A stretch of 64,000 bases of DNA from an uncultured Acidobacteriota bacterium (lineage in GTDB: Bacteria; Acidobacteriota; Terriglobia; UBA7540): positions 128,001 through 192,000 of the forward strand of contig CAWDSK010000006.1 in assembly GCA_963804995.1 (NCBI GenBank). Reading direction: 5' to 3'. Numbering within the stretch: the first letter of the stretch is position 1; every line of letters starts with the position of its first letter. A model generated the notes under the pieces. The model was given only the letters and a program-made list of their open reading frames with translations. It was not told the origin of the DNA and ran no database searches. This document shows positions 1 through 64,000 of this stretch, one piece after another. The position numbers and the translations under genes are program-made.

Positions 1-936
1 AAAAGCCTTGATGCGGAGGTGCTGTTTGATCCAGCGAAAGAACAGTTCCACCTGCCAGCGTACCCGATAGAGTTGGGCGATGAGCAAGGGAAGCAGGGAA
101 AAGTTGTTGGTCAGGAAGGTCAGCCGCGAGTCTTTTTCGGCATCGTAGAAGACGATGCGACGAAGTTGATCGGGATAGCGTTGCGCCGTGCGGATGCCGG
201 TGAGGCGAATGATTTGGTCGCAGCGCAGGCCGCTGGAGCGATCGACCGGGCGCGAGGTGCGCAGGTAGAACTGCAAGTTCTTTTTGGCGCGCGTAACGAA
301 AAAGGCGCAGGCTTGCGTGAACAGATAGAGACGCGCGAAGTCCACATAACCGCGGTCGAGCAAGTAAAGCGCTCCCGGTTCCAGGAACAGTTCGTTGAGA
401 AGGTTGACATCGTGCACCTGCCCGCCGGTCACATAAACACTGGTCGGAATGCTGCCGCGCACGTCCAACAGGGTATGTAGTTTGACCGCACTTTTGTGCC
501 GGCGGAACTTTCCCCAAGGGAAGAGCGACAAGCACAAATCGATGGTGGTCGAGTCGAAGGCATACACGGTCTCGGACAAGTCCACGCCGAAAGATTCCTC
601 GCGGTAAAGATCGCGCGCGAGGTGAATCAACGCTTGCGCGAAGTCGCGGTAGATGCGCCAGTCGCGAACCTCGTTGGCGTGCGCCAGCGTGTTGCGCGAA
701 ACTTGTCCGCGAAAACCCATATGATAAAGTTTGGAGGGCTGGGCGCGCAGACAAGCTTCGATATCGCGCAAGCTGCGGCGATAAGTGAGTTGAGCGAACA
801 GCAAGCAAAGGAACTGGTCCCAACAAGAGAAGTCCTTCACGTAACGATTGCCCTGGTAGCGATCGACGCAAATCTCGAACTGGTAGGTCGGGAGAAAATC
901 CAAAAGTTGCGAGAAAACACTGCGACCAACATTCAT
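1..936 (-). CDS. IS4-family transposase (DUF4372 + DDE type), truncated by window edge
   Basis: Manual translation of the minus frame from ATG at 936: MNVGRSVFSQLLDFLP...FSCWDQFLCLLFAQLTYRRSLRDIEACL...YAFDSTTIDL...VKLHTLLD...HDVN...LLDRGYVDF...FLTNNF...LYRVRWQVELFFRWIKQHLRIKAF. GGAGG RBS upstream. Absent from the ORF track because it has no stop in the window. Confidence 0.95.
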   Translation of the reverse strand, partial: MNVGRSVFSQLLDFLPTYQFEICVDRYQGNRYVKDFSCWDQFLCLLFAQLTYRRSLRDIEACLRAQPSKLYHMGFRGQVSRNTLAHANEVRDWRIYRDFAQALIHLARDLYREESFGVDLSETVYAFDSTTIDLCLSLFPWGKFRRHKSAVKLHTLLDVRGSIPTSVYVTGGQVHDVNLLNELFLEPGALYLLDRGYVDFARLYLFTQACAFFVTRAKKNLQFYLRTSRPVDRSSGLRCDQIIRLTGIRTAQRYPDQLRRIVFYDAEKDSRLTFLTNNFSLLPLLIAQLYRVRWQVELFFRWIKQHLRIKAF

Positions 937-1084
937 CTGCTGCCTCCGGCTTGGGCTGGGACACAACAGAATGATGCCAAAAGAGCCGCAGAAAATTGAA
1001 ATCGAAAAGTAACATCCCGACCTCTTACTTCTTTTCGATCAAGCAGTTACGGCGATGCGCCCCAACTTTCTTGGGACAGCACTG
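1..1084 (-). mobile_element. IS4-family insertion sequence, left part
   Basis: Transposase above plus putative terminal repeat CAGTGCTGTCCCAAGAAAG (minus strand, starting at 1084), resembling ends of DUF4372-type IS4 elements. The other end is outside the window. Confidence 0.75.
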
Positions 1085-1147
1085 GCATATCTCAGATTTT
1101 AAATGAATCCCCGGCGCGCCGAGTCAGCTATAGCGCGGGCGGGCCCG

Positions 1148-1588
1148 TCATTTTTCGATGCGCCGATAAACTTCAGTACTGCCAACGACATTGATGCCGG
1201 CAGATTGCAGTCGCGCAATGGCCGCATCGGGATTATCGAACCGGAAGATCAAGACCGCCGTGTCGCCGCGGCCGAACGTGAACGCGTACATGTACTCGAT
1301 GTTGATGCCGGTCTCCTCGAAGCCGCCCAGCACTTCCGCCAGACCACCGGGCCGGTCGGGCACCTCCACGGCGACTACTTCCGTGACGTTGACGACGTAG
1401 CCTGCTTCCTGAAGAAGGCGGGCACCCTTCTCCCAATCGGAAACGATGAGGCGGAGAATTCCGAAGCGCTCCGTATCAGCCAAAGTCAGGGTCCGGATAT
1501 CGATACCTGCTTGGGCAAGAAGGCGACAAGGTTCCGTCAACTGGCTCGGCTTGTTCTCCAGGAAAAGCGAAAGCTGATGAATCTTCAT
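1148..1588 (-). CDS. ACT-domain amino-acid-binding protein
   Basis: MKIHQLSLFLENKP...IRTLTLADTERFGILRLIV...PDRPGGL...INIEYMYAF; tandem ACT protein typically found beside paaK. Confidence 0.9.
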   Translation of the reverse strand: MKIHQLSLFLENKPSQLTEPCRLLAQAGIDIRTLTLADTERFGILRLIVSDWEKGARLLQEAGYVVNVTEVVAVEVPDRPGGLAEVLGGFEETGINIEYMYAFTFGRGDTAVLIFRFDNPDAAIARLQSAGINVVGSTEVYRRIEK

Positions 1589-1749
1589 GGGCACCCCCTG
1601 CTTGGGCTATTGCCTCGTTCACCGCAGAGGCGCGGAGGCGCAGAGGTCTGAAAACAAGGATTCATTTCTCTGCGTCTCAGCGCCTCAGCGGTGACAGTTG
1701 CATTTGCTCCCACCTTCTTACCCAACCCAGTATCTGCCTGGCCCGCAAT

Positions 1750-3087
1750 CTACTTGTCAAGATTTCTTCGATCAATGACCCTTTGCGCCTTTCCCTCGCT
1801 GCGCTTAAGTGTCTGCGGAGCCACCAGCCGGACCTCCACTCGCAGTCCGAGCGTCTGATTCAAAGACTGAGCAAGCTTGTTGTACAGTTTTTCCATCGCT
1901 CCAACCTTGTCGCTGAAAGCCGCCGGAGTAACTTCAACGTGAACCTCCATCTGATCCAACCCTTCCTCGCGCGTCAGGATGATCTGATAGTGAGGGAGCG
2001 CGCCTTCCACGGCCAGCAGGGCGGATTCGACCTGGGAGGGGAACACGTTGACGCCACGAATGATGAACATGTCATCGCTGCGGCGGCTGATTCGTTTAAT
2101 GCGGCGGAGGGTTCGACCGCAGGGACATGAGCCCGGCACGAAGGCACTGATGTCACGGGTGCGATAACGAAGCATGGGCATGGCGTGCTTGCTCAAGGTC
2201 GTCACCACCAACTCCCCTTCCTCTCCCTCCGGAACCGGCTGTTCGGAGTCCGGGTCAATAATTTCCGGATAGAAGTGATCCTCAAAGATATGCAAGCCTG
2301 CCTGGCAACGGCACTCACTCCCCACACCCGGGCCGGTAATCTCCGAGAGCCCGTAAATATCATAGGCCTTGATGCCGCTCGCCGTTTCGATGTGGCGGCG
2401 CAGCGAGTCGCTCCAGGGCTCGGCGCCGAAGACTCCCACCCGCAGGGACAGTTCCCGCACATCGACTCCCATCTCCGAGGCGCGGTCGAGCAAATGAAGA
2501 AAGTAGGTCGGCGTGCAGCAGATGGCCGTCACGTTGAAATCTTTCATGACCATGATCTGTCGATCGCTGTTCCCGCCGGAAATGGGAATCACGGTCGCAC
2601 CCAGCGCCTCGGCGCCGTAATGGGCCCCCAGCCCTCCGGTGAACAGGCCGTAGCCATAAGCGTTCTGAATGATATCGCCGCACCCCAGCCCGCACGCCGA
2701 AAGCGTCCTCACCATTGCGTCGGTCCAGACGGCGAGGTCGTGCTGGGTGTAGGCAACTACAATTGGCTTGCCGGTCGTTCCACTGGAGGCATGCAACCGG
2801 ACCACATCCTGCAAGGGGCTGGCGAACAGGCCGAAGGGGTAAGTATCACGCAAGTCCGCCTTCATCGTGAAAGGTAAGCGGGTCACGTCGTCCAATGTCC
2901 GCATATCTTCCGGCCGGACGTTTCGCTCATCCATGCGTTGGCGATAGAGTTCAACGTGCAGGTAAGCACGACGAACGGTACTCCGCAACCGGCCCAACTG
3001 CAGGTCTCGCATTTGCGGTACCTGCATGTAATCCGGTGCGCTGGCGGGATGAATGTCCAACAAGGAGTCTTCAGTGGGGCCGGTCAT
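1750..3087 (-). CDS. paaK: Phenylacetate-CoA ligase
   Basis: RLHASSGTTGKP, YGYGLFTGGLG, DIYGLSEI, YRTRD, RSDDMFIIRGVNVFPSQ, EGKAQRVID motifs. Confidence 0.95.
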   Translation of the reverse strand: MTGPTEDSLLDIHPASAPDYMQVPQMRDLQLGRLRSTVRRAYLHVELYRQRMDERNVRPEDMRTLDDVTRLPFTMKADLRDTYPFGLFASPLQDVVRLHASSGTTGKPIVVAYTQHDLAVWTDAMVRTLSACGLGCGDIIQNAYGYGLFTGGLGAHYGAEALGATVIPISGGNSDRQIMVMKDFNVTAICCTPTYFLHLLDRASEMGVDVRELSLRVGVFGAEPWSDSLRRHIETASGIKAYDIYGLSEITGPGVGSECRCQAGLHIFEDHFYPEIIDPDSEQPVPEGEEGELVVTTLSKHAMPMLRYRTRDISAFVPGSCPCGRTLRRIKRISRRSDDMFIIRGVNVFPSQVESALLAVEGALPHYQIILTREEGLDQMEVHVEVTPAAFSDKVGAMEKLYNKLAQSLNQTLGLRVEVRLVAPQTLKRSEGKAQRVIDRRNLDK

Positions 3088-3593
3088 GGGTTGGGTACGC
3101 TCGAGTCAGTTTGGGCTGCGGCGCGTCCAATAGCGAGCGCCTGCAGATTCGCGGCATGCAGCTTCGGCGCCAGATTCAGGCGGATAGCGTCCAGCCAGAT
3201 AGATTCAGGAAAAGGGAGGCTCACGCTTAGCCAGCCGAGTAGCGCCACGTTGAGGCTTCGCTTATCACGCAAGGTGTTCTCTGGAATCGCGTCCGGTGCA
3301 ATCAACTTACCACCCTGCCGCAATTGCCAACGATTGGGCTCTACCTGATCGGGCGAGAGGACCACCAGATAGTCTGCCTCTCCGAAGGGCACCATGGGGC
3401 TGTAAACCTTTTCACCAAAGCGAACGTCGCTCGTAACGGAGCCACCACGCTGGCTCATGCCGTGGATTTCGCTCTTCTTCACGTCGAGTCCGGCACGGAA
3501 TGCCACGTCGGCGACGATATCGGATGCCTTAAGCACTCCTTGTCCACCCAGGCCGGCAATCACGATGTTGGTCACCTTAGTCCTGTTGCTCAA
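3084..3593 (-). CDS. iorB: Indolepyruvate:ferredoxin oxidoreductase beta subunit
   Basis: NIVIAGLGGQG, KKSEIHGMSQRGGSV motifs. Start probably TTG at 3593 (or GTG at 3575), overlapping the iorA stop. Confidence 0.9.
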   Translation of the reverse strand: MSNRTKVTNIVIAGLGGQGVLKASDIVADVAFRAGLDVKKSEIHGMSQRGGSVTSDVRFGEKVYSPMVPFGEADYLVVLSPDQVEPNRWQLRQGGKLIAPDAIPENTLRDKRSLNVALLGWLSVSLPFPESIWLDAIRLNLAPKLHAANLQALAIGRAAAQTDSSVPNP

Positions 3594-5208
3594 TGCAGTT
3601 CTCCGATATCTCGTCGCGGGCTGCGGATCGTTCATACGCCTTAATGCTGCCCGCCGCCAGCAGGCAGTTGCGGCGCGCCACAATGACTGTAAGATCTCCA
3701 CGGGCAAGGCTCGCAGCTATCAGCTCCTGGAAGGCGGCAGGATTGGCCGTCGGATCAGTCACGTGCACAGTGTCAATCCCGAGTGACCGCACCAAATCTT
3801 CGATGACGACTTTGCCCGTGGGCTGGTGTTCAAGGGTCCGGCCCGTACCCGGATGCTCCTGCATACCGGTCATGGCTGTCGTCCCGTTGTCGAGGATAAT
3901 AACCACATGACCGGTCTTTGGCGGGTTGTAAACCATCTCGACCAGGCCCGTGATCCCGCTGTGGATGAAGGTGCTGTCACCTATAGTACCAACGACACGA
4001 CGGGCTTGCTCCGGCGGCAAGGCATGCCTTAAACCCAGCCCCACGCCGATGCTCGCCCCCATGCAGACGCAAGTGTCGCAGGCCTCGAAGGGCGGCAGCA
4101 CCGCCAGCGTGTAACAACCGATATCACTTGCCACGATGCAATCCAGGTTGCGCAGGGCGCTGAAAACTGAACGGTGAGGACAACCCTGACACAATTGGGG
4201 CGGCTTTCCCGGTGGAGGAACCGGCTCTTGCGAAGTGTCGGCAGCGAGAATGCGCTTGACCCGATCCACATTCAATTCGCCGAAACGATACTCTTCCGGC
4301 TTTCCTTGGACTGCCAGGCCAGCCGCGCGACAGGCGTCCAGCAAGTAGGGATCTCCCTCTTCAATCACCACGCAGCGGGACACGCTCCCGACAAAGCGGC
4401 GAATGGTTTCCAACGGGACGGGATAGCTCATGCCCAGCTTCAGCACCGCAGCATCGGGCGCCGCCTCGCGGGCGTGCATAAAGGCGATTCCTGAAGTAAT
4501 GATCCCCAGGGACCGGTCGCCGTCGGTTTCCCGGTTCGGCCCGTCGGCTTCGTTCCATTCCAGAATGCGCGCGAGCTTTTCACGGAGCCGATGATGAGCA
4601 GGCCGGGCGTATGCGGGGATCATCACCCGTCCTTTGATGTCGCGGACGAAGGTGGCCGGGGCACTCGATGGCGCCAAGGCTCCCGCAGGGCAGACGACCG
4701 TCTTGGAATGACACACGCGGGTCGTCAGCCGAAGGAGCACAGGGATTCCCCAGCGTTCAGAGATGCGAACGGCCAGCAGAGTGAAGTCGTAGGCTTCCTG
4801 GGAGTCCGCGGGCTCCAGCATCGGCACTCCCGCCGCTACGGCGTAGCGGCGATTGTCCTGTTCATTCTGGCTTGAGGCCATGCCGGGATCGTCCGCCGAA
4901 ACCACCACTAGAGCGCCGGTGACGCCCGTGTAGGTGGCCGTGAAAAGCGGGTCAGCGGCCACGTTCAGTCCGACGTGCTTCATGGTGACGAGGGCGCGGG
5001 CATTGGTATAAGCAACCCCCAGCCCCACCTCAAGGGCGACCTTCTCGTTGGGTGCCCATTGGGCGCGGCCTCCCAGGCGGGAAAAACTTTCCAGAATTTC
5101 CGTGGAGGGCGTTCCGGGATACCCTGTGCCCAGAGTGATATCACCAGCGCGGGCAGCCAGAGCCACCGCCTCGTTCCCACTCAATAACAGCCGATCCGGT
5201 CCACTCAT
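3577..5208 (-). CDS. iorA: Indolepyruvate:ferredoxin oxidoreductase alpha subunit (short form)
   Basis: LSGNEA, GYPGTPSTEI, NEKVALE, MKHVGLNVAAD, SSQNEQD, CQGCPH, DIGCY and TPP-binding GDSTF...DN motifs. Confidence 0.93.
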   Translation of the reverse strand: MSGPDRLLLSGNEAVALAARAGDITLGTGYPGTPSTEILESFSRLGGRAQWAPNEKVALEVGLGVAYTNARALVTMKHVGLNVAADPLFTATYTGVTGALVVVSADDPGMASSQNEQDNRRYAVAAGVPMLEPADSQEAYDFTLLAVRISERWGIPVLLRLTTRVCHSKTVVCPAGALAPSSAPATFVRDIKGRVMIPAYARPAHHRLREKLARILEWNEADGPNRETDGDRSLGIITSGIAFMHAREAAPDAAVLKLGMSYPVPLETIRRFVGSVSRCVVIEEGDPYLLDACRAAGLAVQGKPEEYRFGELNVDRVKRILAADTSQEPVPPPGKPPQLCQGCPHRSVFSALRNLDCIVASDIGCYTLAVLPPFEACDTCVCMGASIGVGLGLRHALPPEQARRVVGTIGDSTFIHSGITGLVEMVYNPPKTGHVVIILDNGTTAMTGMQEHPGTGRTLEHQPTGKVVIEDLVRSLGIDTVHVTDPTANPAAFQELIAASLARGDLTVIVARRNCLLAAGSIKAYERSAARDEISENCIEQQD

Positions 5209-5723
5209 CTACAGCCTCATGATCGCTTTCCCTCCCAAGCCTTGCTCGCAAACAAACGGGCCCCCGCTTCTCCGCAAACCATGACGCCTACTGGTGAGAC
5301 TTGAGTGAGAGCAGGCCTAAGGAAGCGCAATAGGCAGCCAACAAAACGGATGATTCTAACCTTGCTGGCGAGCTTAATCAATTTATATGATTCGGCAAAT
5401 TTCCTTCGCTGAAACGCGATGCGGAACTTAGGGCAGCGGAGCCGTCTATACAAAGTCAGAGGGCAAAAAACGCGTGAAGGTGGGAAAGTTGGTGGGACAA
5501 GGGCCGCTATGGCCCGCGGAGAGCAACATGTGGGACAGTCCCACATTGACAAATTGTCTCCGGCCTGCGGAATTGGAATAGGCAACCAAGCGATGCCGAT
5601 TCCGTCGACCCGCTGCCACACCACATGTCCTCCGCCAGCGGTTTAGCGGAGGGCCCCCACGCTCCGGAAGTTTTCCTGTTACCTCTTCGTGCCGATTGCA
5701 TTTATGCAGATGAGGTAAGGGAA

Positions 5724-6290
5724 ATGCGTGTGAACTCGCGGGTCCAAAAAATCTGGTTGCGGCTGCTCGGTGCTGGCGATCCTTCCCAGGCCACGCGCAT
5801 CGAGACGATTGAAGAGGGCTACTACGCGGTGGTGCACAAGGCCCTCAAACGAACCAGATGCCATGTCAGGCGCGAGCATGAGGATTTTCTGGCGGTTAAA
5901 CCCTTCCTTCCCAATCTCAACCACACCCGGGCGGTTTACCTGAATCAGAAAGGCAATTGTGGGCTGGCAAAGAAAGATCGTTGGCTTGACTGGGCGGGCC
6001 AGTTCAGTGAACAAGTCGAGCAAGGCGCGCGCCATGCGTTCGCGATCGTAGACGTGAAGATTTTTGCCCAGAAAATTTCCACCGCTCTCCGAGCGCCGGG
6101 TTGGAAAGTTGATCATGTGGAAGACAGTCTTCGCGTTAACGATGGGCGATTTATAGAGAGCGTTAGCCTGCTCCGCGCCATCGTGCGAATGGTTCTTTCC
6201 CGTAGCACCTTCGCCCAGGCCGCCCGGTCGCTAAGGACCGAAGTGCGCAAGCGCTTCTGGTTGGCCGCCCAGTTACGCTCACCGTTTTGA
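5724..6290 (+). CDS. Hypothetical protein
   Basis: Open frame with GAGG..AGGG RBS-like sequence before ATG 5724; no recognisable motif. Confidence 0.45.
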
Positions 6291-6406
6291 TCCGATCTTT
6301 CAGGGGCTCGCGATTTCACTGATGGCGGGCGAGGTGGCCTCCACATTCCTTTCGCGCATGGCGGTGCCTGTGCTCTATTACCTGAACGCGCGGAGCGAAG
6401 AAAACA

Positions 6407-6480
6407 GTGGTTAGTGGCTAGTGGTTAGTGGTTAGTGGTTGGAGGGTGGTTGCTAGCCACTTGCCACTAACCACTGATCA
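6407..6480. repeat. Heptamer tandem repeat hairpin (GTGGTTA)n ... (TAACCAC)n
   Basis: gtggtta gtggcta gtggtta gtggtta gtggtt followed by inverted copies tagccac, tgccac, taaccac. Confidence 0.85.
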
Positions 6481-6494
6481 TAGGAGGAAACATC

Positions 6495-6683
6495 ATGGAT
6501 GTGAATCGATGGTTACGGATTGTGGCAGGAGCCTTTGTTCTGGCTTCCCTGGCCTTGGGTTACTGGGTAAGCCCGAAATGGTATCTCATTACCGCTTTCG
6601 TGGGACTCAATCTGCTCCATTCGGCGTTTACGAACTGGTGCCCGATGATGACTATCCTGCGTAAGCTCGGCGTGAAGCCTTAA
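6495..6683 (+). CDS. DUF2892 / YgaP-like small membrane protein
   Basis: AGGAGG RBS; R..AG, two TM segments, FVGLNLL.SAFTNWCPM signature. Confidence 0.9.
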   Translation: MDVNRWLRIVAGAFVLASLALGYWVSPKWYLITAFVGLNLLHSAFTNWCPMMTILRKLGVKP

Positions 6684-6857
6684 AGATTCAACGAAGGGGC
6701 TGAAGCCCCACCCTTCCAATTCGGTGGCGAGAATCCCGGCAAGCCTCAGGAGATGATGCGCCCAGAATCGGCAAGCAGCGTGAGCCGTACACTCCGCACT
6801 GTGCTAAAGTTCCATTGATGAGACTGCTCAGCTTGACCCTGACGCTGAGGAGGAAGC

Positions 6858-8815
6858 ATGAAGGCGAGGCCGAGAAATTCCCGAGCCCCAAAGAAATCCA
6901 TAGAGAATCAAACGCCGACCGGGAAGGTGGCCGCCGAAACCAGCGACCGCGCTTTGGGCATGAACGCGCGGATCTGCCGGCGCGATTTTCTGAACTCTAC
7001 TCTGCTCGCTTCCGGAAGCGTGTTGCTGGAATCGCTGACCCCCTCGAGCTCCTGGCACAGCAGCCGGGTTGGGGAGGATATACGGGGGAGGGCGATTACG
7101 CCGTGGCAAACGGAAACACGCAGGAAGTGATGCTCGCCGCGCATGCGGTGCGCGATGGCGTTTTCGATTCTCCCTCCGCGCCCGGGGCGGACACAGGCGA
7201 GGTCTTCGACCTGGTGATCGTGGGAGGAGGGTTCAGCGGTCTGGCTTCCGCGCTGTACTTTAAAGACCACGCCTCAGCCAAGCAGACGTGTCTGGTGCTT
7301 GAAAACCATCCCATCTTCGGCGGCCAGGCGCGGCGGAACGAATTCGTTGTGGATGGTCACCGCCTGATGGCGCCGCAAGGCTCAAACATGTGTTCGGCTC
7401 GGGGACGCGGGGTGGTTGGAGATCTCTACGGGCGCATCGGCGTCGATCCCGGCGAGTTCAAATATCAGGAGTGGAGCGGCCCTTCCCCCGCGATGCCCTT
7501 GAGCCACAACAGCTATACCCACTTCCGGACGTTGCCTTCGCCCCCCAACTTCGGCTTTTGGTTCGGGCCGAAGTTTGGCCAGAATCCGGGAAAGTGGATC
7601 GTTGATCCCTGGAATAATCTGCAGAGTCTTCCCCTCTCCCCCCAACTGCGGTCCGATTTCGCGAAGTATATCAAGCTGGTCATCGAGCGCCACCGAACAC
7701 AGGAGCATGAAACGGAAGAGGAACTGCGCCGCCTCGACAGCCTCACCATGGAGGTGGCCGCGGAGCGCTACGGCCTGAGCCGCGAGTTTATCCGTCTGTT
7801 TATGGGTTCCCATATCGCCGCCGGCTATGGCGTCGGACCTGATGCCATCACCGCTTCCGAGTACTCACTGATCTTTGGCATGCGCGGCCCCGACGACAGT
7901 CAGCACAGCTTCCCCGGCGGCAACACGGGTTTGATACGGCACCTCATGAAGACCCTCATCCCGGATGTGATCCCCGGGCCTCGCACCTACGAGGCGGTTT
8001 GCCGCAACCGCATCAACTTTGCCACCTTGGATCGCCCTGTGAATCAGGTGCGCATCCGCCTGCGCTCAACGGTCGTCAGAGTTGAGCATGAAGGAGAGCC
8101 GGAGAAAGCTTCCTACGTCCGCGTGACTTACACGCGCGACGGCAAGATCTATCGTCTGAAGGCTCGTGCGGTGATCATGGCGGGAGGCGGCTGGATCACC
8201 AAGCATGTGGTGCGGGACCTGCCCGCTACGCATCGCGAGGCCTATGACCAATTCAACTATAATGCGACCTTGGTGGCCAATGTGGCCGTGCGCAACTGGC
8301 GGTTTCTCCACAAACTGGGCCTTTCCGGCGGACGCTGGTTCGAGGGCTTCGGCTATTGGACGGAAGTGCGCACCATCGCCACGTTTGGCGCCGACTCGCC
8401 CACTATCGGGCCTGACTCTCCCACCGTTCTCTCCCTCATCGTGCCGTTTTTTTATCCGGGCTTGCCGCTGGCCGAACAGTGCAGCAAAGGTCGCGCGGAG
8501 TTGCTCTCCACTTCCTTTCGCGATTACGAGCGGAAAATCCGCGAGCAGTTTACCGACATGTTTGCAAGTTCCGGATTCGACGCGCGGCAGGATATCGCCG
8601 GGATCATCCTGAACCGCTGGGGACATCATTACATTGTTCCCCAACCGGGATTCAAATATGGCGAAGACGGCAAACCCGCACCGCGTGAAACTCTGCGCCG
8701 CGCCCCCTTTGGCAGGATTGCCTTTGCCAACACGGACGTGGCCGCAGTTTCGGGACACGTCACGGCCATCGAAGAGGCTCATCGCGCCTTCATGCAGATC
8801 CTGCCTCTCCTATGA
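6858..8815 (+). CDS. Tat-exported FAD-dependent oxidoreductase (spermidine dehydrogenase-like), 1-bp frameshift near 7040
   Basis: N-terminus DRALGMNARICRRDFLN in the 6858 frame joins LELLAQQ...FDLVIVGGGFSGLASA...LENHPIFGGQARRNEF...FPGGN...LNRWGH in the 6815 frame at a C-run. Confidence 0.8.
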
Positions 8816-8966
8816 ATACGCGAAGGTGCGCCGACACTATGATTGGCTGGGATTGGCCGACCGCACCCGCATCGAGTACTCTAACGGGCCGCACGCCATT
8901 CATGGGGTGGGGACAGTCGATTTCCTCCATCACTTTCTGAATTGGGGCGAGCCGTTCCACTGGTAG
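8812..8966 (+). pseudogene. C-terminal fragment of an alpha/beta-hydrolase (dienelactone-hydrolase-like)
   Basis: YEYAKVRRHYDWLGLADRTRIEYSNGPHAIHGVGTVDFLHHFLNW has no start of its own and begins at the stop of the preceding gene; family recognised from memory. Confidence 0.55.
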
Positions 8967-9027
8967 CGGACATTCCTAATCGAGGCGGAAGTGGACAAGC
9001 GCCGTCCAGATAATAGGGAGGTGAGCA

Positions 9028-11140
9028 ATGCAACGTCGAAGATTCCTAAAAGCGGGTATAGCGACGTGTGGAGCAGGGTTCCTGAACATTGAAGGCTCGG
9101 GGTCGGACACTCTCAAACACGGGGTCCCTACCCCAACGTTGGCCGCGACTACAGAGAGTTGGGGTGAGAGCATGTCCCTGCGCGGCTATCTCTCGCGCGA
9201 GGCGGCTCGAATTACCCGTGGAGCTTTATCCGCCTACAAAACCCCGGCTGCGTGGCGGCAGGCGCTGCCGGAGCGCCGCCGGCAGTATATGGAAATGATG
9301 GGGTTGGATGATTTGCCGCCCTATGGCCAACGGCCGCCGCTCAACGTGACGGTCACAGGCGTGGTAGAACGCCCGAAGTATCGCATCGAGAAACTGTATT
9401 ACGAGAGCGTGCCCCAGCTCTTTGTGACGGCGAATCTCTACATCCCTAGTTCTCTAAGCTCTCCTGCCCCCGCCGTTCTCTATGTGTGTGGTCATGCCGA
9501 GAAACAAAAGACCCACTACCAGGCTCACGCGCGTCGTTTCGCGGAGTTAGGGTTCGTGTGCCTCCTCATTGAAACACTGGAAGGAGAGGAGACCCAAGGA
9601 TACCACCACGGCATCTATGAGCGGGGTTGGTTCCATTGGATTAGCCGGGGATACACTCCGGCAGGGGTTGAGATGTTGAATGGTATTCGGGGGGTTGACC
9701 TTCTCGTCCAGCGGCCTGAAGTCGACCCGAAGCGGTTGGGCGTAACGGGAATATCCGGCGGTGGCTCCTACAGTTGGTGGGTAGGAGCAGGAGATGAGCG
9801 GATTAAGATCGTTGCCCCGGTATGTGGAACTTCGACTTTGTTATCGTACGTCTATGACCGCACCCTCGACAGCAACTGTGACTGCCAGTGGTGGATCAAC
9901 AGCTATAAGTGGGACATGGCGGATGTCGGGGCGCTGATTGCCCCTCGCCCGCTCCTGATCGTTGATTCCGACCACGACATTCATTTCACGGTTGCCTCCA
10001 CGCGCGCCGTCCACCAGCAACTCAAACCGCTTTATTCCCTGTTGGGAGCTCCCGAGAACCTCGGCCGGGTGGATGCCTCTGGTGCCCACGGTTATTACCC
10101 GCTCTCTCGAACCAGCATATTCTCGTGGTTCGTAAAGCACCTGCAGGGGAAGAATATTCCGCCCGAGGAGATTGGTGACGTGGATGAACGTCCGGAGTCC
10201 CAGGAATCCGAGGAGACCTTGCGGGTGCATAGCAACGGCCAACCCGCCGGAAGCCGGGTGCAGACCATCCAGGACAATTTCATCAAGCTGGCCGAGCCGC
10301 CGCAGATTGCAGATGGGGACGGATTGAAACATACACGGCAAAGCGTGATCGCAGGATTGCGCCGGAAGAGTTTCGCCGCTTTCCCGCCCACACCGCTGCC
10401 CCTCAGTCTGCACATCGAACATGAATTCGAAGAAGAGCGTGGCAAGGGGGCAATCTTCCACTTTGCCTCGGAGGAAGGCTGGAGACTGCGGGGCACCCTG
10501 CACGTTGCAAGCGCAGTTACTAAACCCGCTCCAGCGGTGGTCGGACTGTGCTCCCCCGGGGACAAGTCCGAGAACGCTGACTGGCGGGGAGGAGCCATGG
10601 AGGAGTTCCTAAGACCTCTCCAAGCGCCGTGGGCGAAGGTTTCGCTTGAGCTGCGCGGAACGGGGGAAAGCGCGTGGGGCGAGACGCTTCAATGGCACCT
10701 TCGGCGCGCCGGAGCCTGGACGGGAAGGACCCTGGCGAGTATGTGGGTTTATGACACCTTGCGCGGCGCTCGCCTGCGTGCGCGAGCTCCCCCAGGTGGA
10801 TGGCCGGCAAATCGCTCTGGCCGCGCGGGGTCAGTTGGCCGTCGTCGCTCTGTACGCTGCTTTGCTCGACGGTCATGTCAACACGCTGTTCTTGGAAACT
10901 CCTCCGGCGACCCAGAATGCACCGAGTCAACCGGATGGCCGGGGTGACGCGGTGGAGATGCTCGGGTGCCTGCGCGTCACCGACTTGCCGCAGGTGGCGG
11001 GATTGCTTTATCCCTCGGAACTGGTGTTTATCGGCGAGTGCCCATCCACATACGATTGGGCCCAGGACCTCTATCAAAAGCTGGGGGCGGCAGAGCGATT
11101 CCGGCGGGTCAGTAAGCTGGAGGATTGGCGGCCAAGCTGA
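9028..11140 (+). CDS. Tat-exported double alpha/beta-hydrolase (acetylxylan esterase-like), frameshift near 10770
   Basis: RRRFLK signal, VTANLYIP, CGH, GVTGISGGG nucleophile motif, ALIAPRPLL; C-terminus continues in the 10646..11140 frame. Confidence 0.8.
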
Positions 11141-11242
11141 GGAATAGGACCTGCAGCTAACCATGCTCGATCCGTAGGAAGGGGGTTAGTACATCCCGAA
11201 ATACTGGTGGTGATGAAAAACTCATTCCACTGACTATTAGGA

Positions 11243-11332
11243 TGGCGGAGGGAGAGGGATTCGAACCCCCGAGCCCCTTTCGGGGCTAACGGTTTTCAAG
11301 ACCGCCGGTTTCAACCGCTCACCCATCCCTCC
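11243..11332 (-). tRNA. tRNA-Ser (anticodon TGA)
   Basis: GGAGGGATGGGTGAGCGGTTGAAACCGGCGGTC-TTGAAA-ACCGT, long variable arm GCCCCGAAAGGGGC, GGTTCGAATCC, 3' CCA. Confidence 0.97.
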
Positions 11333-11643
11333 GCATGGATGCTGCTTTGTTTAAGCGCCTCGGCGAGGAGACAGCATCTACGAGACTACCATAATTTCCC
11401 TACCCCGGCACGCGACGCGGCGCCCGGGTACTGGTGCAGTTTGACGTAGCGGCGCCCGGCTGGTGATGTCATTTGGAAAGTGATCCTTTACCCTCTTCCC
11501 TGGGGAGAGGGCGGACAGGAGCCGGCATCTTCGTCAACCAAGGCAGGTCCGGTTTCGGGTTCGATTAGATCGGACCCTCGGACTCCATCAATCGGAGACG
11601 GGTGAGGGATCTCTTCGCGGCTAATGTTGCCTGACGCTATCCA

Positions 11644-12874
11644 CTAGATCCTCAAGAACAACTTCCTTCGATACATCCAGAAGAGCACCGCCCAGTAACA
11701 CAACAGTACAGCCACGCCTTCCATGAAGGGTTGGAGGCCGGCACCGAGGAAGGCAAAGAATTGCGACCCCAGGTGGATGCGGAACGTGCTAAGGAGGAAT
11801 TCCTCCATAAAATGCGCAATACAGTAGGCGGCGATGGAGTTCATGCCGATGACCACCAGGGGGAAGGCCCATGTTTTGCGCTGCCTGACCTCAATCACCC
11901 AGCAGAACGCCGCCAGCAATAAGAAACACATTCCGCCGCTGAACAATGTCCAACTGGGCGTCCAGATGCGCTTCACGACCGGGCAGATGTGGGTGAAGTG
12001 AAAGAATAGGCCGGCCGCGATTCCCACGGCTCCGGCGACGAGTAACTGCCGCAGGGGAATCTTGGGAGCGGCAGCTCGCAACCAGCGCCCCGCCACAAGA
12101 CCCAGGATCATGGTGCCCAGCGTAGGAATGAAACTGAGCGTCAGGTATCCACCATCGTTATAAACGAAGGGCGTTTCGCGTGGGAAGAGATTCAGGAACC
12201 ACTGGTCGAACGCAGTCCCCAAATTGTAGTTCTTGTTCCAGTGCGCGGCAAAGCCGGTGTAATTGTGCTGAGCGTTCCAGGCAGCGGATACTCCCACGGA
12301 TTGCCAATCAAAGCTGGGGGCCGGCAACCGGATAGAGCGCCCAGGCCAGCCAGTACCCCGTGAGGATCGCACCCAGCGTAGCCCACGCCCAGCGCGGCGG
12401 GCGGAAACCGAGTAGGAAGAGAAAGGGATAGCCGAACCCGATCTGCGTGAGCGTGTCTTCCATGGTGAAGTAAGTTTGTGTGCGGTCCATCGAGCGCAGG
12501 AAGACGCCCAGGGCCGCCAGCAGGAAAGCTCGCCACAAGGCATGGGCAAACAGTTTCCAAAAGGTTCCACCCTTCGCCACACGGCTCGCAATGGAGTAAG
12601 GAAGTGCCACACCTACCAGGAATGAAAATGAGGGCTGAATGAGATCATGCAGCGAACACCCAGCCCATTCAACATGGGTCTGGTGGTAGGCCAGAATCTG
12701 CCAGAACCAGCTCGTCGGAAAAGCCTGGGCTACACGGGAAAGGCGCAGGACTTCCGCCATCATGAGGAACATCACGAAGCCGCGATAGGCGTCAACGGCA
12801 ACGTTTCGGGCAACCGGCGAGCGGCTAGGCGGGGATGCCGCCAGCAGTGGGGCGGATTCGACAACGGTGCTCAT
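11644..12874 (-). CDS. DUF5009 / heparan-alpha-glucosaminide N-acetyltransferase-like membrane protein, frameshift at G-run ~12316-12320
   Basis: [50 protein letters not shown] motifs split over two frames. Confidence 0.85.
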
Positions 12875-12928
12875 GTGCCACCTCCCTTTCGTCGAACAAT
12901 ATCACAGCGCCTGTCGCGAGCAAAGCAC

Positions 12929-14041
12929 TCAAAGGGGATTCGTGCACCCCGAGTATCGAGCTTTCTTCCAGGCGCTCAGTAAGTCAGGTCCGCCGTTGCC
13001 CGCGAGATCATAACCCGCCAGGGTCAGCAAGCTGAGCGCCAAGCCCTTCATGGTGAAGAATTGCTCCATCCGCTCATCACACGATTTGGCCTGCTGGTAG
13101 CGCGCCTGGTAGAGCTCAAACTGTGGGTAAAGTTCCCGCAGGGACATCAGACGTGTATCGCGAACCGGCGGATTCGACGCCAGGGCATTGACGCGAGCCG
13201 CCATCTTCTTGAGTAGTTCTTCGCGGGCGAGTGCGGCCCGGCTCGCAGCTTTTCCCAGCGCCTCCTCCTGCGCGAGTTGCCCGTCCGCTATCCTGCGAAG
13301 CGTGGAGCCGGAAAAGTTGTAACTGAAGGCCACCGACCACGAGAGCTGCAGGTTGTTGAGGAATTGCTGCAATTGGATCGGCGCGTCCAGTCGCGGTTCC
13401 ATTCCCACACTGCTGCTGAACGACCACCCGGCGAGGACCCTTGTCCAACTAGTGCTTTTCGAAAAGCGCTGGAGCAATGGCAGATTGTAAGAAGCTACGT
13501 AATTCTGCCGGAGTGACTGTTGAAATGTCCCGAACCCGATGCCGTTGGCAAACAGGCCCGTGATTTCCGTGCCGTAGTCAGTTCGAGCATTGCCGCTCAA
13601 ACGATCGAAAAGATACTTATTGATAGGGGTTTGGTTCTGCTTGCTAATTTCGCTCGTCAGCACTCTCTCCTCTTGTTGTGCGGAATCGAGATTGGAGAGC
13701 AGGGTGGTGAGGGGCCCGGCCTCAGGCTGCGTAGGATGCTGTGATTCCGTGAAGCTGGAAACAAAGTCGAACTTTGGTCCGGTGAACCACCGCGCACTCA
13801 CTGGATAGGCGTGAATCTGTGATGCCTTGGAGGTCGAGCGCACCGCGGGTGGCGTGGCCGGGTCATCCGCCAGTCGCTCAACTTGTAAACCCAAGTGGCT
13901 TTCCAGCTCCTCGAGGCTGGGGAATGCTTCCACCAGCCTCGCCACATCCGCCGGGCCGTCGGCCGCAGGGGCGGAAGGCGGTGTCCCGAACAAACCCAAG
14001 AGTACTAAGAGCGCCACCATCACTTTTGTCTTCATCAACAT
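12929..14041 (-). CDS. Hypothetical secreted protein
   Basis: 370 aa, GGAG RBS, N-terminal signal peptide; no family recognised. Confidence 0.65.
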   Translation of the reverse strand: MLMKTKVMVALLVLLGLFGTPPSAPAADGPADVARLVEAFPSLEELESHLGLQVERLADDPATPPAVRSTSKASQIHAYPVSARWFTGPKFDFVSSFTESQHPTQPEAGPLTTLLSNLDSAQQEERVLTSEISKQNQTPINKYLFDRLSGNARTDYGTEITGLFANGIGFGTFQQSLRQNYVASYNLPLLQRFSKSTSWTRVLAGWSFSSSVGMEPRLDAPIQLQQFLNNLQLSWSVAFSYNFSGSTLRRIADGQLAQEEALGKAASRAALAREELLKKMAARVNALASNPPVRDTRLMSLRELYPQFELYQARYQQAKSCDERMEQFFTMKGLALSLLTLAGYDLAGNGGPDLLSAWKKARYSGCTNPL

Positions 14042-14341
14042 ATTGCAACTCCTAATATTATTTCATTTATGGACAGGTCTGGACGCGCCTGAGGCACCAT
14101 GGGAATAAACCCGATGGAACCTGAAAATTGACTTTTGAAAGGTCGGAGACTTATTGAAGACCCCCTCGCCCGGCGCTTCGCATCACCCTCTGTCGCCGCG
14201 GCAGAGAATCCGCCGATCCTACTGGCGGGCGACGGAGGGGTGGTGATGAGGGGGGCGCTTCCCCGGATCGAGCTTGTGAACTTAATTGTGAAAGGTGGTA
14301 CCCAACTCGTCCTCTCAAGCTGCGCCCGGTTACCGTCGCGC

Positions 14342-15184
14342 TCACCCATGGAGCTTCCGAAACGCCGCCAGGCACTGCCGGACGGTTTCCATCTCGGAAA
14401 GGTCCGAGCCTTCCTGTTCGATCAAGTAGTACTCGATCCCCCCAGTCGTTTCAGCCGCGGCGCAGATCTCTTTCCAAGGCGCAACGCCCGCGCCGGTCAG
14501 CACCCGGTAGCCTCCCTCGGCAGACCAGTCCTTGACGTGAATGGAGCGGATGCGTCCGGGATTCTTCTTGATCCAGGCCACGGGGTCATTGCCGGTCGCA
14601 AGACAAGTCCCCACATCCAGTTGTAGCATGATGCTCTTGTCCAGAGTTGCGGCCAACAGTTCAATCGGCTTCTTACCGTCCACCGGCTTCCACTCGAGAT
14701 CGTGATTGTGATAGCCCGCGTGCAGTCCCTGCGCTTTCATCTTGTCATTGGCCTTGTTCAAGGTGTCGGCAATTCGTTTCCAATCATCCAGACTGCTGAC
14801 CTTGCCGGGGTCGGCCAACACGATGTACCGCGTCCCGAGCATCTTGTTCAGGTCAATCGCCTTGCTGAGGCCTTCCGGCGTGAACGATTCGAGATTATTG
14901 TGGGTGGAGTAGCAACGAATGCCGAGCTCCTTCAGTTCAGCGTGAACCTTCTGCGCATACTCGGGCGTCCAATCGTAATACGGGTCGAAGAACTCAACAC
15001 ACTGGTAACCCATCTTCGCCACGCCCCGCACGGTTCCCATCAAATCCTTCTGCAACTCGTCGCGAACCGAGTAGAGTTCAAGTCCCACAGGAATTTGTTT
15101 TGAGTTTGGCAGTGCAGCCGCCAGCGGCGCCGCCGCCATAAATCCTAAGAATGAACGACGTGAAATGGAAGTTTGTTTCCTCAT
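14342..15184 (-). CDS. Tat-exported sugar phosphate isomerase/epimerase (AP endonuclease 2 TIM barrel)
   Basis: SRRSFL signal, GLELYSVR, GYHNH, LQLD, HVKD, IEQE. Confidence 0.9.
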   Translation of the reverse strand: MRKQTSISRRSFLGFMAAAPLAAALPNSKQIPVGLELYSVRDELQKDLMGTVRGVAKMGYQCVEFFDPYYDWTPEYAQKVHAELKELGIRCYSTHNNLESFTPEGLSKAIDLNKMLGTRYIVLADPGKVSSLDDWKRIADTLNKANDKMKAQGLHAGYHNHDLEWKPVDGKKPIELLAATLDKSIMLQLDVGTCLATGNDPVAWIKKNPGRIRSIHVKDWSAEGGYRVLTGAGVAPWKEICAAAETTGGIEYYLIEQEGSDLSEMETVRQCLAAFRKLHG

Positions 15185-15467
15185 AATCGGCCTACCATAC
15201 CACAACCGGACTCGAGCGGAGCGGCCCAATTCATTGGGCAACTCGACAAAAAATCCTCTTTCGAATTGGGGCTACCTAATCAAGGGCGCAACTTACGTCG
15301 AGCCTGATGTGGGCCGATTTAATGTATGTGCTTGGGAACGCGTGCCATCTTGGGTTGCAGTACCTTAGTACCGTTGTCAGGCAGTTCAAGTAATGGTACT
15401 CAGGTATTGGTCAGTCTATTCCTTGGCCCTGAAAACGGGGGAGCCGCCAAGGCTCCCCGAGTAAGCT

Positions 15468-18077
15468 ATGGAAGACGCGACGACAATGGTGGCGGCGCGA
15501 AATTTCGTGCGCAGCCTGAATATCCTTCTCAAAACCGTGCGCCTTTACGGGGCGGACCACGAGCGGACCAACACGCTCTTCGGCGCGGCCTGGGAGGAAC
15601 TTCGCACCACGCTGGGGGGCACCGGAGATGCCGGAGTCCTGCTCGGAATCTCCGGGACGCAAATCCTGCTGGATGGTATGCCGCTGGAACGGCGGCCCAC
15701 CGATAAGAGTTTCGCGCAATTGTTCTCCGCCGCGGGGATCGCCAGTATTCACTTCTCTTCGCACGTTACCCCCGAAGACTTCCACCGATTCGTGCAGGCC
15801 TTCGCTTCGCGGTCCCACAAAGCCGGAGCTCTGATGGCGGAGTTGCGATCCGCCCTGGGGCTGGAGCACGCGACCATCCGGGTAAACGAAGTCCGCTTCG
15901 TTCCCCAGGATTCGGCGTTGGGGGAACCCAACCTGGCGGCGCAACTTGCCGTGCACGCGCTAGGGGAGGAGGCGCAGAAGTTGCAGTCGGTCCTGGAGGA
16001 CCCGCAACGGCTGCTGCAACTGATCGTGGCGGCGGAGAGCGTCCGAGCGGCGGGGGGGCGTGGACCCGGAGGAGCCCAGGACCCTACGGCGTTGACCCTT
16101 TCGTTGGCCGACGCCGCACCCGTCCAGGAAGAAGACGTCATGAAGGTGCTCTCCTGGCTGGGGCGGCTGGGTGAGGCGGCCGGGCATCCCAATTCCATTG
16201 AGCAGATCGGCAATGTCAAACAGCAACTGAATCAACTTCCCACTTCCGCGCAGGCAGCGCTGGCGCAAGGGTTGAAGAGCCTGGGGGCCGCGCCCGATCC
16301 CTCGCGGCCAGACACTCCCATGCTGGTGCAGCTAGCCGAGCGCGTGGCCATCCGCTTTGCCCTGGAGCGTTTCGAACGTGGCGAATCCAAAGTCAATGCC
16401 GTGGTGGAATTGCTGGGGCGCTTGAAGCGGGAAGTCACCTCGCTGCGAAAAATCGTGAAGGGGCAGGACGAGAAACTGGGGCGTGCGGGGGTGGATAACG
16501 AATCTTACGAAGAAATCCTCGACCGGCAGTTCTGGGCGGGCGTGCCGGACCGGCACAAAATGAAGATCCTGCTCTCTCCGGAAGCCTGGGCCATTCCGCC
16601 GCGCAACATTCGCAGTTTCGTTCAGGACCTGCTGGTTCGCCGCGAGACGGAAACGGCGCGCAACATCTTGGAGAACTATGCCGCGTGCGCGGGGTCGCCT
16701 GACGCGGCGGCGAGAAGGAAGGTGGCTATCGGCCTTACCGACCTGACCGACCTTTACTCCCAGACGCACACGCCGCTGCTGAAATCCACGCTGCGCGACC
16801 TGGGAGAGCAGTTGAACCGGGAGCCGGATGCCGAGCTGCAGACACTGCTCGGCGCCGCCTTCGTGCGCTTCAGCCATGAAGCCGCCGCCCAACGCCACTA
16901 CCCTGCGGTTGAGGAAGCCCTGACGGAGCTGGAAAAGATTGGCGAGCGCCAGCCCGGGCTCGCCAAGCTCCTCTGGCCGCGCGTTAAAGTCGGGAACCCG
17001 TTGCCGGAATTCATTGAGGAAGCGGCGCGGGCTGCGCAAATCCCGGAAGGCCTAGTGGAAGTGCTGCGGCGCACCCCGCATGTTACCACCGACCTGGCAG
17101 CCAACTGCCTGCCGCGCTGCTCGCGGCGCGATGAGTGGGACCGTCTGGTGGAATTGGTTCAAGGAATGGGTAGCCAGGGCATCAGCTACCTGCGCAAGGT
17201 GCTGGAAGAGCGCCCGGCCAGCGAGGCGGCTTTCCGTGTGGCGCTGCTTTGCCGCCTGGAGCCTTCCGCCCTCGAGAATCTCCTTCCCCAGCGCTTGCGC
17301 GAATGGGACGAGGTGGCGCACGACCAGGTGGTGAGGCAATTGGCATATAGCGGAGCTCCGGAACGCGGGAAACTGCTGGCCAGCCTCTACGATTCTCTTC
17401 ACCCCGCCGTCCGACCCGAAGCCCTGGATGAGATGGGAATGTGCGGCGACCGCGCCGTCGCCTCTACCCTCATGACCGTCGTGCAAACCCCGCCGCGCTA
17501 TTCCGCCGAAGCTTACCTGCAGATCAAAGCCATCGAAGCCCTGGGCCGTCTGCGTGAACCCCGCGCCGGGGCCCTGCTCCGGCCACTGGTCGAAGCCAAA
17601 CGCCTCTGGTGGTGGAAGTATCCGCGCGAGCTGAGGATCACCGCGGCGCAGGCGCTCCAGAAAATTGATCCGGATTGGGCCGCCCGCGTCATGCTGCGCT
17701 GTGGCCTGAGCAAGTCAGATCTCAGCCTGGCGCCCCTCGAAGCGGACGCCTCAACTCCCTGGTCGCGCTCGCGGCGCTATGAACGCCTCAACTTGTCCCG
17801 TCCCTTGAGGGGTACCGTCAGTAGCACGCAAGGCAGCTACCGCATCTCCGTCGGCCAACTCAGCCTGGGCGGCGGTGTGGCGCACAGCCAGTGCCACATT
17901 AAAGCAGGCAGTACCGCGGGCCTGAACTTCCAATCGGGATTGCATCGAATCCGCTCCGAGGTGCTGGTACGTGAGGCGCGACCTCAGGAATTGACCTTCG
18001 AGCTGGTCAAAATTGACCTGGCAGACCGCAACCAACTGCGCCGCTCCTGCGCCGGACTTCAAGCAGCCACGGCATAG
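15468..18077 (+). CDS. HEAT-repeat protein with C-terminal PilZ domain
   Basis: Helical repeats (AIEALGRLRE, RITAAQAL); C-terminal RSRRYER...QLSLGGG PilZ-like motifs. Confidence 0.75.
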   Translation: MEDATTMVAARNFVRSLNILLKTVRLYGADHERTNTLFGAAWEELRTTLGGTGDAGVLLGISGTQILLDGMPLERRPTDKSFAQLFSAAGIASIHFSSHVTPEDFHRFVQAFASRSHKAGALMAELRSALGLEHATIRVNEVRFVPQDSALGEPNLAAQLAVHALGEEAQKLQSVLEDPQRLLQLIVAAESVRAAGGRGPGGAQDPTALTLSLADAAPVQEEDVMKVLSWLGRLGEAAGHPNSIEQIGNVKQQLNQLPTSAQAALAQGLKSLGAAPDPSRPDTPMLVQLAERVAIRFALERFERGESKVNAVVELLGRLKREVTSLRKIVKGQDEKLGRAGVDNESYEEILDRQFWAGVPDRHKMKILLSPEAWAIPPRNIRSFVQDLLVRRETETARNILENYAACAGSPDAAARRKVAIGLTDLTDLYSQTHTPLLKSTLRDLGEQLNREPDAELQTLLGAAFVRFSHEAAAQRHYPAVEEALTELEKIGERQPGLAKLLWPRVKVGNPLPEFIEEAARAAQIPEGLVEVLRRTPHVTTDLAANCLPRCSRRDEWDRLVELVQGMGSQGISYLRKVLEERPASEAAFRVALLCRLEPSALENLLPQRLREWDEVAHDQVVRQLAYSGAPERGKLLASLYDSLHPAVRPEALDEMGMCGDRAVASTLMTVVQTPPRYSAEAYLQIKAIEALGRLREPRAGALLRPLVEAKRLWWWKYPRELRITAAQALQKIDPDWAARVMLRCGLSKSDLSLAPLEADASTPWSRSRRYERLNLSRPLRGTVSSTQGSYRISVGQLSLGGGVAHSQCHIKAGSTAGLNFQSGLHRIRSEVLVREARPQELTFELVKIDLADRNQLRRSCAGLQAATA

Positions 18078-18536
18078 ACGGGGCTCCGAATCGGGGGATC
18101 CGTTCATCGGGTCATCGGTTCATTGAGCCATTGAGTGATTTCGCGATTGAGCGAATGGGCGACTGGTTCATCGGGCCATTGAGCCAGCGTAGCGCGGTCC
18201 CCCGGTTTTTGATTCCGCGGTTCTTCGTATGGAAAGCCCGCAAATCTCAACCACAGGGGTTAGGGATTAGGGTTCTGGGCTCTGGCACGGCGGGGACGAT
18301 TTTCCCACGGATTGCGAAGCTGCGAAAAAAATCCCTGAACGAGCCAAAGCATCTCGCGCCGAGACGCAGAGGCCGCAAAGAAAACAAAGCAGTTATTTAT
18401 CTCAAATCTCTGCGCCTCGGCGCGAGATTGTCTATTTCTTCGCAGCTTCTTGCGCCGTGGGCTGCTCCTTTTTATCGGAGCTGGCAGCTAGAGGATTGCA
18501 GTCCTTGGCGGAGTTGCGGGAGCGGCCGGACAGTTC

Positions 18537-18929
18537 TTAGGGCTTACAGGCGCCGAAGTCCCTGGTTACATTTTGTACCTCGAAGACAAGCGTTTTGCCT
18601 TTGTCCCGGGGCTTGCCCTCCAAGGTCATTCGATCGCCCGGCTTAACGGCTGCCATGTTGCCAGACAGCGCGTAATCCCGCTTGTCTTTTTCGTTCGTTA
18701 CAATCATCCCGTTTGCTCCTGAGTTGACACAGCCCGTAATCGCTTTCTTTTTGGGCTTATGGCGAAGGACCAGAACGGTTACGACTACCACGATGACCGC
18801 AGTTACAGCTACAATTCCAATCACAATTTCGGTGGCGTCTGTCTTAAGTTGATCTGCCCGAGCGGGCGTGGCGATTGCCACACTAAGAACGGCAATCAGA
18901 ACTGCACGTAAGAGAAACTTTCGCGTCAT
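18537..18929 (-). CDS. Hypothetical membrane protein with C-terminal OB-like domain
   Basis: AGGAGG RBS, signal plus TM helix, ITGCV...YALSG...GDRMTLEG...DFGAC. Confidence 0.75.
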   Translation of the reverse strand: MTRKFLLRAVLIAVLSVAIATPARADQLKTDATEIVIGIVAVTAVIVVVVTVLVLRHKPKKKAITGCVNSGANGMIVTNEKDKRDYALSGNMAAVKPGDRMTLEGKPRDKGKTLVFEVQNVTRDFGACKP

Positions 18930-20125
18930 GCTGACCTCCTGAGCTAGAATTTTTACCTGGGTTCCCTGAGAGTGGAAAGCATACACCCAACCGCGGCTGG
19001 GACATATCATTGGTTTTTGGGGACGGGGATTTCCCAGAGGGACGGTGGGAGTTCTTCGTTTGAACATTCTGCAGATCCCCAACACGAACGGCTTCGCCAC
19101 GATACGTTTGCTCAAATGGCACAGTAAGGACCGCGGACCTCAACGGCGGAGGTCCGCGCTACGCTGGCTGTAGCACAGCCACTCCTGGCTGTGTCGCTAA
19201 GTTCGAACCTCCAGCCGCAGTCACAGGCAGGAGTGCCTGTGCTACCCGGCGCGGCTGCGCTACACTGGGCATTCCGTAGTTCGGACAATTCGGCGCACCT
19301 CTTTTACGATTTGGGCTACCGGTAGCCCATTTGTATATATCTCACTTGACAATGGATGGCTCCCTGCTAGGCTATTAACAGGAGACTTGTTTCGTGCTGA
19401 CATTGCCCCCGCCGTGGAATGCCAAACGAGGCCGCGACAATCGCGCCCCCTCGTCCCAAGGTGCGGCTTACTTGAAAATGCGCTGCCGACCGCCAGGATT
19501 CCCGCTTCCTGCCTTCGCAGGAAGGACAAGCGTGGGATCTGTGCCCAATCCTCCGGCGCGGCGGTCCGAAACACGGTTGGATATGACACAGATTGCGGTC
19601 TTCTTCTAACGATGTTGATGATAATAAAGGCAGTTAGCGGAAATACTGATGATTTACAGAAAATGTCAACGCATTGAAACTAAACCGGTTGCTTGATTGC
19701 CTGGCCCGGGTGCGCCACCGAAAAAAACTGTTTCGGATAGTCTGACGATGTGTATGAAAACAAAGGTAGGCGGCAGTGACAATTTGGCAAGTCTAGCGAT
19801 GTTGATGAAAACGCACAAGTTAACCTAATTTTCCGACGATGTTTATCAAAACAAAGGTAGTTATCAGGAAAAGCGTGGTGTTTTGGACGGAATTCTGGAC
19901 TCGGGCATGGGGGGCGAGGAGCGGCGCTCGGCGCCCAGTGCGGCCACTAAAAGAGGCGTGGCGATTGCCACACTTAGAACGGCAATTTGGACTGCTCGTA
20001 AGAGAAACTTAGGGGTCATGCTGACCTCCTGAGCTAGAATCTCCATCTGGGTTCCCTGAGCGTGGGAAGCATCCACCCAGCCGCGACTGGGGCATACCAT
20101 TGGTTTTTGGGGCGCGGGGATTTCC
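18865..20125. repeat. ~170-bp diverged direct duplication (18865-19035 and 19955-20125)
   Basis: Both copies read ggcgtggcgattgccacact...gtcatgctgacctcctgagctagaat...ggtttttgggg...gggatttccc. Confidence 0.9.
19610..19865. repeat. AT-rich array of GATGTTGATGAAAACAAAG-like motifs (array 1)
   Basis: Copies near 19610, 19746, 19797, 19837 plus weaker ones. Confidence 0.75.
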
Positions 20126-20236
20126 CGCGGGACTGTGGCAGTTGGTGCCTCCACCTCCGTCGACGGGCAGGCTGACGCCGCGACGGGTCGGGGCGCCAGT
20201 CTGCCGATTTCGCGGATTGAAAGGAAGGCTGATAAT

Positions 20237-22504
20237 ATGAAACGCAGAATATTCCTACAGAAAACCACCGCAGGATTAGGTGTCTTGGCAGGATGGCCTC
20301 GCCCGAGCGAGGGGATGGGATTCTTCGCCGGTCGTCGCAGCTCCACTTGGCCAGAACCCACCCCCGGATAACTATCGAGTCCCCGATTGGCTGTGTTATT
20401 CGCGATCGGTCTATTTTGAGGGCTATTGCCCTCCGGCGTGGCCGCTTGGAAAGGAGCTCGATGCCAAGCGCATCGTTGAGCTCGCCGGCGAAATAGGCGG
20501 AGACACGTTGAGATTTCAACCCATCACCTATCGCGCCCTCTATCCGAGCAAGTTCTTCCCCACTTACCCGGAGTTGGGCAATCGGGACCTGATCGACGAG
20601 GTGTCGCGGGAATGCCGCCGGGCGGGCATCCATCTTTATTGCTACTGCATTCTCGCCGGCGGCTGGGATAAGGCTCTCGTCAATGATCCTCGCTATTTCC
20701 CGTACATGCTCCATGGTGCGGATGGCAAGCCCAGCGGGTGAGCGGAGCACCGGTTACGGCAACGTCGAGCAGATTATGACCTGCGGGACCGGGGAACCCT
20801 ACCGGCAAATGATCCGCAAGCTTGGTCCACGAACTCTGCGAGCATGACATCGACGGTCTTTACTTCGACGCTCCCAGCGGCTATCGGAGCGTCTGCTTTT
20901 GCGATAGTTGCCGGGAAGGCTTTAAGAAGTTCAGCGGCATGGACCTCGATCGCCTGCGCAACGTGCAGGGCCTCGAACACCTTCCGGCCAACGCGGATAT
21001 GAAGGCTCTCGGCGCCTGGTACGATTGGGCCAACAAGCTGACCGAGGAGGATCTGGTCGACCTCCGCAAGATCATCCACGGGAGTGGGAAATTCATGCTT
21101 TGCCACAACGGGGCGACCTGGAGGCCCGCGTCATTTCATTTGCAGTATCGATACTCGGACGGGTTTATGGTGGAGTATAGCGAGCAGTTCTATCAGCGCC
21201 TGCTGCGGGCGATGATGGGGGCGTCGATGGCCCGGCCCACCCGGAAGCTGGCGCAGACGTATATGGGCAGCTACGACGTGGCGGCGAACGGGCAACCGCC
21301 TCACGACCGTCCCTGGGCGGCGCACTGCGTGAACCTGGAGGATGGAGACGAGATCCGCATGGAGGGCTTCGCCGACCTCGCGGGGGGGAACATGCCCCTG
21401 TACAATAGCGTCAACCGCCTTCTGTACGGAGTCGGGGAGGGCAGCACGGAGCCGGTCAAGGAAGTTTTTGCTCTGATGCGCCGCGCCGAGCCTATCTTCA
21501 AAGATAGCGTCCCGGTCCCTTACCTGACCATCGTCCCCACCGCCGAGTCGCTGGAGCTCTGGCGAACCAAGCGCCAGAGTTGGAACATGATGATGAGTGA
21601 AGGTCTGGCGCTCGCAATGCTGGATGAGCGCATCAGTTTCGATGTCAATCCGAACACGGAGCTGAGCGCGGATTGGCTGAAGACCCAGAAGGCCATCGCG
21701 CTCTGTGGGGCGTCAGCCATGAAGGACGAGGACGCTCGCCTGCTGGCCGCTTGGGTGAAAGAAGGTGGAGGACTGCTGGCCACCTACGATTCGGGTCTCT
21801 ACAACGAGAAAGGCGAGTTGCGGCGAGATGGCGGAGCGCTGCGGGATATCCTGGGCGTGGACATGAAGGGAGAAGCCCCGGAAGGCCATACCGACACCTT
21901 CTATCGGATTACCCAATCTCATCCGGCGCTAGGCGAATATCACGAGGGAAAGATCGTGATGGCTGACGCGAAGCTGGTACCCATCACACCCCGGCCGGGG
22001 GCGACGGTTCTGGCGGAAGGCATCAACCTCGACTTCCAAAAAACTCTCGGTCCCGCCATCGTCGTCAATCAATACGGGCGAGGACGGGTCGTCTACGTGG
22101 CGGGAAGTTTGGAAGCCCAATACGTCGCCACCCGTGTGATCTCACTCCAGAGGATGCTCGCGTCCATGGTTCGCTACCTGCGGGCAGATGCGCCGATGCC
22201 TTTTAGCCTGGTTGCTCCCCGAGGGGTTTACGGGATTCTCCGCAGCGCTCCGGGCGGGGACTTGGTGCTTTGGATTTGCGCCAATGTGGGCTTCAAAGAC
22301 GCTACCGTCGGCCGCATGCGCCAGGATTTTCTGCCGGTCCCGAATGTGGTCGCCAGGGTCCTGGTGCCGGAAGGACGGCAACTGAAATCAGTCGAGTTGT
22401 TGCGCACGAACCAAACCGCGGCGTTTCCCATGGAGGGCGGGTACGCCGTAATCACAATACCTGTCGTGCATATCGCCGAGGTCGTGCACCTGAGTCTTGC
22501 TTAG
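20237..22504 (+). CDS. Tat-exported glycoside-hydrolase-like protein (GHL6-like TIM barrel plus beta-galactosidase trimerisation-like domain), about three frameshifts
   Basis: MKRRIFLQ signal; YPSK..LGNRDLIDEV; IDGLYFD...CFCDSCR; GGGLLATY; frame breaks near 20312, 20738 and 20822. Confidence 0.7.
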
Positions 22505-22514
22505 CAGTGTGCAG

Positions 22515-23420
22515 CTACCTCTCCAGCGCACTGCGGTCCCAGTTGCCGAGCGTTGCAGCAGCTTCGTACGTACTTTGGCAAAACTCCAGTAAGGTGGCCG
22601 TCGGAGAGGGTGTCTTGCGCACATCGTCATACATGAGCAGGAATTCGCCGAGCTCCTCGTCGTAGAACGCGGCATCCGGATGGACCCGCTCGTCCTTAAA
22701 TCCCGGCGGCTGGGGAACCGCGTAGGAGTAGAACGCCGCACCGTGAACGTTGCCGCTGCCGGGCCAAAAGCCAACACTGCTCACTTCGTGGGAATAAGCT
22801 TCCCGAGTCATCGCGTCGGCGCCCGGTCGCTCCGGAGCCCGGCGGCCTGAGAACCGGGTGACAGCGAGGTCGAAGCTCCCCCAGAAAAAGTGGACGGGGC
22901 TGCACTTGCCGATGAATCCAGCCCTGAACTGGTTGAAAACCGTATCTGCGGATAACAGAATGCGCCAGAATTTCTCAACGGATGCGCGGTCGTACGAGGC
23001 ATGGACGCGATCCTGATCAAACGCAATCGGATTGGGAATTTCGACCGGCATTTTCCAAATCTTGACCTCAATCTCCGCCGATCGAAGCAATTCCATGAAT
23101 TCCTGGTAGAAATCGGCTGCGGAGCGCGGTTCAAGCGGAAGCGTCTTCCGTAGTCCATCACTCGCCTCCAGAACGAGCTGATGCCGTATGAAATCAAACC
23201 AGATTTCGAAAGCTCTCTCACCGTAGGCGATCCTGGAGGTCGTCAGGCCCTGAGCCGTTACATAGAATGGGACATTCCACCACTGGTTCAAAACCGGCGT
23301 CAGACGTAGCCGGACCTTGCCTACGATTTGAGTCCACATGTGAAGTGTGGCGTAAGTTTCCTTCCAGGAATCGAGGCTAAGAACGGGCCAGCATTCCTTC
23401 CGATCGGCAGCATGAGCCAT
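22515..23420 (-). CDS. DUF5996-family protein
   Basis: TLHMWTQIVGKVRL, GLTT, FIGKCSPVHFFWGSFDLAVTRFSGR, REAYSHEVSSVGFWPG. Confidence 0.85.
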   Translation of the reverse strand: MAHAADRKECWPVLSLDSWKETYATLHMWTQIVGKVRLRLTPVLNQWWNVPFYVTAQGLTTSRIAYGERAFEIWFDFIRHQLVLEASDGLRKTLPLEPRSAADFYQEFMELLRSAEIEVKIWKMPVEIPNPIAFDQDRVHASYDRASVEKFWRILLSADTVFNQFRAGFIGKCSPVHFFWGSFDLAVTRFSGRRAPERPGADAMTREAYSHEVSSVGFWPGSGNVHGAAFYSYAVPQPPGFKDERVHPDAAFYDEELGEFLLMYDDVRKTPSPTATLLEFCQSTYEAAATLGNWDRSALER

Positions 23421-23581
23421 GGTGACCTCATAGTGTTGCTGTTATCGATAGAGGGGCGTCTTTATGCCTACACCTTGTGAGGCTAAGCTCGCCGGTGCCA
23501 CAAACACCAAATGGCTCGATGACCCGATGGCTCAGCCCCTAGCCCCTAGTCCCCAGCCCCCATCTGCGAGCCCCTGGCGGG

Positions 23582-24247
23582 TCACATCGCGCCCGTCTTG
23601 ACCACGGGGCGACTCGATTGTATTCGCTTCGTTAACACTATCGCCGCGGTCATGGCGATAACCAGTGCGGTGGCAGTTATTAGCAACCAGCCGGGATGTC
23701 GCCCCAGATGTCGCAGACCGAGAACGAATCGGCGGCCATAGCGGGACGCAATTGCGGCCAGGGCTCCGTAACGCACGGCTCGGCCCACAGCCACGACGAC
23801 GAGGAAGGTCCGGAGAGGGTAGTTCAGCGCGCCGGCTATGGCGAAGAACGTGCTCGTCGGAAAGGGAAAAGGCACAACAGTGGAAACCACCAGAGCGCCC
23901 GTACCCCACCGCTGGAAGTACTTCAGCAGTCTCGCCACCTTGCGCTTTCCATACTTGCGGTGGAGATAGTCCAAACCGGCCTTACGCGCCATTCGGAATG
24001 TCAAAAAGGCGCCGATGACCGAGCCGGCCGTGGCGACTCCGGCGTAGTAGTACCACGGTTCGCGGTGCCGCGCCGCGAGGATGGCGGTGAGAATGTCCAG
24101 GCCACCAAAGGTTGGGATGGGGGTACTGTCGACGATCGCGAGAAGGAACAGTCCGAATACGCCCAAGTGCCGCAAGACCGCCGCGATCCCTTGCCGCGGT
24201 CGTGCCACTGGTTGAACAAAGTCCGCGAGTGACTTGAGAAGTTGCAC
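23582..24247 (-). CDS. VTT/DedA-like (YqaA-type) membrane protein
   Basis: LFLLAIVDS..P..GGLD, ATAGSVIG, PFPFP, GRAVRY. Confidence 0.8.
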   Translation of the reverse strand: MQLLKSLADFVQPVARPRQGIAAVLRHLGVFGLFLLAIVDSTPIPTFGGLDILTAILAARHREPWYYYAGVATAGSVIGAFLTFRMARKAGLDYLHRKYGKRKVARLLKYFQRWGTGALVVSTVVPFPFPTSTFFAIAGALNYPLRTFLVVVAVGRAVRYGALAAIASRYGRRFVLGLRHLGRHPGWLLITATALVIAMTAAIVLTKRIQSSRPVVKTGAM

Positions 24248-24365
24248 GATTACCCGGCGTTACAATACCACGTTTTCAGCGGGCCGCCCTGTCCGCCAAC
24301 GTAGCGCGGTCCCCCGTTTTTGGGGCCCGCAGCTCTTCGTTTGGAAAACCCGCAAATCTCTCAAT

Positions 24366-24516
24366 TTGAACTCATAGCCCTCGCCCCTCTGGGGGAGAGG
24401 GTGGACCGCAGCCGGCGTTCTCATCAGCCGGGGCGGGCCGGGCCTACGCCCACCGAAGGGGTGACTGGGAGCTGTAAACAACCTCGGCTTCGGCCCGCAG
24501 GCGGGTGAGGGGGTCC
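24366..24516. repeat. ~150-bp CCCTCTCCC/GGGTGAGGG dispersed repeat; near-identical inverted copy at ~56939-57088, related copies at ~11490 and ~55658
   Basis: Shared gggggagagggtggaccgcagccggcgttctcatcagccgggg...ttcggcccgcaggcgggtgaggggg. Confidence 0.85.
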
Positions 24517-24736
24517 CCAGAAACAAATTGAGGAGCAAGCGAACGTTGGCGCACGAGAAGAAGCGCAGGCCTATCTTGTAGCGCGGCCCCCCGCCTTTGG
24601 GGTCCCGCGGTTCTTCATCTGCAATACCCGCACGGACGGCCGCGCCACGATATATCCCCTCAAATGACGCAGGAAGAACTTGAGCCCCCAAGAGCCTGCC
24701 CTGAGCAAAGCGAAGGGGGCGACCTACCACAGCCCA

Positions 24737-24820
24737 GGCCGAAGGTCCGCCGATCTTAATGGTGGGCCGAAGGTCCGCCGATCTTAATGGTGGGCCGAAG
24801 GCCCGCCGATCTTAATGGTG
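24737..24820. repeat. 28-bp tandem repeat x3
   Basis: ggccgaaggtccgccgatcttaatggtg three times without spacers (one substitution). Confidence 0.92.
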
Positions 24821-25518
24821 GAGCAACACCCTGGGTCAACAGATTGGTTCCCGGCCCGAGCCCTGTAGAGCCTGCCCTGAGCAAAGCGAAGGGGGCGATC
24901 TAAGCAACCCCCTGAACCGCCCCACTGGCTGGAACGAACGGGCACGATGGTGAGTAGGGTTAGCGCGCCCCTTCAGGGCTTACCGATGGAAAGGCGTGGC
25001 TTCCTTGACCCAGGGCGTTGCCCTGGGCTTTGTTAGGACGCCCCGTTGGGGCTGGAAGGTAGCGGCGAGTTTACCTCGCCATTTTCCATGATCTCTCCGA
25101 GCTCGCGAACCGGAATCCGGCTGGCGCAGAGCGAGCTCAGCTCTGCGATTCACGTCCCTGCCCCTCCCCCCGAGGTTCCCGACCTCTAGATGCTCTTACA
25201 AGCCCAGCCACGTCCAGCCCCTGATTTTGTTATCGGAACGATTCGTCCGTCTTTACCATGGACCGGGTTGCTTAATCCACACTAAATCGCAGGGCTGTGC
25301 TCGCCCTGCGCCAACCTGCCAACTGACTTGATTTGCACAAAGTCGCAGAACTGGGCTCGTTCTGCGCCAGCCCGCCCCATACTGTAGTTCGTCCCCCATC
25401 GACAACAAAATGCTGTGGACCTGAACCCCAGGTCCGCGCAACGCTTGCTTTGCGGTAGTGTTCCAGCCCGTCAAAGGCCAAGGTGTGGCCACGGCGGTCA
25501 TTAAGCCAGACCCCCGGT

Positions 25519-26469
25519 TCAGCCCAACATCCGCCTTCGAAGAAAGTAAATAAACGCGCACAGCCAGAGAGTTCCAGCGGCCATACTGCACGCTAGCATT
25601 ACATGCCTCGCCCGTATGCCCAAGCCAACAAACTTCTGGTAGTCATGTTTGTTGATCTGCGTGCTCAGGGCAAAGGCAGGGTCTACTTCCAGCTTGTCTT
25701 CCAGCTTGTACATAAGTGCTTCGTGCCTCTTCACATGCCCCAGTGCACGCCTTTGAATCTTGTCCCAGGCAAGAGAGATTATGACGCCAACCAAGGCAAT
25801 GACAAGACCAACGTCCGGGTCATTGGGTAATTTGCCGGTCGTGAAGAGGGCGACCAAAAGAATTGCGTTCGCTGCCCAGAATGTGCCGAAGATACTCCAG
25901 AGCACCTGGTCTTCACTGGAGCGCAAACTGATAGCATTTGAGAGTTGGCCCCACTTCTCCTCCCGCGTGAGGCGCTTTCGCATGCGCCACGCGGATATTG
26001 CCTTGCTGTGCCCTCCCCCACATATATTGGGGGGAAGGTTCTCCAGACCAAAGTATGTGGGATTTGATCCGGGCTCACCCTCCTGCAAGGTACCCCCAAG
26101 AATGGTACACCTGTAAACAAGGAAGACTCCGCACCCTTTCGGATGGTCATCGAAAAAGAAAGCATCGAAAAGGCTGTCAACTGACACGACCAATCCCGTC
26201 TCTTCACGGACTTCCCGTACAACGGCCCGCGCTGGATCTTCGTCCGACTCCACATGCCCCGCTGGTAGGTTCCATTCCCCCTTGAAAGGTTCCGTGGTTC
26301 GGCATTGGAGCAGGAGGCGTCCATCCAGCTCTATTAGAGCCCCGGCTCCCACGATGAGTTGCTCATACTGAACCCAACCACACTCGGTACAGACGGCACG
26401 CTCCCTGCCCTCTATGTTTGTTCTTTGGAGCCGCGAGGCGCAGGCGATGCAAAACCTTCCGTTAGACAT
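25519..26469 (-). CDS. Zn-ribbon NUDIX hydrolase fused to a C-terminal multi-TM domain
   Basis: RFCIACA...VCTECG ribbon; Nudix box GHVESDEDPARAVVREVREETG; about three hydrophobic helices after residue ~185; GAGGAGG RBS. Confidence 0.85.
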   Translation of the reverse strand: MSNGRFCIACASRLQRTNIEGRERAVCTECGWVQYEQLIVGAGALIELDGRLLLQCRTTEPFKGEWNLPAGHVESDEDPARAVVREVREETGLVVSVDSLFDAFFFDDHPKGCGVFLVYRCTILGGTLQEGEPGSNPTYFGLENLPPNICGGGHSKAISAWRMRKRLTREEKWGQLSNAISLRSSEDQVLWSIFGTFWAANAILLVALFTTGKLPNDPDVGLVIALVGVIISLAWDKIQRRALGHVKRHEALMYKLEDKLEVDPAFALSTQINKHDYQKFVGLGIRARHVMLACSMAAGTLWLCAFIYFLRRRMLG

Positions 26470-26491
26470 GGTACATCCCCCTCCTCAAGCG

Positions 26492-26609
26492 GGTAGCCGC
26501 AGTCAGTGTCGTTCCGACTGTGGGTTCTTCCTTTGGTGAGGACTCTTCCGGTCAATAGCATCGGGCATGAGAAAAGCCCACGGTCATTAAAACGTTGACC
26601 GCGGCTACC
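26492..26609. repeat. GTAG-type REP doublet (inverted pair), site 1
   Basis: GGTAGCCGCAGTC...GACTGTGG arm and inverted CCACGGTCA...TGACCGCGGCTACC arm. Confidence 0.88.
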
Positions 26610-27885
26610 CCGCTGTCCCACTTGCGGATTCCGCAATCATGTCAACTACGCGCAACAAGCCTTCCGACGATGCCACCGCGAAACGATCAGAAAGCGTAGG
26701 CGAATACATCCGAACGTCCGCTGCTGTGACGTTGTGCCAGACGGGAAGAATGATTCTCTTCCCGCCCGATTCTCTGCTCACCAGCCCGTCAAGTTCCTTT
26801 TGTGGCCACTCCTTCGAGAAAAAGGCCGGGCTGAGTACGACAATCCCGAATCTAGAGGCAGATAGCCCTCGATCAATAGATCTCCTCAGACTATCCCCCA
26901 ATCGTAGTGTGTATTCATCGAACCAGACATGAAAGCCACGCTTTCGGAGGGCCTCTGCTAGCGGTCGGACAAAAGCCTCCTTGTCCTCAGTAGCATGGCA
27001 GATGAAGACATCCCATGTCTTATTGTCATTCTCTGGCCGGTGGTCAGACTCTTTCCCAGACTCGGAAAATTCGAATTTTCGAGCACATGCAAGCAACTCC
27101 CGACCAATGGAAGCAAATTCTTTGGCCTGGTCCAGCTGCAATTCAGATCGGGCCTCTAATATCTGTCCTGCCTGCCGCAATGAACTTACGGTCGTTCCGA
27201 GATAGGCTGCGTCCCACGGGTCAGCTATCCATGTGATGCTACTACTATCCCCGGCCTTGAAGGCGAGCCAGAACACCTTCTGCCTAAGGAAGTCGTCGAT
27301 CATTCGTCCGGTGCCATCAGTTGATGGACGAGTTCTTAGTTTGACCTCCTGAAGTTCTATTGGGTGTGCCTGTTGCGGGTAGAATTTCACCAATCCTGAG
27401 TCTACGGCCAAGCGAATCGAATTCACCACACACTCGTTTACGAGGAACGGGTCTGGCTTCAGATCAAACATGCTCTGCTGATGCGTGATAACTACATAAC
27501 AATACGCAAGGCGCCCGTCCCGAGAATCTGTAACTGCCACGCGAACGTAACTGGCCGCCCGATTCCTCAGAGGTTCCCAAGGCCATTCTATCTGTAATAG
27601 AAGTGGCACACTTGAGATGCAGAAGAAGCCTGGCGATTTGTTCCTAAATCTGCTCCCGAGGGCTCGGGCAAATCTGAGCGCTCCTTGCTGGTAAGCCTGC
27701 ATCGCAGGAAGGTCCGAAAGCGCTTCTCGAAGAAGGGAGAATCTCCATTCCTTGCCGTACCCGCGAGCAATGAAGATAAAGGCGAATCCCCCGGGGTTCG
27801 GCTCCGGGGCGGAAAGCTTTACAGTGCGCTCGCTCTCGAAGATCATGGCGAGACGTTCGATGCCCCGTTCTAGTTCTGTATCCAT
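26605..27885 (-). CDS. TIR-domain protein (C-terminal TIR_2, unknown N-terminus)
   Basis: WDVFICHATEDKEAFVRPLAEAL...VWFDE...GDSLRRSIDRGL...VVLSPAFFSKEWPQKELD...ILPVWH; likely start MDTELE at 27885. Confidence 0.9.
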   Translation of the reverse strand: MDTELERGIERLAMIFESERTVKLSAPEPNPGGFAFIFIARGYGKEWRFSLLREALSDLPAMQAYQQGALRFARALGSRFRNKSPGFFCISSVPLLLQIEWPWEPLRNRAASYVRVAVTDSRDGRLAYCYVVITHQQSMFDLKPDPFLVNECVVNSIRLAVDSGLVKFYPQQAHPIELQEVKLRTRPSTDGTGRMIDDFLRQKVFWLAFKAGDSSSITWIADPWDAAYLGTTVSSLRQAGQILEARSELQLDQAKEFASIGRELLACARKFEFSESGKESDHRPENDNKTWDVFICHATEDKEAFVRPLAEALRKRGFHVWFDEYTLRLGDSLRRSIDRGLSASRFGIVVLSPAFFSKEWPQKELDGLVSRESGGKRIILPVWHNVTAADVRMYSPTLSDRFAVASSEGLLRVVDMIAESASGTAG

Positions 27886-28003
27886 AACTAACCGAAAGGA
27901 GAATTCTCTGACTATATACACCCTGTGTGGGGGGAAGACAAGGGGCCCGAAGACAGTGAGAGCAAGCGCAGCGTGGACCTTTGCGGGGGTGCGGCAATTT
28001 GCT

Positions 28004-28077
28004 GTAGCGGCGGGTTTACCCCGCCACGCTGCCCGCGATCGCGTGGTATAAAATGGCGGGGTAAACCCGCCGCTACG
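28004..28077. repeat. GTAG-type REP doublet (GTAGCGGCGGGTTTACCCCGCCA family)
   Basis: Perfect inverted pair; single related copy at ~25059. Confidence 0.85.
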
Positions 28078-28567
28078 CTTGCTGTCCGTCCCCAGATCCA
28101 AATCCCGAATCCCTCGTCCCCCGCCCCCGCCGCGCCACACTCCCCCGTATCGTCTATCGGTGGGTTGGTAGCCGAACATGAGCCCAAAATGCACTGCGGG
28201 TTCGACAATCACCCAATCCCCGGATGCCTCAGTGAATCGATGACCCGATGGCTCGATGGCCCGATCACCGGATCTCCTGATCTCGCCATCGCCGGGCTAC
28301 ATCGCGCGCCAGGCGCCCGCAGCGGACAATGTGTCTGCCATTTTGCATTTTTGGGCTACTGGTAGCCCGAAGGTGCGTTTATCTTATTGACATAACCCAG
28401 TCCATTAAGAGCACAATAGAGGTGAGGATGCGTAGCTCCATGATGCGTCCAGGCAACCCTCGAAGGACGGCGGACCCCAATATTGGGGATCTGCCATGCC
28501 CTACCCTGAATGCTGGTTGTGTTTGCGAACATTTTTCTGTGTCTTCTGCGTTCCGAAGAGCTTTCAC

Positions 28568-29357
28568 GTCGAGTAGAGAGGAAGCGCACCACATGCTGAC
28601 CACGCCAGTCCAACGGATTACCGGGACGTGCACGCAGGGCACGCGTGTTTCTTCCTCCCCCTCTAAAATTCCGTACGGTGGGTTTTCCCCAGTACGGCTT
28701 CAAACGGGAATTCCTCCGCGACCTTCGTTCGCCCGGAGTGGCTTAAACCGACACCCCGCGCTCGCTTATACGCGGCCCAAGTTCCTATCTCCGAGAAGAG
28801 CCACGAGCCGTAGAGGGACTTTCGTCCAAGCGGCACTCCCCTCTTCTGACAGAACGCTCCCGTCCAGAGGTCCTTGGCTCGCCAGCGGGTTATATTGTCC
28901 CGCCGGGTCGTCGCTTACTATGACCTCATCCGAGACTCTCGACTCCTCCGGACCGGCTTATGACTTTGCCGCCCGGTGCTACCTGGGCCGAGAGGTTCCC
29001 CAATTTACTCCGCCTGTCTGTTCTCTCCGTGCCGTCTTCCGTACCCCGGCAGACCGAACGATTGCGCTTGGCTGTTTCTTCATCGTCCGCTTTGGCCTTC
29101 CCCATCTCTGTAGAGGGTCGGCATCTACAAACCCACGCGCTCCGGTTCCAGCGTGGCTGTGTAACGAGGCTGCAAAGTTCACTTTATGGTACGGCCCGGT
29201 AGAGTTGCTAGCCCCGCACCGGCCGGGGCGTTTACGTTCGAGCTTTCACCTCCTGAGTCGCCTCAAGCAGGCGTCGAATATAACTACGCGGGTAAATCAG
29301 CCAATTCCCGCGGCCGGACTTGCACCGGCAAGACAAGCAGCCTTATGGGCTGCAAAC
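28568..29357 (-). ncRNA. ORF-less group II intron (~790 nt)
   Basis: 5' GTTTGCAGCCCATAAGGCTGC; domain V AAGCCGTACTGGGGAAAACCCACCGTACGGAATT; domain VI ending CTCTCTACTCGAC; no RT ORF on the sense strand. Confidence 0.82.
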
Positions 29358-29704
29358 AGAGGTCACAGCGCAGCCGGGCCGCACCCCCAAAAGCATTTCA
29401 CCACGGAGGCCACAGAGGTCACGGAGAGTAGACGGAGAAAAAATTGCGGGTTAACACCCACGGAAGCGGGATCTCTACCGGCGCCATTAGAAGCGCTTTT
29501 CTCTGTGGTCTCCGTGCCCTCTGTGGTGGATCTTTTCTGCGCACGTCCTTGCTCAAGCGGACTGGGGTGTGTTTGGCGGCACGGGAGGCGGTCCAACTTG
29601 ATTGGCTATTACACCTCGCGAAGTCCGGCGCGTCACGAACCTGCTGCTGAGGATCAAACGCTATGAGCCTCAGATGGAAGCGTTAGAAAAAGCTGCGGCT
29701 CTCC

Positions 29705-30094
29705 ATGATGTGCAAGAAAAGAAATGGGTTAGCCATTGAGAGTAAGAATGTCTGAAATCTCTAACTCATTCAGATAGCGAGATTTATGCTGAAACATCGG
29801 GGCCAAGGCGAAAAAACGGGAGCGGCCCTCCATGATGTAATAGAAACAAAAGGAATTAGCCCTGATGAGCGAAAATTGCGCAAAAATCTATATTATTGAA
29901 ATTAAAATAGTTAGCTTGTCTTCGCTGGTCTGTGTCAAAAATGAAAGAGGGGGATCAAAAAATGACGCTGCCGTTCTGTAAGTCACTGAAAACACATGTA
30001 GAAAAAATGTCTGTTCTGCGCCTCTCCATGATGTTGATGAAAACACGCTAGTTAAAGCATTCTCTCCATTATGTTGATGAAAAGAAAGGGAGTT
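29705..30094. repeat. AT-rich array of GATGTTGATGAAAAC-like motifs (array 2)
   Basis: Copies near 29705, 29831, 30027, 30068 plus degenerate ones near 29890 and 29980. Confidence 0.75.
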
Positions 30095-30512
30095 GTTCGC
30101 CGGGATAAACCGGCAGGAAGCAGAGGCCAGTTGGCGCAGAGCCAGGATTTTTGGCTCTGCGTCTTGCACAGAACTTGAAATGAAATTATCAACGGGCCTA
30201 TCCAAATCCGAGCGTAAACGGGCGGCGAGAGCCATAAATCGCAGAGCTGAGCTCGCTCTGCGCCAGCCCGCCACCCGATGGTCAGTGGCCGCCGGCCCAC
30301 ACTCGCCCGCTTCGGTAATCGGCGGGGTCAGGTGAGAAGATGAATCAAATGCTGACATCGAAAATCGCAAATCACGAATCGCCATTCACAAATGAGCCGA
30401 TCTCCCGATCACCGGATCGCCCGATGGCCCGCTCTGCGCATACCTTGATTTGGCGTGGAGCCGCTACAAGTCTATACTGCTAGCCCGACCCGAAGTCGGA
30501 AAGGACTCTTAG

Positions 30513-31985
30513 ATGTTTTCTATTTCCCGGCGTGATCTTATGGCTTCCTTACTATTTCTTCCCGCGGCGCTCCGCGCTGAGAGTGATTGGATTCCTCTTT
30601 TCAACGGCCATTCGCTTGACGGTTGGAAAGCGGATGCTCACCCTCACTCGTTTCGCGTTGAAGACGGAAAGATTGTGGCGACGGGACCGCGCGCCCACCT
30701 GTTCTACACAGGCCAGGTAGAGAAAGCGAGCTTCAAGAACTTTGAGTTAAAGGTGGAAGTGCTGGCGCGGCCGGGAGCGTCCTCCGGCATTTACTTTCAC
30801 GCTCCGTTCCAATCGCACGGCGGGCCGGCCAAGGGCTTCAAGATTCAAATCGACAATGTCTATGCGGGTGAAGGCGATGACCGCGACCGCCGCAAAACCG
30901 GCTCGCTTTACGGCTGCCGCGACATATACAAATCGATGGTGAAAGACGACGAGTGGTTCGAGCTCCACGCCGTGGTGCGTGCGAATCAGGTGCAGATTTG
31001 GCTGAACGACACCCTGATTGTCGATTACATCGAGTCTGACCCACCCGTGCAGTCCGCCACTACTCCGGGAGACGCCTTTGACCGCGGCACCTTCGCGCTC
31101 GAATGCCACGACCCGCATTCCAAGGTCTATTTCCGGAACCTGCGCGTGAAGCCTTTGCCCGATGATCTGAAGACACCGAATGAGACTCGGCCGAAACCAG
31201 ACGAGGTTTACAGTGACCTGTTGCGCATGCATCAGGAGGGCTTTCCCGTGGTGGACTACCACACGCACTTGAAGGGCGGCCTGACGCTGGAAGAGGCGCT
31301 TGCTAACTCTCGCCGCCTGGGAATCATGTACGGAATCGCGGTGAACGGCGGGTTGGGATTTCCTACCACCACCGACGCCTCGCTGGAACCTTTCCTGGCC
31401 AGCATGAAAGGGCAGCCGTGTTTTGTGGCGTTGCAGGGCGAAGGCCGCGAGTGGGTAACGCTATTTTCGCGGGAGACCATCGCCAAGTTCGATTACGCCT
31501 TCACCGACGCCATGACCTGGACCGACGACCACGGCAAACGCATGCGGCTGTGGATTCCCGAGGAGGTAGGTGAAATCGCCGACAGTGAGAAGTTCATGGA
31601 AACGATGGTAGACCGCATCCTGGGAATTCTGAACCATGAGCCCATCGATATCCACGCCAATCCTACCTTCCTCCCCGATGTCCTCGCGCGCGACTATGAT
31701 CGTTTGTGGACACCGGAGCGGATGCAGAAAGTTATCAACGCCGCGAAGGCCAATGACATCGCGATCGAAATCAATAACCGCTACAAAATCCCCAGTGCGG
31801 CTTTTATCAAACTTGCCAAAAAGGCGGGCGTGAAATTCTCCTTTGGAACGAATAACGGCGACCGCAACCTGGGGCGGGACGAGTACGCGGTGGCCATGGT
31901 GAAAGAATGCGGGCTTACCTGGCAGGACATTTTCATTCCCAAACCAGAGGGCCAGAAGGCGGCACAGAGACGGAAAGCGGCGTGA
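30513..31985 (+). CDS. DUF1080 (3-keto-disaccharide hydrolase-like) plus PHP-like domain fusion, Tat signal
   Basis: SRRDL signal; LFNGHSLDGW, FKNFELK, SGIYFH, ALECHDP..VYFRNLRVK; then DYHTH, IEIN, FSFGTN. Confidence 0.82.
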   Translation: MFSISRRDLMASLLFLPAALRAESDWIPLFNGHSLDGWKADAHPHSFRVEDGKIVATGPRAHLFYTGQVEKASFKNFELKVEVLARPGASSGIYFHAPFQSHGGPAKGFKIQIDNVYAGEGDDRDRRKTGSLYGCRDIYKSMVKDDEWFELHAVVRANQVQIWLNDTLIVDYIESDPPVQSATTPGDAFDRGTFALECHDPHSKVYFRNLRVKPLPDDLKTPNETRPKPDEVYSDLLRMHQEGFPVVDYHTHLKGGLTLEEALANSRRLGIMYGIAVNGGLGFPTTTDASLEPFLASMKGQPCFVALQGEGREWVTLFSRETIAKFDYAFTDAMTWTDDHGKRMRLWIPEEVGEIADSEKFMETMVDRILGILNHEPIDIHANPTFLPDVLARDYDRLWTPERMQKVINAAKANDIAIEINNRYKIPSAAFIKLAKKAGVKFSFGTNNGDRNLGRDEYAVAMVKECGLTWQDIFIPKPEGQKAAQRRKAA

Positions 31986-32034
31986 AGGGGCGGGCCGCGA
32001 GGGTGGGTTCGAATTCGTCCCGTTCCGGCGGTCA

Positions 32035-33189
32035 CTAGGTGCGAACGTCGCGGTGACGTTCCGCGACGATAGTCACCTGCATGTCGCGCGCGTGGCGAAC
32101 GATGCGGTGGATTAGATTTCTCCCCAGGAAACCCTCCCAGGGCGAATACTGCGGGCGCACCATGAAGATCTGTGTGATGTCGTGAAGGCGAGCAAATCCG
32201 AGGAGTGTAGTGGCGATGTCCACGCCTTGAAGCACTCGGGTTTCAATGTGAAGGTTTCGCGCGAAAGTGAGGTGCCGCTCCACGGCCTCTCGTTTCGGCA
32301 CCGGCAAGCTACTGAAATCCATTTCGGAGTGAATGAACACCGCGAAGCACTCCGCCTGGAGATAATCGGCCACTCTGCGGCCGCGACGGATAAGCATGGC
32401 GGTAGACGCGTCCTCCGTCACGTATACGAGGAGGCGATCGTTAAAAGGCCCAGGAGAACTGATTTCCGTGTCAGACGTCTCAGTCGGAGCCGCGGGGGTT
32501 TCAAGGGTGGGATCGGGAAGCGCCACTTGGCGGATCTCGACCTCGTGGGCGGTTTGGCGCAAGGCGATTTCACGTAAAGCCACCAGGGTGGATTCCTTGA
32601 AGAAGTTCTGCATCGCCCGCTGGGCTTTTTCCGGAGGATAGACGACGCCGCGCTCCAGCCGGTTGAGGAGCGCCCGCGGCGTGAGGTCGACCATGACCAC
32701 TTCCTCCGCCTGCTTCATGACCCAATCCGGAATCGTCTCGCGAACTCGCACCCCGGTCATATTCCAGACCTGATCATTCAAGCTCTCGAGGTGCTGGATG
32801 TTCATGGTGGTCATCACATCGATTCCAGCCTCCAGCAGTTCCAGGACGTTTTCCCAGCGCTTTACGTGACTGCAACCTGGCACGTTGGTGTGCGGCAGTT
32901 CGTCCACGACACACACCTGGGGGTGCCGAGCGAGAATCGCCTGCGTGTTCATCTCCTCGAAGACAGACCCGCGATATTCTATTTTGCAACGTGGAATCAA
33001 CTCCAGCCCTTGAGCTTGCGCAATCGTATCGGTGCGCCCGTGGGGCTCGAGGTATCCGATCACTACGTCGACGCCCTTCTTCACCAGCTCATGAGCGTCG
33101 GTGAGCATCTGGTAGGTCTTTCCGACACCTGCGGCGTATCCCAGGTAAACCTTGAGCCGGCCGTGTTGTGGAGCACTCGTATCCATCAT
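32035..33189 (-). CDS. kdpD: KdpD N-terminal (KdpD domain + USP) protein without TM or histidine-kinase part, copy 1
   Basis: GRLKVYLGYAAGVGKTY, EPHGR, VVDELPHTN, TTMNIQHLESLND, VRETIPD, LREIALR; USP-like C-terminus. Confidence 0.88.
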   Translation of the reverse strand: MMDTSAPQHGRLKVYLGYAAGVGKTYQMLTDAHELVKKGVDVVIGYLEPHGRTDTIAQAQGLELIPRCKIEYRGSVFEEMNTQAILARHPQVCVVDELPHTNVPGCSHVKRWENVLELLEAGIDVMTTMNIQHLESLNDQVWNMTGVRVRETIPDWVMKQAEEVVMVDLTPRALLNRLERGVVYPPEKAQRAMQNFFKESTLVALREIALRQTAHEVEIRQVALPDPTLETPAAPTETSDTEISSPGPFNDRLLVYVTEDASTAMLIRRGRRVADYLQAECFAVFIHSEMDFSSLPVPKREAVERHLTFARNLHIETRVLQGVDIATTLLGFARLHDITQIFMVRPQYSPWEGFLGRNLIHRIVRHARDMQVTIVAERHRDVRT

Positions 33190-33308
33190 GTGTTCGCGTA
33201 GGGAACAGGAGGTAGGGAACAGGGAATAGGGAACAGCGCCCATTCCCAACTCCAAATCCCAACGTCCGAATCCCTAAATCCCCACTCCTTACTTCCCAAT
33301 TCCCAGCT

Positions 33309-34412
33309 TCAATGCGGAAACACCCGCACGTCGATCCCTTCCGCAGCGCGAATCAGCCGATCCAGGGGGCCACCCAGGAAGCGATCCCACCAATGTTCCC
33401 GGCTGGGGTGACCCAAGAATATCTGCGTAATCCTGTGGGTGCGGGCAAAATCCATCAGAGTTTCAACGGGGTCATCTCCGTCCAGGGCAGCGGTTTCCGC
33501 TCCCAGGAGCCGCGCACTTGCCAGGCGCTCTTCGAGGAGGGCTTCATCCTTCTCGCTTAACCGGTCATGGCGAACATAGACGGTGAAAAGTTCCCCGTGA
33601 AACCGGTCGACGTTGCGCCTTCCGCTGGCGATCATGGCTTGGGCATTGGAGGCGGGAGTGAGGCACACCAGGATGCGTTCCTGCGTCCCCCAAAGTTGCT
33701 CAATACCATGAGCAAGCAAATAACCCTCAAGCTGCTTATCCACCACCTCCGCGGCCAGAAGCAGGGCGATCTCGCGCAGCTCGGAGAGCCGCCGCGGGGC
33801 GTCCGCTGCAGACGGATCAGCCGTGGTCGGTTGCCCGGCGCGTTCCAGCAGAAGTTCGGGCGGGACATCGACGATAACGATCTCGTCGGCGGCATAGAGA
33901 AACCGCTCCGGGACCGTCTCCTTGACGCGTTTGCCGGTGATTCTCTCGACGTCTTCGCCGCGCTCTTCAATATGCTGGAGGTTGAGGGCGGTAATAACGA
34001 TGATTCCAGCCGCCAGCAGTTCTTCCACGTCCTGCCAACGCTTGGGGTTCTTGCTGCCAGGAGGATTGTCGTAAGCGACGCCGTCCACAAGACAAACCTG
34101 GGGGCGTCGGCGGAGGATGGCCTCCACATCCATCGCCTCTCCATCCCCGATTTTCTTGAGGGGAATGACTTCCAACGTCTCAACCAGTCGCTCGAGGTCG
34201 GGGGTCAAGTGCGGCTGGATGGCGCCAATCACTACATCTTGGCCTCGCGCGCGGCGCCGCCGGCCTTCATCCAGCATCCGAAATGATTTACCCACTCCTG
34301 AGGCATACCCCAGGAAGACCTTTAAGCGCTCATGCTGAAGTTGTTCGCCCTGCGCGTCCAATTGTTTGAGGAGTAGCTCAGGATCAGGTCGACGGTCGTA
34401 ATCGTTCTGCAT
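33309..34412 (-). CDS. kdpD: KdpD N-terminal (KdpD domain + USP) protein, copy 2, divergent
   Basis: RPDPELLL, LKVFLGYASGVGKS, LVDGVAYDN, KRWQDVEELL, LREIAL, ERILVCL. Confidence 0.85.
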   Translation of the reverse strand: MQNDYDRRPDPELLLKQLDAQGEQLQHERLKVFLGYASGVGKSFRMLDEGRRRRARGQDVVIGAIQPHLTPDLERLVETLEVIPLKKIGDGEAMDVEAILRRRPQVCLVDGVAYDNPPGSKNPKRWQDVEELLAAGIIVITALNLQHIEERGEDVERITGKRVKETVPERFLYAADEIVIVDVPPELLLERAGQPTTADPSAADAPRRLSELREIALLLAAEVVDKQLEGYLLAHGIEQLWGTQERILVCLTPASNAQAMIASGRRNVDRFHGELFTVYVRHDRLSEKDEALLEERLASARLLGAETAALDGDDPVETLMDFARTHRITQIFLGHPSREHWWDRFLGGPLDRLIRAAEGIDVRVFPH

Positions 34413-34776
34413 AGGCGCGAATGCCTCTCAGAAGAAGTGTACTATTGAGGCCAATTGCTAACAAGGTCTGTGCGAGTTTACTTGCGGGTCAGTGTCTCCA
34501 GTTTTCGGACAGGCGTATTGCATTCCTCCTCTTGCGCAGCAGGTAACAAACGCGGACTGGAAAGCTTAGCACGGCAGAATCGCATGTGAAAAGTCATAGG
34601 AAAATAACGCATGAAGGTGGGGAAGTAAGTGGGACCTCGCTCGCTATGCCCCGCGGAGAGCAACATGTGGGACAAGTTCCACCATGACAAAAAGTCGCGG
34701 GCCTGCAAGAATAGCGACGGGAGATCGCAGACCCCAAAAGACGGGGGTCTGCGCCAGCCCCGATGATGGGGTGTGG

Positions 34777-35202
34777 CTACCTGTTGCCCTTTTGCCTTCT
34801 GCGCATTTCCGCAAACTGTTTTTCTTCCAACTGGCCGGCGGGACATTGTGGGTCGTGGATAAACTTGCCCATGATGCTTCCTTCTTCCAGGCAGACGGTG
34901 CATTCCATGCGGTAGCTCTCCCCGCCGTCGTCTGCGGGCAGCATGCGGTAAGGGTTTTCCAGCCTGAACTGGCGCATCTTTCTAATCTCACGCCAAGTAC
35001 CGAGGCGGCTCCAGGCTTTGACTTTACGATTACGATACGCTCCGCCCGTCCATATTCGGTGCAACCAGAATAATGGCGCGAGAGGGATCGCGACCAGGAA
35101 CGTAGGTATGAAAGCCAGCCGCCCCCAGCTTTGGCCTTTGCTGCGAGCCCTATCGGCAATCGCCGTGAGGGCTAACCAAGTTCGCTTTTTGGCGTCCATC
35201 AT
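34777..35202 (-). CDS. Hypothetical protein (hydrophobic N-terminus, CxxC...H-x3-C possible Zn site)
   Basis: GAGGT RBS; 141 aa; stop TAG lies within a GTAGCCAC motif. Confidence 0.55.
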   Translation of the reverse strand: MMDAKKRTWLALTAIADRARSKGQSWGRLAFIPTFLVAIPLAPLFWLHRIWTGGAYRNRKVKAWSRLGTWREIRKMRQFRLENPYRMLPADDGGESYRMECTVCLEEGSIMGKFIHDPQCPAGQLEEKQFAEMRRRQKGNR

Positions 35203-35234
35203 GAATCCGGATACCTCACCACGGAGCGGATGTC

Positions 35235-35386
35235 GGTAGCCACGGTCAGCGCTGTTCTGACGGTGGGTTCTTTCGTAGAAACCGGAGGCCTAACCGTCAG
35301 GAAGAGTTGAACCCGGCACCTGTCGGCCGCTGGGGTATCGGGCATGAGAAAAGCCCACGGTCAGAACGGCACTGACCGTGGCTACC
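35235..35386. repeat. GTAG-type REP doublet, site 2 (same family as 26492-26609)
   Basis: GGTAGCCACGGTCAG...CTGACGGTGG and CCACGGTCAG...CTGACCGTGGCTACC; 27-nt ATCGGGCATGAGAAAAGCCCACGGTCA identical to site 1. Confidence 0.88.
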
Positions 35387-35681
35387 CCCCCGTCTCTTCT
35401 TGCTCAATCGTGACGCTGCGACCGTCCGGAAAGTGAATCCAGACACACAGAATATGAAGAACGGGTATGCGCGCATGCACGCCATTGCGGAAAAAGTATT
35501 CGGTGCATCCGGTCACCACTTTGACTGCTCCCCCGTCAAACCAATGGTCGAATTCGCCTGGGAGATCTCCGGGCAGTGGTCGGTTACGCAAATTGCGCGC
35601 GCCATGAATCATTTCGAGCACCTCGGCAACTTCATGCTCATCGACGCGCCGCCGGAATAGCTCCGTGGGGTCCTGAGTCAT
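35382..35681 (-). CDS. Hypothetical protein
   Basis: GGAGGAG RBS; 99 aa; stop TAG lies within the REP GTAG. Confidence 0.6.
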   Translation of the reverse strand: MTQDPTELFRRRVDEHEVAEVLEMIHGARNLRNRPLPGDLPGEFDHWFDGGAVKVVTGCTEYFFRNGVHARIPVLHILCVWIHFPDGRSVTIEQEETGG

Positions 35682-35737
35682 AGATCATTCTCCTCCATTA
35701 CCCTTGCTTTCATAGGAGGTAGCCACGCTGGCTGGCG

Positions 35738-37650
35738 GTTGCGGTAGGGATACCGGTTACCCGGTACCCCCCGCACGGATCCGTACGTGCGCTGGTTAGC
35801 GCATACGGCTCTTATCTCGGATGTGTGGCGGCGAACCGTTGGGATGGCCAAGGATGCACAACGTGCGGAGCAGGCAACCAGCAGGCCGCAAGCTTCCCCA
35901 GTCGGTCCCAGTTGAGGCGGTGGCGTTGACTGCGTTGACGCAGTTGTGTTCGCCACAGTCGGGTCAACCGTTCCCGAAAGATTCGCAGGCGGTCGAGGTT
36001 TCCCGGTACCGCGTGATAGTTGAAGTAGCCTTGCACGACCGACCGGAGCCATTTACCCGTATCCGCGATGGGATCGTGCCGACGCTGCCGGAGTTGTTGC
36101 TTGAGTTCCTGCAACTTCCCCCGCAGGCGCTTGCTGATCGTCTTCCGCTTCACGGTAAATTGCCCCCTCCGGTTCTTCCCGCTGATATGCGTGAAGCCCA
36201 GAAAGTCGAACGTCTCCGGCTTACCTTCTCCTCTCCGTTTCCGGTAAAGTTCGGCAAACGGCCCGAACTCGATCCGGCGCGTTTTGTCAGGATGCAGTTC
36301 CAATCCAAACTTCCCCACCCGCTCCCGGAAATCCTCCAGAAAGCGGTCGGCTTCCGTCTGCGATTGGAATCCAAGGACCGTATCGTCGGCATACCGCACC
36401 ACGACCACGTCTCCCCGGGCGTGCTTCTTGCGCCACGCCTGCACCCACAGGTCAAAGACGTAGTGCAGATAGATATTCGCCAGCAGGGGCGAGACCACCG
36501 CCCCTTGTGGCGTACCCATCTCCGTCTCCGACCATTCGCCTTCCTCCCTCACCCCGGCTTTCAGCCATTTCTGGATGAGCCGGAGAATCCGGGGGTCGGC
36601 GACGCGATGCTGCACGAACTTGAGCATCCATTCGTGGGATATCGAATCGAAAAATCCACGAATGTCCGCGTCAAGAACGTAGTTCACGTGCTTCACCGTG
36701 AGCGCGTACGAGAGCGCGTCCAGCGCTTGATGCTGGCTGCATCCCGGTCGAAAGCCATACGAGAAGCCCAGAAAGTCTTCCTCGTAAATCGCATTGAGGA
36801 TGGTGACCACGGCCTGTTGGACGATCTTGTCCTCCAGTGCCGCAACCCCCAACGGACGTTGCCGCCCGTCGCCTTTCGGGATATACGCCCTTCGCGAGGG
36901 CTTCGCTCGGAATGCTCCGCGGTGGACCCGGCTGTGCAGATCGACGAGTCGACCTTCCAGCCCGCTTTCATACTCCTGCCACGTCATGCCGTCTACTCCC
37001 GGTGCAGCTTTTCGCTTCAAGGCGTAAAAGCTTTCCCGCAGCAGATCGACCGTTAAGTGGTGGAGCAAGGCCGTGAACTTCATCTCCCTGTGTTCCTTCG
37101 CGGCTTTCCGCACACCCGCGAGTCCCTGGGACACGCGTGCCCCGCTCTGTGTCGGGTGCGTGTTAGGCCAACGGGTGTTCTCCTTGATCAGCGGCCTTCC
37201 CTCCTCATTCTCCGCCAACGGCTTCCCGTCTTTGTTCAAATGATTCATCGGTACTGTTCCGCTGTCCGACTCCTCGAAAGCGTGCAGGCGGGCTGTACGG
37301 CCATCGCCTTTTCCCGCCGTCCGGCCACGATCTACGGCGGCCGGCGCCTCCGAGGTCTCCCGGTTCTCGTGCAGAAAGTGTCTAGGCGTGTCTGGGGTCT
37401 ACGACTACGCAGGACTGTGCCGGAACTCGCGTTGGCGTCCCGGCCTCATGTTGCCTTCCGTTTAGTCTGAAAACGTCGGCGTCCTGATTGGACATTTTCG
37501 AAGCTCAATACCCAGCCCACCTATTCCCCTGTTTACGCTTCACCGTGCGCCTCACGACGCCCAGCGCAAAACTCGGGGCCGAGTGGATCGCTGCTCCTTC
37601 CTCGTGAGAAATTTTCATTCTCTGCTTTCTGCCGGTTTATCCCGGCGCAC
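35738..37650 (-). mobile_element. Group II intron, full length (~1.9 kb)
   Basis: 5' GTGCGCCGGGATAAACCGGC; domain V GAGCCGTATGCGCTAACCAGCGCACGTACGGATC; 3' CCCTACCGCAAC; removing it restores the repeat GGGGTCTG|CGCCAGC. Confidence 0.93.
35812..37248 (-). CDS. ltrA: Group II intron reverse transcriptase/maturase, no endonuclease domain
   Basis: APGVDG, YIPKGDGRQRPLG, FSYGFRP, DADIRGFFD, GTPQG, RYADD, FDFLGF; ends after domain X. Confidence 0.96.
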   Translation of the reverse strand: MNHLNKDGKPLAENEEGRPLIKENTRWPNTHPTQSGARVSQGLAGVRKAAKEHREMKFTALLHHLTVDLLRESFYALKRKAAPGVDGMTWQEYESGLEGRLVDLHSRVHRGAFRAKPSRRAYIPKGDGRQRPLGVAALEDKIVQQAVVTILNAIYEEDFLGFSYGFRPGCSQHQALDALSYALTVKHVNYVLDADIRGFFDSISHEWMLKFVQHRVADPRILRLIQKWLKAGVREEGEWSETEMGTPQGAVVSPLLANIYLHYVFDLWVQAWRKKHARGDVVVVRYADDTVLGFQSQTEADRFLEDFRERVGKFGLELHPDKTRRIEFGPFAELYRKRRGEGKPETFDFLGFTHISGKNRRGQFTVKRKTISKRLRGKLQELKQQLRQRRHDPIADTGKWLRSVVQGYFNYHAVPGNLDRLRIFRERLTRLWRTQLRQRSQRHRLNWDRLGKLAACWLPAPHVVHPWPSQRFAATHPR

Positions 37651-37734
37651 CAGACCCCCGCCTTTTGGGGTCTGCGTTCTCCCGCAGGGATTCTCCTCGG
37701 TCTCGGGATTACCTTAGAGTATACTCCCCGCGCC

Positions 37735-38010
37735 ATGCCTCTCTACAAGCGTACCTGGTGCCGAAAGATGCTCACGCGTCTGCAGTTGCCTCCCAGCGTC
37801 CATGATGAATCACACTATCGGCTCTGGCAGCGCCGGTTCTACCCTTTCAGTGTTTTTACTGAAAAGAAACGCCAGGAAAAATTGAAGTACATGCACAACA
37901 ATCCCGTGAAGCGCGGGCTGGTCAGTTCCCCGGAAAATTGGCCGTGGTCGAGCTGGAGATTTTACTTCTTGCAGGATACGTCGATCCTCAGGATGGACAG
38001 GTTGGGTTGA
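37735..38010 (+). pseudogene. Internally deleted REP-associated tyrosine transposase (RAYT / Y1 HUH family)
   Basis: LWQRRFY...YMHNNPVKRGLV..PENWPWSS C-terminus fused directly to MPLYKR; HUH region missing; flanked by inverted GCAGACCCC...GGGGTCTGCG REPs (37651-37690, 38030-38076). Confidence 0.8.
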
Positions 38011-38083
38011 GCCCTGAGTTCTATGAAATCCCTTGCGGGAGATCGCAGACCCCAAAGGGCAGGGGTCTGCGCCAGCCACTCGC

Positions 38084-39505
38084 TTAAAGCAATACCGCGG
38101 CTGCAAAGGTCCGGCCGGCGTTCATCAAAAAGTGCTCGACGATGGGGCCCACGGCGAAGGCGGGCAGGAAGGTCAGCGCGGCCACAATGATGATGGTGCC
38201 GACCAGGAGCAGTGAAAACTGTAGATCGTGGGTCGGCATCGTCCCACTGGTTACGGGCGTCTTGGGCTTGAGGGCCAGGCTGCCGGCGATGGCCAGCACC
38301 GGGATGATGATCAAGAACCGCCCGGCCAGCATCGCCAATCCCAGCGTGAGGTTGTACCAGGGAGTATTGGCATTGAGCCCGGCAAAGGAACTTCCGTTGT
38401 TCCCCGTGGCGCTCGCATAGGCATATAAGATTTCGCTGAATCCGTGGGGACCGCGGTTGGCAAGGTTGGCGGTGGGCGCTCCGGGTGGGTTCAGGTAGGA
38501 GGCAGGGCGAAATCCCATCAGGGTGCTCGCAGCCGCCATGAGCAGGATACAGGCGGAGCAGGCGATCATGGCCAGCATCACCATCTTCATCTCCCGCGCC
38601 ATGATTTTCTTTCCCAGGTATTCAGGGGTTCGGCCCACCATCAGCCCACCCACAAATACGGCCACCAGGGTGATGAGCAGCATTCCGTACAAACCCGACC
38701 CCGGCCCGCCGAAGATCACCTCACCACACTTCATGTTGAACATCTGAACCAGCCCGCTGAGCGGCGTGTAGCTGTCGTGCATGCTGTTGACCGCTCCCGA
38801 ACTCGTGGCGGTACTCACCACGGAAAAGAGGGCTGAACCCGCAATCCCAAAGCGCACTTCCTTGCCTTCAAAATTGCCGCCGGGATTCGTGGCGCTCGCG
38901 GATGGGTCCACACCCTGCTGCCCCAGGAGCGGATTGCCACGTTGCTCCATCGAGTAGGCAATTATGCTTCCGGCCGCCAGCAGGCTGAACATTACGAAAA
39001 ACAGCGCCCAGCCCTGACGGCGGTCGCGCACCATTCGGCCGAACGTGTGAGTCAGCCCGGCGGGAATCGCCAGGATCAGGAGCATCTCCAAAAAGTTCGT
39101 AAAGGGAGTGGGATTCTCAAAGGGGTGGGCGGAACTGGCATTGAAGAACCCCCCTCCATCGGAACTGAGGAGCTTGATCGACTCCTGGGAAGCGACCGGG
39201 CCCCCCGGAATCATCTGCGCACCGCCCTCCAGCGTTTCGAAAGTCTGCCAGCGTTGCAGAATGTAGAAGAGGAGGAAATTCCAGAGGCCAAAGGCCAGGC
39301 ACGCGGCGGCATACTGGGTCCAGCGCTGCTCTCTTTCTCTTATGCCCGCCAGCTTGTATATAAGATTTTCGAGGGGCAATAATAAGGGCGAGAGCCAAGT
39401 GCGCCGGCCTTCAAAAACCCGCGCCATGTAAGCGCCCAGGGGCTTGGTGATGACCAGTAGCAACAGGAAGAAGAAGAGCAACTGTGCCAGGCCAATCTGA
39501 TTCAT
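38084..39505 (-). CDS. kdpA: Second KdpA paralogue with an in-frame deletion of ~130 aa
   Basis: [48 protein letters not shown]; 473 aa versus 604 aa for the upstream copy. Confidence 0.85.
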   Translation of the reverse strand: MNQIGLAQLLFFFLLLLVITKPLGAYMARVFEGRRTWLSPLLLPLENLIYKLAGIREREQRWTQYAAACLAFGLWNFLLFYILQRWQTFETLEGGAQMIPGGPVASQESIKLLSSDGGGFFNASSAHPFENPTPFTNFLEMLLILAIPAGLTHTFGRMVRDRRQGWALFFVMFSLLAAGSIIAYSMEQRGNPLLGQQGVDPSASATNPGGNFEGKEVRFGIAGSALFSVVSTATSSGAVNSMHDSYTPLSGLVQMFNMKCGEVIFGGPGSGLYGMLLITLVAVFVGGLMVGRTPEYLGKKIMAREMKMVMLAMIACSACILLMAAASTLMGFRPASYLNPPGAPTANLANRGPHGFSEILYAYASATGNNGSSFAGLNANTPWYNLTLGLAMLAGRFLIIIPVLAIAGSLALKPKTPVTSGTMPTHDLQFSLLLVGTIIIVAALTFLPAFAVGPIVEHFLMNAGRTFAAAVLL

Positions 39506-39686
39506 GGCGGGTTGTCTCACCTCAAGGCTTGCTAAAGAGAACGAAAAATTGGGCCTGCCGCTAGCACAAATTCTTCGTGACAGGTTTGGAAGGGCAGGGC
39601 TAAACAGGTTGCGGAAAAAGCCGTTGGAGCTGCCATTATCAACACCACCCCTTCATCTCCTGCTCAGCACCAACCCTTTATCTTGT

Positions 39687-40048
39687 CAGCACCACCCCGG
39701 CGCTCGGCGCGCCACCCCTCCTGATTTAGGAGGGGTGGCGCCGGAGGTGACGGGGTGGTTATTCGAATCCGCCGGGCGGCGTGAGGCAACCATCAGCACC
39801 ACCCCGGCGCTCGGCGCGCCACCCCTCCTCATCTGAGGAGGGGAGTGTTTTTCAGAACTCCCCTCCTGATTTAGGAGGGGTGGCGCCGGAGGTGACGGGG
39901 TGGTTATTCGATCCGCCGGGCGGCGTGAGGCAACCATCAGCACCACCCCGGCGCTCGGCGCGCCACCCCTCCTCATCTGAGGAGGGGAGTTCTGGAACAA
40001 CTTCCCTCCTGATTTCCGTGGCGCCTTGGGTGACGGGGTGGTTATTCG
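39687..40048. repeat. Three tandem copies of a ~110-145-bp palindromic repeat
   Basis: cagcaccaccccggcgctcggcgcgccacccctcct at 39687, 39794 and 39938. Confidence 0.9.
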
Positions 40049-40083
40049 CATTGCGGTGTTTTCAGCAGCCTGTAGAGTCCCGC

Positions 40084-42168
40084 TTAGAATTTAACCAGGA
40101 TATCGATATCGACGATGTTCTCCGTCCTGCGAAGATCCGGATACCAGACGCCGACTGCGCCGCATCCCCCGATGGTTGGGGACGGCGTGCCGTCGTTGCA
40201 GGCGTATTGGCTGGGGAAACCGTTATTGGTACCCGAAGGAGGTGTAATCCCTCCTGAACCTGACCAATACGGTACATTCGCGTGGCGATGATCAAACTCC
40301 CACCGGAACGTGATGTACTGCTTGGGCATCCAGTCAAAAGTGATGGAACCGTCCCAGGCTTTGAACGGGTCCCCGGGATTCTCCGTAAAGTAAGGTGAAT
40401 TGAGGGCTGCGGAAGCGGCTGATTCTCCATTGATGGGCGGGAGCAACACCAGATAGCGTCCCGGATTGTTGATCTGGCCGCCCCCGAGCGTCAGCGCATA
40501 CAAGTCCTTTTTGAACCAGAACCGGTTGTAGAGCATATAGCCGACGAAACTCTGCTTGGGACCGTTCACTGTATTGCCATGGCAACTCACACCACCGCCA
40601 AATTCGCAACCCAGATCACCGGTGAAGGTGAACGCCATCTTGTCCAGGGTTTTGAGCGGCTTGTCGTAGTATTTGACCTCCACGCTGTCGTCAGTGTGGA
40701 TGCGGCCGCGGTTTGGTATATACAGATCATCGTGGCCCAGGGTGTAATTGTTGGAAATGATGTTCATCCAAGGTTTGGGAGTCCATTTAATCTGCCCTCC
40801 CAGGCCGGGCCGGTGGTTGGCTGAGCCGTACGCCTGCCACCCATTGGTGAACCATGGCTCAATTTTCAGGTGCGCCGTGGGGAAAATCTGGATGCGCACG
40901 CCATTGAAGAACCACGGTGTGTTGGAGGAAACGTACGAAGGTTGGTAGGCCCAATTGTCGAAGTTGTAGTAGCTGAAGAGGCCGACATAGGACATGAAAA
41001 TTCCGGCATCAACGTTAATCCCGTGCAGAACATCGAAATGGTATCCCCCGTAAGCCTCCGAAACGTAGCGGTAAGCATTGGCGAGATCCCATTGACCGTT
41101 GGCGGGGCTCGGGTCATTGCGCGGGGTGGTTACGGAATACATGCCAAACTGGGTCATCAAGCGGGCGCGAACGTTGTCATAGTGAAAGTCGCCGCCCACG
41201 CCGAGCTGCTCCACCTGGACTTCATTGGAGCGGAAGATTTCACTCGACCCGCCCATCGAGTGGTCTTTGGGATGGTTGAAATCGGAGGTATAGGTAATGT
41301 CAGCTCGGATCTCGGGCGTAAAGAATTTCGAGTCCCAGTAAATATCTTTGGTGCGGGGGTTGCCGTTCAGCCAGCTCCAGTCGGCGTCTGAAAAGGGTTC
41401 CACCTTTTTGGGTTTCTCGGGGGTCGTCTCCTGCGAGGGCATAACCGCAGCCCCGACCGCAGGGGAAGCGGTGGGCGGAGTGGCGGCCAGTGGCGTCACG
41501 GCGATGGGCGTGAGTAAAGGCGCCTTGGGCTTTTCTGGCGGCTTCGAGCCTGCAGTTCCTTCCAGCGAAGCTACAAGTATGGGCGCGGCTGGGGAAGCAG
41601 GCGGGTTGACGCCTTTCTCCGGTGCAGCGACAGGGGAGGGCTGGGTCGAGATTGATGCCTGGGTGGCCGGCTTAGCTTCCTTGGCTTCCAAAACCGCCAG
41701 GCGTTGCTCCAATTGGTTGAGCCGATCGAGCAATTGCCTTTCCCGCGCGGTCAGGGGTTCATTGCCCGGGTTGTCGGTTAGCGGATTTGCAGGTGTGTCA
41801 GCGGTGCGAGCCGAAACAGTCGATCCCTTGGGACCCGTCGGAACCCGGAGAGCGAGGTCAATCAGAACGCTCTGCTGTGCCGCCAGTTCGACGGTGGTCA
41901 CAGGGGAGCTTCCGAATCCCTCTTTACTTGCCGTCAATTGGTAATGCCCCGGTTTGAGATTCGCAACCAGGAAAGCTCCACGGTCATTGCTGACGAGGCT
42001 ACGCTCGTTGTTCTCGTCCAGACTGCGCACCACGACTTGCACTCCCGGCAACGGCAATCCGGCGTCGCCGCGTGTAACCCCCTGGAGCCCGCCGAGCCTC
42101 GATTGGCCGAATGCCAGAGATGATGAAAGTGCTACCATCAATGCGCAAAGGCTGCTGATTCTCACCAT
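40084..42168 (-). CDS. Outer-membrane beta-barrel protein (BBP2/DUF1597-like) with N-terminal carboxypeptidase-regulatory-like domain
   Basis: GGAGG RBS, signal peptide, G..LPGVQV...G.F....LKPGHYQLTASKEGF, Pro/Ala linker, DAGIFMSYVG, C-terminal Phe. Confidence 0.8.
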   Translation of the reverse strand: MVRISSLCALMVALSSSLAFGQSRLGGLQGVTRGDAGLPLPGVQVVVRSLDENNERSLVSNDRGAFLVANLKPGHYQLTASKEGFGSSPVTTVELAAQQSVLIDLALRVPTGPKGSTVSARTADTPANPLTDNPGNEPLTARERQLLDRLNQLEQRLAVLEAKEAKPATQASISTQPSPVAAPEKGVNPPASPAAPILVASLEGTAGSKPPEKPKAPLLTPIAVTPLAATPPTASPAVGAAVMPSQETTPEKPKKVEPFSDADWSWLNGNPRTKDIYWDSKFFTPEIRADITYTSDFNHPKDHSMGGSSEIFRSNEVQVEQLGVGGDFHYDNVRARLMTQFGMYSVTTPRNDPSPANGQWDLANAYRYVSEAYGGYHFDVLHGINVDAGIFMSYVGLFSYYNFDNWAYQPSYVSSNTPWFFNGVRIQIFPTAHLKIEPWFTNGWQAYGSANHRPGLGGQIKWTPKPWMNIISNNYTLGHDDLYIPNRGRIHTDDSVEVKYYDKPLKTLDKMAFTFTGDLGCEFGGGVSCHGNTVNGPKQSFVGYMLYNRFWFKKDLYALTLGGGQINNPGRYLVLLPPINGESAASAALNSPYFTENPGDPFKAWDGSITFDWMPKQYITFRWEFDHRHANVPYWSGSGGITPPSGTNNGFPSQYACNDGTPSPTIGGCGAVGVWYPDLRRTENIVDIDILVKF

Positions 42169-42292
42169 GGAAATAACCTCCCTGTGTAAATCCGCAAGCT
42201 TCTGGTGATCCCCCAAGCCCTTCTTAGTCAGGATACAAAACTCCACATCAAGAACGTCTAAATGGGCTGGTGTCTCAGTTTGAATCTCCATC

Positions 42293-42511
42293 TTAGAGTT
42301 TTTCCCGAACGAACTCGACCAGGACGTACCCGATGAGCGCGGCCATCACAGCAATTACAAAATTCTCCGTGGTAAAAATATCTCCGATAGCCCAAATCAA
42401 GCCCATTTTCTGCCCCATACCTGAGCGGCCAAATTCCCCCATCAAAAGATTGGAGTAAAACAGGAATATAATGAAACCTGCCTCGATTATCGCACGCCAA
42501 GCCTTTTTCAT
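42293..42511 (-). CDS. Small two-TM membrane protein
   Basis: MKKAWRAIIEAGFIIFLFYSNLLMGEF...LIGYVLVEFVREKL. Confidence 0.7.
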   Translation of the reverse strand: MKKAWRAIIEAGFIIFLFYSNLLMGEFGRSGMGQKMGLIWAIGDIFTTENFVIAVMAALIGYVLVEFVREKL

Positions 42512-42561
42512 CGTTGTCCAGCCCGGACAAAATTCAAACTGAGACACTACCCTAAATGGGT

Positions 42562-42578
42562 AATAAGGATTCCATAAA
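42562..42578 (-). promoter_or_regulatory. Putative KdpE-like tandem site
   Basis: Minus strand TTTATG-gaatc-CTTATT, 11-bp period; matches the motif at 48183-48199. Confidence 0.45.
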
Positions 42579-42842
42579 TGACGGAACCCACCGGTTAGTT
42601 CGAAATCAGAAGTTCAAAAATCCAGAACCCATCTAAGTGCTGTCCTGAGAATGAGTTGTCCCGTGCAAATCGAGCTTCGTGCAAGTTGGATTTATGCCAT
42701 GCAATCTACCGGAACTGCACGGGTCACCCTTAAATTCACGATTTTCGCGAATTCGCGGGTTTTTCAACTTACGGATTCGCGGTTGGTCCTGAAGGGCACA
42801 CGAAGAACCCTCGGCCAGATACGTCGTGATGGTGACTCGGAA

Positions 42843-43424
42843 TCAGGGAAGTGGAAAACGCTTGTCCAGCTCCATATTCAGGGCCAGGACATTGACCCGC
42901 GGCTCGCCCATAAAGCCCAGGGTCCGACCCTGCGTGTTCTGCGCAATGAATTGCTGCACCTGTTCGAGGCTTACGCCGCGCGCTTGGGCGACTCGGGGCG
43001 CCTGCGCCAGAGCCGAGGCGGGGCTCAGGTCCGGATCCAACCCGCTGCCCGAGGTGGTGAGCAGGTCGGCAGGAATGGGACCGTCGTAGCCCGGGTTTTC
43101 CTTGCGGAACTTGTCGACGTCAGCTTTGACTCGATCCATCAGCTTCTGGTTCGTAGGACCGAAGTTGGTGGCATTCGAGGCGCTGGCATCGTAACCATCG
43201 TTGCCGGCGGCGGAGGGCCGAGGATGAAAGTATTGAGGCTTCGAGAAATTCTGGCCAATCAAAGCGGAGCCTACGATTCTTCCCTCCACATTGATGAGGC
43301 TGCCGTTGGCGCGGCGAGGAAACAACATCTGGCAAAGGCCCGTAACGATTCCGGGATAGATGAGGCCGGTCAGGACGGTCATCACGAAGGTCATCCGAAG
43401 AGCCGGAAGAAGCTGGTAACGCAT
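42843..43424 (-). CDS. kdpC: K+-transporting ATPase subunit C
   Basis: ANGSLI...[39 protein letters not shown]. Confidence 0.97.
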
Positions 43425-43433
43425 CGTATCTCC

Positions 43434-45542
43434 TTAGGCCAGGTGCAACAGGCCGAGCAGCCGGTCAATCAGCCAAATGCCCGGAAAAGGCGCGATGATG
43501 CCGCCGACACCGTAGATCAACAAGTTCTTGCGTAACATTTGGGCGGCACCTTGGGGCCGATACTTAACACCCCGCAGGGCCAACGGGACCAGCGCAATGA
43601 TAATCAGCGCGTTGAAGATAACCGCCGCCAGGACCGCACTTTGCGGCGTATGCAAATGCATAATATTCAACGCATTGAGTGCCGGATAAGTTGCCATGAA
43701 CATGGCCGGAATGATGGCGAAGTATTTCGCCACATCGTTGGCGATGGAAAACGTGGTCAGGGCGCCGCGCGTGATCAGGAGCTGCTTGCCGATGGCCACA
43801 ATTTCGATCAGCTTGGTGGGATTGCTGTCCAGATCCACCATGTTCCCGGCTTCCTTGGCGGCCATGGTGCCCGTGTTCATGGCCACGCCGACATCGGCCT
43901 GCGCGAGGGCAGGCGCATCATTGGTGCCGTCGCCGGTCATGGCCACCAGGCGGCCTTGCGCCTGCTCTTTCTTGATGTACTCCATCTTGTCTTTGGGTGT
44001 GGCCTGGGCGAGGAAATCATCCACTCCCGCTTCATTCGCAATCGCCGCGGCGGTCAGCGGATTGTCTCCGGTGATCATGACAGAGCGGATTCCCATGGTC
44101 CGCAATTGACCAAGACGGTCACGCATGCCGCCTTTGACGATATCCTTGAGGTGCACGATCCCCAGCAATTGCCCCCCGTCCGCCACCGCCAGGGGTGTGC
44201 CTCCCATGCGGGAGATGCGATCCGAAATCTCGCTGAAGTCCGGCGGAACCTTGCCGCCTTTTTCGATCACGAACTGCACGATGGCGTCGGTGGCTCCCTT
44301 GCGCAGATGGCGGCCATTCATATCAACGCCGCTCATGCGGGTGTACGCGGAGAACGGAATGAAGTGCGCCTCGTGTTCGGCTACCTCACGCCCGCGGAGG
44401 TTGTAGGCTTGCTTGGCGAGCACCACGATCGACCGGCCCTCGGGAGTTTCATCGGCCAGGCTGGCGAGTTGGGCGGCGTCCGCCAACTCGGCTCCGGTCA
44501 CGCCCTGGGCGGGCAGGAACTCAACGGCCTGCCGATTGCCCAGCGTGATAGTGCCGGTCTTATCGAGGAGCAGCGTGTTGACATCACCCGAGGCCTCTAC
44601 CGCCTTGCCGCTCATGGCCAGCACGTTGTGCTGCATGACGCGATCCATGCCCGCGATGCCGATGGCGGAAAGCAAGCCCCCAATCGTGGTGGGGATCAGG
44701 CACACCAGCAGCGAAACCAGCACGGCGACACTGGGTATCTCTCCACTGCCTGCGGAGGACACGGCGTAGGCGGAAAAGGGTTGCAAGGTTACGACGGCCA
44801 GCAGGAAGATCAGTGTCAGGCCGGCAATCAGAATATTGAGGGCGATCTCGTTGGGAGTCTTCTGGCGTTCCGCGCCTTCGACCAACGCAATCATGCGATC
44901 CAAGAACGTTTCGCCCGGGTTGGAGGTGATCCGAACTCTGATTTGGTCAGAAAGGATCCTTGTCCCGCCTGTGACCGCACTGCGATCCCCACCCGATTCG
45001 CGAATTACCGGAGCACTTTCACCGGTGATGACGGACTCATCCACCGTTCCTATTCCTTCGATGACCTCGCCATCGCCGGGAATGATGTCGCCCGCTGTGC
45101 AGATCACGATGTCTCCGGCCCGAAGCTGGGAAGCTGGAACCATCTCCGTTTCCTGACCTCGCGTGATGCGCCGCGCCAGCGAATCCGTTTTGGTCTTGCG
45201 CAGAGTGTCGGCCTGCGCCTTGCCACGCGCCTCGGCCATGGCCTCCGCAAAATTGGCGAAAAGCACCGTGAACCATAACCACAAGGCAATCTGCAAAGAG
45301 AAACCCACCCCCGGAGCACGGAGGAGGAGGTCGCGAACCAGGAACACCGAGGTCAGCGCGGCTCCCACCTCCACCACAAACATGACGGGATTTTTGGCGA
45401 GGGTGGCAGGACTCAACTTCCGGAACGAATCTTGCACCGCACGCTTCACGATGGGTGGATCGAAGAGCGGACGGGCCCGCCCCAGTTTCTTGGGGAGGAG
45501 CGTCGCCTCTTCCGTGGGGGGAAGCGCTACAAGTGTGGCCAT
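43434..45542 (-). CDS. kdpB: K+-transporting ATPase subunit B
   Basis: [42 protein letters not shown]. Confidence 0.98.
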
Positions 45543-45546
45543 CAGA

Positions 45547-47361
45547 TCAACTCCAAATTGGGAAAGACAACATTGAGAAAAGCTTTCCTTGCATCATCAG
45601 GAAATGCTCGACGATCGGGCCCAGGGACAAAGCCGGGAAGTAAGTCAAAGCGCCGACGATGATCACGGTGCCAATCAGCAAGCCGACAAACAGCGCGCCG
45701 TGCGTCGGCAACGTGCCGCTGGTCGTGGGAATTTTCTTCTTGGCTGCCAGGCTGCCGGCTACCGCCAGCATCGGAATAATGAACAGGAAGCGGCCGATCA
45801 GCGTGGCCAATCCGAGGCTGAAGTTGTACCAGGGAGTGTTTCCATTGAGCCCGGCGAAAGCGCTTCCGTTATTTCCGTTGGTGCTGGTATAGGCGTAGAG
45901 GATCTCGCTGAATCCATGCGGGCCATTGTTGTTGAGGTTGGCCGTGGCAGCCCCCGGCGGGTTCAGATAGCCATTCTGCTTGAATTTGGCGACGGAACTA
46001 ATCCCGGTAAAAACCAGGATGTTTGCGGCCATCAGGATCAGCGCCAGCATGGCCATCTTCACTTCTTTTTGTTCGATCTTTTTGCCAATGTATTCCGGAG
46101 TGCGGCCCACCATCAGTCCGGCAATGAATACGGCCAGGATGGCAAAGAGCAACATGCCCTTGATGCCCGCGCCCACACCTCCAAAAACCACTTCCCCAAG
46201 CTGGATGTTGAAAAGGGGCACCAGGCCGCCGAGCGGGGTGAAGCTGTCGTGCATGCCGTTCACCGCGCCGCAACTTGCGTCTGTGGTGATCACGGCAAAG
46301 AGCGCGGTGGAGGCGATGCCGAAGCGAACCTCCTTGCCTTCCATGTTCCCGCCTGGCTGCACATTACTGGCCTTGGTCGCGAGGCCAAACTTCGCCAGGT
46401 TCGGATTGCCTGCCTGTTCTGCCGGGTAACAAACCAAGACCCCCGCCAGGAACAGGACACTCATGGCCGCAAACAACGCCCAGCCCTGACGCCTGTCTTC
46501 GACCATCCTGCCGAAGGTGTAAGTGAGGCCGGCGGGGATGGCGAAGATCATGAACATCTGGAGGAAGTTGGTGAGGGGCGTGGGGTTTTCAAAGGGATGG
46601 GAGGAATTGGTATTGAAAAAACCTCCGCCGTTTGTCCCCACCATCTTGATGGCCTCTTGGGAAGCGACCGGGCCCTGCGCGATGGTCTGCGTGGCGCCTT
46701 CCAAAGTATTCGCCGTGGTGAAGGGTTTAAAATTCTGAATCACGCCCTGCGAGCAAAGGAAGAGCGCACCGAGTAGGGAGAGGGGTAGAAAAATGTAAAG
46801 CGTCGCCCGCACCAGATCCACCCAGAAGTTGCCGATGCTATTGCTCTGCTTGCGCGCAAAGCCCCGAATCAGGGCGACGGAAACGGCCACGCCCGCGGCG
46901 GCGGAGACAAAGTTCTGAACTGTGAGGACGGTCATCTGCACGAAATAGCTGAACGTCGTCTCACCGCCATAGTTTTGCCAGTTGGTGTTGGTCACGAAAC
47001 TGGCGGCCGTATTGAAGGCAAGATCCGCGGTCACTTGAGTTGCCCCGGCAGGTGCTTGCCCCGTCCCGAAATGCATGAGATTCAGGGGTAGGAATCCCTG
47101 GAGCCTCTGGATCACGTACGCGAAGATAAAACTCATCAGGCTGAAGGCTATCAGCGACGCGGCATACTGGCTCCAGCGCTGGTCGGAAGTCTCGCGGATG
47201 CGGCATAGGCGGTAAGTCAGCTTCTCCAGAGGGCGCAGTACGGGGTGAAGAAAGGTGCGCTCACCCGCGAAGAGCCGGGTCATAAAGACGCCCAAAGGCT
47301 TCGTCACCAGCAGGATCAACAGAAAGTAAACAGCGATATTCAAAACGCCGATCGAGGTCAT
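45547..47361 (-). CDS. kdpA: K+-transporting ATPase subunit A
   Basis: [37 protein letters not shown]. Confidence 0.98.
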
Positions 47362-47370
47362 GGTCTCCTC

Positions 47371-47454
47371 TTAAAACCGCTCGGGCCGCAGCAAGGCATA
47401 TACGAGATAACCAAACAGGAGTAGTGCCGCAACGCCGGCAATTATGTAATCCAT
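47371..47454 (-). CDS. kdpF: K+-transporting ATPase subunit F
   Basis: MDYIIAGVAALLLFGYLVYALLRPERF with the YL..ALL.PERF signature; GAGGGAG RBS; below the ORF-track cutoff. Confidence 0.93.
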   Translation of the reverse strand: MDYIIAGVAALLLFGYLVYALLRPERF

Positions 47455-47575
47455 CGAGCCGTCTCCCTCTAGCGACTGGGTATAATCCTCAACCCGGTCT
47501 CGAAACTCGAAAATCGAAATTCGAGGTGGAACTCACGATCTTCGATTTTCGAATATCGATTTTCGCCCTTCTTCT

Positions 47576-47659
47576 TTAGAGCCGGTCACAGGCGCGGGTA
47601 AAGATCCAGCATCCGGCGAAGAACGCAATGCCAATCAGGATGTATGCCAAGTCCAACAT
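47576..47659 (-). CDS. 27-aa kdp-associated membrane peptide
   Basis: MLDLAYILIGIAFFAGCWIFTRACDRL; GAGGTG RBS overlapping the upstream stop. Confidence 0.75.
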   Translation of the reverse strand: MLDLAYILIGIAFFAGCWIFTRACDRL

Positions 47660-47666
47660 GGCAGTA

Positions 47667-48149
47667 TCACCTCAATTCCGCAAAAATCACTTGATGCCCA
47701 TCCCTTTCGAGCGTTCCCGCCAGCCTCTGCTCAGGGGTAGGCCACCAACGCTTCCGGCCCCCCATGATCACGAGGGATCCAGACTTTAGGATAAGCCGCA
47801 GTGTCCGCTGTTTGTCGCGACACAGATAGATGTTCGCGGCAATCTCCATCGGTACCCGGCTTGCCAAAGTGCGGATTTGCCCTTCCAGGAATTCTATCGA
47901 TACTGCCGGCTTGCTCAGGGGAAGAGTATAAGGCACTTCATAGGGCATGAGTAAGCGTAACCGCGCCTCCAGACGCTTGGCCAGTCGCTCGGCCATTTCG
48001 AGGGCTGCCAGTGTACCGGTGGCATCTGTAAAGACCACGGAGACTTCCAACCTTTGGTTGTCGTCACTTTCCGGCTGATCAGGTTCGTAATATCTCAGCC
48101 TGGAAAGCGGATGAACGACCACACACTCAAAACCTGAAGTGATTCTCAT
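47667..48149 (-). CDS. Degenerate USP-like protein heading the kdp operon
   Basis: LEVSVVFTD...TLAAL..A..LA...L.LL...VPY.LPL...LVIMGGRKRWW. Confidence 0.65.
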   Translation of the reverse strand: MRITSGFECVVVHPLSRLRYYEPDQPESDDNQRLEVSVVFTDATGTLAALEMAERLAKRLEARLRLLMPYEVPYTLPLSKPAVSIEFLEGQIRTLASRVPMEIAANIYLCRDKQRTLRLILKSGSLVIMGGRKRWWPTPEQRLAGTLERDGHQVIFAELR

Positions 48150-48182
48150 CGAGGTCCCAGAACACAATGGTGCTCGGAGACC

Positions 48183-48199
48183 CATAAGGAAGGCATAAA
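48183..48199 (-). promoter_or_regulatory. Putative KdpE-like tandem site
   Basis: Minus strand TTTATG-ccttc-CTTATG directly upstream of the kdp operon. Confidence 0.5.
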
Positions 48200-48495
48200 G
48201 AGTTGGTCAGGATTTCATTAGCCAGCGCTGGGCTGACCTCCGCCGGTGTGCAGCTCTTCCTGCGCCAGTTGAACGATTTGTCGTGACGAAAAACCCGGCA
48301 CGAGGCAGGCGTCGAGCGCCGCTACGATTCACGCATTTCCGTTTCGGAAAACGCCCCGGAACCGGCACGCCTCATCCCGATTGACGATGTGCAGTTGCCG
48401 CTGAGGTATCGGGCGTGAGAGAATCCTGCAGTCACGGCTGCACTGACGGTAATGGTTACCCGCTGTCTGAAATTCCATTACGTCGATTGTTGTTT

Positions 48496-50348
48496 ATGCA
48501 CAACCACACTCACGATCATGGCACGGGGCTTAGTCAGGAGGCGCTCGCGACCCTTCAGCGGGGGCTCACCGAACTCTTGCGGATGACGGAAGGCATGGTG
48601 TTCCGGCCTGTTGCCTCTGAGCGCTATCCGCTACCTTTGGCCCTGGCGGTTTACGGAGAGGTCCCTGACCCCGAGCGTGTTCGAAGCGAAGTGCGTGCAG
48701 GCATCGAGTCCGAGCCCCTCCGCGTGCTTGAGGCAAGCCTGGCGCTGCTGGAGCTTTACGCCTGCAACCAGCCTGGCGTATGCGCAGCGGTGCCCGACGA
48801 CGACGCGTTCCTTACGGAGGTCTTCGCGAGCAAGCGCAGGAATGGCTGGATCGTTCTGCTCGGCGATGCGAACCAGGTTGAAACACAGACTGCGGTAAAC
48901 GCCCGCTGGCAGTTTAAATTCCTCGAAGCGGGGGAGACGGTGTACCAGCCTTTACGTCTTGCTGAATGTGTTGGCGCGTTACGCCTTCGTATACGGACGG
49001 ATACCGCCCGGCGACACCCATCTGCTCGGACACTTCATCGAAGACATTACCTCGGGATTGGTCGTGGGGCGCGGAAAACTGAATGACCTGGAGTTGACCC
49101 TATCTCTGGCCGCCATGCGGATCGGTGTTCCGGCCATCACGCCTCAAGGCTATCCCTTCCAGCTCGGACGCCACGTCCGTGCCGGCACTTTGCCTGAAAT
49201 CGTCGATGCCGTGGCGAGTTTCCCCAGCGTCCGGCGCCTACTGGATCATGCCGACATCCCGCCTTTACCCGACTACTTGAACCCCGGGGAAGCCCAGCCG
49301 CGCTTCCAGCTCGGCAAAACGTGGGGAGACACGCCCGAGAGCTTTTATCTTCTGCGCAAAGGGCGGGTGGAAGTCCCCGGCGTCAGCGTGATGGGAACAC
49401 CTTCTGGAGCGATGGGGATTCTGCTGACGGTTGACGCCGAGCCCCTGGACGCTTTCGACCGCCGGTATATCGAGTCTCGCGCGGCGCGCGTCTTTTCAAA
49501 GAATGCGCGGGGTTTCGGCGAGACATTCCTCCGGGAGGCTGGTGTTGGGACTGGCGCGCGACTTCGATCTGCCCCCGGAGCGGATTGGCGAGTCCTTGAT
49601 CGCGGCAGTCCGCAATGAGTTTCCGCGAATCGTCAAATTGCGTGCGGAAGTCATCTTCGACCGCGAGCGCCTGAACGACCTGGAGGTCGAAGTCTCGGCC
49701 GAAAGGACCGAGCGGAAGCGGGAAATCGCTGCGGCAACCGAGGAGAGCGTTCCCGAGTTCGTCACCTGCGTAGGTTGCTCGGCTTTTGCGCCCGACCATG
49801 TGTGCATTCTCACGCCCGAGCGGCCCCCGCAGTGCGGCCGCGCCTACGAGTTCATCAAAACCGGGGCACTCTATGGGTACGATGACATGACCAACATCCA
49901 TCACCGTGAGTTGCATTTCGGCGTTAATTCTTTTGGCACCTGCTCGAAGGGCGAGTTGCTGGATCCCACCGCCGGGGAGTGGTCAGGCGTCAACCAGGCG
50001 GCAGCGCGTCTGACGGGAGGAAGGATCACGCGCGTCCAACTGCATTCCCTCGACGAAGCGCCACACACCGGCTGCGGTTGCTTTCAGTTGATCCTGTTCA
50101 AGACGGACCTGCCCAAGCCTGGAATCGGTATCATGGAGCGTGGCTACAAGGGACTTGCACCGGACGGCCGCACTTGGCGCGACCTGCATTATGCCTTGGG
50201 CGGGAAGCAGACCCCTGGCCTCGCCGGCGCGGCGTGGGGATACCTCCAATCGCCGAAGTTTCTGGCTGCCCACGGTGGGAGGGAAAGCGTTGTGTGGGCC
50301 AGTCCTAAGGTTGCAGCCTTGATGCCACCTGCGGACGGACGAGTGTAA
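48496..50348 (+). CDS. Divergent acetyl-CoA synthase (AcsB/CdhC)-like protein, frameshifts near 48930-48945 and 49500
   Basis: FVTCVGCSAFAPDHVCILTPERPPQCG, HSLDEAPHTGCGCF, GGKQTPG, SPKFL.AHGG...VVW parallel the AcsB C-terminal domain; three consecutive ORFs join into ~615 aa. Confidence 0.8.
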
Positions 50349-50386
50349 ACGGGTGGCACAGCGCGGCGGAGCCACAACCAACGGAT

Positions 50387-51701
50387 TTAAGCAAGTGTAG
50401 CGCGGCCCCCCGTCGTTGTGATCTGCCGGGTAGGATTGACATAAACCCAAGCCAGGACCCCCACCAACACGATCAAGCTCCCAGCATAAAGTCCCCAGGA
50501 CCAACCGACGAACGAGGCAATATAAGGTGTAAGAATAGGAGAAATAAGACCGCCGATGTTCGCTCCCATGTTAAGAATGCCGCAAGCGGCGCCCAGATGT
50601 TCACCCCCCACATGGATGGTCGTGGCCCAAAACGGCGCTTCCGAACACGCTACGGACCCGAAGGCCATCGTCATGAGGACGAAGGCGGCGAGGGTTCCGG
50701 TGGCGTTTGTGCCCAAATAGAGCAGGAAGGCGCTCAGGCTCATACTAACAATAGGGACATAGCGCCGGCCGACCTTGGCTCCGTAGAGCTTGGAGAGGAA
50801 GTCAGAAATCCACCCGCCGAGTGGCGTCATGAGCGTAAACGCCAGGAATAGAATGGTGGTGTAAATCGCGGTCTGGCTCGACCCTATGTGGCGAATCTGG
50901 CCGAAGTAGTAGTAGATCCAATAGAAGAATATGTATTCGAAGTAGCCCATAGTGCCATAGGCCAGGGTAAGCAGCATCAGATTTCGGTCAGTCAACAACC
51001 TGCGCCACGGGGTAGAGGCTGCGTGTTTGGCTTGAATCGGGGCACTATCCTCGAGCGAGGAGGTGTCCCTGCTCACCAATCGCGGGGTGTTCCTCCGGAT
51101 GATCACGCACATACCAGTACCACAGAACCGCAAGAGCCGCCGTGGTAACTCCGGCCAGGCAGAAGGACATCCGCCAGCCCCGATGCATAACCAACCAGGA
51201 AAACAAGAGTGGAGAACACGCACTCCCTAGTCCCGTGCCTGCCACAATCAGTCCTTGAACGATGGCGTGCCTCCGCAATGGAAACCAGTTGGATGTCATC
51301 TTGGCGCAAGACGGGTACAGCGGAGCCGTCATCACGCCCAACCCGAGGCGGATGACGAGAAACGAAGGGACAATGCCGAGATAGGAGCCCAGGCCCGGCC
51401 GCCCGCCCAGAGCCGTCATGCCCGTGAAAAAAGCCGCTCCCAGCCCTATCACGGTGAGGACCGAGCGGGGGCCAAGACGGTCTGCCAGCCGGCCCCCTGG
51501 AACCATGAGCAGAAAATAGCTGAAGACGAACGCGGAATAAATCGTTCCCATCGCGGTTTCCGATATAGCGAACTCTTTCATGATGTGTGGGCCGGCAATG
51601 GACATGATCGTCCGATCGAAATAGCTCATCACGCTGAAAGCCACCATTAAGATCACGATCTTCGTTTGGACGCGTTCCGCACTGCGGGTTGAGAAAGGCA
51701 T
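50387..51701 (-). CDS. MFS transporter (anion:cation symporter-like), frameshift near 51050-51070
   Basis: SYFDRTIMSIA, GRLADRLGPR, WFP, GWR, RDHP; second half GGWISD, GILNMGANIGG. Confidence 0.85.
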
Positions 51702-52197
51702 TCAAGCGCTCCCCTATGCCGGCTATCATTCAATCGAATCCATTCATTGCGTACTGACGGGGTCGAATTAACTGGTCAGCACCTGACGAAGACGAATGGT
51801 GACTTGGAACTGCCTACAATGCACCACTTTCAAAATCGAAATCGCCAGGAATTATGCGTGGAAAACCTCAGCCTCTGCAGATCGCGGCCTGGATTGTATC
51901 TTCCTGCGCGTACCAGATTAATCCAGTGTTCTCTTTCGGGAAACCCCACCGGCAAGATTTTCTTTCCCACGTGCCGTTGGGATCTGTCCACCTCTCAAGA
52001 GCAGGCCATTGGCTTTCTGGCACCAAAGAGAAACCACTGTATCTTTCGGGATGGCGATTATAGGATTCGTACGATGATTCCCCTCCTAGATAGGGAGGTG
52101 GCCAGGGGGCGGTTGATCGGCGCGATTTGTCACTCACCCACCCAACCCCCTAGCTTACCTGAGGCGAAGAGTTATTCTCACAGCAGGAGGAAGTTAG

Positions 52198-53856
52198 ATG
52201 GCGCGGAGACGAGATTTGCTAAAGGCTCTTTCAGCGGGTGCAATGAATGCGGTGCTACCCGGTTTCCGCCCGGTGCCGCGAGCCGCCAAACCGGCGCCAG
52301 GTCAGCCGAATATTCTTTTCATCATTTCTGACCAGCACCGTGCGGGGCTTTCCAGGCGTTCAGAGTATCCCCTGGACACGAGCCCGACGCTCGATGCGTT
52401 AGCCGAACATGGAGTGAGTTTTGACAAGGCATACACCACGTGTCCAGTCTGTGCGCCAAGCCGCATTAGCCTGCTGACCGGGCGCTGGCCCGAGGCTCAC
52501 CGGCAGCGTCAGAACACTGCGCACCTCGAAGCTTTCTACGAGAAGGATCTTTTTGATGTGGTGAAGGCAGCGGGTTACAAGACGGGCCTCGCCGGCAAGA
52601 ATCACACCTACATAACGCCCGCTAAGCTGGATTTCTGGCGGGAGTATGGCCACCAGGGAGGCTGGGAGTCACCCACCGCGCCGCGCGAGGTGGTGCAATT
52701 TGACGCATGGATGCGACGCCTGAACTCCGGCGTGTCTTATGTGCCGACACCCTTCCCCGTAAGTACTCAATCACCCTACCGCATCGTTTCCGATGCCATC
52801 GAATTCATGGATAGATTTGGCAACCAGCCTTTTGCTCTGGAGGTCAGCTTTCCCGAACCTCACAATCCCGAGCAAGTGCCCAGGCCCTATTGGGATATGT
52901 ACCCTCCGGAAAGTGTGCCGGACCGTTGCGCCAGCCCCGAGGTATTGAAATACAGGGGGTATAAGGAGCAATGGTTGTATGGAATGGAAAATGACACCCA
53001 TCCCATCTACGAAAAAAATTGGCGGCGTTATAAGTCGAATTATTTGGGAATGCTCCGGTTGCTGGATGACCAGTTAAAACGCCTCGTCGATTACATGAAG
53101 CAGCAAAATCTGCTGGAGAAGACCATCATCGTGTACCTTGCCGATCACGGTGACTACTTGATGGACTATGGTCTGGGCCGCAAGGGAGCTGGATTGCCGG
53201 AGTGTCTGACCAGGATTCCCATGGTGTGGTCAGGATGGGGGATCGAAGGGGGCCATCCCCACCATTCGGCCTGTGTGTCCAATGCCGATGTGATGCCGAC
53301 ACTGTGTGAAGCCATCGGTGCGGAGATTCCCCAGGGTGTGCAGGGACGCAGTCTCTGGCCGCTTCTTCAAGGTAAAGGATATCCCGAGGAGGAGTTCCGC
53401 AGCATTTACGCGGGGGTGGGATTTGGCGGGTTATACTACGATGAGTCTTACGCGATGCCTTATCGACTTGCACAATACCCCCCCAAGGGAGAGAGCGGCG
53501 AGGGGCGGCCCACCCCGCTCTGGAATATCGATGAATTGAACCCCGTCACCCAAAGCGGCACCCAGAAGATGGTCCGCATGGGTGATTGGAAGCTGATTTA
53601 TGACATGATGGGCTATGGCCAGCTTTACAATCTGGCATCCGATCCGTGTGAGTTGAAGAATCTGTTCTCAGACCCCTCCGTAGCAGGAGAACAAATGCGG
53701 ATGGTAGAAGAACTGTTGATGTGGACAATCCGAAGCCAGGACACCTTGCCCACGGACGAGCCCCTAAAAGGCTGGCAGAGCACCCGCTGGTCAAAGCAGC
53801 ACAACTGGTACGCGCCTTATCGCCATGGGAAGGCCCCAGGGCCCTTTATTCCGTAA
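52198..53856 (+). CDS. Sulfatase (Tat-like signal)
   Basis: PNILFIISDQH, CAPSRISLLTG (CxPxR), GKNH, PHNP, ADHGD, LYNL..DP.E..NL. Confidence 0.93.
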   Translation: MARRRDLLKALSAGAMNAVLPGFRPVPRAAKPAPGQPNILFIISDQHRAGLSRRSEYPLDTSPTLDALAEHGVSFDKAYTTCPVCAPSRISLLTGRWPEAHRQRQNTAHLEAFYEKDLFDVVKAAGYKTGLAGKNHTYITPAKLDFWREYGHQGGWESPTAPREVVQFDAWMRRLNSGVSYVPTPFPVSTQSPYRIVSDAIEFMDRFGNQPFALEVSFPEPHNPEQVPRPYWDMYPPESVPDRCASPEVLKYRGYKEQWLYGMENDTHPIYEKNWRRYKSNYLGMLRLLDDQLKRLVDYMKQQNLLEKTIIVYLADHGDYLMDYGLGRKGAGLPECLTRIPMVWSGWGIEGGHPHHSACVSNADVMPTLCEAIGAEIPQGVQGRSLWPLLQGKGYPEEEFRSIYAGVGFGGLYYDESYAMPYRLAQYPPKGESGEGRPTPLWNIDELNPVTQSGTQKMVRMGDWKLIYDMMGYGQLYNLASDPCELKNLFSDPSVAGEQMRMVEELLMWTIRSQDTLPTDEPLKGWQSTRWSKQHNWYAPYRHGKAPGPFIP

Positions 53857-54105
53857 GCTGGACTCCGGTAGAAAGCCATCCGTCCCATTCTCATGGTTAG
53901 CGTCCGGCGAGCCCATCTCTTCCCCACGTAGCCCACTGCCTGAAACTCCACTTGCTTCCTGCGCCCAGGCCGGGCAAAAGGAGGTGCACAGTGTGATAAA
54001 ATGAAATCCTTCCTGAATAGAACCAGGGCATGAACTCAATTCAGATCCTTACGGGCAAGATGCCGAAATACTTTTCGCTTAGATTCCAAGGGATACGCCT
54101 AAGCA

Positions 54106-55616
54106 ATGTCTACAACGAATACGCGAGTGACAAAGCAACATGATCGGCAAAAACGCCAGCGGTCCGCGGTCACGCGAAGAGCTTTTCTCCGCGCGGCTTC
54201 CCTGTCGCCAGCGTTTTTCGCACTTGCATCCCGGCGGGCGAGCGCGGTGAACACTGAAACTCCCAAACCCACCGACATCCGCATTGATGAAGTCGCCATC
54301 GACTACCAGGATTTTCCCTACCGTACGCCCTACAAATTCGGCGGCAGGGAGATTGACCGGGTGACCGTCCTGAACGTCTGGTGTTCCGTGCACACCCTAA
54401 GCGGCCGCGAAGCGCGCGGCTTCGGGTCGATGCCGCTGGTCAGCGCCTGGGCATTCCCGTCTAAGAAAATGTCCTCCGACTCAACCCTGGGGGCCATGAA
54501 AGTCCTGGCTGAGAGCATTCGAGGCATCACTGAAGACTTCGACGACCTTGCTCATCCCATCGACATCAACGTGGCGCTCGAACCCGAATACGTGCGAGCC
54601 GCGCAGGAGGTATCCGAAGACCTGCACCTCGCGGAACCGATTCCCAAGCTCTGTACTTTGGTAACTGCGAGCGCATTCGACGCCGCTTTGCATGACGCTT
54701 TCGGAAAAGCCAACGGGGTTAGCAGCTATCACGCTTATGGCCGCGATTTCATGACCTACGACCTCGGGCACTACCTTGGCCCCGACTTCAACGGTGAATA
54801 CCCTGACCAGTATTTGTTGCGGGACCCCACGCCCCGCTTGGCGATATACCACTCCGTGGGCGAGTCAGACCCCATCGCAGAGTCGGACGTCAAGGAGCGC
54901 ATTCACGACGGCATGCCCATGAGCCTGCATGGGTGGATTGACTACAATGGCCTGACGCACATCAAGATCAAATTAGCGGGTAATAATCTGGAATGGGATC
55001 TCAGCGGATGCTGAGCATCGACCGGACCACCCGCGAGGTAGAGACGGCGCGCGGCGTGAAGGATTGGGTTTACTCGCTCGACTTCAATGAGCAGTGCAGC
55101 AACGTCGCATACCTGTTGGATTTTTTACACCGCCTGAAGGAGAAGTCGCCTATCGCTTACGATAAAATCCAGTTCCTCGAACAGCCGACCAAACGCGACC
55201 TCGCAAACGATCGGGGAAATGTGATGTTCGAGGTTGCGAAGCTTTGGCCGGTCGTAATCGATGAATCACTGACAGGGCTGGATATGCTGATGCTGGCGCG
55301 TCAAATGGGCTACTCGGGAGCGGCGCTAAAGACCTGCAAGGGGCATACAGAGTCCATACTTCTTGCCGCGGTTTGTCAAAAATACAAGATGTTCATGTGC
55401 GTCATGGATTTCACTTGCCCCGGCGCTTCCCTGGTGCACTCCGCAGGACTGGCAGCCCACCTGCCCACGATTACCGCCCTTGAATCCAACGCTCGGCACT
55501 TCGTGCCCGCCGGCAATCGTGGCTGGGAGAGCAAATTCCCGGGAATCTTCGTCATCAAAGACGGCACGATGAGCACAGGGGACCTGACCAAACCCGGCTT
55601 GGGTGTTGTTGAGTAA
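54106..55616 (+). CDS. Enolase-superfamily (mandelate racemase-like) protein, frameshift near 55005
   Basis: TRRAFL signal, KIKL, LDFNE, LEQP, IDES, ALKTCKG, KPGLG. Confidence 0.8.
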
Positions 55617-55617
55617 C

Positions 55618-55824
55618 CTAGTGTGGTGTCCCGTGTTAGAGTTGACAAGGGGTAGAACCCCCTCACCCGTCTGGCCTCGGCTGATGAGAACGCCTCGGCC
55701 AGCCACCCTCTCCCCCAAAGGGGCGAGGGCAAGAAAATTAACTCTCCCCTCGCCCCTTTGGGGGAGAGGGGCTGGGGGGTGAGGGGGACAGCCTTGTCAA
55801 ATATTAACCGGGACACCACACGAG
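55618..55824. mobile_element. MITE-like element with ~33-bp imperfect terminal inverted repeats
   Basis: CTAGTGTGGTGTCCCGTGTTAGAGTTGACAAGG ... CCTTGTCAAATATTAACCGGGACACCACACGAG enclosing a CCCTCTCCC-type repeat. Confidence 0.7.
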
Positions 55825-55836
55825 GAGGAGAATCCC

Positions 55837-56865
55837 ATTTCCACAATCCTCACTACCACCGTCGGGTCGTACCCCATACCGGATTGGCTGACCGCCGCAC
55901 CCAGCCGGCAGTCTCGTCTTGATGCCACGCGCGTGGTCTTCGACATCCAGCGGCAGGCGGGCATCGACCTCCCCACGGATGGCGAACTCTATCGGTTCGA
56001 TATCAACCATCCCGACACCAACGGCATGATCGAATACTTTCTGCGGCCTATGAGCGGCATCAGCACCGAGCTTGGGCGCGCCGATTGGGACGCCTATTAC
56101 CGGTTGCGGGGGGTGGGTTTTCGCAACATCCCCGCAGGCATTGTCACCGGTGCGATTAGTGGAGGCAAACTTAACCTACTGGCCGATTGTTCGACCACTG
56201 CCGAGGTCGCGGGCGGTCCGTTCAAATTTACCGTGACCAGCCCCTACATGCTTTCCCGGCTGCTCTTGGACAATCACTATCATGATTTCGATGCCTTGAC
56301 CATGGCCGTCGCCAAAGCTCTGAGCGAACAAGTTGCGGGCCTTCCTTGTGCCTGCCTGCAAGTTGATGAAGCCATCCTGGTCGAGAATCCAGAGGACGTT
56401 GCCCTGGCGGCGAAAGCGATCAACCTTCTGCTCGACAGTGTCACCTGCCAGCGGGCAGTGCACCTCTGCTTCGGCAACTATGGCGGCCAGACCATTCGCA
56501 AGGGACATTGGGCCTCGCTGATAGAATTCTTCAACGCCCTGCACGCCGACCACCTGGTCTTGGAAATTGCTCACCGCCCGAGCGAAGACCTCGAGGCACT
56601 GAAGGACGTTGCGCCGCGAATCAAGCTTGGCATCGGGGTCGTGGATGTGAAGATTAATCGCGTCGAAACAGCCGATGAGATTGCCCAGCGGATTGAGGCG
56701 GCGGAAAAGATCCTGGGCCCCGGGCGGGTAGGCTGGGTCCATCCCGATTGCGGTTTCTGGATGCTGAAGCGTTCAGTGGCCGATCGCAAAATCGCCGCGC
56801 TGGTTAAAGGGCGCGACCGCTATCTGGGCAAGGGCTCACACACCGCCGCGGGTAAGTCAAATTAG
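55837..56865 (+). CDS. Cobalamin-independent methionine synthase II family (single-barrel MetE-like) protein
   Basis: TTTVGSYP N-terminus upstream of the track start, TDGE..R, QVDE, HLCFGN, PDCG. Confidence 0.85.
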   Translation: MSTILTTTVGSYPIPDWLTAAPSRQSRLDATRVVFDIQRQAGIDLPTDGELYRFDINHPDTNGMIEYFLRPMSGISTELGRADWDAYYRLRGVGFRNIPAGIVTGAISGGKLNLLADCSTTAEVAGGPFKFTVTSPYMLSRLLLDNHYHDFDALTMAVAKALSEQVAGLPCACLQVDEAILVENPEDVALAAKAINLLLDSVTCQRAVHLCFGNYGGQTIRKGHWASLIEFFNALHADHLVLEIAHRPSEDLEALKDVAPRIKLGIGVVDVKINRVETADEIAQRIEAAEKILGPGRVGWVHPDCGFWMLKRSVADRKIAALVKGRDRYLGKGSHTAAGKSN

Positions 56866-57252
56866 TAGTGCCGGGCCAGCTACTCACCCCAGCACTGTTC
56901 ACATAACGGGTATGTCTCTTTTCAATTTGTCCCCGTCCGACCCCCTCACCCGCCTGCGGGCCGAAGCTGAGGTTGTTTACTGTTCCCGGGTGCCCCTTCG
57001 GTGGGCGCAGGCCCGTCCCGCCCCGGCTGATGAGAACGCCGGCTGCGGTCCACCCTCTCCCCCAAGGGGGTGAGGGTTATGAATTCGATTCAACATCCCC
57101 CTCTCATCTTGGTAATTTCAAACTAACTCTCCCCTCGGTCGCCGCGGCGACAGAGGGGCTGGGGGTTAGGGGGTTCCGAATCAGGTACGGTCTCGTGACA
57201 AAGCCTATTTGAAAATCGTTGCCCTCGCGAAACAACCCTCACGACATGCTGG

Positions 57253-59631
57253 CTAGTACACCAGGTGTTGCACACCAGGATGCAGCACTGTACTCTTTCC
57301 TTTCCAGAGAAACGCGCCGGTGAGTCCTGCCGGCAGTGTCACATCCGCCTTCAAATGATCGCCGTCCCTTTGGTAAGCAACCGTGATGTCACCACGCGGG
57401 TGAGGCATGGTCGCATTCAATTGCTTAAGTGACCCAAGGTGCGGTTGGATGGTAACCCTGCTGAACCCCGGCGCGGCCGATTCAATTCCCGCCACGGTCG
57501 CCAGCAGATCGAAGTTGGGATGCGCGCTCCAGGCGTGGCAATCCGATCTCCCCGGTTCCGGCATTTCGGCCCAGGTGGTCAAGCCCAATGCCAGCATTTT
57601 CCGCCAGGGCTCCAGTTGCGCCAGATATTCATCCGCAAGGTCGGCCTTTTTCATGGCCCGGAAGAGGTAAAAGCGGAAGTAGTAGGTGGCCGGCGTAAGG
57701 CTGGAGTCGGCCAAAATGCTTTTTATGACTCGCTGCTGGTCGGCCGCGGGGATCGAATCCGCCAGCACGCCCAGAATATTCGCTTGCTGGCTGAAGGTTT
57801 TGTGCTCCGGCGTATCTGCAAGCAATTTACGCGCGGGGTCCCAGCACAGTTTATATACCGCAGTCACGATTTTGGTAGCGAGCGCCCTGTCCCGCGCCGC
57901 CAATTCTTTGCTGCCATAAGCGTCTTCCAGGTCGGCTGCAGCGCGCAGGCCGATGGCAAATTGCAGGCTCAGCATGGAAGATTGACCATCCTTATCCATG
58001 GGCGGACGCCCGTCGTCAAACTGATTCGGCCAGTCCACAAAGTTCCACCACTTGAGCCGCCCCAACATTCCCGAGGGCGCCATGCGGCGCTCAAACCAGC
58101 CCAGCACGTCGCGCATGCCGGGAACATAGTTGCGCAGAAAATCCACGTCGCCGCGGTACCACCAGAAATCGTGCATCATGCCGATCCAGAAGAGCGAGAA
58201 CTGCGGGATATATTGCGGGGTGGAAGTGGGGTAACGGCTTTGGGTCAGACCTTCTGGCGTGCGGGATTCGTCGAGCGATTCGATGGCGTTCTTCACCAAG
58301 CGGTCGTCGCCGGTCATGTAAAGAGAGATCAGACTCTGAATGCGGGTATCGCCAACGTATTGGAGTTGTTCCCAGTAGGGGCAATCCACATAAGTCTCAT
58401 GCGCGCACAACCGGGCGGTCCGCCAACCCACTTGCCAGATTTTCGCGAGTTCCGGGTCGTCGCTGTCAAAACGGGCGCGCTGTTCGAAGGGATAAGCCGT
58501 AAAGCGGGACCTCAGATCCTCAATCGTGAGTGGTTGGGATCCGGTCTCCGCTTCAATTTGCAAATAGCGGAAGGTCCGCCACCAAAGCGGCCGGAAGAGG
58601 CGATGCTGGCCGCCGTCAGGTTGAAAACGATCCAGGAGGCCCCGCATCTCCTTGCCCTCGATTTCGTTGCGGTTGCCCTTCTCATGCCCCTTCCAAAGCC
58701 CCTCGGCGTAGGTCAGGGTGAGGCTTGAGCCTTGCCCGCCACTGCTCACGAGCTCGGGATAGCCCGTCGTCAAATAGCTTTGATCGAAGAGCAGTGTGAC
58801 GTGGGAATTTGCCGGTACGGTAAAAGGTGCGCAGCCCTGCAAGAATTCCGGAGATACCTCCGCGCCATTCGCTCGAACCACTCGCGCCAGCCTTTCCAGC
58901 TTGTCCTCCATTAGAGGAATGGTGCGCGGGGTCAGCATCCACGAGGAGTTGTAATAGATCCGGATCGAGCGTGTGTCGCCATGCGCGATGGGCAGTGCCG
59001 CAACCCAGCCTGAATCGTCAAACCCCGGAGTCTCCCATCCCCACGGATACTGAGAGGCGTCAACCTGCTCGCCCGGACCAACAGCGAGAAATCCTCCAAT
59101 CTTTTCCTCGCTCATCGGGATCATCGTGACCGCCCGGCTCCTGTACACTTTCCAGGAATCGTCGGTGTTCACGATCTCTTCCGTGGCCGAGTCGCCTTGA
59201 ACGATCAGGCCCGTTTCGCTCGAGACCTGCGCCAAGGGAGCCATTGCGGCAAAGTTCCACACCACCGCCGCAAGTAAGTTTCGCCCGGCGACAAGATGAG
59301 GGGCAATATCGAGCGTCTCATAGCGCCAGTAGTTCAGGTCACCGCGCGCGGGGCCTTCGACCACCCGCTGGCCGTTCACGAACAACTCATACCGATTGTC
59401 GCCGCTCACATGAATAACAAAGTGCTGAGGAACGGAGTCAAGCGTGAACGCCTTGCGGAAATGAAAAACCCCGAACTCACGCCGCGGCCCTTCTGGATGC
59501 CTGATCCACGAAGCGTTCCAGGTGTGGTGAACCAGATCCAAGCCCGCCGTTTGCGAAGTAGATACGGAACAGGGTACCAGGCCGAATGCGAACGTTAAGG
59601 CGATGTAAAGAATCTTGGTTTGAAAACGCAT
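57253..59631 (-). CDS. Alpha-L-rhamnosidase (GH78)
   Basis: Signal peptide, HFRKAF, SGDNRY, YVDCPYWEQLQYVGD, FVDW, TTWAE, SDCHAWS. Confidence 0.9.
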   Translation of the reverse strand: MRFQTKILYIALTFAFGLVPCSVSTSQTAGLDLVHHTWNASWIRHPEGPRREFGVFHFRKAFTLDSVPQHFVIHVSGDNRYELFVNGQRVVEGPARGDLNYWRYETLDIAPHLVAGRNLLAAVVWNFAAMAPLAQVSSETGLIVQGDSATEEIVNTDDSWKVYRSRAVTMIPMSEEKIGGFLAVGPGEQVDASQYPWGWETPGFDDSGWVAALPIAHGDTRSIRIYYNSSWMLTPRTIPLMEDKLERLARVVRANGAEVSPEFLQGCAPFTVPANSHVTLLFDQSYLTTGYPELVSSGGQGSSLTLTYAEGLWKGHEKGNRNEIEGKEMRGLLDRFQPDGGQHRLFRPLWWRTFRYLQIEAETGSQPLTIEDLRSRFTAYPFEQRARFDSDDPELAKIWQVGWRTARLCAHETYVDCPYWEQLQYVGDTRIQSLISLYMTGDDRLVKNAIESLDESRTPEGLTQSRYPTSTPQYIPQFSLFWIGMMHDFWWYRGDVDFLRNYVPGMRDVLGWFERRMAPSGMLGRLKWWNFVDWPNQFDDGRPPMDKDGQSSMLSLQFAIGLRAAADLEDAYGSKELAARDRALATKIVTAVYKLCWDPARKLLADTPEHKTFSQQANILGVLADSIPAADQQRVIKSILADSSLTPATYYFRFYLFRAMKKADLADEYLAQLEPWRKMLALGLTTWAEMPEPGRSDCHAWSAHPNFDLLATVAGIESAAPGFSRVTIQPHLGSLKQLNATMPHPRGDITVAYQRDGDHLKADVTLPAGLTGAFLWKGKSTVLHPGVQHLVY

Positions 59632-59880
59632 GAATAAATGTGCCCCCTTCAAGTAGCAGTTAACTCCGTGCGGGCCGCAGTATACCGCTCAAACCATGCT
59701 TTGTCCTATGGTGCGTGAGAAAAATTGGAGATGGCTGATTCCACTCTTCCTCACATTCCTGTAACCACAGATCACCGCGCGCATCTAAGGTAAGTGTGAT
59801 GAAGCGAGGAGCGGGGAGAAGTGTACACTGGTGAGGGGGTGGTGATCCCCCTACAGGATCCAAACTCTAAGGAGGTTCGG

Positions 59881-60204
59881 ATGAGGAAACTTGCGTGTCT
59901 AGGTGCGGGCATACTGCTGGCCGTTAGCCTGAGTCTCGCGGCGCCGGGGACGACCAAGACTTTTGTGGGCAGCATTGGAGATTCCATGTGCGGGGCCAAG
60001 CACATGATGCCCGGGAGTGCCAAGGATTGTACTCTCGAGTGCATCAAGGGTGGCGCGAAGTATATTCTGATTGACCCCGCAGGCAAGGTCTACCAACTCA
60101 GCGATCAAAAGAAACCGGAGCAGTTTGCAGGCGGTGAAGTGAAAGTCACCGGGACGCTGAAGGGCGACACCATTACGGTCAGCTCGATCGAAGCCAAGAA
60201 GTGA
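59881..60204 (+). CDS. Small secreted protein (DUF5818-like)
   Basis: AAGGAGG RBS, signal peptide, DSMCGAKH...CTLECIKGG...VKVTGT. Confidence 0.75.
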   Translation: MRKLACLGAGILLAVSLSLAAPGTTKTFVGSIGDSMCGAKHMMPGSAKDCTLECIKGGAKYILIDPAGKVYQLSDQKKPEQFAGGEVKVTGTLKGDTITVSSIEAKK

Positions 60205-60371
60205 CGCGCGGGATTTTCCCTGCCCTTAGTCGCTGTTGCGCGATAGGGGGTCTGGGTCAGCGTAAGGGAGCGGCCGCGGGGCACTTCTCCCAAAAGGACC
60301 AGCGGGGCGAAGAAAAATCGACTATAATCTTTTCGATAAAGTTCAACCCGGAAGGATTTGAAAAAGAACAT

Positions 60372-60515
60372 ATGGAAACGGGTCACAGCACGCCCACGGG
60401 GCAGGAGTGGAAAGTCCGCCGCGTGGGAACAGTTACGTTTGCAATCTCTAAACCCAAGAGAAGTCGCCGGAAACTGCGTCAGATGCGCTTGAAGAATCGC
60501 CGACGCGCGCGTTAA
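60372..60515 (+). CDS. Small very basic protein (47 aa)
   Basis: METGHSTPTGQEWKVRRVGTVTFAISKPKRSRRKLRQMRLKNRRRAR; TATAAT at 60323. Confidence 0.45.
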   Translation: METGHSTPTGQEWKVRRVGTVTFAISKPKRSRRKLRQMRLKNRRRAR

Positions 60516-60704
60516 GTAGCGATAGCCAACGGGCCTGGCAGGCAACTCATTCAGATTACTGAATGTGGGTAGAACGGAAGGCGATGTACCTTTCGGGGCG
60601 GTGGAGTATTTTGCCCTGAGCTCATTCGAAAAAGCTTTCGTGGCTCGGCACCATAGGGTTCGCTCCATCGTGGTCGCGATCGCTCCATCACTGCTGGCAA
60701 ATCG

Positions 60705-61680
60705 ATGATCCACATCCTCCGCCAATACGGTTACTCCTTTATTTTTCTGGCGGTCTTTGCAGAAAACCTGGGGGTGCCGGTACCCAGTTACCCGGTGATT
60801 CTTGTGGGCGCGGCGCTGGCTGCGAATCTGCACTTGCGCTTGCCAGGGATTTTCCTCGTCTGTGTGCTGGGGGCGCTCGCAGGGGACGGCATCTGGTACA
60901 TACTGGGCCGATCTCGCGGGCGGCCCATTCTGCGCAAACTCTGTTCGCTCTCCCTCTCGCCGGATTCCTGCGTCAGCCGCACCGAACGCCTCTTCGAACG
61001 CTATGGACTGAAATCCCTGCTGGTGGCCAAGTTCGTTCCAGGACTGAACACCGTTGCCCCGCCCCTGGCGGGAATGTTGAAGATTCCACCCGCGCGATTC
61101 GTCGCCGCGGACCTTGTGGGCATCGCCCTGTGGGCCGGCTCCGCCGTTGGCTTGGGCCGGGCGTTCCATACCGAAGTCGAGTGGGTGATCGAGTGGCTTG
61201 CCGCCTTTGGCCGGACAGGCGTGCTGGTTCTCGCGGTGATGCTGGCGGGCTGGTTGCTGCTCAAGTGGGTGGAGCGTTGGCGATTCTACCGCCTGCTGGA
61301 GCGCTCGCGCATTTCGGCGCCGGAACTCAAGGAGCGGCTCGACCGCGGCGAATCCGTCGTCATTGTCGATTTGCGCTCTGACATCAGTTACCATGTGGAT
61401 GGCAAGAAAGTAGCCGGCGCGCTCTGGATCCCACCGGGGGATTTCGATCACCGCTACAACGAAATCCCGCTCGGCCGCCCGGTGGTGATGTACTGCACTT
61501 GACCCAACGAAGCCACCAGCGCCAGGATGGCGCGGTTACTCAACGAGAAAGGTTATCAGGACGTTCTGGCCGCTCTTGGGAGGATTTGACGCGTGGCAAG
61601 AGCTGGGCTATCCCACAGAACCTGTCGTCGTTCAAGTTCCGGCTTTGACCTCCATCGCGCCAGTCAGTTCATCCGCCTGA
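60705..61680 (+). CDS. DedA-rhodanese fusion, probable selenoprotein (UGA at 61500-61502), frameshift near 61564
   Basis: DedA motifs (ENLGVPVP, GDGIWY..GR, AKFVPG); rhodanese IVDLR...VVMYCT-UGA-PNEATSAR...GGFDAWQELGYP. Confidence 0.8.
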
Positions 61681-61773
61681 ACGCCGGTCATACAACTCTT
61701 ACCTGGCAGAAAGCCTCTATAAGTACAGAGGCTTACTCGGGCAGGAAACGCCATTAAGATCAGGAACTCCACA

Positions 61774-63165
61774 ATGAAATCAACGCCAAACCTAACCAAG
61801 AAAATCGTGTTGGGAATCTCTCTCCTGGTCGTGACAGGCTTGCTCAGCCTGGCTACGGCGCTGGCAGATCGTCCTCTGTCAAAGGACGACCTGACTTTGC
61901 TCCTGCTCGGCGGTTCGCAGAGCAACAACATCATTCAGATGGTCCAGCAACGCGGCATTGATTTCCAGATGAACCCGGAGCTGGCTAAGAAGTTCCACGA
62001 CTTGGGCGCCAGCGACGATTTGATTGAGGCCTTGCAGAAAGCGGGAAACAAAGCGCCGGCCGCCGCTCCCAGCGCGCCCCCACCCGCCGCAGAGAGCAAG
62101 CCTAACGCTCCGGCTGCCCCGGCCGCGCCGGCCACTGAGACGGCACCGACCAAACCGAATTCGCCCACGGCCCCCCCAGCCGCCCCTGCTGAACCCGTAG
62201 CAGCACCCGAACGCAAGCCCAATACGCCGGTAGCGAGCGCCCCCGACGAGCCCTCCTCGGAGCCTACGTTGCATGTTCGGAAGTCGGCCACTGAGAGCCG
62301 GGCGGAGGCTCCGCCATCGGCTCCCAAGGCAAGCGCGCCACCTTCGGCTCCGCAGGCCACTGCTGAGGCGAAGCCCCCGGCCGCGGCTCCGGCTAGTCCG
62401 CCCGTGGCCAATGCTCCGGGCCTGAAGGATCCCAGCGCGGAAGAGATTCAGCACATCATCCAGGAGTTCGCCGCCAAGGAAAAAGTCTTTCGCACGGCCC
62501 GCAACAATTACACCTACCATCAAATCAACAAGGTCCAGGAACTGGGTCCGGACAACGAAGTGGTGGGCACCTTTGAGCAGGAATGGGACATCCTCTATGA
62601 CGATGCGGGGAAACGCATCGAGCGTGTCACTTACGCTCCCCAGGATACGCTGAAAGGGCTGATTGTAACCCAGGAGGATATTGAGAACTTTCGTAATATT
62701 CAGCCTTTTGTGCTGAGCACGGAGGAGTTGCCGGAGTACGAGGTCAAGTACCTGGGCCACGTCAAGGTGGATCAAATCACCGCCTACGTCTTCAACATCC
62801 GTCCCAAGCAAATCGAGAAGAACCGGCTCTATTTCCAGGGAGTCGTATGGGTGGACGACCGCGACCTGCAGATCGTCAAGTCGGAAGGCAAGACCGTCCC
62901 TGAATTGAAAGGCAAGAAGGGACAAAACCTGTTCCCGCGGTTCACCACCTGGCGCGAGCAAATCGATGGCAAATTCTGGTTTCCCACTTACACCCTGGCC
63001 GACGACACTCTCTACTTCCCCAACGGCCCGCCTATTCACATGAAGGAAGTGGTTCGCTACGCCGACTACAAGCAATTCAAGTCCGGCGTAAGAATCCTGG
63101 GCGTGGAGGCGATCGACAAGCCGAAAGAAACCACCACTCCGCCACCCGCGCCGCCGAATAAATAA
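61774..63165 (+). CDS. Secreted protein with Pro/Ala linker and C-terminal LolA/MucB-like beta domain
   Basis: Signal peptide, long PA-rich linker, NYTY.Q, FQGVVWVDD.DLQIVK, KFWFP, YADYKQF. Confidence 0.7.
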   Translation: MKSTPNLTKKIVLGISLLVVTGLLSLATALADRPLSKDDLTLLLLGGSQSNNIIQMVQQRGIDFQMNPELAKKFHDLGASDDLIEALQKAGNKAPAAAPSAPPPAAESKPNAPAAPAAPATETAPTKPNSPTAPPAAPAEPVAAPERKPNTPVASAPDEPSSEPTLHVRKSATESRAEAPPSAPKASAPPSAPQATAEAKPPAAAPASPPVANAPGLKDPSAEEIQHIIQEFAAKEKVFRTARNNYTYHQINKVQELGPDNEVVGTFEQEWDILYDDAGKRIERVTYAPQDTLKGLIVTQEDIENFRNIQPFVLSTEELPEYEVKYLGHVKVDQITAYVFNIRPKQIEKNRLYFQGVVWVDDRDLQIVKSEGKTVPELKGKKGQNLFPRFTTWREQIDGKFWFPTYTLADDTLYFPNGPPIHMKEVVRYADYKQFKSGVRILGVEAIDKPKETTTPPPAPPNK

Positions 63166-63339
63166 GCGCCGGCTTGCTACGGCTGAGGTAACGCCGCACT
63201 GCCGAGCCGCAAGTGGAAGGCAAGAGCAGAGACCCTTTGCCTCTTGATCTCCCTTTGCAGCCTTGCCGCACTGTGCTATCGGCGTCGCGATCATTCCCGC
63301 TTCCCCCGCCCCGCTCGCTTCCTGCTACAATTCGTAGTC

Positions 63340-64000
63340 ATGAAACCGCTCAAAATGGATTGGCGCGTGGTGCTGGTGCGCCCGCGAAACCCCTTGAATA
63401 TCGGTGCTGCGGCACGAGCGCTCGCGAACTTTGGTCTGCGCGACTTGGCAGTTGTCGACCCTTTCCCTCCCACTTGGGAAGAGGCGCGCTCGGCCGCGGT
63501 GGGGGCGGAGGAGGTGGTCAGGTCAGCCCGCGTTGTACCCACTCTTCTGGAGGCCATTGGAGACGTTACGCTGGTGCTGGGTACGACCACTGGCTCGCGA
63601 CGCCACCTTGACCGCGACCTCTTGCCGCTCCCGGACCTTGCCGCCTGGCTGCGGAGCCGCAAGCATTCTGGGCGTGCCGCGCTCCTCCTCGGCTCGGAGA
63701 AGACCGGTCTATCGAACGAGCACCTGAGTCTGTGCCACGCCTTGGTGCGGATTCCCACGACCGCGGACTGCCCTTCCATGAACCTGGGCCAAGCTGTGGC
63801 CGTCTGCGCGTACGAGCTGGCGCGGTCGGGTGGGTTGGCGGTGCGGCCACCAGGCGTCACAGTCCGGGGCTCGCAGCCCGCCGAGGTGCAGGCGCTCGAC
63901 CGCGTCTTGGAGCGAGCCGCGGGTGTCCTTGACGTGGCGGGATACCTCACGCCTAGGAGCCGCGCGGCCACGCTGATCAAGCTCCGCCAATTGCTGCTCG
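63340..64000 (+). CDS. trmJ: TrmJ/TrmH-family SPOUT RNA methyltransferase, truncated by window edge
   Basis: Manual translation: VVLVRPRNPLNIGAAARALANFG...VLGTT...LLLGSEKTGLSNE...IPT...SMNLGQAVAVCAYE. Confidence 0.88.
   Translation, partial: MKPLKMDWRVVLVRPRNPLNIGAAARALANFGLRDLAVVDPFPPTWEEARSAAVGAEEVVRSARVVPTLLEAIGDVTLVLGTTTGSRRHLDRDLLPLPDLAAWLRSRKHSGRAALLLGSEKTGLSNEHLSLCHALVRIPTTADCPSMNLGQAVAVCAYELARSGGLAVRPPGVTVRGSQPAEVQALDRVLERAAGVLDVAGYLTPRSRAATLIKLRQLLL

Follow-up and report, generated by a model that had tools for sequence, protein, structure and literature searches.

REP repeats derived from RAYT units at accessory-gene junctions in an Acidobacteriota genome and in gene arrays of its genus

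Introduction

A 64,000-nt stretch of DNA from an uncultured Acidobacteriota bacterium (the window; its genome is G000 below) holds four minus-strand accessory genes bordered by palindromic sites, which raises the question of what these sites are and how the genes came to lie beside them. The original prediction was an integron-like, REP/RAYT-based array that captures defense-like genes as cassettes. Integron cassettes line up small accessory genes and toxin-antitoxin modules in tandem, with folding sites between them and stops at the site, and the hallmarks of the system are IntI, attC sites with RYYYAAC/GTTRRRY, an attI platform beside intI, and precise, promoterless, co-oriented cassettes.

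In the excerpts available from the literature, REP, BIME and REPIN elements and their TnpA(REP)/RAYT enzymes resemble the sites described here in having GTAG-plus-hairpin arms and inverted doublets (PMC3333891, PMC8266576, PMC3116915, PMC5581495, PMC6006769, bioRxiv 10.1101/2021.07.10.451892), as well as a cognate HUH/Y1 RAYT between its own REPs. The sections consulted of PMC3333891 report that E. coli TnpA(REP) makes C|T cuts in vitro at distances from a BIME exceeding 400 nt and carries out strand transfer, predict (in 2012) the capture of whole genes, and note flanking-gene capture at a few loci. The question of why genomes retain RAYT transposases and REP repeats is still an open one, and the portions of the literature consulted do not explain how they spread in vivo. 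The genus studied here supplies natural material for testing the 2012 prediction, including intact RAYTs whose ends are exactly known, their deletion derivatives, sites both occupied and empty, and modules that several species have in common.

Results and Discussion

The junction geometry was confirmed at every coordinate (Table 1). The TIR, 99-aa and 141-aa ORFs each terminate on the TAG of a GGTAGCC(A/G)C motif, the distance from the inverse motif to the gene start is 23 nt (start 26469), 33 nt (35202) and 37 nt (35681), 27 identical nt are common to both doublets, and a degenerate motif follows the NUDIX gene. The proposed array held up in part: the genes are co-oriented, but the two gene blocks do not form one array because they lie 6.9 kb apart with core-like genes in between. 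A scan found no minus-strand promoter for the window genes.

Table 1. Genes, repeats and intron of the window
Feature	Coordinates	Strand	Description
Family-B deleted REP-RAYT-REP copy	25119..25326	+	GGCTGGCGCAGA head; internal deletion
Additional family-B arm	25339-25382
Degenerate family-A head	25483..25493	-	GTGGCCACACC; ~25 nt past NUDIX stop; read from sequence
NUDIX-8xMP gene	25519..26469	-	316 aa; Zn-ribbon NUDIX fused to 8xMP membrane domain; Pfam PF00293, PF14803, PF24838
MITE-A 1	26488..26614	+	Left REP, deleted RAYT, right REP; AG...CT ends intact; contains doublet 26492-26609
TIR-domain gene	26605..27885	-	426 aa; Pfam TIR_2
Third-family REP doublet	28004..28076	.	GTAGCGGCG head; ~115 nt upstream of TIR start
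Residual GGTAGCCAC head + family-B REP fusion	34718..34781	-	Supplies stop of 141-aa ORF
141-aa gene	34777..35202	-	Putative product without assigned function; conserved core NPYRMLPxDDGGESYRMEC...CxxC (alignment)
MITE-A 2 (second doublet)	35235..35386	+	RAYT tail codons kept; supplies stop of 99-aa ORF
99-aa gene	35382..35681	-	Putative product without assigned function
Residual GGTAGCCAC head + family-B REP head fusion	35718..35737	+	Family-B head split by intron
Group II intron with RT (35812-37248)	35738..37650	-	Rfam RF02005, TIGR04416; inside family-B REP
Family-B REP + RAYT 3' remnant (37735-38010) + family-B REP	37651..38077	+	NF047646 partial match

Alignment shows each doublet to be a MITE, a copy of a REP-RAYT-REP unit with an internal deletion, and not an integron site. 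Their 27 shared nt are the last codons of the RAYT plus the right REP of the unit, and MITE-A 1, which aligns with both ends of the intact units L161 and L170, keeps the last RAYT codons with the stop and gives the TIR gene its final codons and stop. Both doublets are predicted to fold as hairpins (z about -3.5 to -3.6), with a predicted terminator-like hairpin on the minus strand in an arm of MITE-A 2. Intact cognate RAYTs of 169 aa with the same REP ends were found in three congeners (G037, G007 and G038), at unrelated loci and with unrelated flanks, which supports assigning the sites to such a system. Four intact family-A units (L161, L164, L170 and L185) have the same REP on both flanks, and all intact family-A RAYTs scanned (4/4) exceeded the NF047646 cut-off. 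The unrelated flanks of intact units across congeners do not fit an immobile, vertically inherited RAYT, and two 94% identical family-B RAYT units in G000 likewise have unrelated flanks. In the G000 assembly, which is 92% complete, only fragments of the cognate RAYT were found.

In G000, family A numbers 127 elements with 193 arms between them; the arms are of the GTAG-plus-hairpin type, and many copies are extragenic. Inverted doublets, opening with a plus arm and closing with a minus arm, make up 48 of the 127 elements, and 36 of these 48 retain RAYT coding sequence or the RAYT stop tail. The exact arm pattern occurs in 15/18 congeners and in 0/12 of the more distant genomes searched.

Two candidates for the cognate enzyme in G000 were rejected. 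The RAYT remnant at 37.7 kb, which the original prediction had rightly doubted, has family-B REPs at both ends, as does its intact relative at C6:722276; the RAYT at C2:467478 lies beside a family-A doublet and is bounded by family-B REPs. Both ends of the 25119..25326 element match the ends of the intact units at C2:467478 and C3:777557. The sites at 34781 and 35718 consist of just a 9-nt GGTAGCCAC head joined to another REP family, and three of the five such joins in the genome are in this region.

Judged from its domains, the NUDIX-8xMP protein is predicted to be defense-like. Its gene was not found in the 28 congeners searched, and both homologues found (L186 and L187) are REP-flanked, with neighbors other than those in the window. 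Matches of the TIR protein to PADLOC PDC-S66 and ThsB are confined to its TIR part. Truncation by a whole domain was rejected, since most close family members have 424-436 aa, including the closest (435 aa, 80% identity), and a minority are longer (e.g. the copy in G035); the gene is about full length for its family and has a full-length homologue in 1/28 congeners. The 141-aa protein had 12 matches in a database search, and the 99-aa protein a single non-self homologue, 82% identical and of equal length; neither gene had a homologue in the 28 congeners searched. A single contig encodes P0002 and P0003, proteins 82% and 88% identical and of the same lengths, and the longest contig given for each is 2833 nt. 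Two comparisons partly favor the simple insertion or truncation that had been named as the contrary case: the closest TIR homologues extend 9 residues beyond the TAG of the window gene, and family-A REPs were found at 0/20 distant homologues of the 141-aa gene.

Neither stop overlap nor start adjacency proved to be a genome-wide rule. The GTAG is intact in 122 of the 174 outer arms. In these 122, the arm TAG ends an ORF of at least 100 aa in 3 cases, versus 3 and 2 for the two remaining frames, and an ORF of at least 60 aa in 14, versus 9 and 8 (p=0.12). Gene starts within 45 nt of an arm were not enriched across the genome (8/81 vs 13.6 expected), and gene stops within 15 nt were mildly enriched (17/89 vs 9.4 expected, p=0.016). 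The neighbors of most family-A elements are ordinary genes, and the orientations of these are unexceptional (69/27/31 vs control, p=0.36). Their spacing is clustered, with 25/119 gaps of 0.5-2.5 kb compared to 3.9 expected.

Toxin genes of the PIN, ParE and PemK types lie within 800 bp of family A in 18/96 cases, compared to 74/1291 for small genes (p=2e-5). Other REP families behave likewise, with family E near 9/96 toxins and family D clustered (12/72), and 40/96 toxins are near none of the 13 motif families defined. In the C1 and C6 arrays one composite stands at almost every junction. Arrays occupy different loci in each genome, and the site of the C6 array is a 270-400 bp gap in 4/5 congeners. 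Single modules are 88-99% identical in nucleotide sequence across species, compared to 73-79% for core genes, and their neighbors differ. A mazE-PIN module and the repeat upstream of it recur with 96% identity at a different locus in G013, and a ParDE module with its repeats is 97% identical between G013 and G001, again at different loci, while core DNA is 73-79% identical to that of G000. REP motifs flank both sides of 14/30 module copies of at least 88% identity, compared to 50/1291 small genes, a figure inflated by fetching congener loci with repeat-containing queries. All these DNA-level interspecies copies are of array modules elsewhere, none being a close copy of the window's own modules. 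For one module present in 7 genomes, homology is limited to the stretch between the -35 box and the stop, with two-sided REPs in 0/7.

The evidence supports the view that family-A repeats mark genus-level arrays of gene modules moved between genomes. Within the predicted gene-capture array of defense-like cargo, the strain-specific, defense-like cargo and the genus-level arrays of moved modules stand, whereas RAYT as the mover of modules is a step that we infer. Precise promoterless [CTACC-ORF-GGTAG] cassettes are not the rule, as module ends vary and array modules have promoter-like boxes and mixed orientations. A search for a carrier found none: the family-A arm pattern was present in 2 viral contigs, with no array there, and no plasmid matched the RAYT unit.

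Module breakpoints are mostly imprecise. Of 400 unique breakpoints, 41 fall no more than 10 nt from a REP head, where 25 would be expected, and 24 form a peak at +4 to +7 nt; CT is not clearly enriched, being found at 39/135, compared to 24%. Module 3' ends near a REP were not enriched under a looser motif set (34/151 vs 39). The signal for a constant crossover position, whether REP head or CT, is weak at best. Different REP families join one and the same promoter at CTAC, and some junctions contain pieces of genes.

The reading that best fits these observations, to which we give about an even chance of being right, is that imprecise RAYT-catalyzed cleavage and strand transfer assembled accessory modules between deleted REP-RAYT-REP copies. 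A RAYT, either the cognate enzyme now missing from the assembly or a cross-acting paralogue, would bind the REP hairpin on single-stranded DNA and cut at C|T within the inverse arm or farther off, and would then join the excised piece to another REP-bearing site, so that one end falls on or close to a REP and the position of the other varies. Repeated rounds could trim neutral DNA as far as a promoter or stop codon, and toxin-antitoxin and defense-like genes may build up in arrays because such genes resist loss. The TAG stops would then be a by-product of junctions in dispensable gene tails and not a designed cassette core. A more ambitious reading, possible although doubtful, is that mobile RAYTs and MITEs constitute a natural integrase-free cassette system, in which the HUH nuclease cuts out repeat-plus-gene units in single-stranded form and reinserts them at other REPs, so that arrays of toxin-antitoxin and defense modules are built, reshuffled and passed between species; if true, this would provide a host-level function for RAYTs.

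The main rival to RAYT-driven capture is recombination between MITE copies, which we consider unlikely: RAYT would spread only the MITEs, and host homologous recombination between composites of 130-460 bp would excise, integrate and exchange the modules. In keeping with this explanation, identity among composites is 85-96%, whether they are compared inside one genome or across genomes, and shared segments often span a whole composite, ending at the outer terminus or inside an arm; the breakpoint peak, the lack of a fixed cut site and the failure to find an intact cognate RAYT in G000 also agree with it. However, the joins of different REP families at one module position, together with the gene fragments in junctions, mean that homologous recombination is not a ready source of these structures, and neither the mid-gene junctions nor first placement at REP-less sites is explained. 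The window doublets are also short for this process (127-152 bp).

Ordinary REPIN behavior, in which MITEs insert where tolerated, accessory genes arrive otherwise and both gather in permissive regions, is an account that we consider rather unlikely. Insertion into a dispensable gene tail would create the TAG stop, and GTAG REP termini are often reported to provide one in the sections consulted of PMC3733652; the lack of genome-wide stop and start rules, the longer TIR homologues, the REP-free homologues of the 141-aa gene and the association of several repeat families with toxins are all in line with this. It does not readily account for repeat-plus-gene units that are 96-97% identical across species while loci and neighbors on both sides differ, for the single composite at nearly all C1 and C6 junctions, or for NUDIX-gene homologues that are REP-flanked in other contexts. 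An identity of the junctions as attC sites, whether of an integron or of an integrase-less cassette cluster, is highly improbable. In its favor are accessory genes in one orientation, hairpin folding, and stops that overlap palindromic sites; these are outweighed by the lack of any IntI above cut-off in the 92% complete genome (TIGR02249 best 77.9 bits vs 265), the absence of a RYYYAAC/GTTRRRY pair at junction 1 with only an internal pair 18 nt apart at junction 2, and the origin of the sites as RAYT derivatives.

These arrays invite comparison with several known systems. Compared to integrons, they have no fixed platform, IntI or attC cores, and show promoter-like boxes, mixed orientations and imprecise ends. 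Compared to REP/RAYT systems as covered in the literature excerpts, the doublets are deletion derivatives of an entire RAYT unit, RAYT units occupy differing loci, and repeat-plus-gene modules are common to several species and stacked in toxin-antitoxin arrays. The pdif/dif modules of Acinetobacter, as far as the material consulted describes them, are likewise accessory modules with short bounding sites shuffled between replicons, but they use XerC/XerD site-specific recombination, whereas the sites here are REP MITEs and RAYT-derived sequence accounts for the junctions. In the parts consulted of PMC3333891 and PMC3184786, one-ended capture by IS91, ISCR and Helitron elements resembles the present case in HUH-type uptake of adjacent genes with one variable end, and MITE-flanked units such as IMU in having non-autonomous ends that mobilize cargo in trans; here, by comparison, there is a 169-aa Y1 RAYT, REP-hairpin ends and multi-module chromosomal arrays. 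REP-delimited toxin-antitoxin arrays had no description in the full-text literature searched, a body that most subscription papers fall outside. If RAYT is the mover, REP systems would be a further, integrase-free way of assembling accessory-gene arrays, alongside integrons and dif modules; if it is not, the genus is still a clear example of REP repeats organizing toxin-antitoxin islands.

The group II intron beside the second gene block is present in about 40 copies in the genome by k-mer counts and is incidental to the junction question.

The window's junction sites derive from RAYT units

Rechecking the sequence bore out every coordinate of the original prediction: the TAG of GGTAGCC(A/G)C is the stop codon of three minus-strand ORFs, the inverse motif lies 23-37 nt ahead of the start in three ORFs, and 27 nt are common to both junction doublets. 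The two predicted gene blocks have their sites but are separated by 6.9 kb of DNA that holds a hydrolase gene and two kdpD-type genes, and two further sites carry the motif not as full arms but as a 9-nt head joined to a REP of a different family. The GGTAGCC(A/G)C arm (family A) is a genome-wide repeat, with 193 arms in 127 elements in the 7.55-Mb, 92% complete genome bearing the window (G000). Among the genomes searched, 15 of 18 congeners carry the arm and 0 of 12 more distant ones do. It also occurs in two named Acidobacteriota records, which, together with an Acido-Lenti-1 hit, make G000 probably acidobacterial.

In longer family A members of G000, both the beginning and the end of a RAYT gene are present. 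Searching with this RAYT sequence retrieved 30 loci, and the intact RAYT flanked by family A REPs that the original prediction proposed looking for was found, at 169 aa with a REP on both sides, in three congeners (G037, G007 and G038); a copy in G003 lacks its left end and one in G013 is frameshifted. All four RAYTs scanned passed the NF047646 cut-off. Both window doublets align with the two ends of intact RAYT units, the shared 27 nt corresponding in the alignment to the last RAYT codons, the stop and the right arm, and RAYT sequence is retained in 36 of 48 G000 doublets. The window sites belong to the REP/REPIN-RAYT family, yet they depart from the domesticated, non-transposing and vertically inherited kind described in PMC3333891, PMC5581495 and bioRxiv 10.1101/2021.07.10.451892. 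Within the 92% complete G000, the cognate family A RAYT was found only as fragments; the remnant at 37.7 kb belongs, as had been cautioned, to another family (B). Since intact family A units have unrelated flanks among congeners, and two family B units within G000 are 94% identical with unrelated flanks, RAYT units of both families appear, from these sequence comparisons, to be mobile. G000 holds at least 12 REP-like families, and of its 14 Y1 transposase matches several are flanked by their own REP family.

The predicted stop and start signature was not enriched across G000. By our own approximate gene calls, on which these tests rest, an ORF of at least 100 aa is ended by the TAG in 3 of 122 outer arms with intact GTAG (against 3 and 2 for the two alternative frames), and starts lie within 45 nt in 8 of 81 cases (13.6 expected). 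Stops show a mild excess within 15 nt (17/89 against 9.4 expected), flanking genes are oriented as in control gaps, and most family A elements sit between ordinary genes. Given the lack of a genome-wide rule, and that GTAG REP termini often supply a TAG stop according to PMC3733652, the signature is local and already known.

Cargo genes are strain-specific

The TIR (426 aa) and NUDIX-8xMP (316 aa) products are putative defence proteins, judging from domain content. One full-length TIR homologue was found among 28 congeners, and none of NUDIX-8xMP or of the 99-aa and 141-aa genes. The nearest TIR homologues extend 9 aa beyond the window copy, indicating that a non-conserved tail was replaced by MITE 1, one of the two doublets. 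Extension past the TAG, which for orthologues at the same loci without REPs had been named as evidence for simple REP insertion or truncation, is thus seen for TIR homologues; distant homologues of the 141-aa protein use stops of their own at about the same position, with a REP in 0 of 20. The 99-aa and 141-aa genes each have a single close homologue, of the same length as the window copy. The 141-aa family has an invariant core, NPYRMLPxDDGGESYRMECxxC...HxxxC, and is possibly metal-binding; the window protein had no match in Pfam, NCBIfam or PADLOC.

The second block lies in an 8.4-kb insert that separates a probable kdpC from kdpD. Of 15 congener loci, 11 show both genes, and in these the gap measures 0.2-2.1 kb and lacks the window cargo. 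The site is empty or holds other inserts in congeners. At one retrieved locus (L186), a full NUDIX-8xMP homologue (64%) has a different upstream gene, is preceded by a REP remnant and is followed within ~100 nt by a family A head and arm, and a partial homologue elsewhere (L187) is likewise REP-flanked. A single REP-flanked full homologue, together with strain specificity and the anatomy of the junctions, makes both blocks likely members of a capture and reshuffling process.

Toxin-antitoxin modules adjoin family A repeats and are shared between species

Family A elements are clustered in G000 (25 of 119 gaps are 0.5-2.5 kb, against 3.9 expected), and many genes adjoining elements in 20 hand-picked cluster-rich loci (144 of 205 called genes scanned) are toxin-antitoxin modules. 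Two arrays have a repeat composite at nearly every junction, often 0-12 nt from a stop. Toxin genes are 3.3-fold enriched near family A (18/96 versus 74/1291 small genes), a bias that may reflect selection for addictive modules; families E and I show similar enrichment. The G000 toxin matches comprise 59 PIN, 30 ParE and 9 PemK. Repeat composites in several genomes enclose a recurring 3' fragment of a higA antitoxin gene.

DNA searches returned single modules in many congeners, rather than whole arrays, and twenty congener loci (106 of 136 array genes scanned) hold similar arrays at other chromosomal sites in other module combinations. Module identity runs at 85-99%, against 73-79% for core DNA: G000 and G013 share a mazE-PIN module plus the composite upstream of it at 96% identity, and G013 and G001 share a ParDE module including repeats at 97%. 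Among 50 copies of 12 modules, REP motifs lie on both sides of 14 of 30 copies at ≥88% identity and 4 of the other 20 (controls: 50 of 1291 small G000 genes and, from these loci, 4 of 79 long genes), a contrast overstated because the queries that recovered the congener loci contained repeats and because copies in kin are not independent.

In the comparison of related genomes, 4 of 5 congeners have just 270-400 bp at one array site, and modules are shared, with mostly imprecise ends. One module recurring in seven genomes has flanking REP pairs in none. A REP head lies no more than 10 nt from the breakpoint in 20 of 202 cases at 5' ends (10.9 expected) and 21 of 198 at 3' ends (14.4 expected), the latter not enriched with a looser motif set; the peak at the element's outer end (24/400) arises partly by construction, CT shows no clear enrichment, and gene fragments and mid-gene joins occur at junctions.

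Mechanism of module movement

According to PMC3333891 and PMC8266576, E. coli TnpA(REP) cleaves single-stranded DNA at a C/T junction (C|T) within the inverse REP and >400 nt away, and joins strands; in the former, the authors predicted capture of whole genes or fragments. Such activity accords with what the modules show: one end often at a repeat and the other variable, joins at CTAC between unrelated REP families, and trimming. RAYT-driven capture and reshuffling has, in our judgement, an even chance of being correct; of the REP/RAYT capture array as predicted, the RAYT system and strain-specific defence-like cargo stand, and precise cassettes as a rule and an integron identity do not. Homologous recombination between MITE composites, which would move modules such as those shared together with their repeats, is an unlikely account; the two processes are compatible and can act jointly. 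Mere co-location of repeats and accessory genes is slightly more doubtful. That the junctions are attC sites is highly improbable: G000 (92% complete) has no IntI match above cut-off and the window junctions lack attC cores, so their integron-like identity falls, although in operation the arrays resemble those of integron cassettes, or dif modules. Literature searches confined to main texts found no published account of REP-delimited toxin-antitoxin arrays.

Other repeats and inserts

The remaining elements are listed with the coordinates of all features in the table. Each copy of the 346-aa-ORF insertion element lies ~80-100 nt from a family A arm, and the three copies aligned share one position inside the arm; the group II intron, with ~40 copies, is inserted in a family B REP head.

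Coordinates of features in the window, in other G000 contigs (C1, C3, C6) and in retrieved loci (L handles)
Feature	Location	Remark
MITE 1	window 26488..26614	internally deleted REP-RAYT-REP copy
Second doublet	window 35235..35386	internally deleted REP-RAYT-REP copy
Fused 9-nt heads	window 34781 and 35718
141-aa gene	window 34777-35202	minus strand
kdpC-kdpD insert	window 34.4-42.8 kb
Second kdpA-like gene, 694-735 aa outer-membrane-like protein, 72-aa ORF	window 38084-42511	inside the kdpC-kdpD insert
Toxin-antitoxin arrays	C6:1495-1499 kb; C1:653-661 kb	empty-site comparison made for C6
higA 3' fragment	L057:9516-9951; L080; L081; L091
Insertion element, 346-aa ORF	C6:1340126-1341166; C6:541079-542119; C6:2029475-2030515; C3:1258498-1259538	four identical copies
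Family A arm in two viral contigs	L193 and L194 (3001-3031)	just before a gene, without array
Group II intron	window 35738-37650
Second intron remnant	window ~28330-29400
GATC-containing 8-nt tandem units	window 28214-28294 and 30382-30454	two short arrays
28-nt tandem repeats	window 24737-24820

Follow-up and report, generated by a model that had tools for sequence, protein, structure and literature searches.

Acetyl-CoA synthases and a divergent homolog

To our knowledge, acetyl-CoA synthase (ACS) is the only enzyme known to use cluster A as its active site. The bacterial enzyme AcsB (NF040764, PF19436), for which structures from M. thermoacetica (1OAO, 1MJG, 6X5K), C. hydrogenoformans (1RU3, 7ZKJ) and C. 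autoethanogenum (6YTT, 9G7I) are available, consists of three domains, A1 to A3. Its archaeal counterpart CdhC, the ACDS beta subunit (M. thermophila 9C0S, 9C0T; TIGR00316, NF003379), has no domain A1, retains the residues for CoA and is part of the ACDS complex. Two described enzymes act without bound CODH, namely the CODH-less ACS of Dehalococcoides, which cleaves acetyl-CoA and thereby releases CO, and the monomeric ACS of C. hydrogenoformans (1RU3, 7NYP); both of them keep the CoFeSP, a methyltransferase and the CoA site. The conserved His of the HxC motif is a hydrogen-bond partner in canonical ACS and is not known to be a metal ligand. A 2026 phylogeny distinguishes AcsB, CdhC, prismane-CdhC and two prismane-less clades, discusses them together with their CODH gene clusters and leaves the root open (PMC13370988).

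In the window, that is, the stretch of 64,000 nucleotides from an uncultured Acidobacteriota bacterium that was analyzed, the gene at 48496-50348 (+) encodes a homolog of ACS with 616 residues, three domains and all A-cluster cysteines, which is split by two +1 insertions and is referred to here as the orphan. It shares with AcsB the predicted full-length three-domain fold, all A-cluster cysteines, the HxC His and the gating Phe, at ~20-22% identity in the structural alignment. However, the orphan is ~110 residues shorter and remodelled in its N-terminal part, has lost the Arg, His and Trp of the CoA site, carries Tyr in place of Phe229 and Phe in place of Ile146, and has gained a K/R/H/H/E set, a His insertion and a His tail. 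In addition, it is encoded outside an acs operon, and CODH, CoFeSP or CooC are frequently missing from the genomes that carry it. CdhC is the best sequence match to the C-terminal piece (E 7e-35), superimposes on A2-A3 with an rmsd of 3.4 and has the LHS, GExSG and GKQ motifs in common with the orphan, which nevertheless scores less than half the CdhC cut-off. Like the ACS of Dehalococcoides and C. hydrogenoformans, the orphan is proposed to act without bound CODH; in contrast to both, it has no CoA site and about half of its carriers have no CoFeSP. The family fits none of the clades of the 2026 phylogeny as far as the available text describes them, and no description of such an orphan ACS-like family was found in the full-text literature searched, whose coverage leaves out most subscription journals. 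It is a real ACS-derived family under selection, apparently undescribed, which does not qualify as an ACS but keeps the metal-site ligands.

Reading frames and the two breaks

A sequence-only reading of this DNA had described a protein of ~615 amino acids that starts with MHNHTHDH and is interrupted by two frameshifts, and both points were borne out. The gene, which can be read as three overlapping frames, starts at 48496; intact relatives have 616 codons and the same His-tail start, and the sole gaps compared to relatives of 88-92% nucleotide identity are two single-base insertions. Break 1 (48931..48943, +) is a single extra base within or beside a G run, and break 2 (49499..49502, +) is a single extra A within an A run. 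The protein comprises an A1-like domain (residues ~11-250), an A2-like domain (~255-415) and the A3 cluster domain (~416-610), which are preceded by the His-rich N-terminal tail (48496..48519, +); at least two His are present within the first 30 residues in 74/82 family members.

The two breaks are probably assembly errors. The assembly contains frame errors, since fhs and an enolase-superfamily gene of the source genome, as well as the adjoining MFS gene, likewise appear split, and the position of both breaks within or beside short base runs argues against real insertions. The dN/dS values of the gene pieces against 11 relatives are 0.15-0.21, similar to the 0.11-0.34 for pairs of relatives, and the changes private to this copy (22 synonymous, 11 non-synonymous) correspond to an omega of ~0.17, which is lower than in three relatives. 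A value of ~0.17 means that there is no decay, and the breaks are therefore either assembly errors or very recent. The copy contains no in-frame stop and has kept 68/68 invariant and 107/110 near-invariant residues. It is possible, though harder to favor, that both insertions are real, in which case this copy would have become a pseudogene very recently while the rest of the family is functional: six frame changes were counted in 51 compared genes of the source genome (67.6 kb; 0.09 per kb), a background rate at which two frame changes in 1.85 kb have a P of ~0.012, a stop or frame change is also present in 3/101 other family loci, and the gene is dispensable within the genus. The family is under purifying selection and is functional whichever origin the breaks have.

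Metal-site ligands and fold

The first reading had recognized the arrangement of the A-cluster ligands, and the alignment confirms it: the last gene piece matches solved ACS structures at the cysteines of cluster A (phmmer E 7e-35 to 8e-34), and the ligand set CxxC-x6-HxC-x9-C plus CGC is complete. The motif C-V-G-C-x6-H-V-C-x9-C at 49767..49835 (+) provides C424, C427, H434, C436 and C446 together with F430, the gating Phe in the Phe512 column, and would hold the Fe4S4 cluster and the proximal nickel. The distal-nickel motif C526-G527-C528 at 50073..50081 (+) is part of T-G-C-G-C-F; its middle residue is G in 73/82 members and S in 9/82. C424, C427, H434, C436, C526 and C528 are present in 82/82 family members and C446 in 81/82, so that the His of the HVC motif is conserved as well.

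As a fold model, the AlphaFold prediction of an intact relative was used (P0004; tblastn identity to the gene pieces in the window 79-88%), which has a pLDDT of 91.3 and a pTM of 0.87. Over the full length, this model matches ACS with a Foldseek E of 3e-38 and a VIA Z of 33.8 (582 aligned residues, rmsd 9.1); taken by part, the rmsd is 2.7-3.0 for A1 alone and 3.4 for A2-A3. The model thus predicts that the three-domain ACS fold is kept by the ACS-like family. The likeness of domain A1 to Ni-CODH and hybrid cluster protein (Z 10-21) is at fold level and expected only.

The profile searches that had been proposed along with the first reading separate the orphan from known ACS. PF19436 matches the last gene piece with 129.7 bits, above its cut-off, whereas PF03598 stays below its own and the N-terminal part has no match to the Pfam families CODH_A_N or CdhC. 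The scores of P0004 are below the curated cut-offs of NF040764 (180.5/800), NF007078 (175.5/809), NF003379 (174.8/372) and TIGR00316 (153/356), while a canonical control sequence reaches 1028/800 on the curated ACS HMM. A search of the ESM Atlas returned only canonical ACS clusters, at 0.87.

Loss of the CoA-site residues

In acetyl-CoA-bound ACS, Trp405 holds the adenine and a Lys/Arg patch the diphosphate, Arg383 lies beside the acetyl group and His386 is the likely thiol base, as laid out in section 8 of a preprint (bioRxiv 10.1101/2024.08.05.606187, section 8). This numbering is that of C. autoethanogenum and fits chain 6YTT in the alignment. The positions were compared between 34 canonical sequences, bacterial and archaeal, and 82 family members in a register that was derived three ways, with confirmation by hhalign as one of them; P0224 was excluded from the canonical set, as the motif is absent from it. 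Arg383 is present in 34/34 canonical sequences but only 15/82 family members, and Arg407 in 33/34 versus 10/82. His386 (32/34), His397 (34/34) and Arg401 (33/34) are found in 0/82 members each, and the column of Trp405 (27/34) is occupied by V, I, L or A in 69/82. In the gene studied here, the degenerate acetyl/CoA site lies in A2 at 49475..49498 (+), where S327 and A330 replace Arg383 and His386, and the E-G-E-x-x-R motif of canonical ACS is lost in the family. Since the acetyl-CoA-binding residues are lost and new invariant residues are gained, the protein is probably not an acetyl-CoA synthase, and there is good reason to expect that the members of the family are A-cluster enzymes working without CoA.

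A remodelled pocket and His-rich elements

The CO pocket of ACS is described as formed by Ile146, Phe229 and Phe512 (PMC9782325). All three columns are uniform in the orphan family: Phe512 is F (F430) in 82/82, Phe229 is Y (Y166) in 82/82, a residue also found in 5/34 canonical sequences, and Ile146 (M. thermoacetica) is F (F110) in 82/82. F110 is located within a region with a two-residue deletion, in the remodelled gating helix D102..F110..K113-R114..W118 (48799..48849, +; 82/82), in which the Val149 column is a gap in 82/82 members. Y166 is followed by the helix H175-x3-H179-F180-x-E182 (48992..49042, +), whose residues are present in 82, 82, 82 and 81 of 82 members and which is not conserved in canonical ACS. 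A further family-specific element, in A3 and beside the cluster, is the insertion Y459..D462-D463-M-x-N-I-H468-H469-x3-H473..N477-S478 (49872..49931, +), in which IHHxxxH occurs in 82/82. Taken together, the new invariant residues are K113, R114, W118, H175, H179, E182 (81/82), R448 and W560, of which K113, R114, H175, H179 and E182 are a set located in A1. Among the canonical residues of A3, W-L-D after C446, the Glu after CGCF and the C-terminal His-Pro are lost in addition, which could mean the loss of any corrinoid docking.

In C. hydrogenoformans ACS, Trp154 and Arg250 touch each other, and a His tag has been seen to bind the proximal nickel of ACS (PMC12289521). K113 aligns near Trp154 and the H175-E182 helix ends near Arg250, from which we infer a single polar patch, made up of the new K/R/H/E residues and adjoining the gating helix; by the alignment to the Trp154/Arg250 region alone, H175 and H179 would be placed near the cluster. 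As the proximal nickel can bind a His tag, it is plausible that the natural His tail has a function too.

Family, distribution and phylogeny

A search with the last gene piece matched 176 longer proteins, and among the 120 matches listed of these, identities were 58-92%. The family alignment comprises 82 sequences from Acidobacteriota, Planctomycetota, Chloroflexota and others, with a mean identity of 55% and 68 invariant columns. In species-representative genomes, 22 loci were found, which belong to Acidobacteriota/Terriglobia, Bryobacteraceae, Brocadiia, Phycisphaerae, other Planctomycetota, Anaerolineae and Spirochaetales; of 119 metagenome loci found, 80 were retained. L034, for which an antisense frame had been picked, and L022, whose genome is already represented by L021, were excluded from the genome searches. 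The gene is rare and its distribution patchy, as it is present in 8/29 genomes of the genus, and in a sample of 401 genomes of the phylum, the orphan was found in the source genome only and canonical-strength matches in 8. A search of a plasmid collection gave a single match with 34%.

A second tier of relatives with 560-710 amino acids, including proteins from Chloroflexota and Coriobacteriia, was obtained by a profile search of 1.84 billion representatives. In 13 of these relatives, H175, W118, F180 and W560 are present in 13/13 and His386 in 0/13; the His insertion is limited to the 82-member family. In a sample of 401 genomes from the phylum of genome G079, G079 alone gave a match, at E 1e-55.

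The main tree was calculated from domains A2-A3 with 35 rows and without fragments; its label 'archaeal-like' reflects the source names of cluster members and not the taxon of every row. In this unrooted tree, 13 orphan and 22 canonical rows are split at 100/100, so that the orphan is not nested in canonical AcsB, and 15 bacterial AcsB group together at 100/100. A grouping of the orphan with ten crown bacterial AcsB, a group picked after the first tree, was rejected with an AU p of 0.003, and a quick tree with 72 rows gave the same orphan/canonical split (99). The orphan branch is long and attaches near CdhC-like sequences. The wider orphan superfamily, to which the 82-member family belongs, is thus set apart from every canonical AcsB and CdhC tested, and the family is a candidate outgroup for the unrooted ACS phylogeny. 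At the level of the family, we are highly confident that these are stand-alone proteins of the ACS fold which have retained the A-cluster cysteines and lost the residues for CoA binding.

Gene neighborhood and partner genes

The neighbors in the window are kdpA/B/C, an MFS transporter, a sulfatase, the enolase-superfamily gene and a rhamnosidase, which agrees with the kdp and sugar/sulfate genes named in the sequence-only reading. Across 101 loci (L034 left out of the count), no neighbor is conserved, and neither a corrinoid nor a methyltransferase gene is a consistent neighbor. Pfam matches of flanking ORFs in a subset, covering ~5 kb around genome loci and ~1.8 kb around metagenome loci, were to unrelated genes. 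A conserved operon was considered and rejected: the largest neighbor cluster (19/101 loci) is an antisense frame over the gene end, and the real neighbors recur in at most 13 and 11 loci of close kin. The GC level around the gene is flat, which gives no sign of recent transfer. A promoter scan at the gene returned 0 sites, and no gathering-level Rfam match was obtained for six loci, with only sub-threshold miRNA-like hairpin matches in 44000-56000 of the window, so there is no known riboswitch.

The first reading had also stated that the window contains no gene for CODH, the corrinoid Fe-S protein, AcsE or CooC. For CODH, CoFeSP and CooC, this absence extends to the whole source genome (92% complete): no CdhC, CdhD or prismane/CODH (PF03063) family match was found, tblastn with the ORFs of seven canonical acs clusters detected no CODH, AcsC, AcsD or CooC, and the sole match to an AcsB query was the orphan gene itself. 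For AcsE, the statement does not hold beyond the window, as other contigs encode two AcsE-like methyltransferases and two corrinoid proteins, in addition to Fhs, MetF, RACo and MtaA-type enzymes. As a source of CO, neither a Ni-CODH nor a form I Mo-CODH over cut-off was found in the source genome. Matches to NiFe-hydrogenase families are present, which indicates that the organism handles nickel.

Among the 20 other carriers, canonical acsB is present in 9, always at another locus, and 11 have the orphan only. CdhD is over cut-off in 9/20 and a prismane match (CODH or HCP) was found in 12/20; 8 have no prismane or CdhD match at all. The orphan is therefore no substitute for a missing acsB and does not depend on the acs genes. 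Together with the tree position apart from canonical AcsB, the lack of conserved acs neighbors, the purifying selection and the loss of the CoA residues, these carriers without CODH, CoFeSP or canonical acsB support the earlier suggestion of a stand-alone Ni-Fe-S family that may act outside the Wood-Ljungdahl pathway. Fhs is found in 19/21 carrier genomes, and so is RACo, which compares with 57/301 genomes of the phylum, although kin are not independent in this comparison. Within the genus, RACo is present in 5/7 carriers and 16/21 non-carriers and is thus not enriched in carriers; the link may reflect only anaerobic lifestyle and kinship.

Possible functions

Chances are about even that the family forms a deep-branching, non-ACS superfamily in which a Ni-Ni-[4Fe-4S] site carries out a reaction independent of CoA, CODH and CoFeSP. 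More specifically, and as a tentative proposal, the orphan could be a stand-alone, CoA-independent nickel carbonylase of the ACS fold, which would join a corrinoid-borne methyl group and CO to acetyl, or catalyze the reverse as a decarbonylase. The site would hold Ni-Ni-[4Fe-4S], and its nickel might be loaded via the His tail or the His insertion, which is proposed because CooC/AcsF is missing. The methyl group would come from a corrinoid protein of the MtxC type rather than from CoFeSP, kept active by the RACo activator, both encoded elsewhere in the genome. It has been reported that cluster A is methylated by free methylcobinamide with a Keq of 341 (PMC12289521), and CoFeSP is thus not chemically required. 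A1 would still close over the cluster, with F430, Y166 and F110 shaping a reshaped and more polar CO pocket; free CO would bind in this closed state and be joined to the methyl group on the proximal nickel, and the acetyl would be passed on to water or to a small acceptor other than CoA. The K/R/H/E set might position the leaving acceptor, be it water, phosphate or another small anion. Alternatively, the same reaction may run backwards, as a decarbonylation. In its boldest version, the proposal is that a corrinoid-borne methyl group and ambient CO are converted to acetate or acetyl-phosphate by an enzyme that loads its own nickel via His-rich elements. A release of acetate would waste the thioester energy, which speaks against the proposal. 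If true, the carbonylase would represent a natural second use of cluster A without CoA, CODH, CoFeSP and nickel insertase, and a single, monomeric-looking protein of 68 kDa would be a test bed for the parts of ACS that are needed to bind CO, to accept the methyl group and to release acetyl.

It is unlikely that the orphan uses a nickel A-cluster on a different small substrate and without methyl-corrinoid input, for example in the reductive cleavage of C-halogen or C-S bonds or in the detoxification of COS, CS2 or NO. A type II haloacid dehalogenase (TIGR01428, 223.5 bits, cut-off 125.4) is the most recurrent neighbor and lies directly downstream in 13/101 loci. A PNPOx-like flavin protein is located upstream or downstream in 11/101 loci, with a Crp/Fnr regulator in 7, and one locus has TetR-FMN reductase-flavodoxin directly upstream; these would be redox partners fitting a reductive role. 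Detoxifying genes are often solitary and patchy, as is the orphan gene in its genus. However, the dehalogenase, PNPOx-like and flavodoxin neighbors recur in a few closely related groups only and none adjoins the gene in the window. Furthermore, the dehalogenase beside a more distant member is ~50% identical to the others, whereas the ACS-like proteins are 67-71% identical, and the aromatic positions of the CO pocket are kept.

It is rather unlikely that the protein is no nickel catalyst at all and serves to sense or sequester CO or a metal, or carries a bimetal site with Zn, Cu or Fe for other chemistry. A CooC query matches in 10/21 carriers, the source genome not among them, and the absence of a CooC/AcsF match in the other 11/21 leaves the nickel occupancy uncertain. 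The protein contains several His clusters, and five distant relatives (P0157, P0163, P0171, P0174 and P0176) have lost one or both CGC cysteines and kept the full length. On the other hand, the CxC motif is invariant across the 82-member family alongside 68 invariant positions spread over all three domains, which is beyond what a sink should need, and there is neither a fused signalling domain nor a regulator as a consistent neighbor.

Still less probable is an acetyl-CoA synthase/decarbonylase that binds CoA anew, for instance at a K113/R114/H175/H179 patch, and either forms a minimal pathway together with the methyl branch or cleaves acetyl-CoA for its methyl group. The retention of every cluster ligand and of the predicted three-domain fold would fit this explanation, as would the source genome, which has a complete methyl branch and no carbonyl branch; moreover, some members are named 'acetyl-CoA decarbonylase/synthase subunit beta' in databases. 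It is opposed by the loss of acetyl-CoA-binding residues that are near-invariant in the 34 canonical sequences, by scores far under the curated cut-offs (180 vs 800; 153 vs 356) and by the 9/20 carriers that already hold canonical acsB with CODH and CoFeSP. An 'ACS subunit beta' label on family members can wrongly imply the Wood-Ljungdahl pathway. Finally, an ordinary acsB that stands alone only because its operon partners were not assembled would be in line with a source genome that is 92% complete, but this explanation has practically no chance of being correct and is refuted at the level of the family, as the gene is surrounded by unrelated genes within a contig of 2.17 Mb, 8 other carriers are without prismane and CdhD matches too, and the tree splits the orphan from canonical ACS at 100/100.

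Canonical acs clusters and methyl-transfer clusters

Among the genomes that hold the orphan family, canonical acs clusters are present in three titled Acidobacteriota/Terriglobia (loci L082, L083 and L084 on G065:C590, G067:C34 and G070:C6, respectively). The L082 cluster encodes CODH, an AcsE-like protein, AcsD, a CooC-like protein, AcsV, AcsC and AcsB, and adjoins a gene for an iron-sulfur subunit, which scores with hydrogenase families. In a sample of the phylum, ACS matches of canonical strength were found in 8 of 401 genomes. At two loci, AcsB and a CdhD-family domain are fused in a single ORF, which encodes 1355 aa in L084 (7334-11398, plus strand) and 1229 aa in L088 (5913-9599, minus strand).

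The source genome G000 carries two clusters for corrinoid methyl transfer, L089 (C2:507000-521400) and L091 (C4:44600-50200), which share MtaA/URO-D enzymes, a corrinoid protein, the corrinoid activator RACo and an AcsE-like protein; L089 additionally encodes MetF, Fhs, a DUF1638 protein and a homocysteine methyltransferase domain. This amounts to a methyl branch with no carbonyl counterpart, an arrangement that is common across the genus.

Distant relatives, copy number and neighbours of the orphan gene

Five full-length distant relatives (P0157, P0163, P0171, P0174 and P0176) retain the Fe-S cysteines and lack one or both cysteines of the distal-nickel CGC motif; they are possibly nickel-free members. 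G021, which belongs to the same genus as G000, has two matches on separate short contigs (L004 and L009) and might possess two copies.

In one close-kin group, a Crp/Fnr regulator with a C-x-C..C motif at its N-terminus and a PNPOx-like gene are located upstream of the orphan gene (L019, L020, L025, L116, L117, L119 and L123). At the Brocadiia locus L027, the orphan gene is preceded by genes for TetR, an FMN reductase and a flavodoxin (46-1906). At one locus, L032, a protein encoded around 3 kb from the orphan gene (4501-6855, minus strand) fuses a cNMP-binding domain with acetate kinase and phosphate propanoyltransferase domains.

Other features of the window

Downstream of the kdpABC operon lies a second, shorter kdpA (38084-39520, minus strand), whose product comprises 478 aa compared to 604 and apparently carries an internal deletion. 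An MFS transporter gene (50387-51701, minus strand) and an enolase-superfamily gene (54106-55616, plus strand) each appear to be split in two overlapping frames. Short repeated intergenic elements, recognised because the same peptide strings recur among the listed ORFs, and a long hairpin occur at 39500-40050 and 55697-55778; matches of the hairpin to miRNA families were below threshold on both strands.
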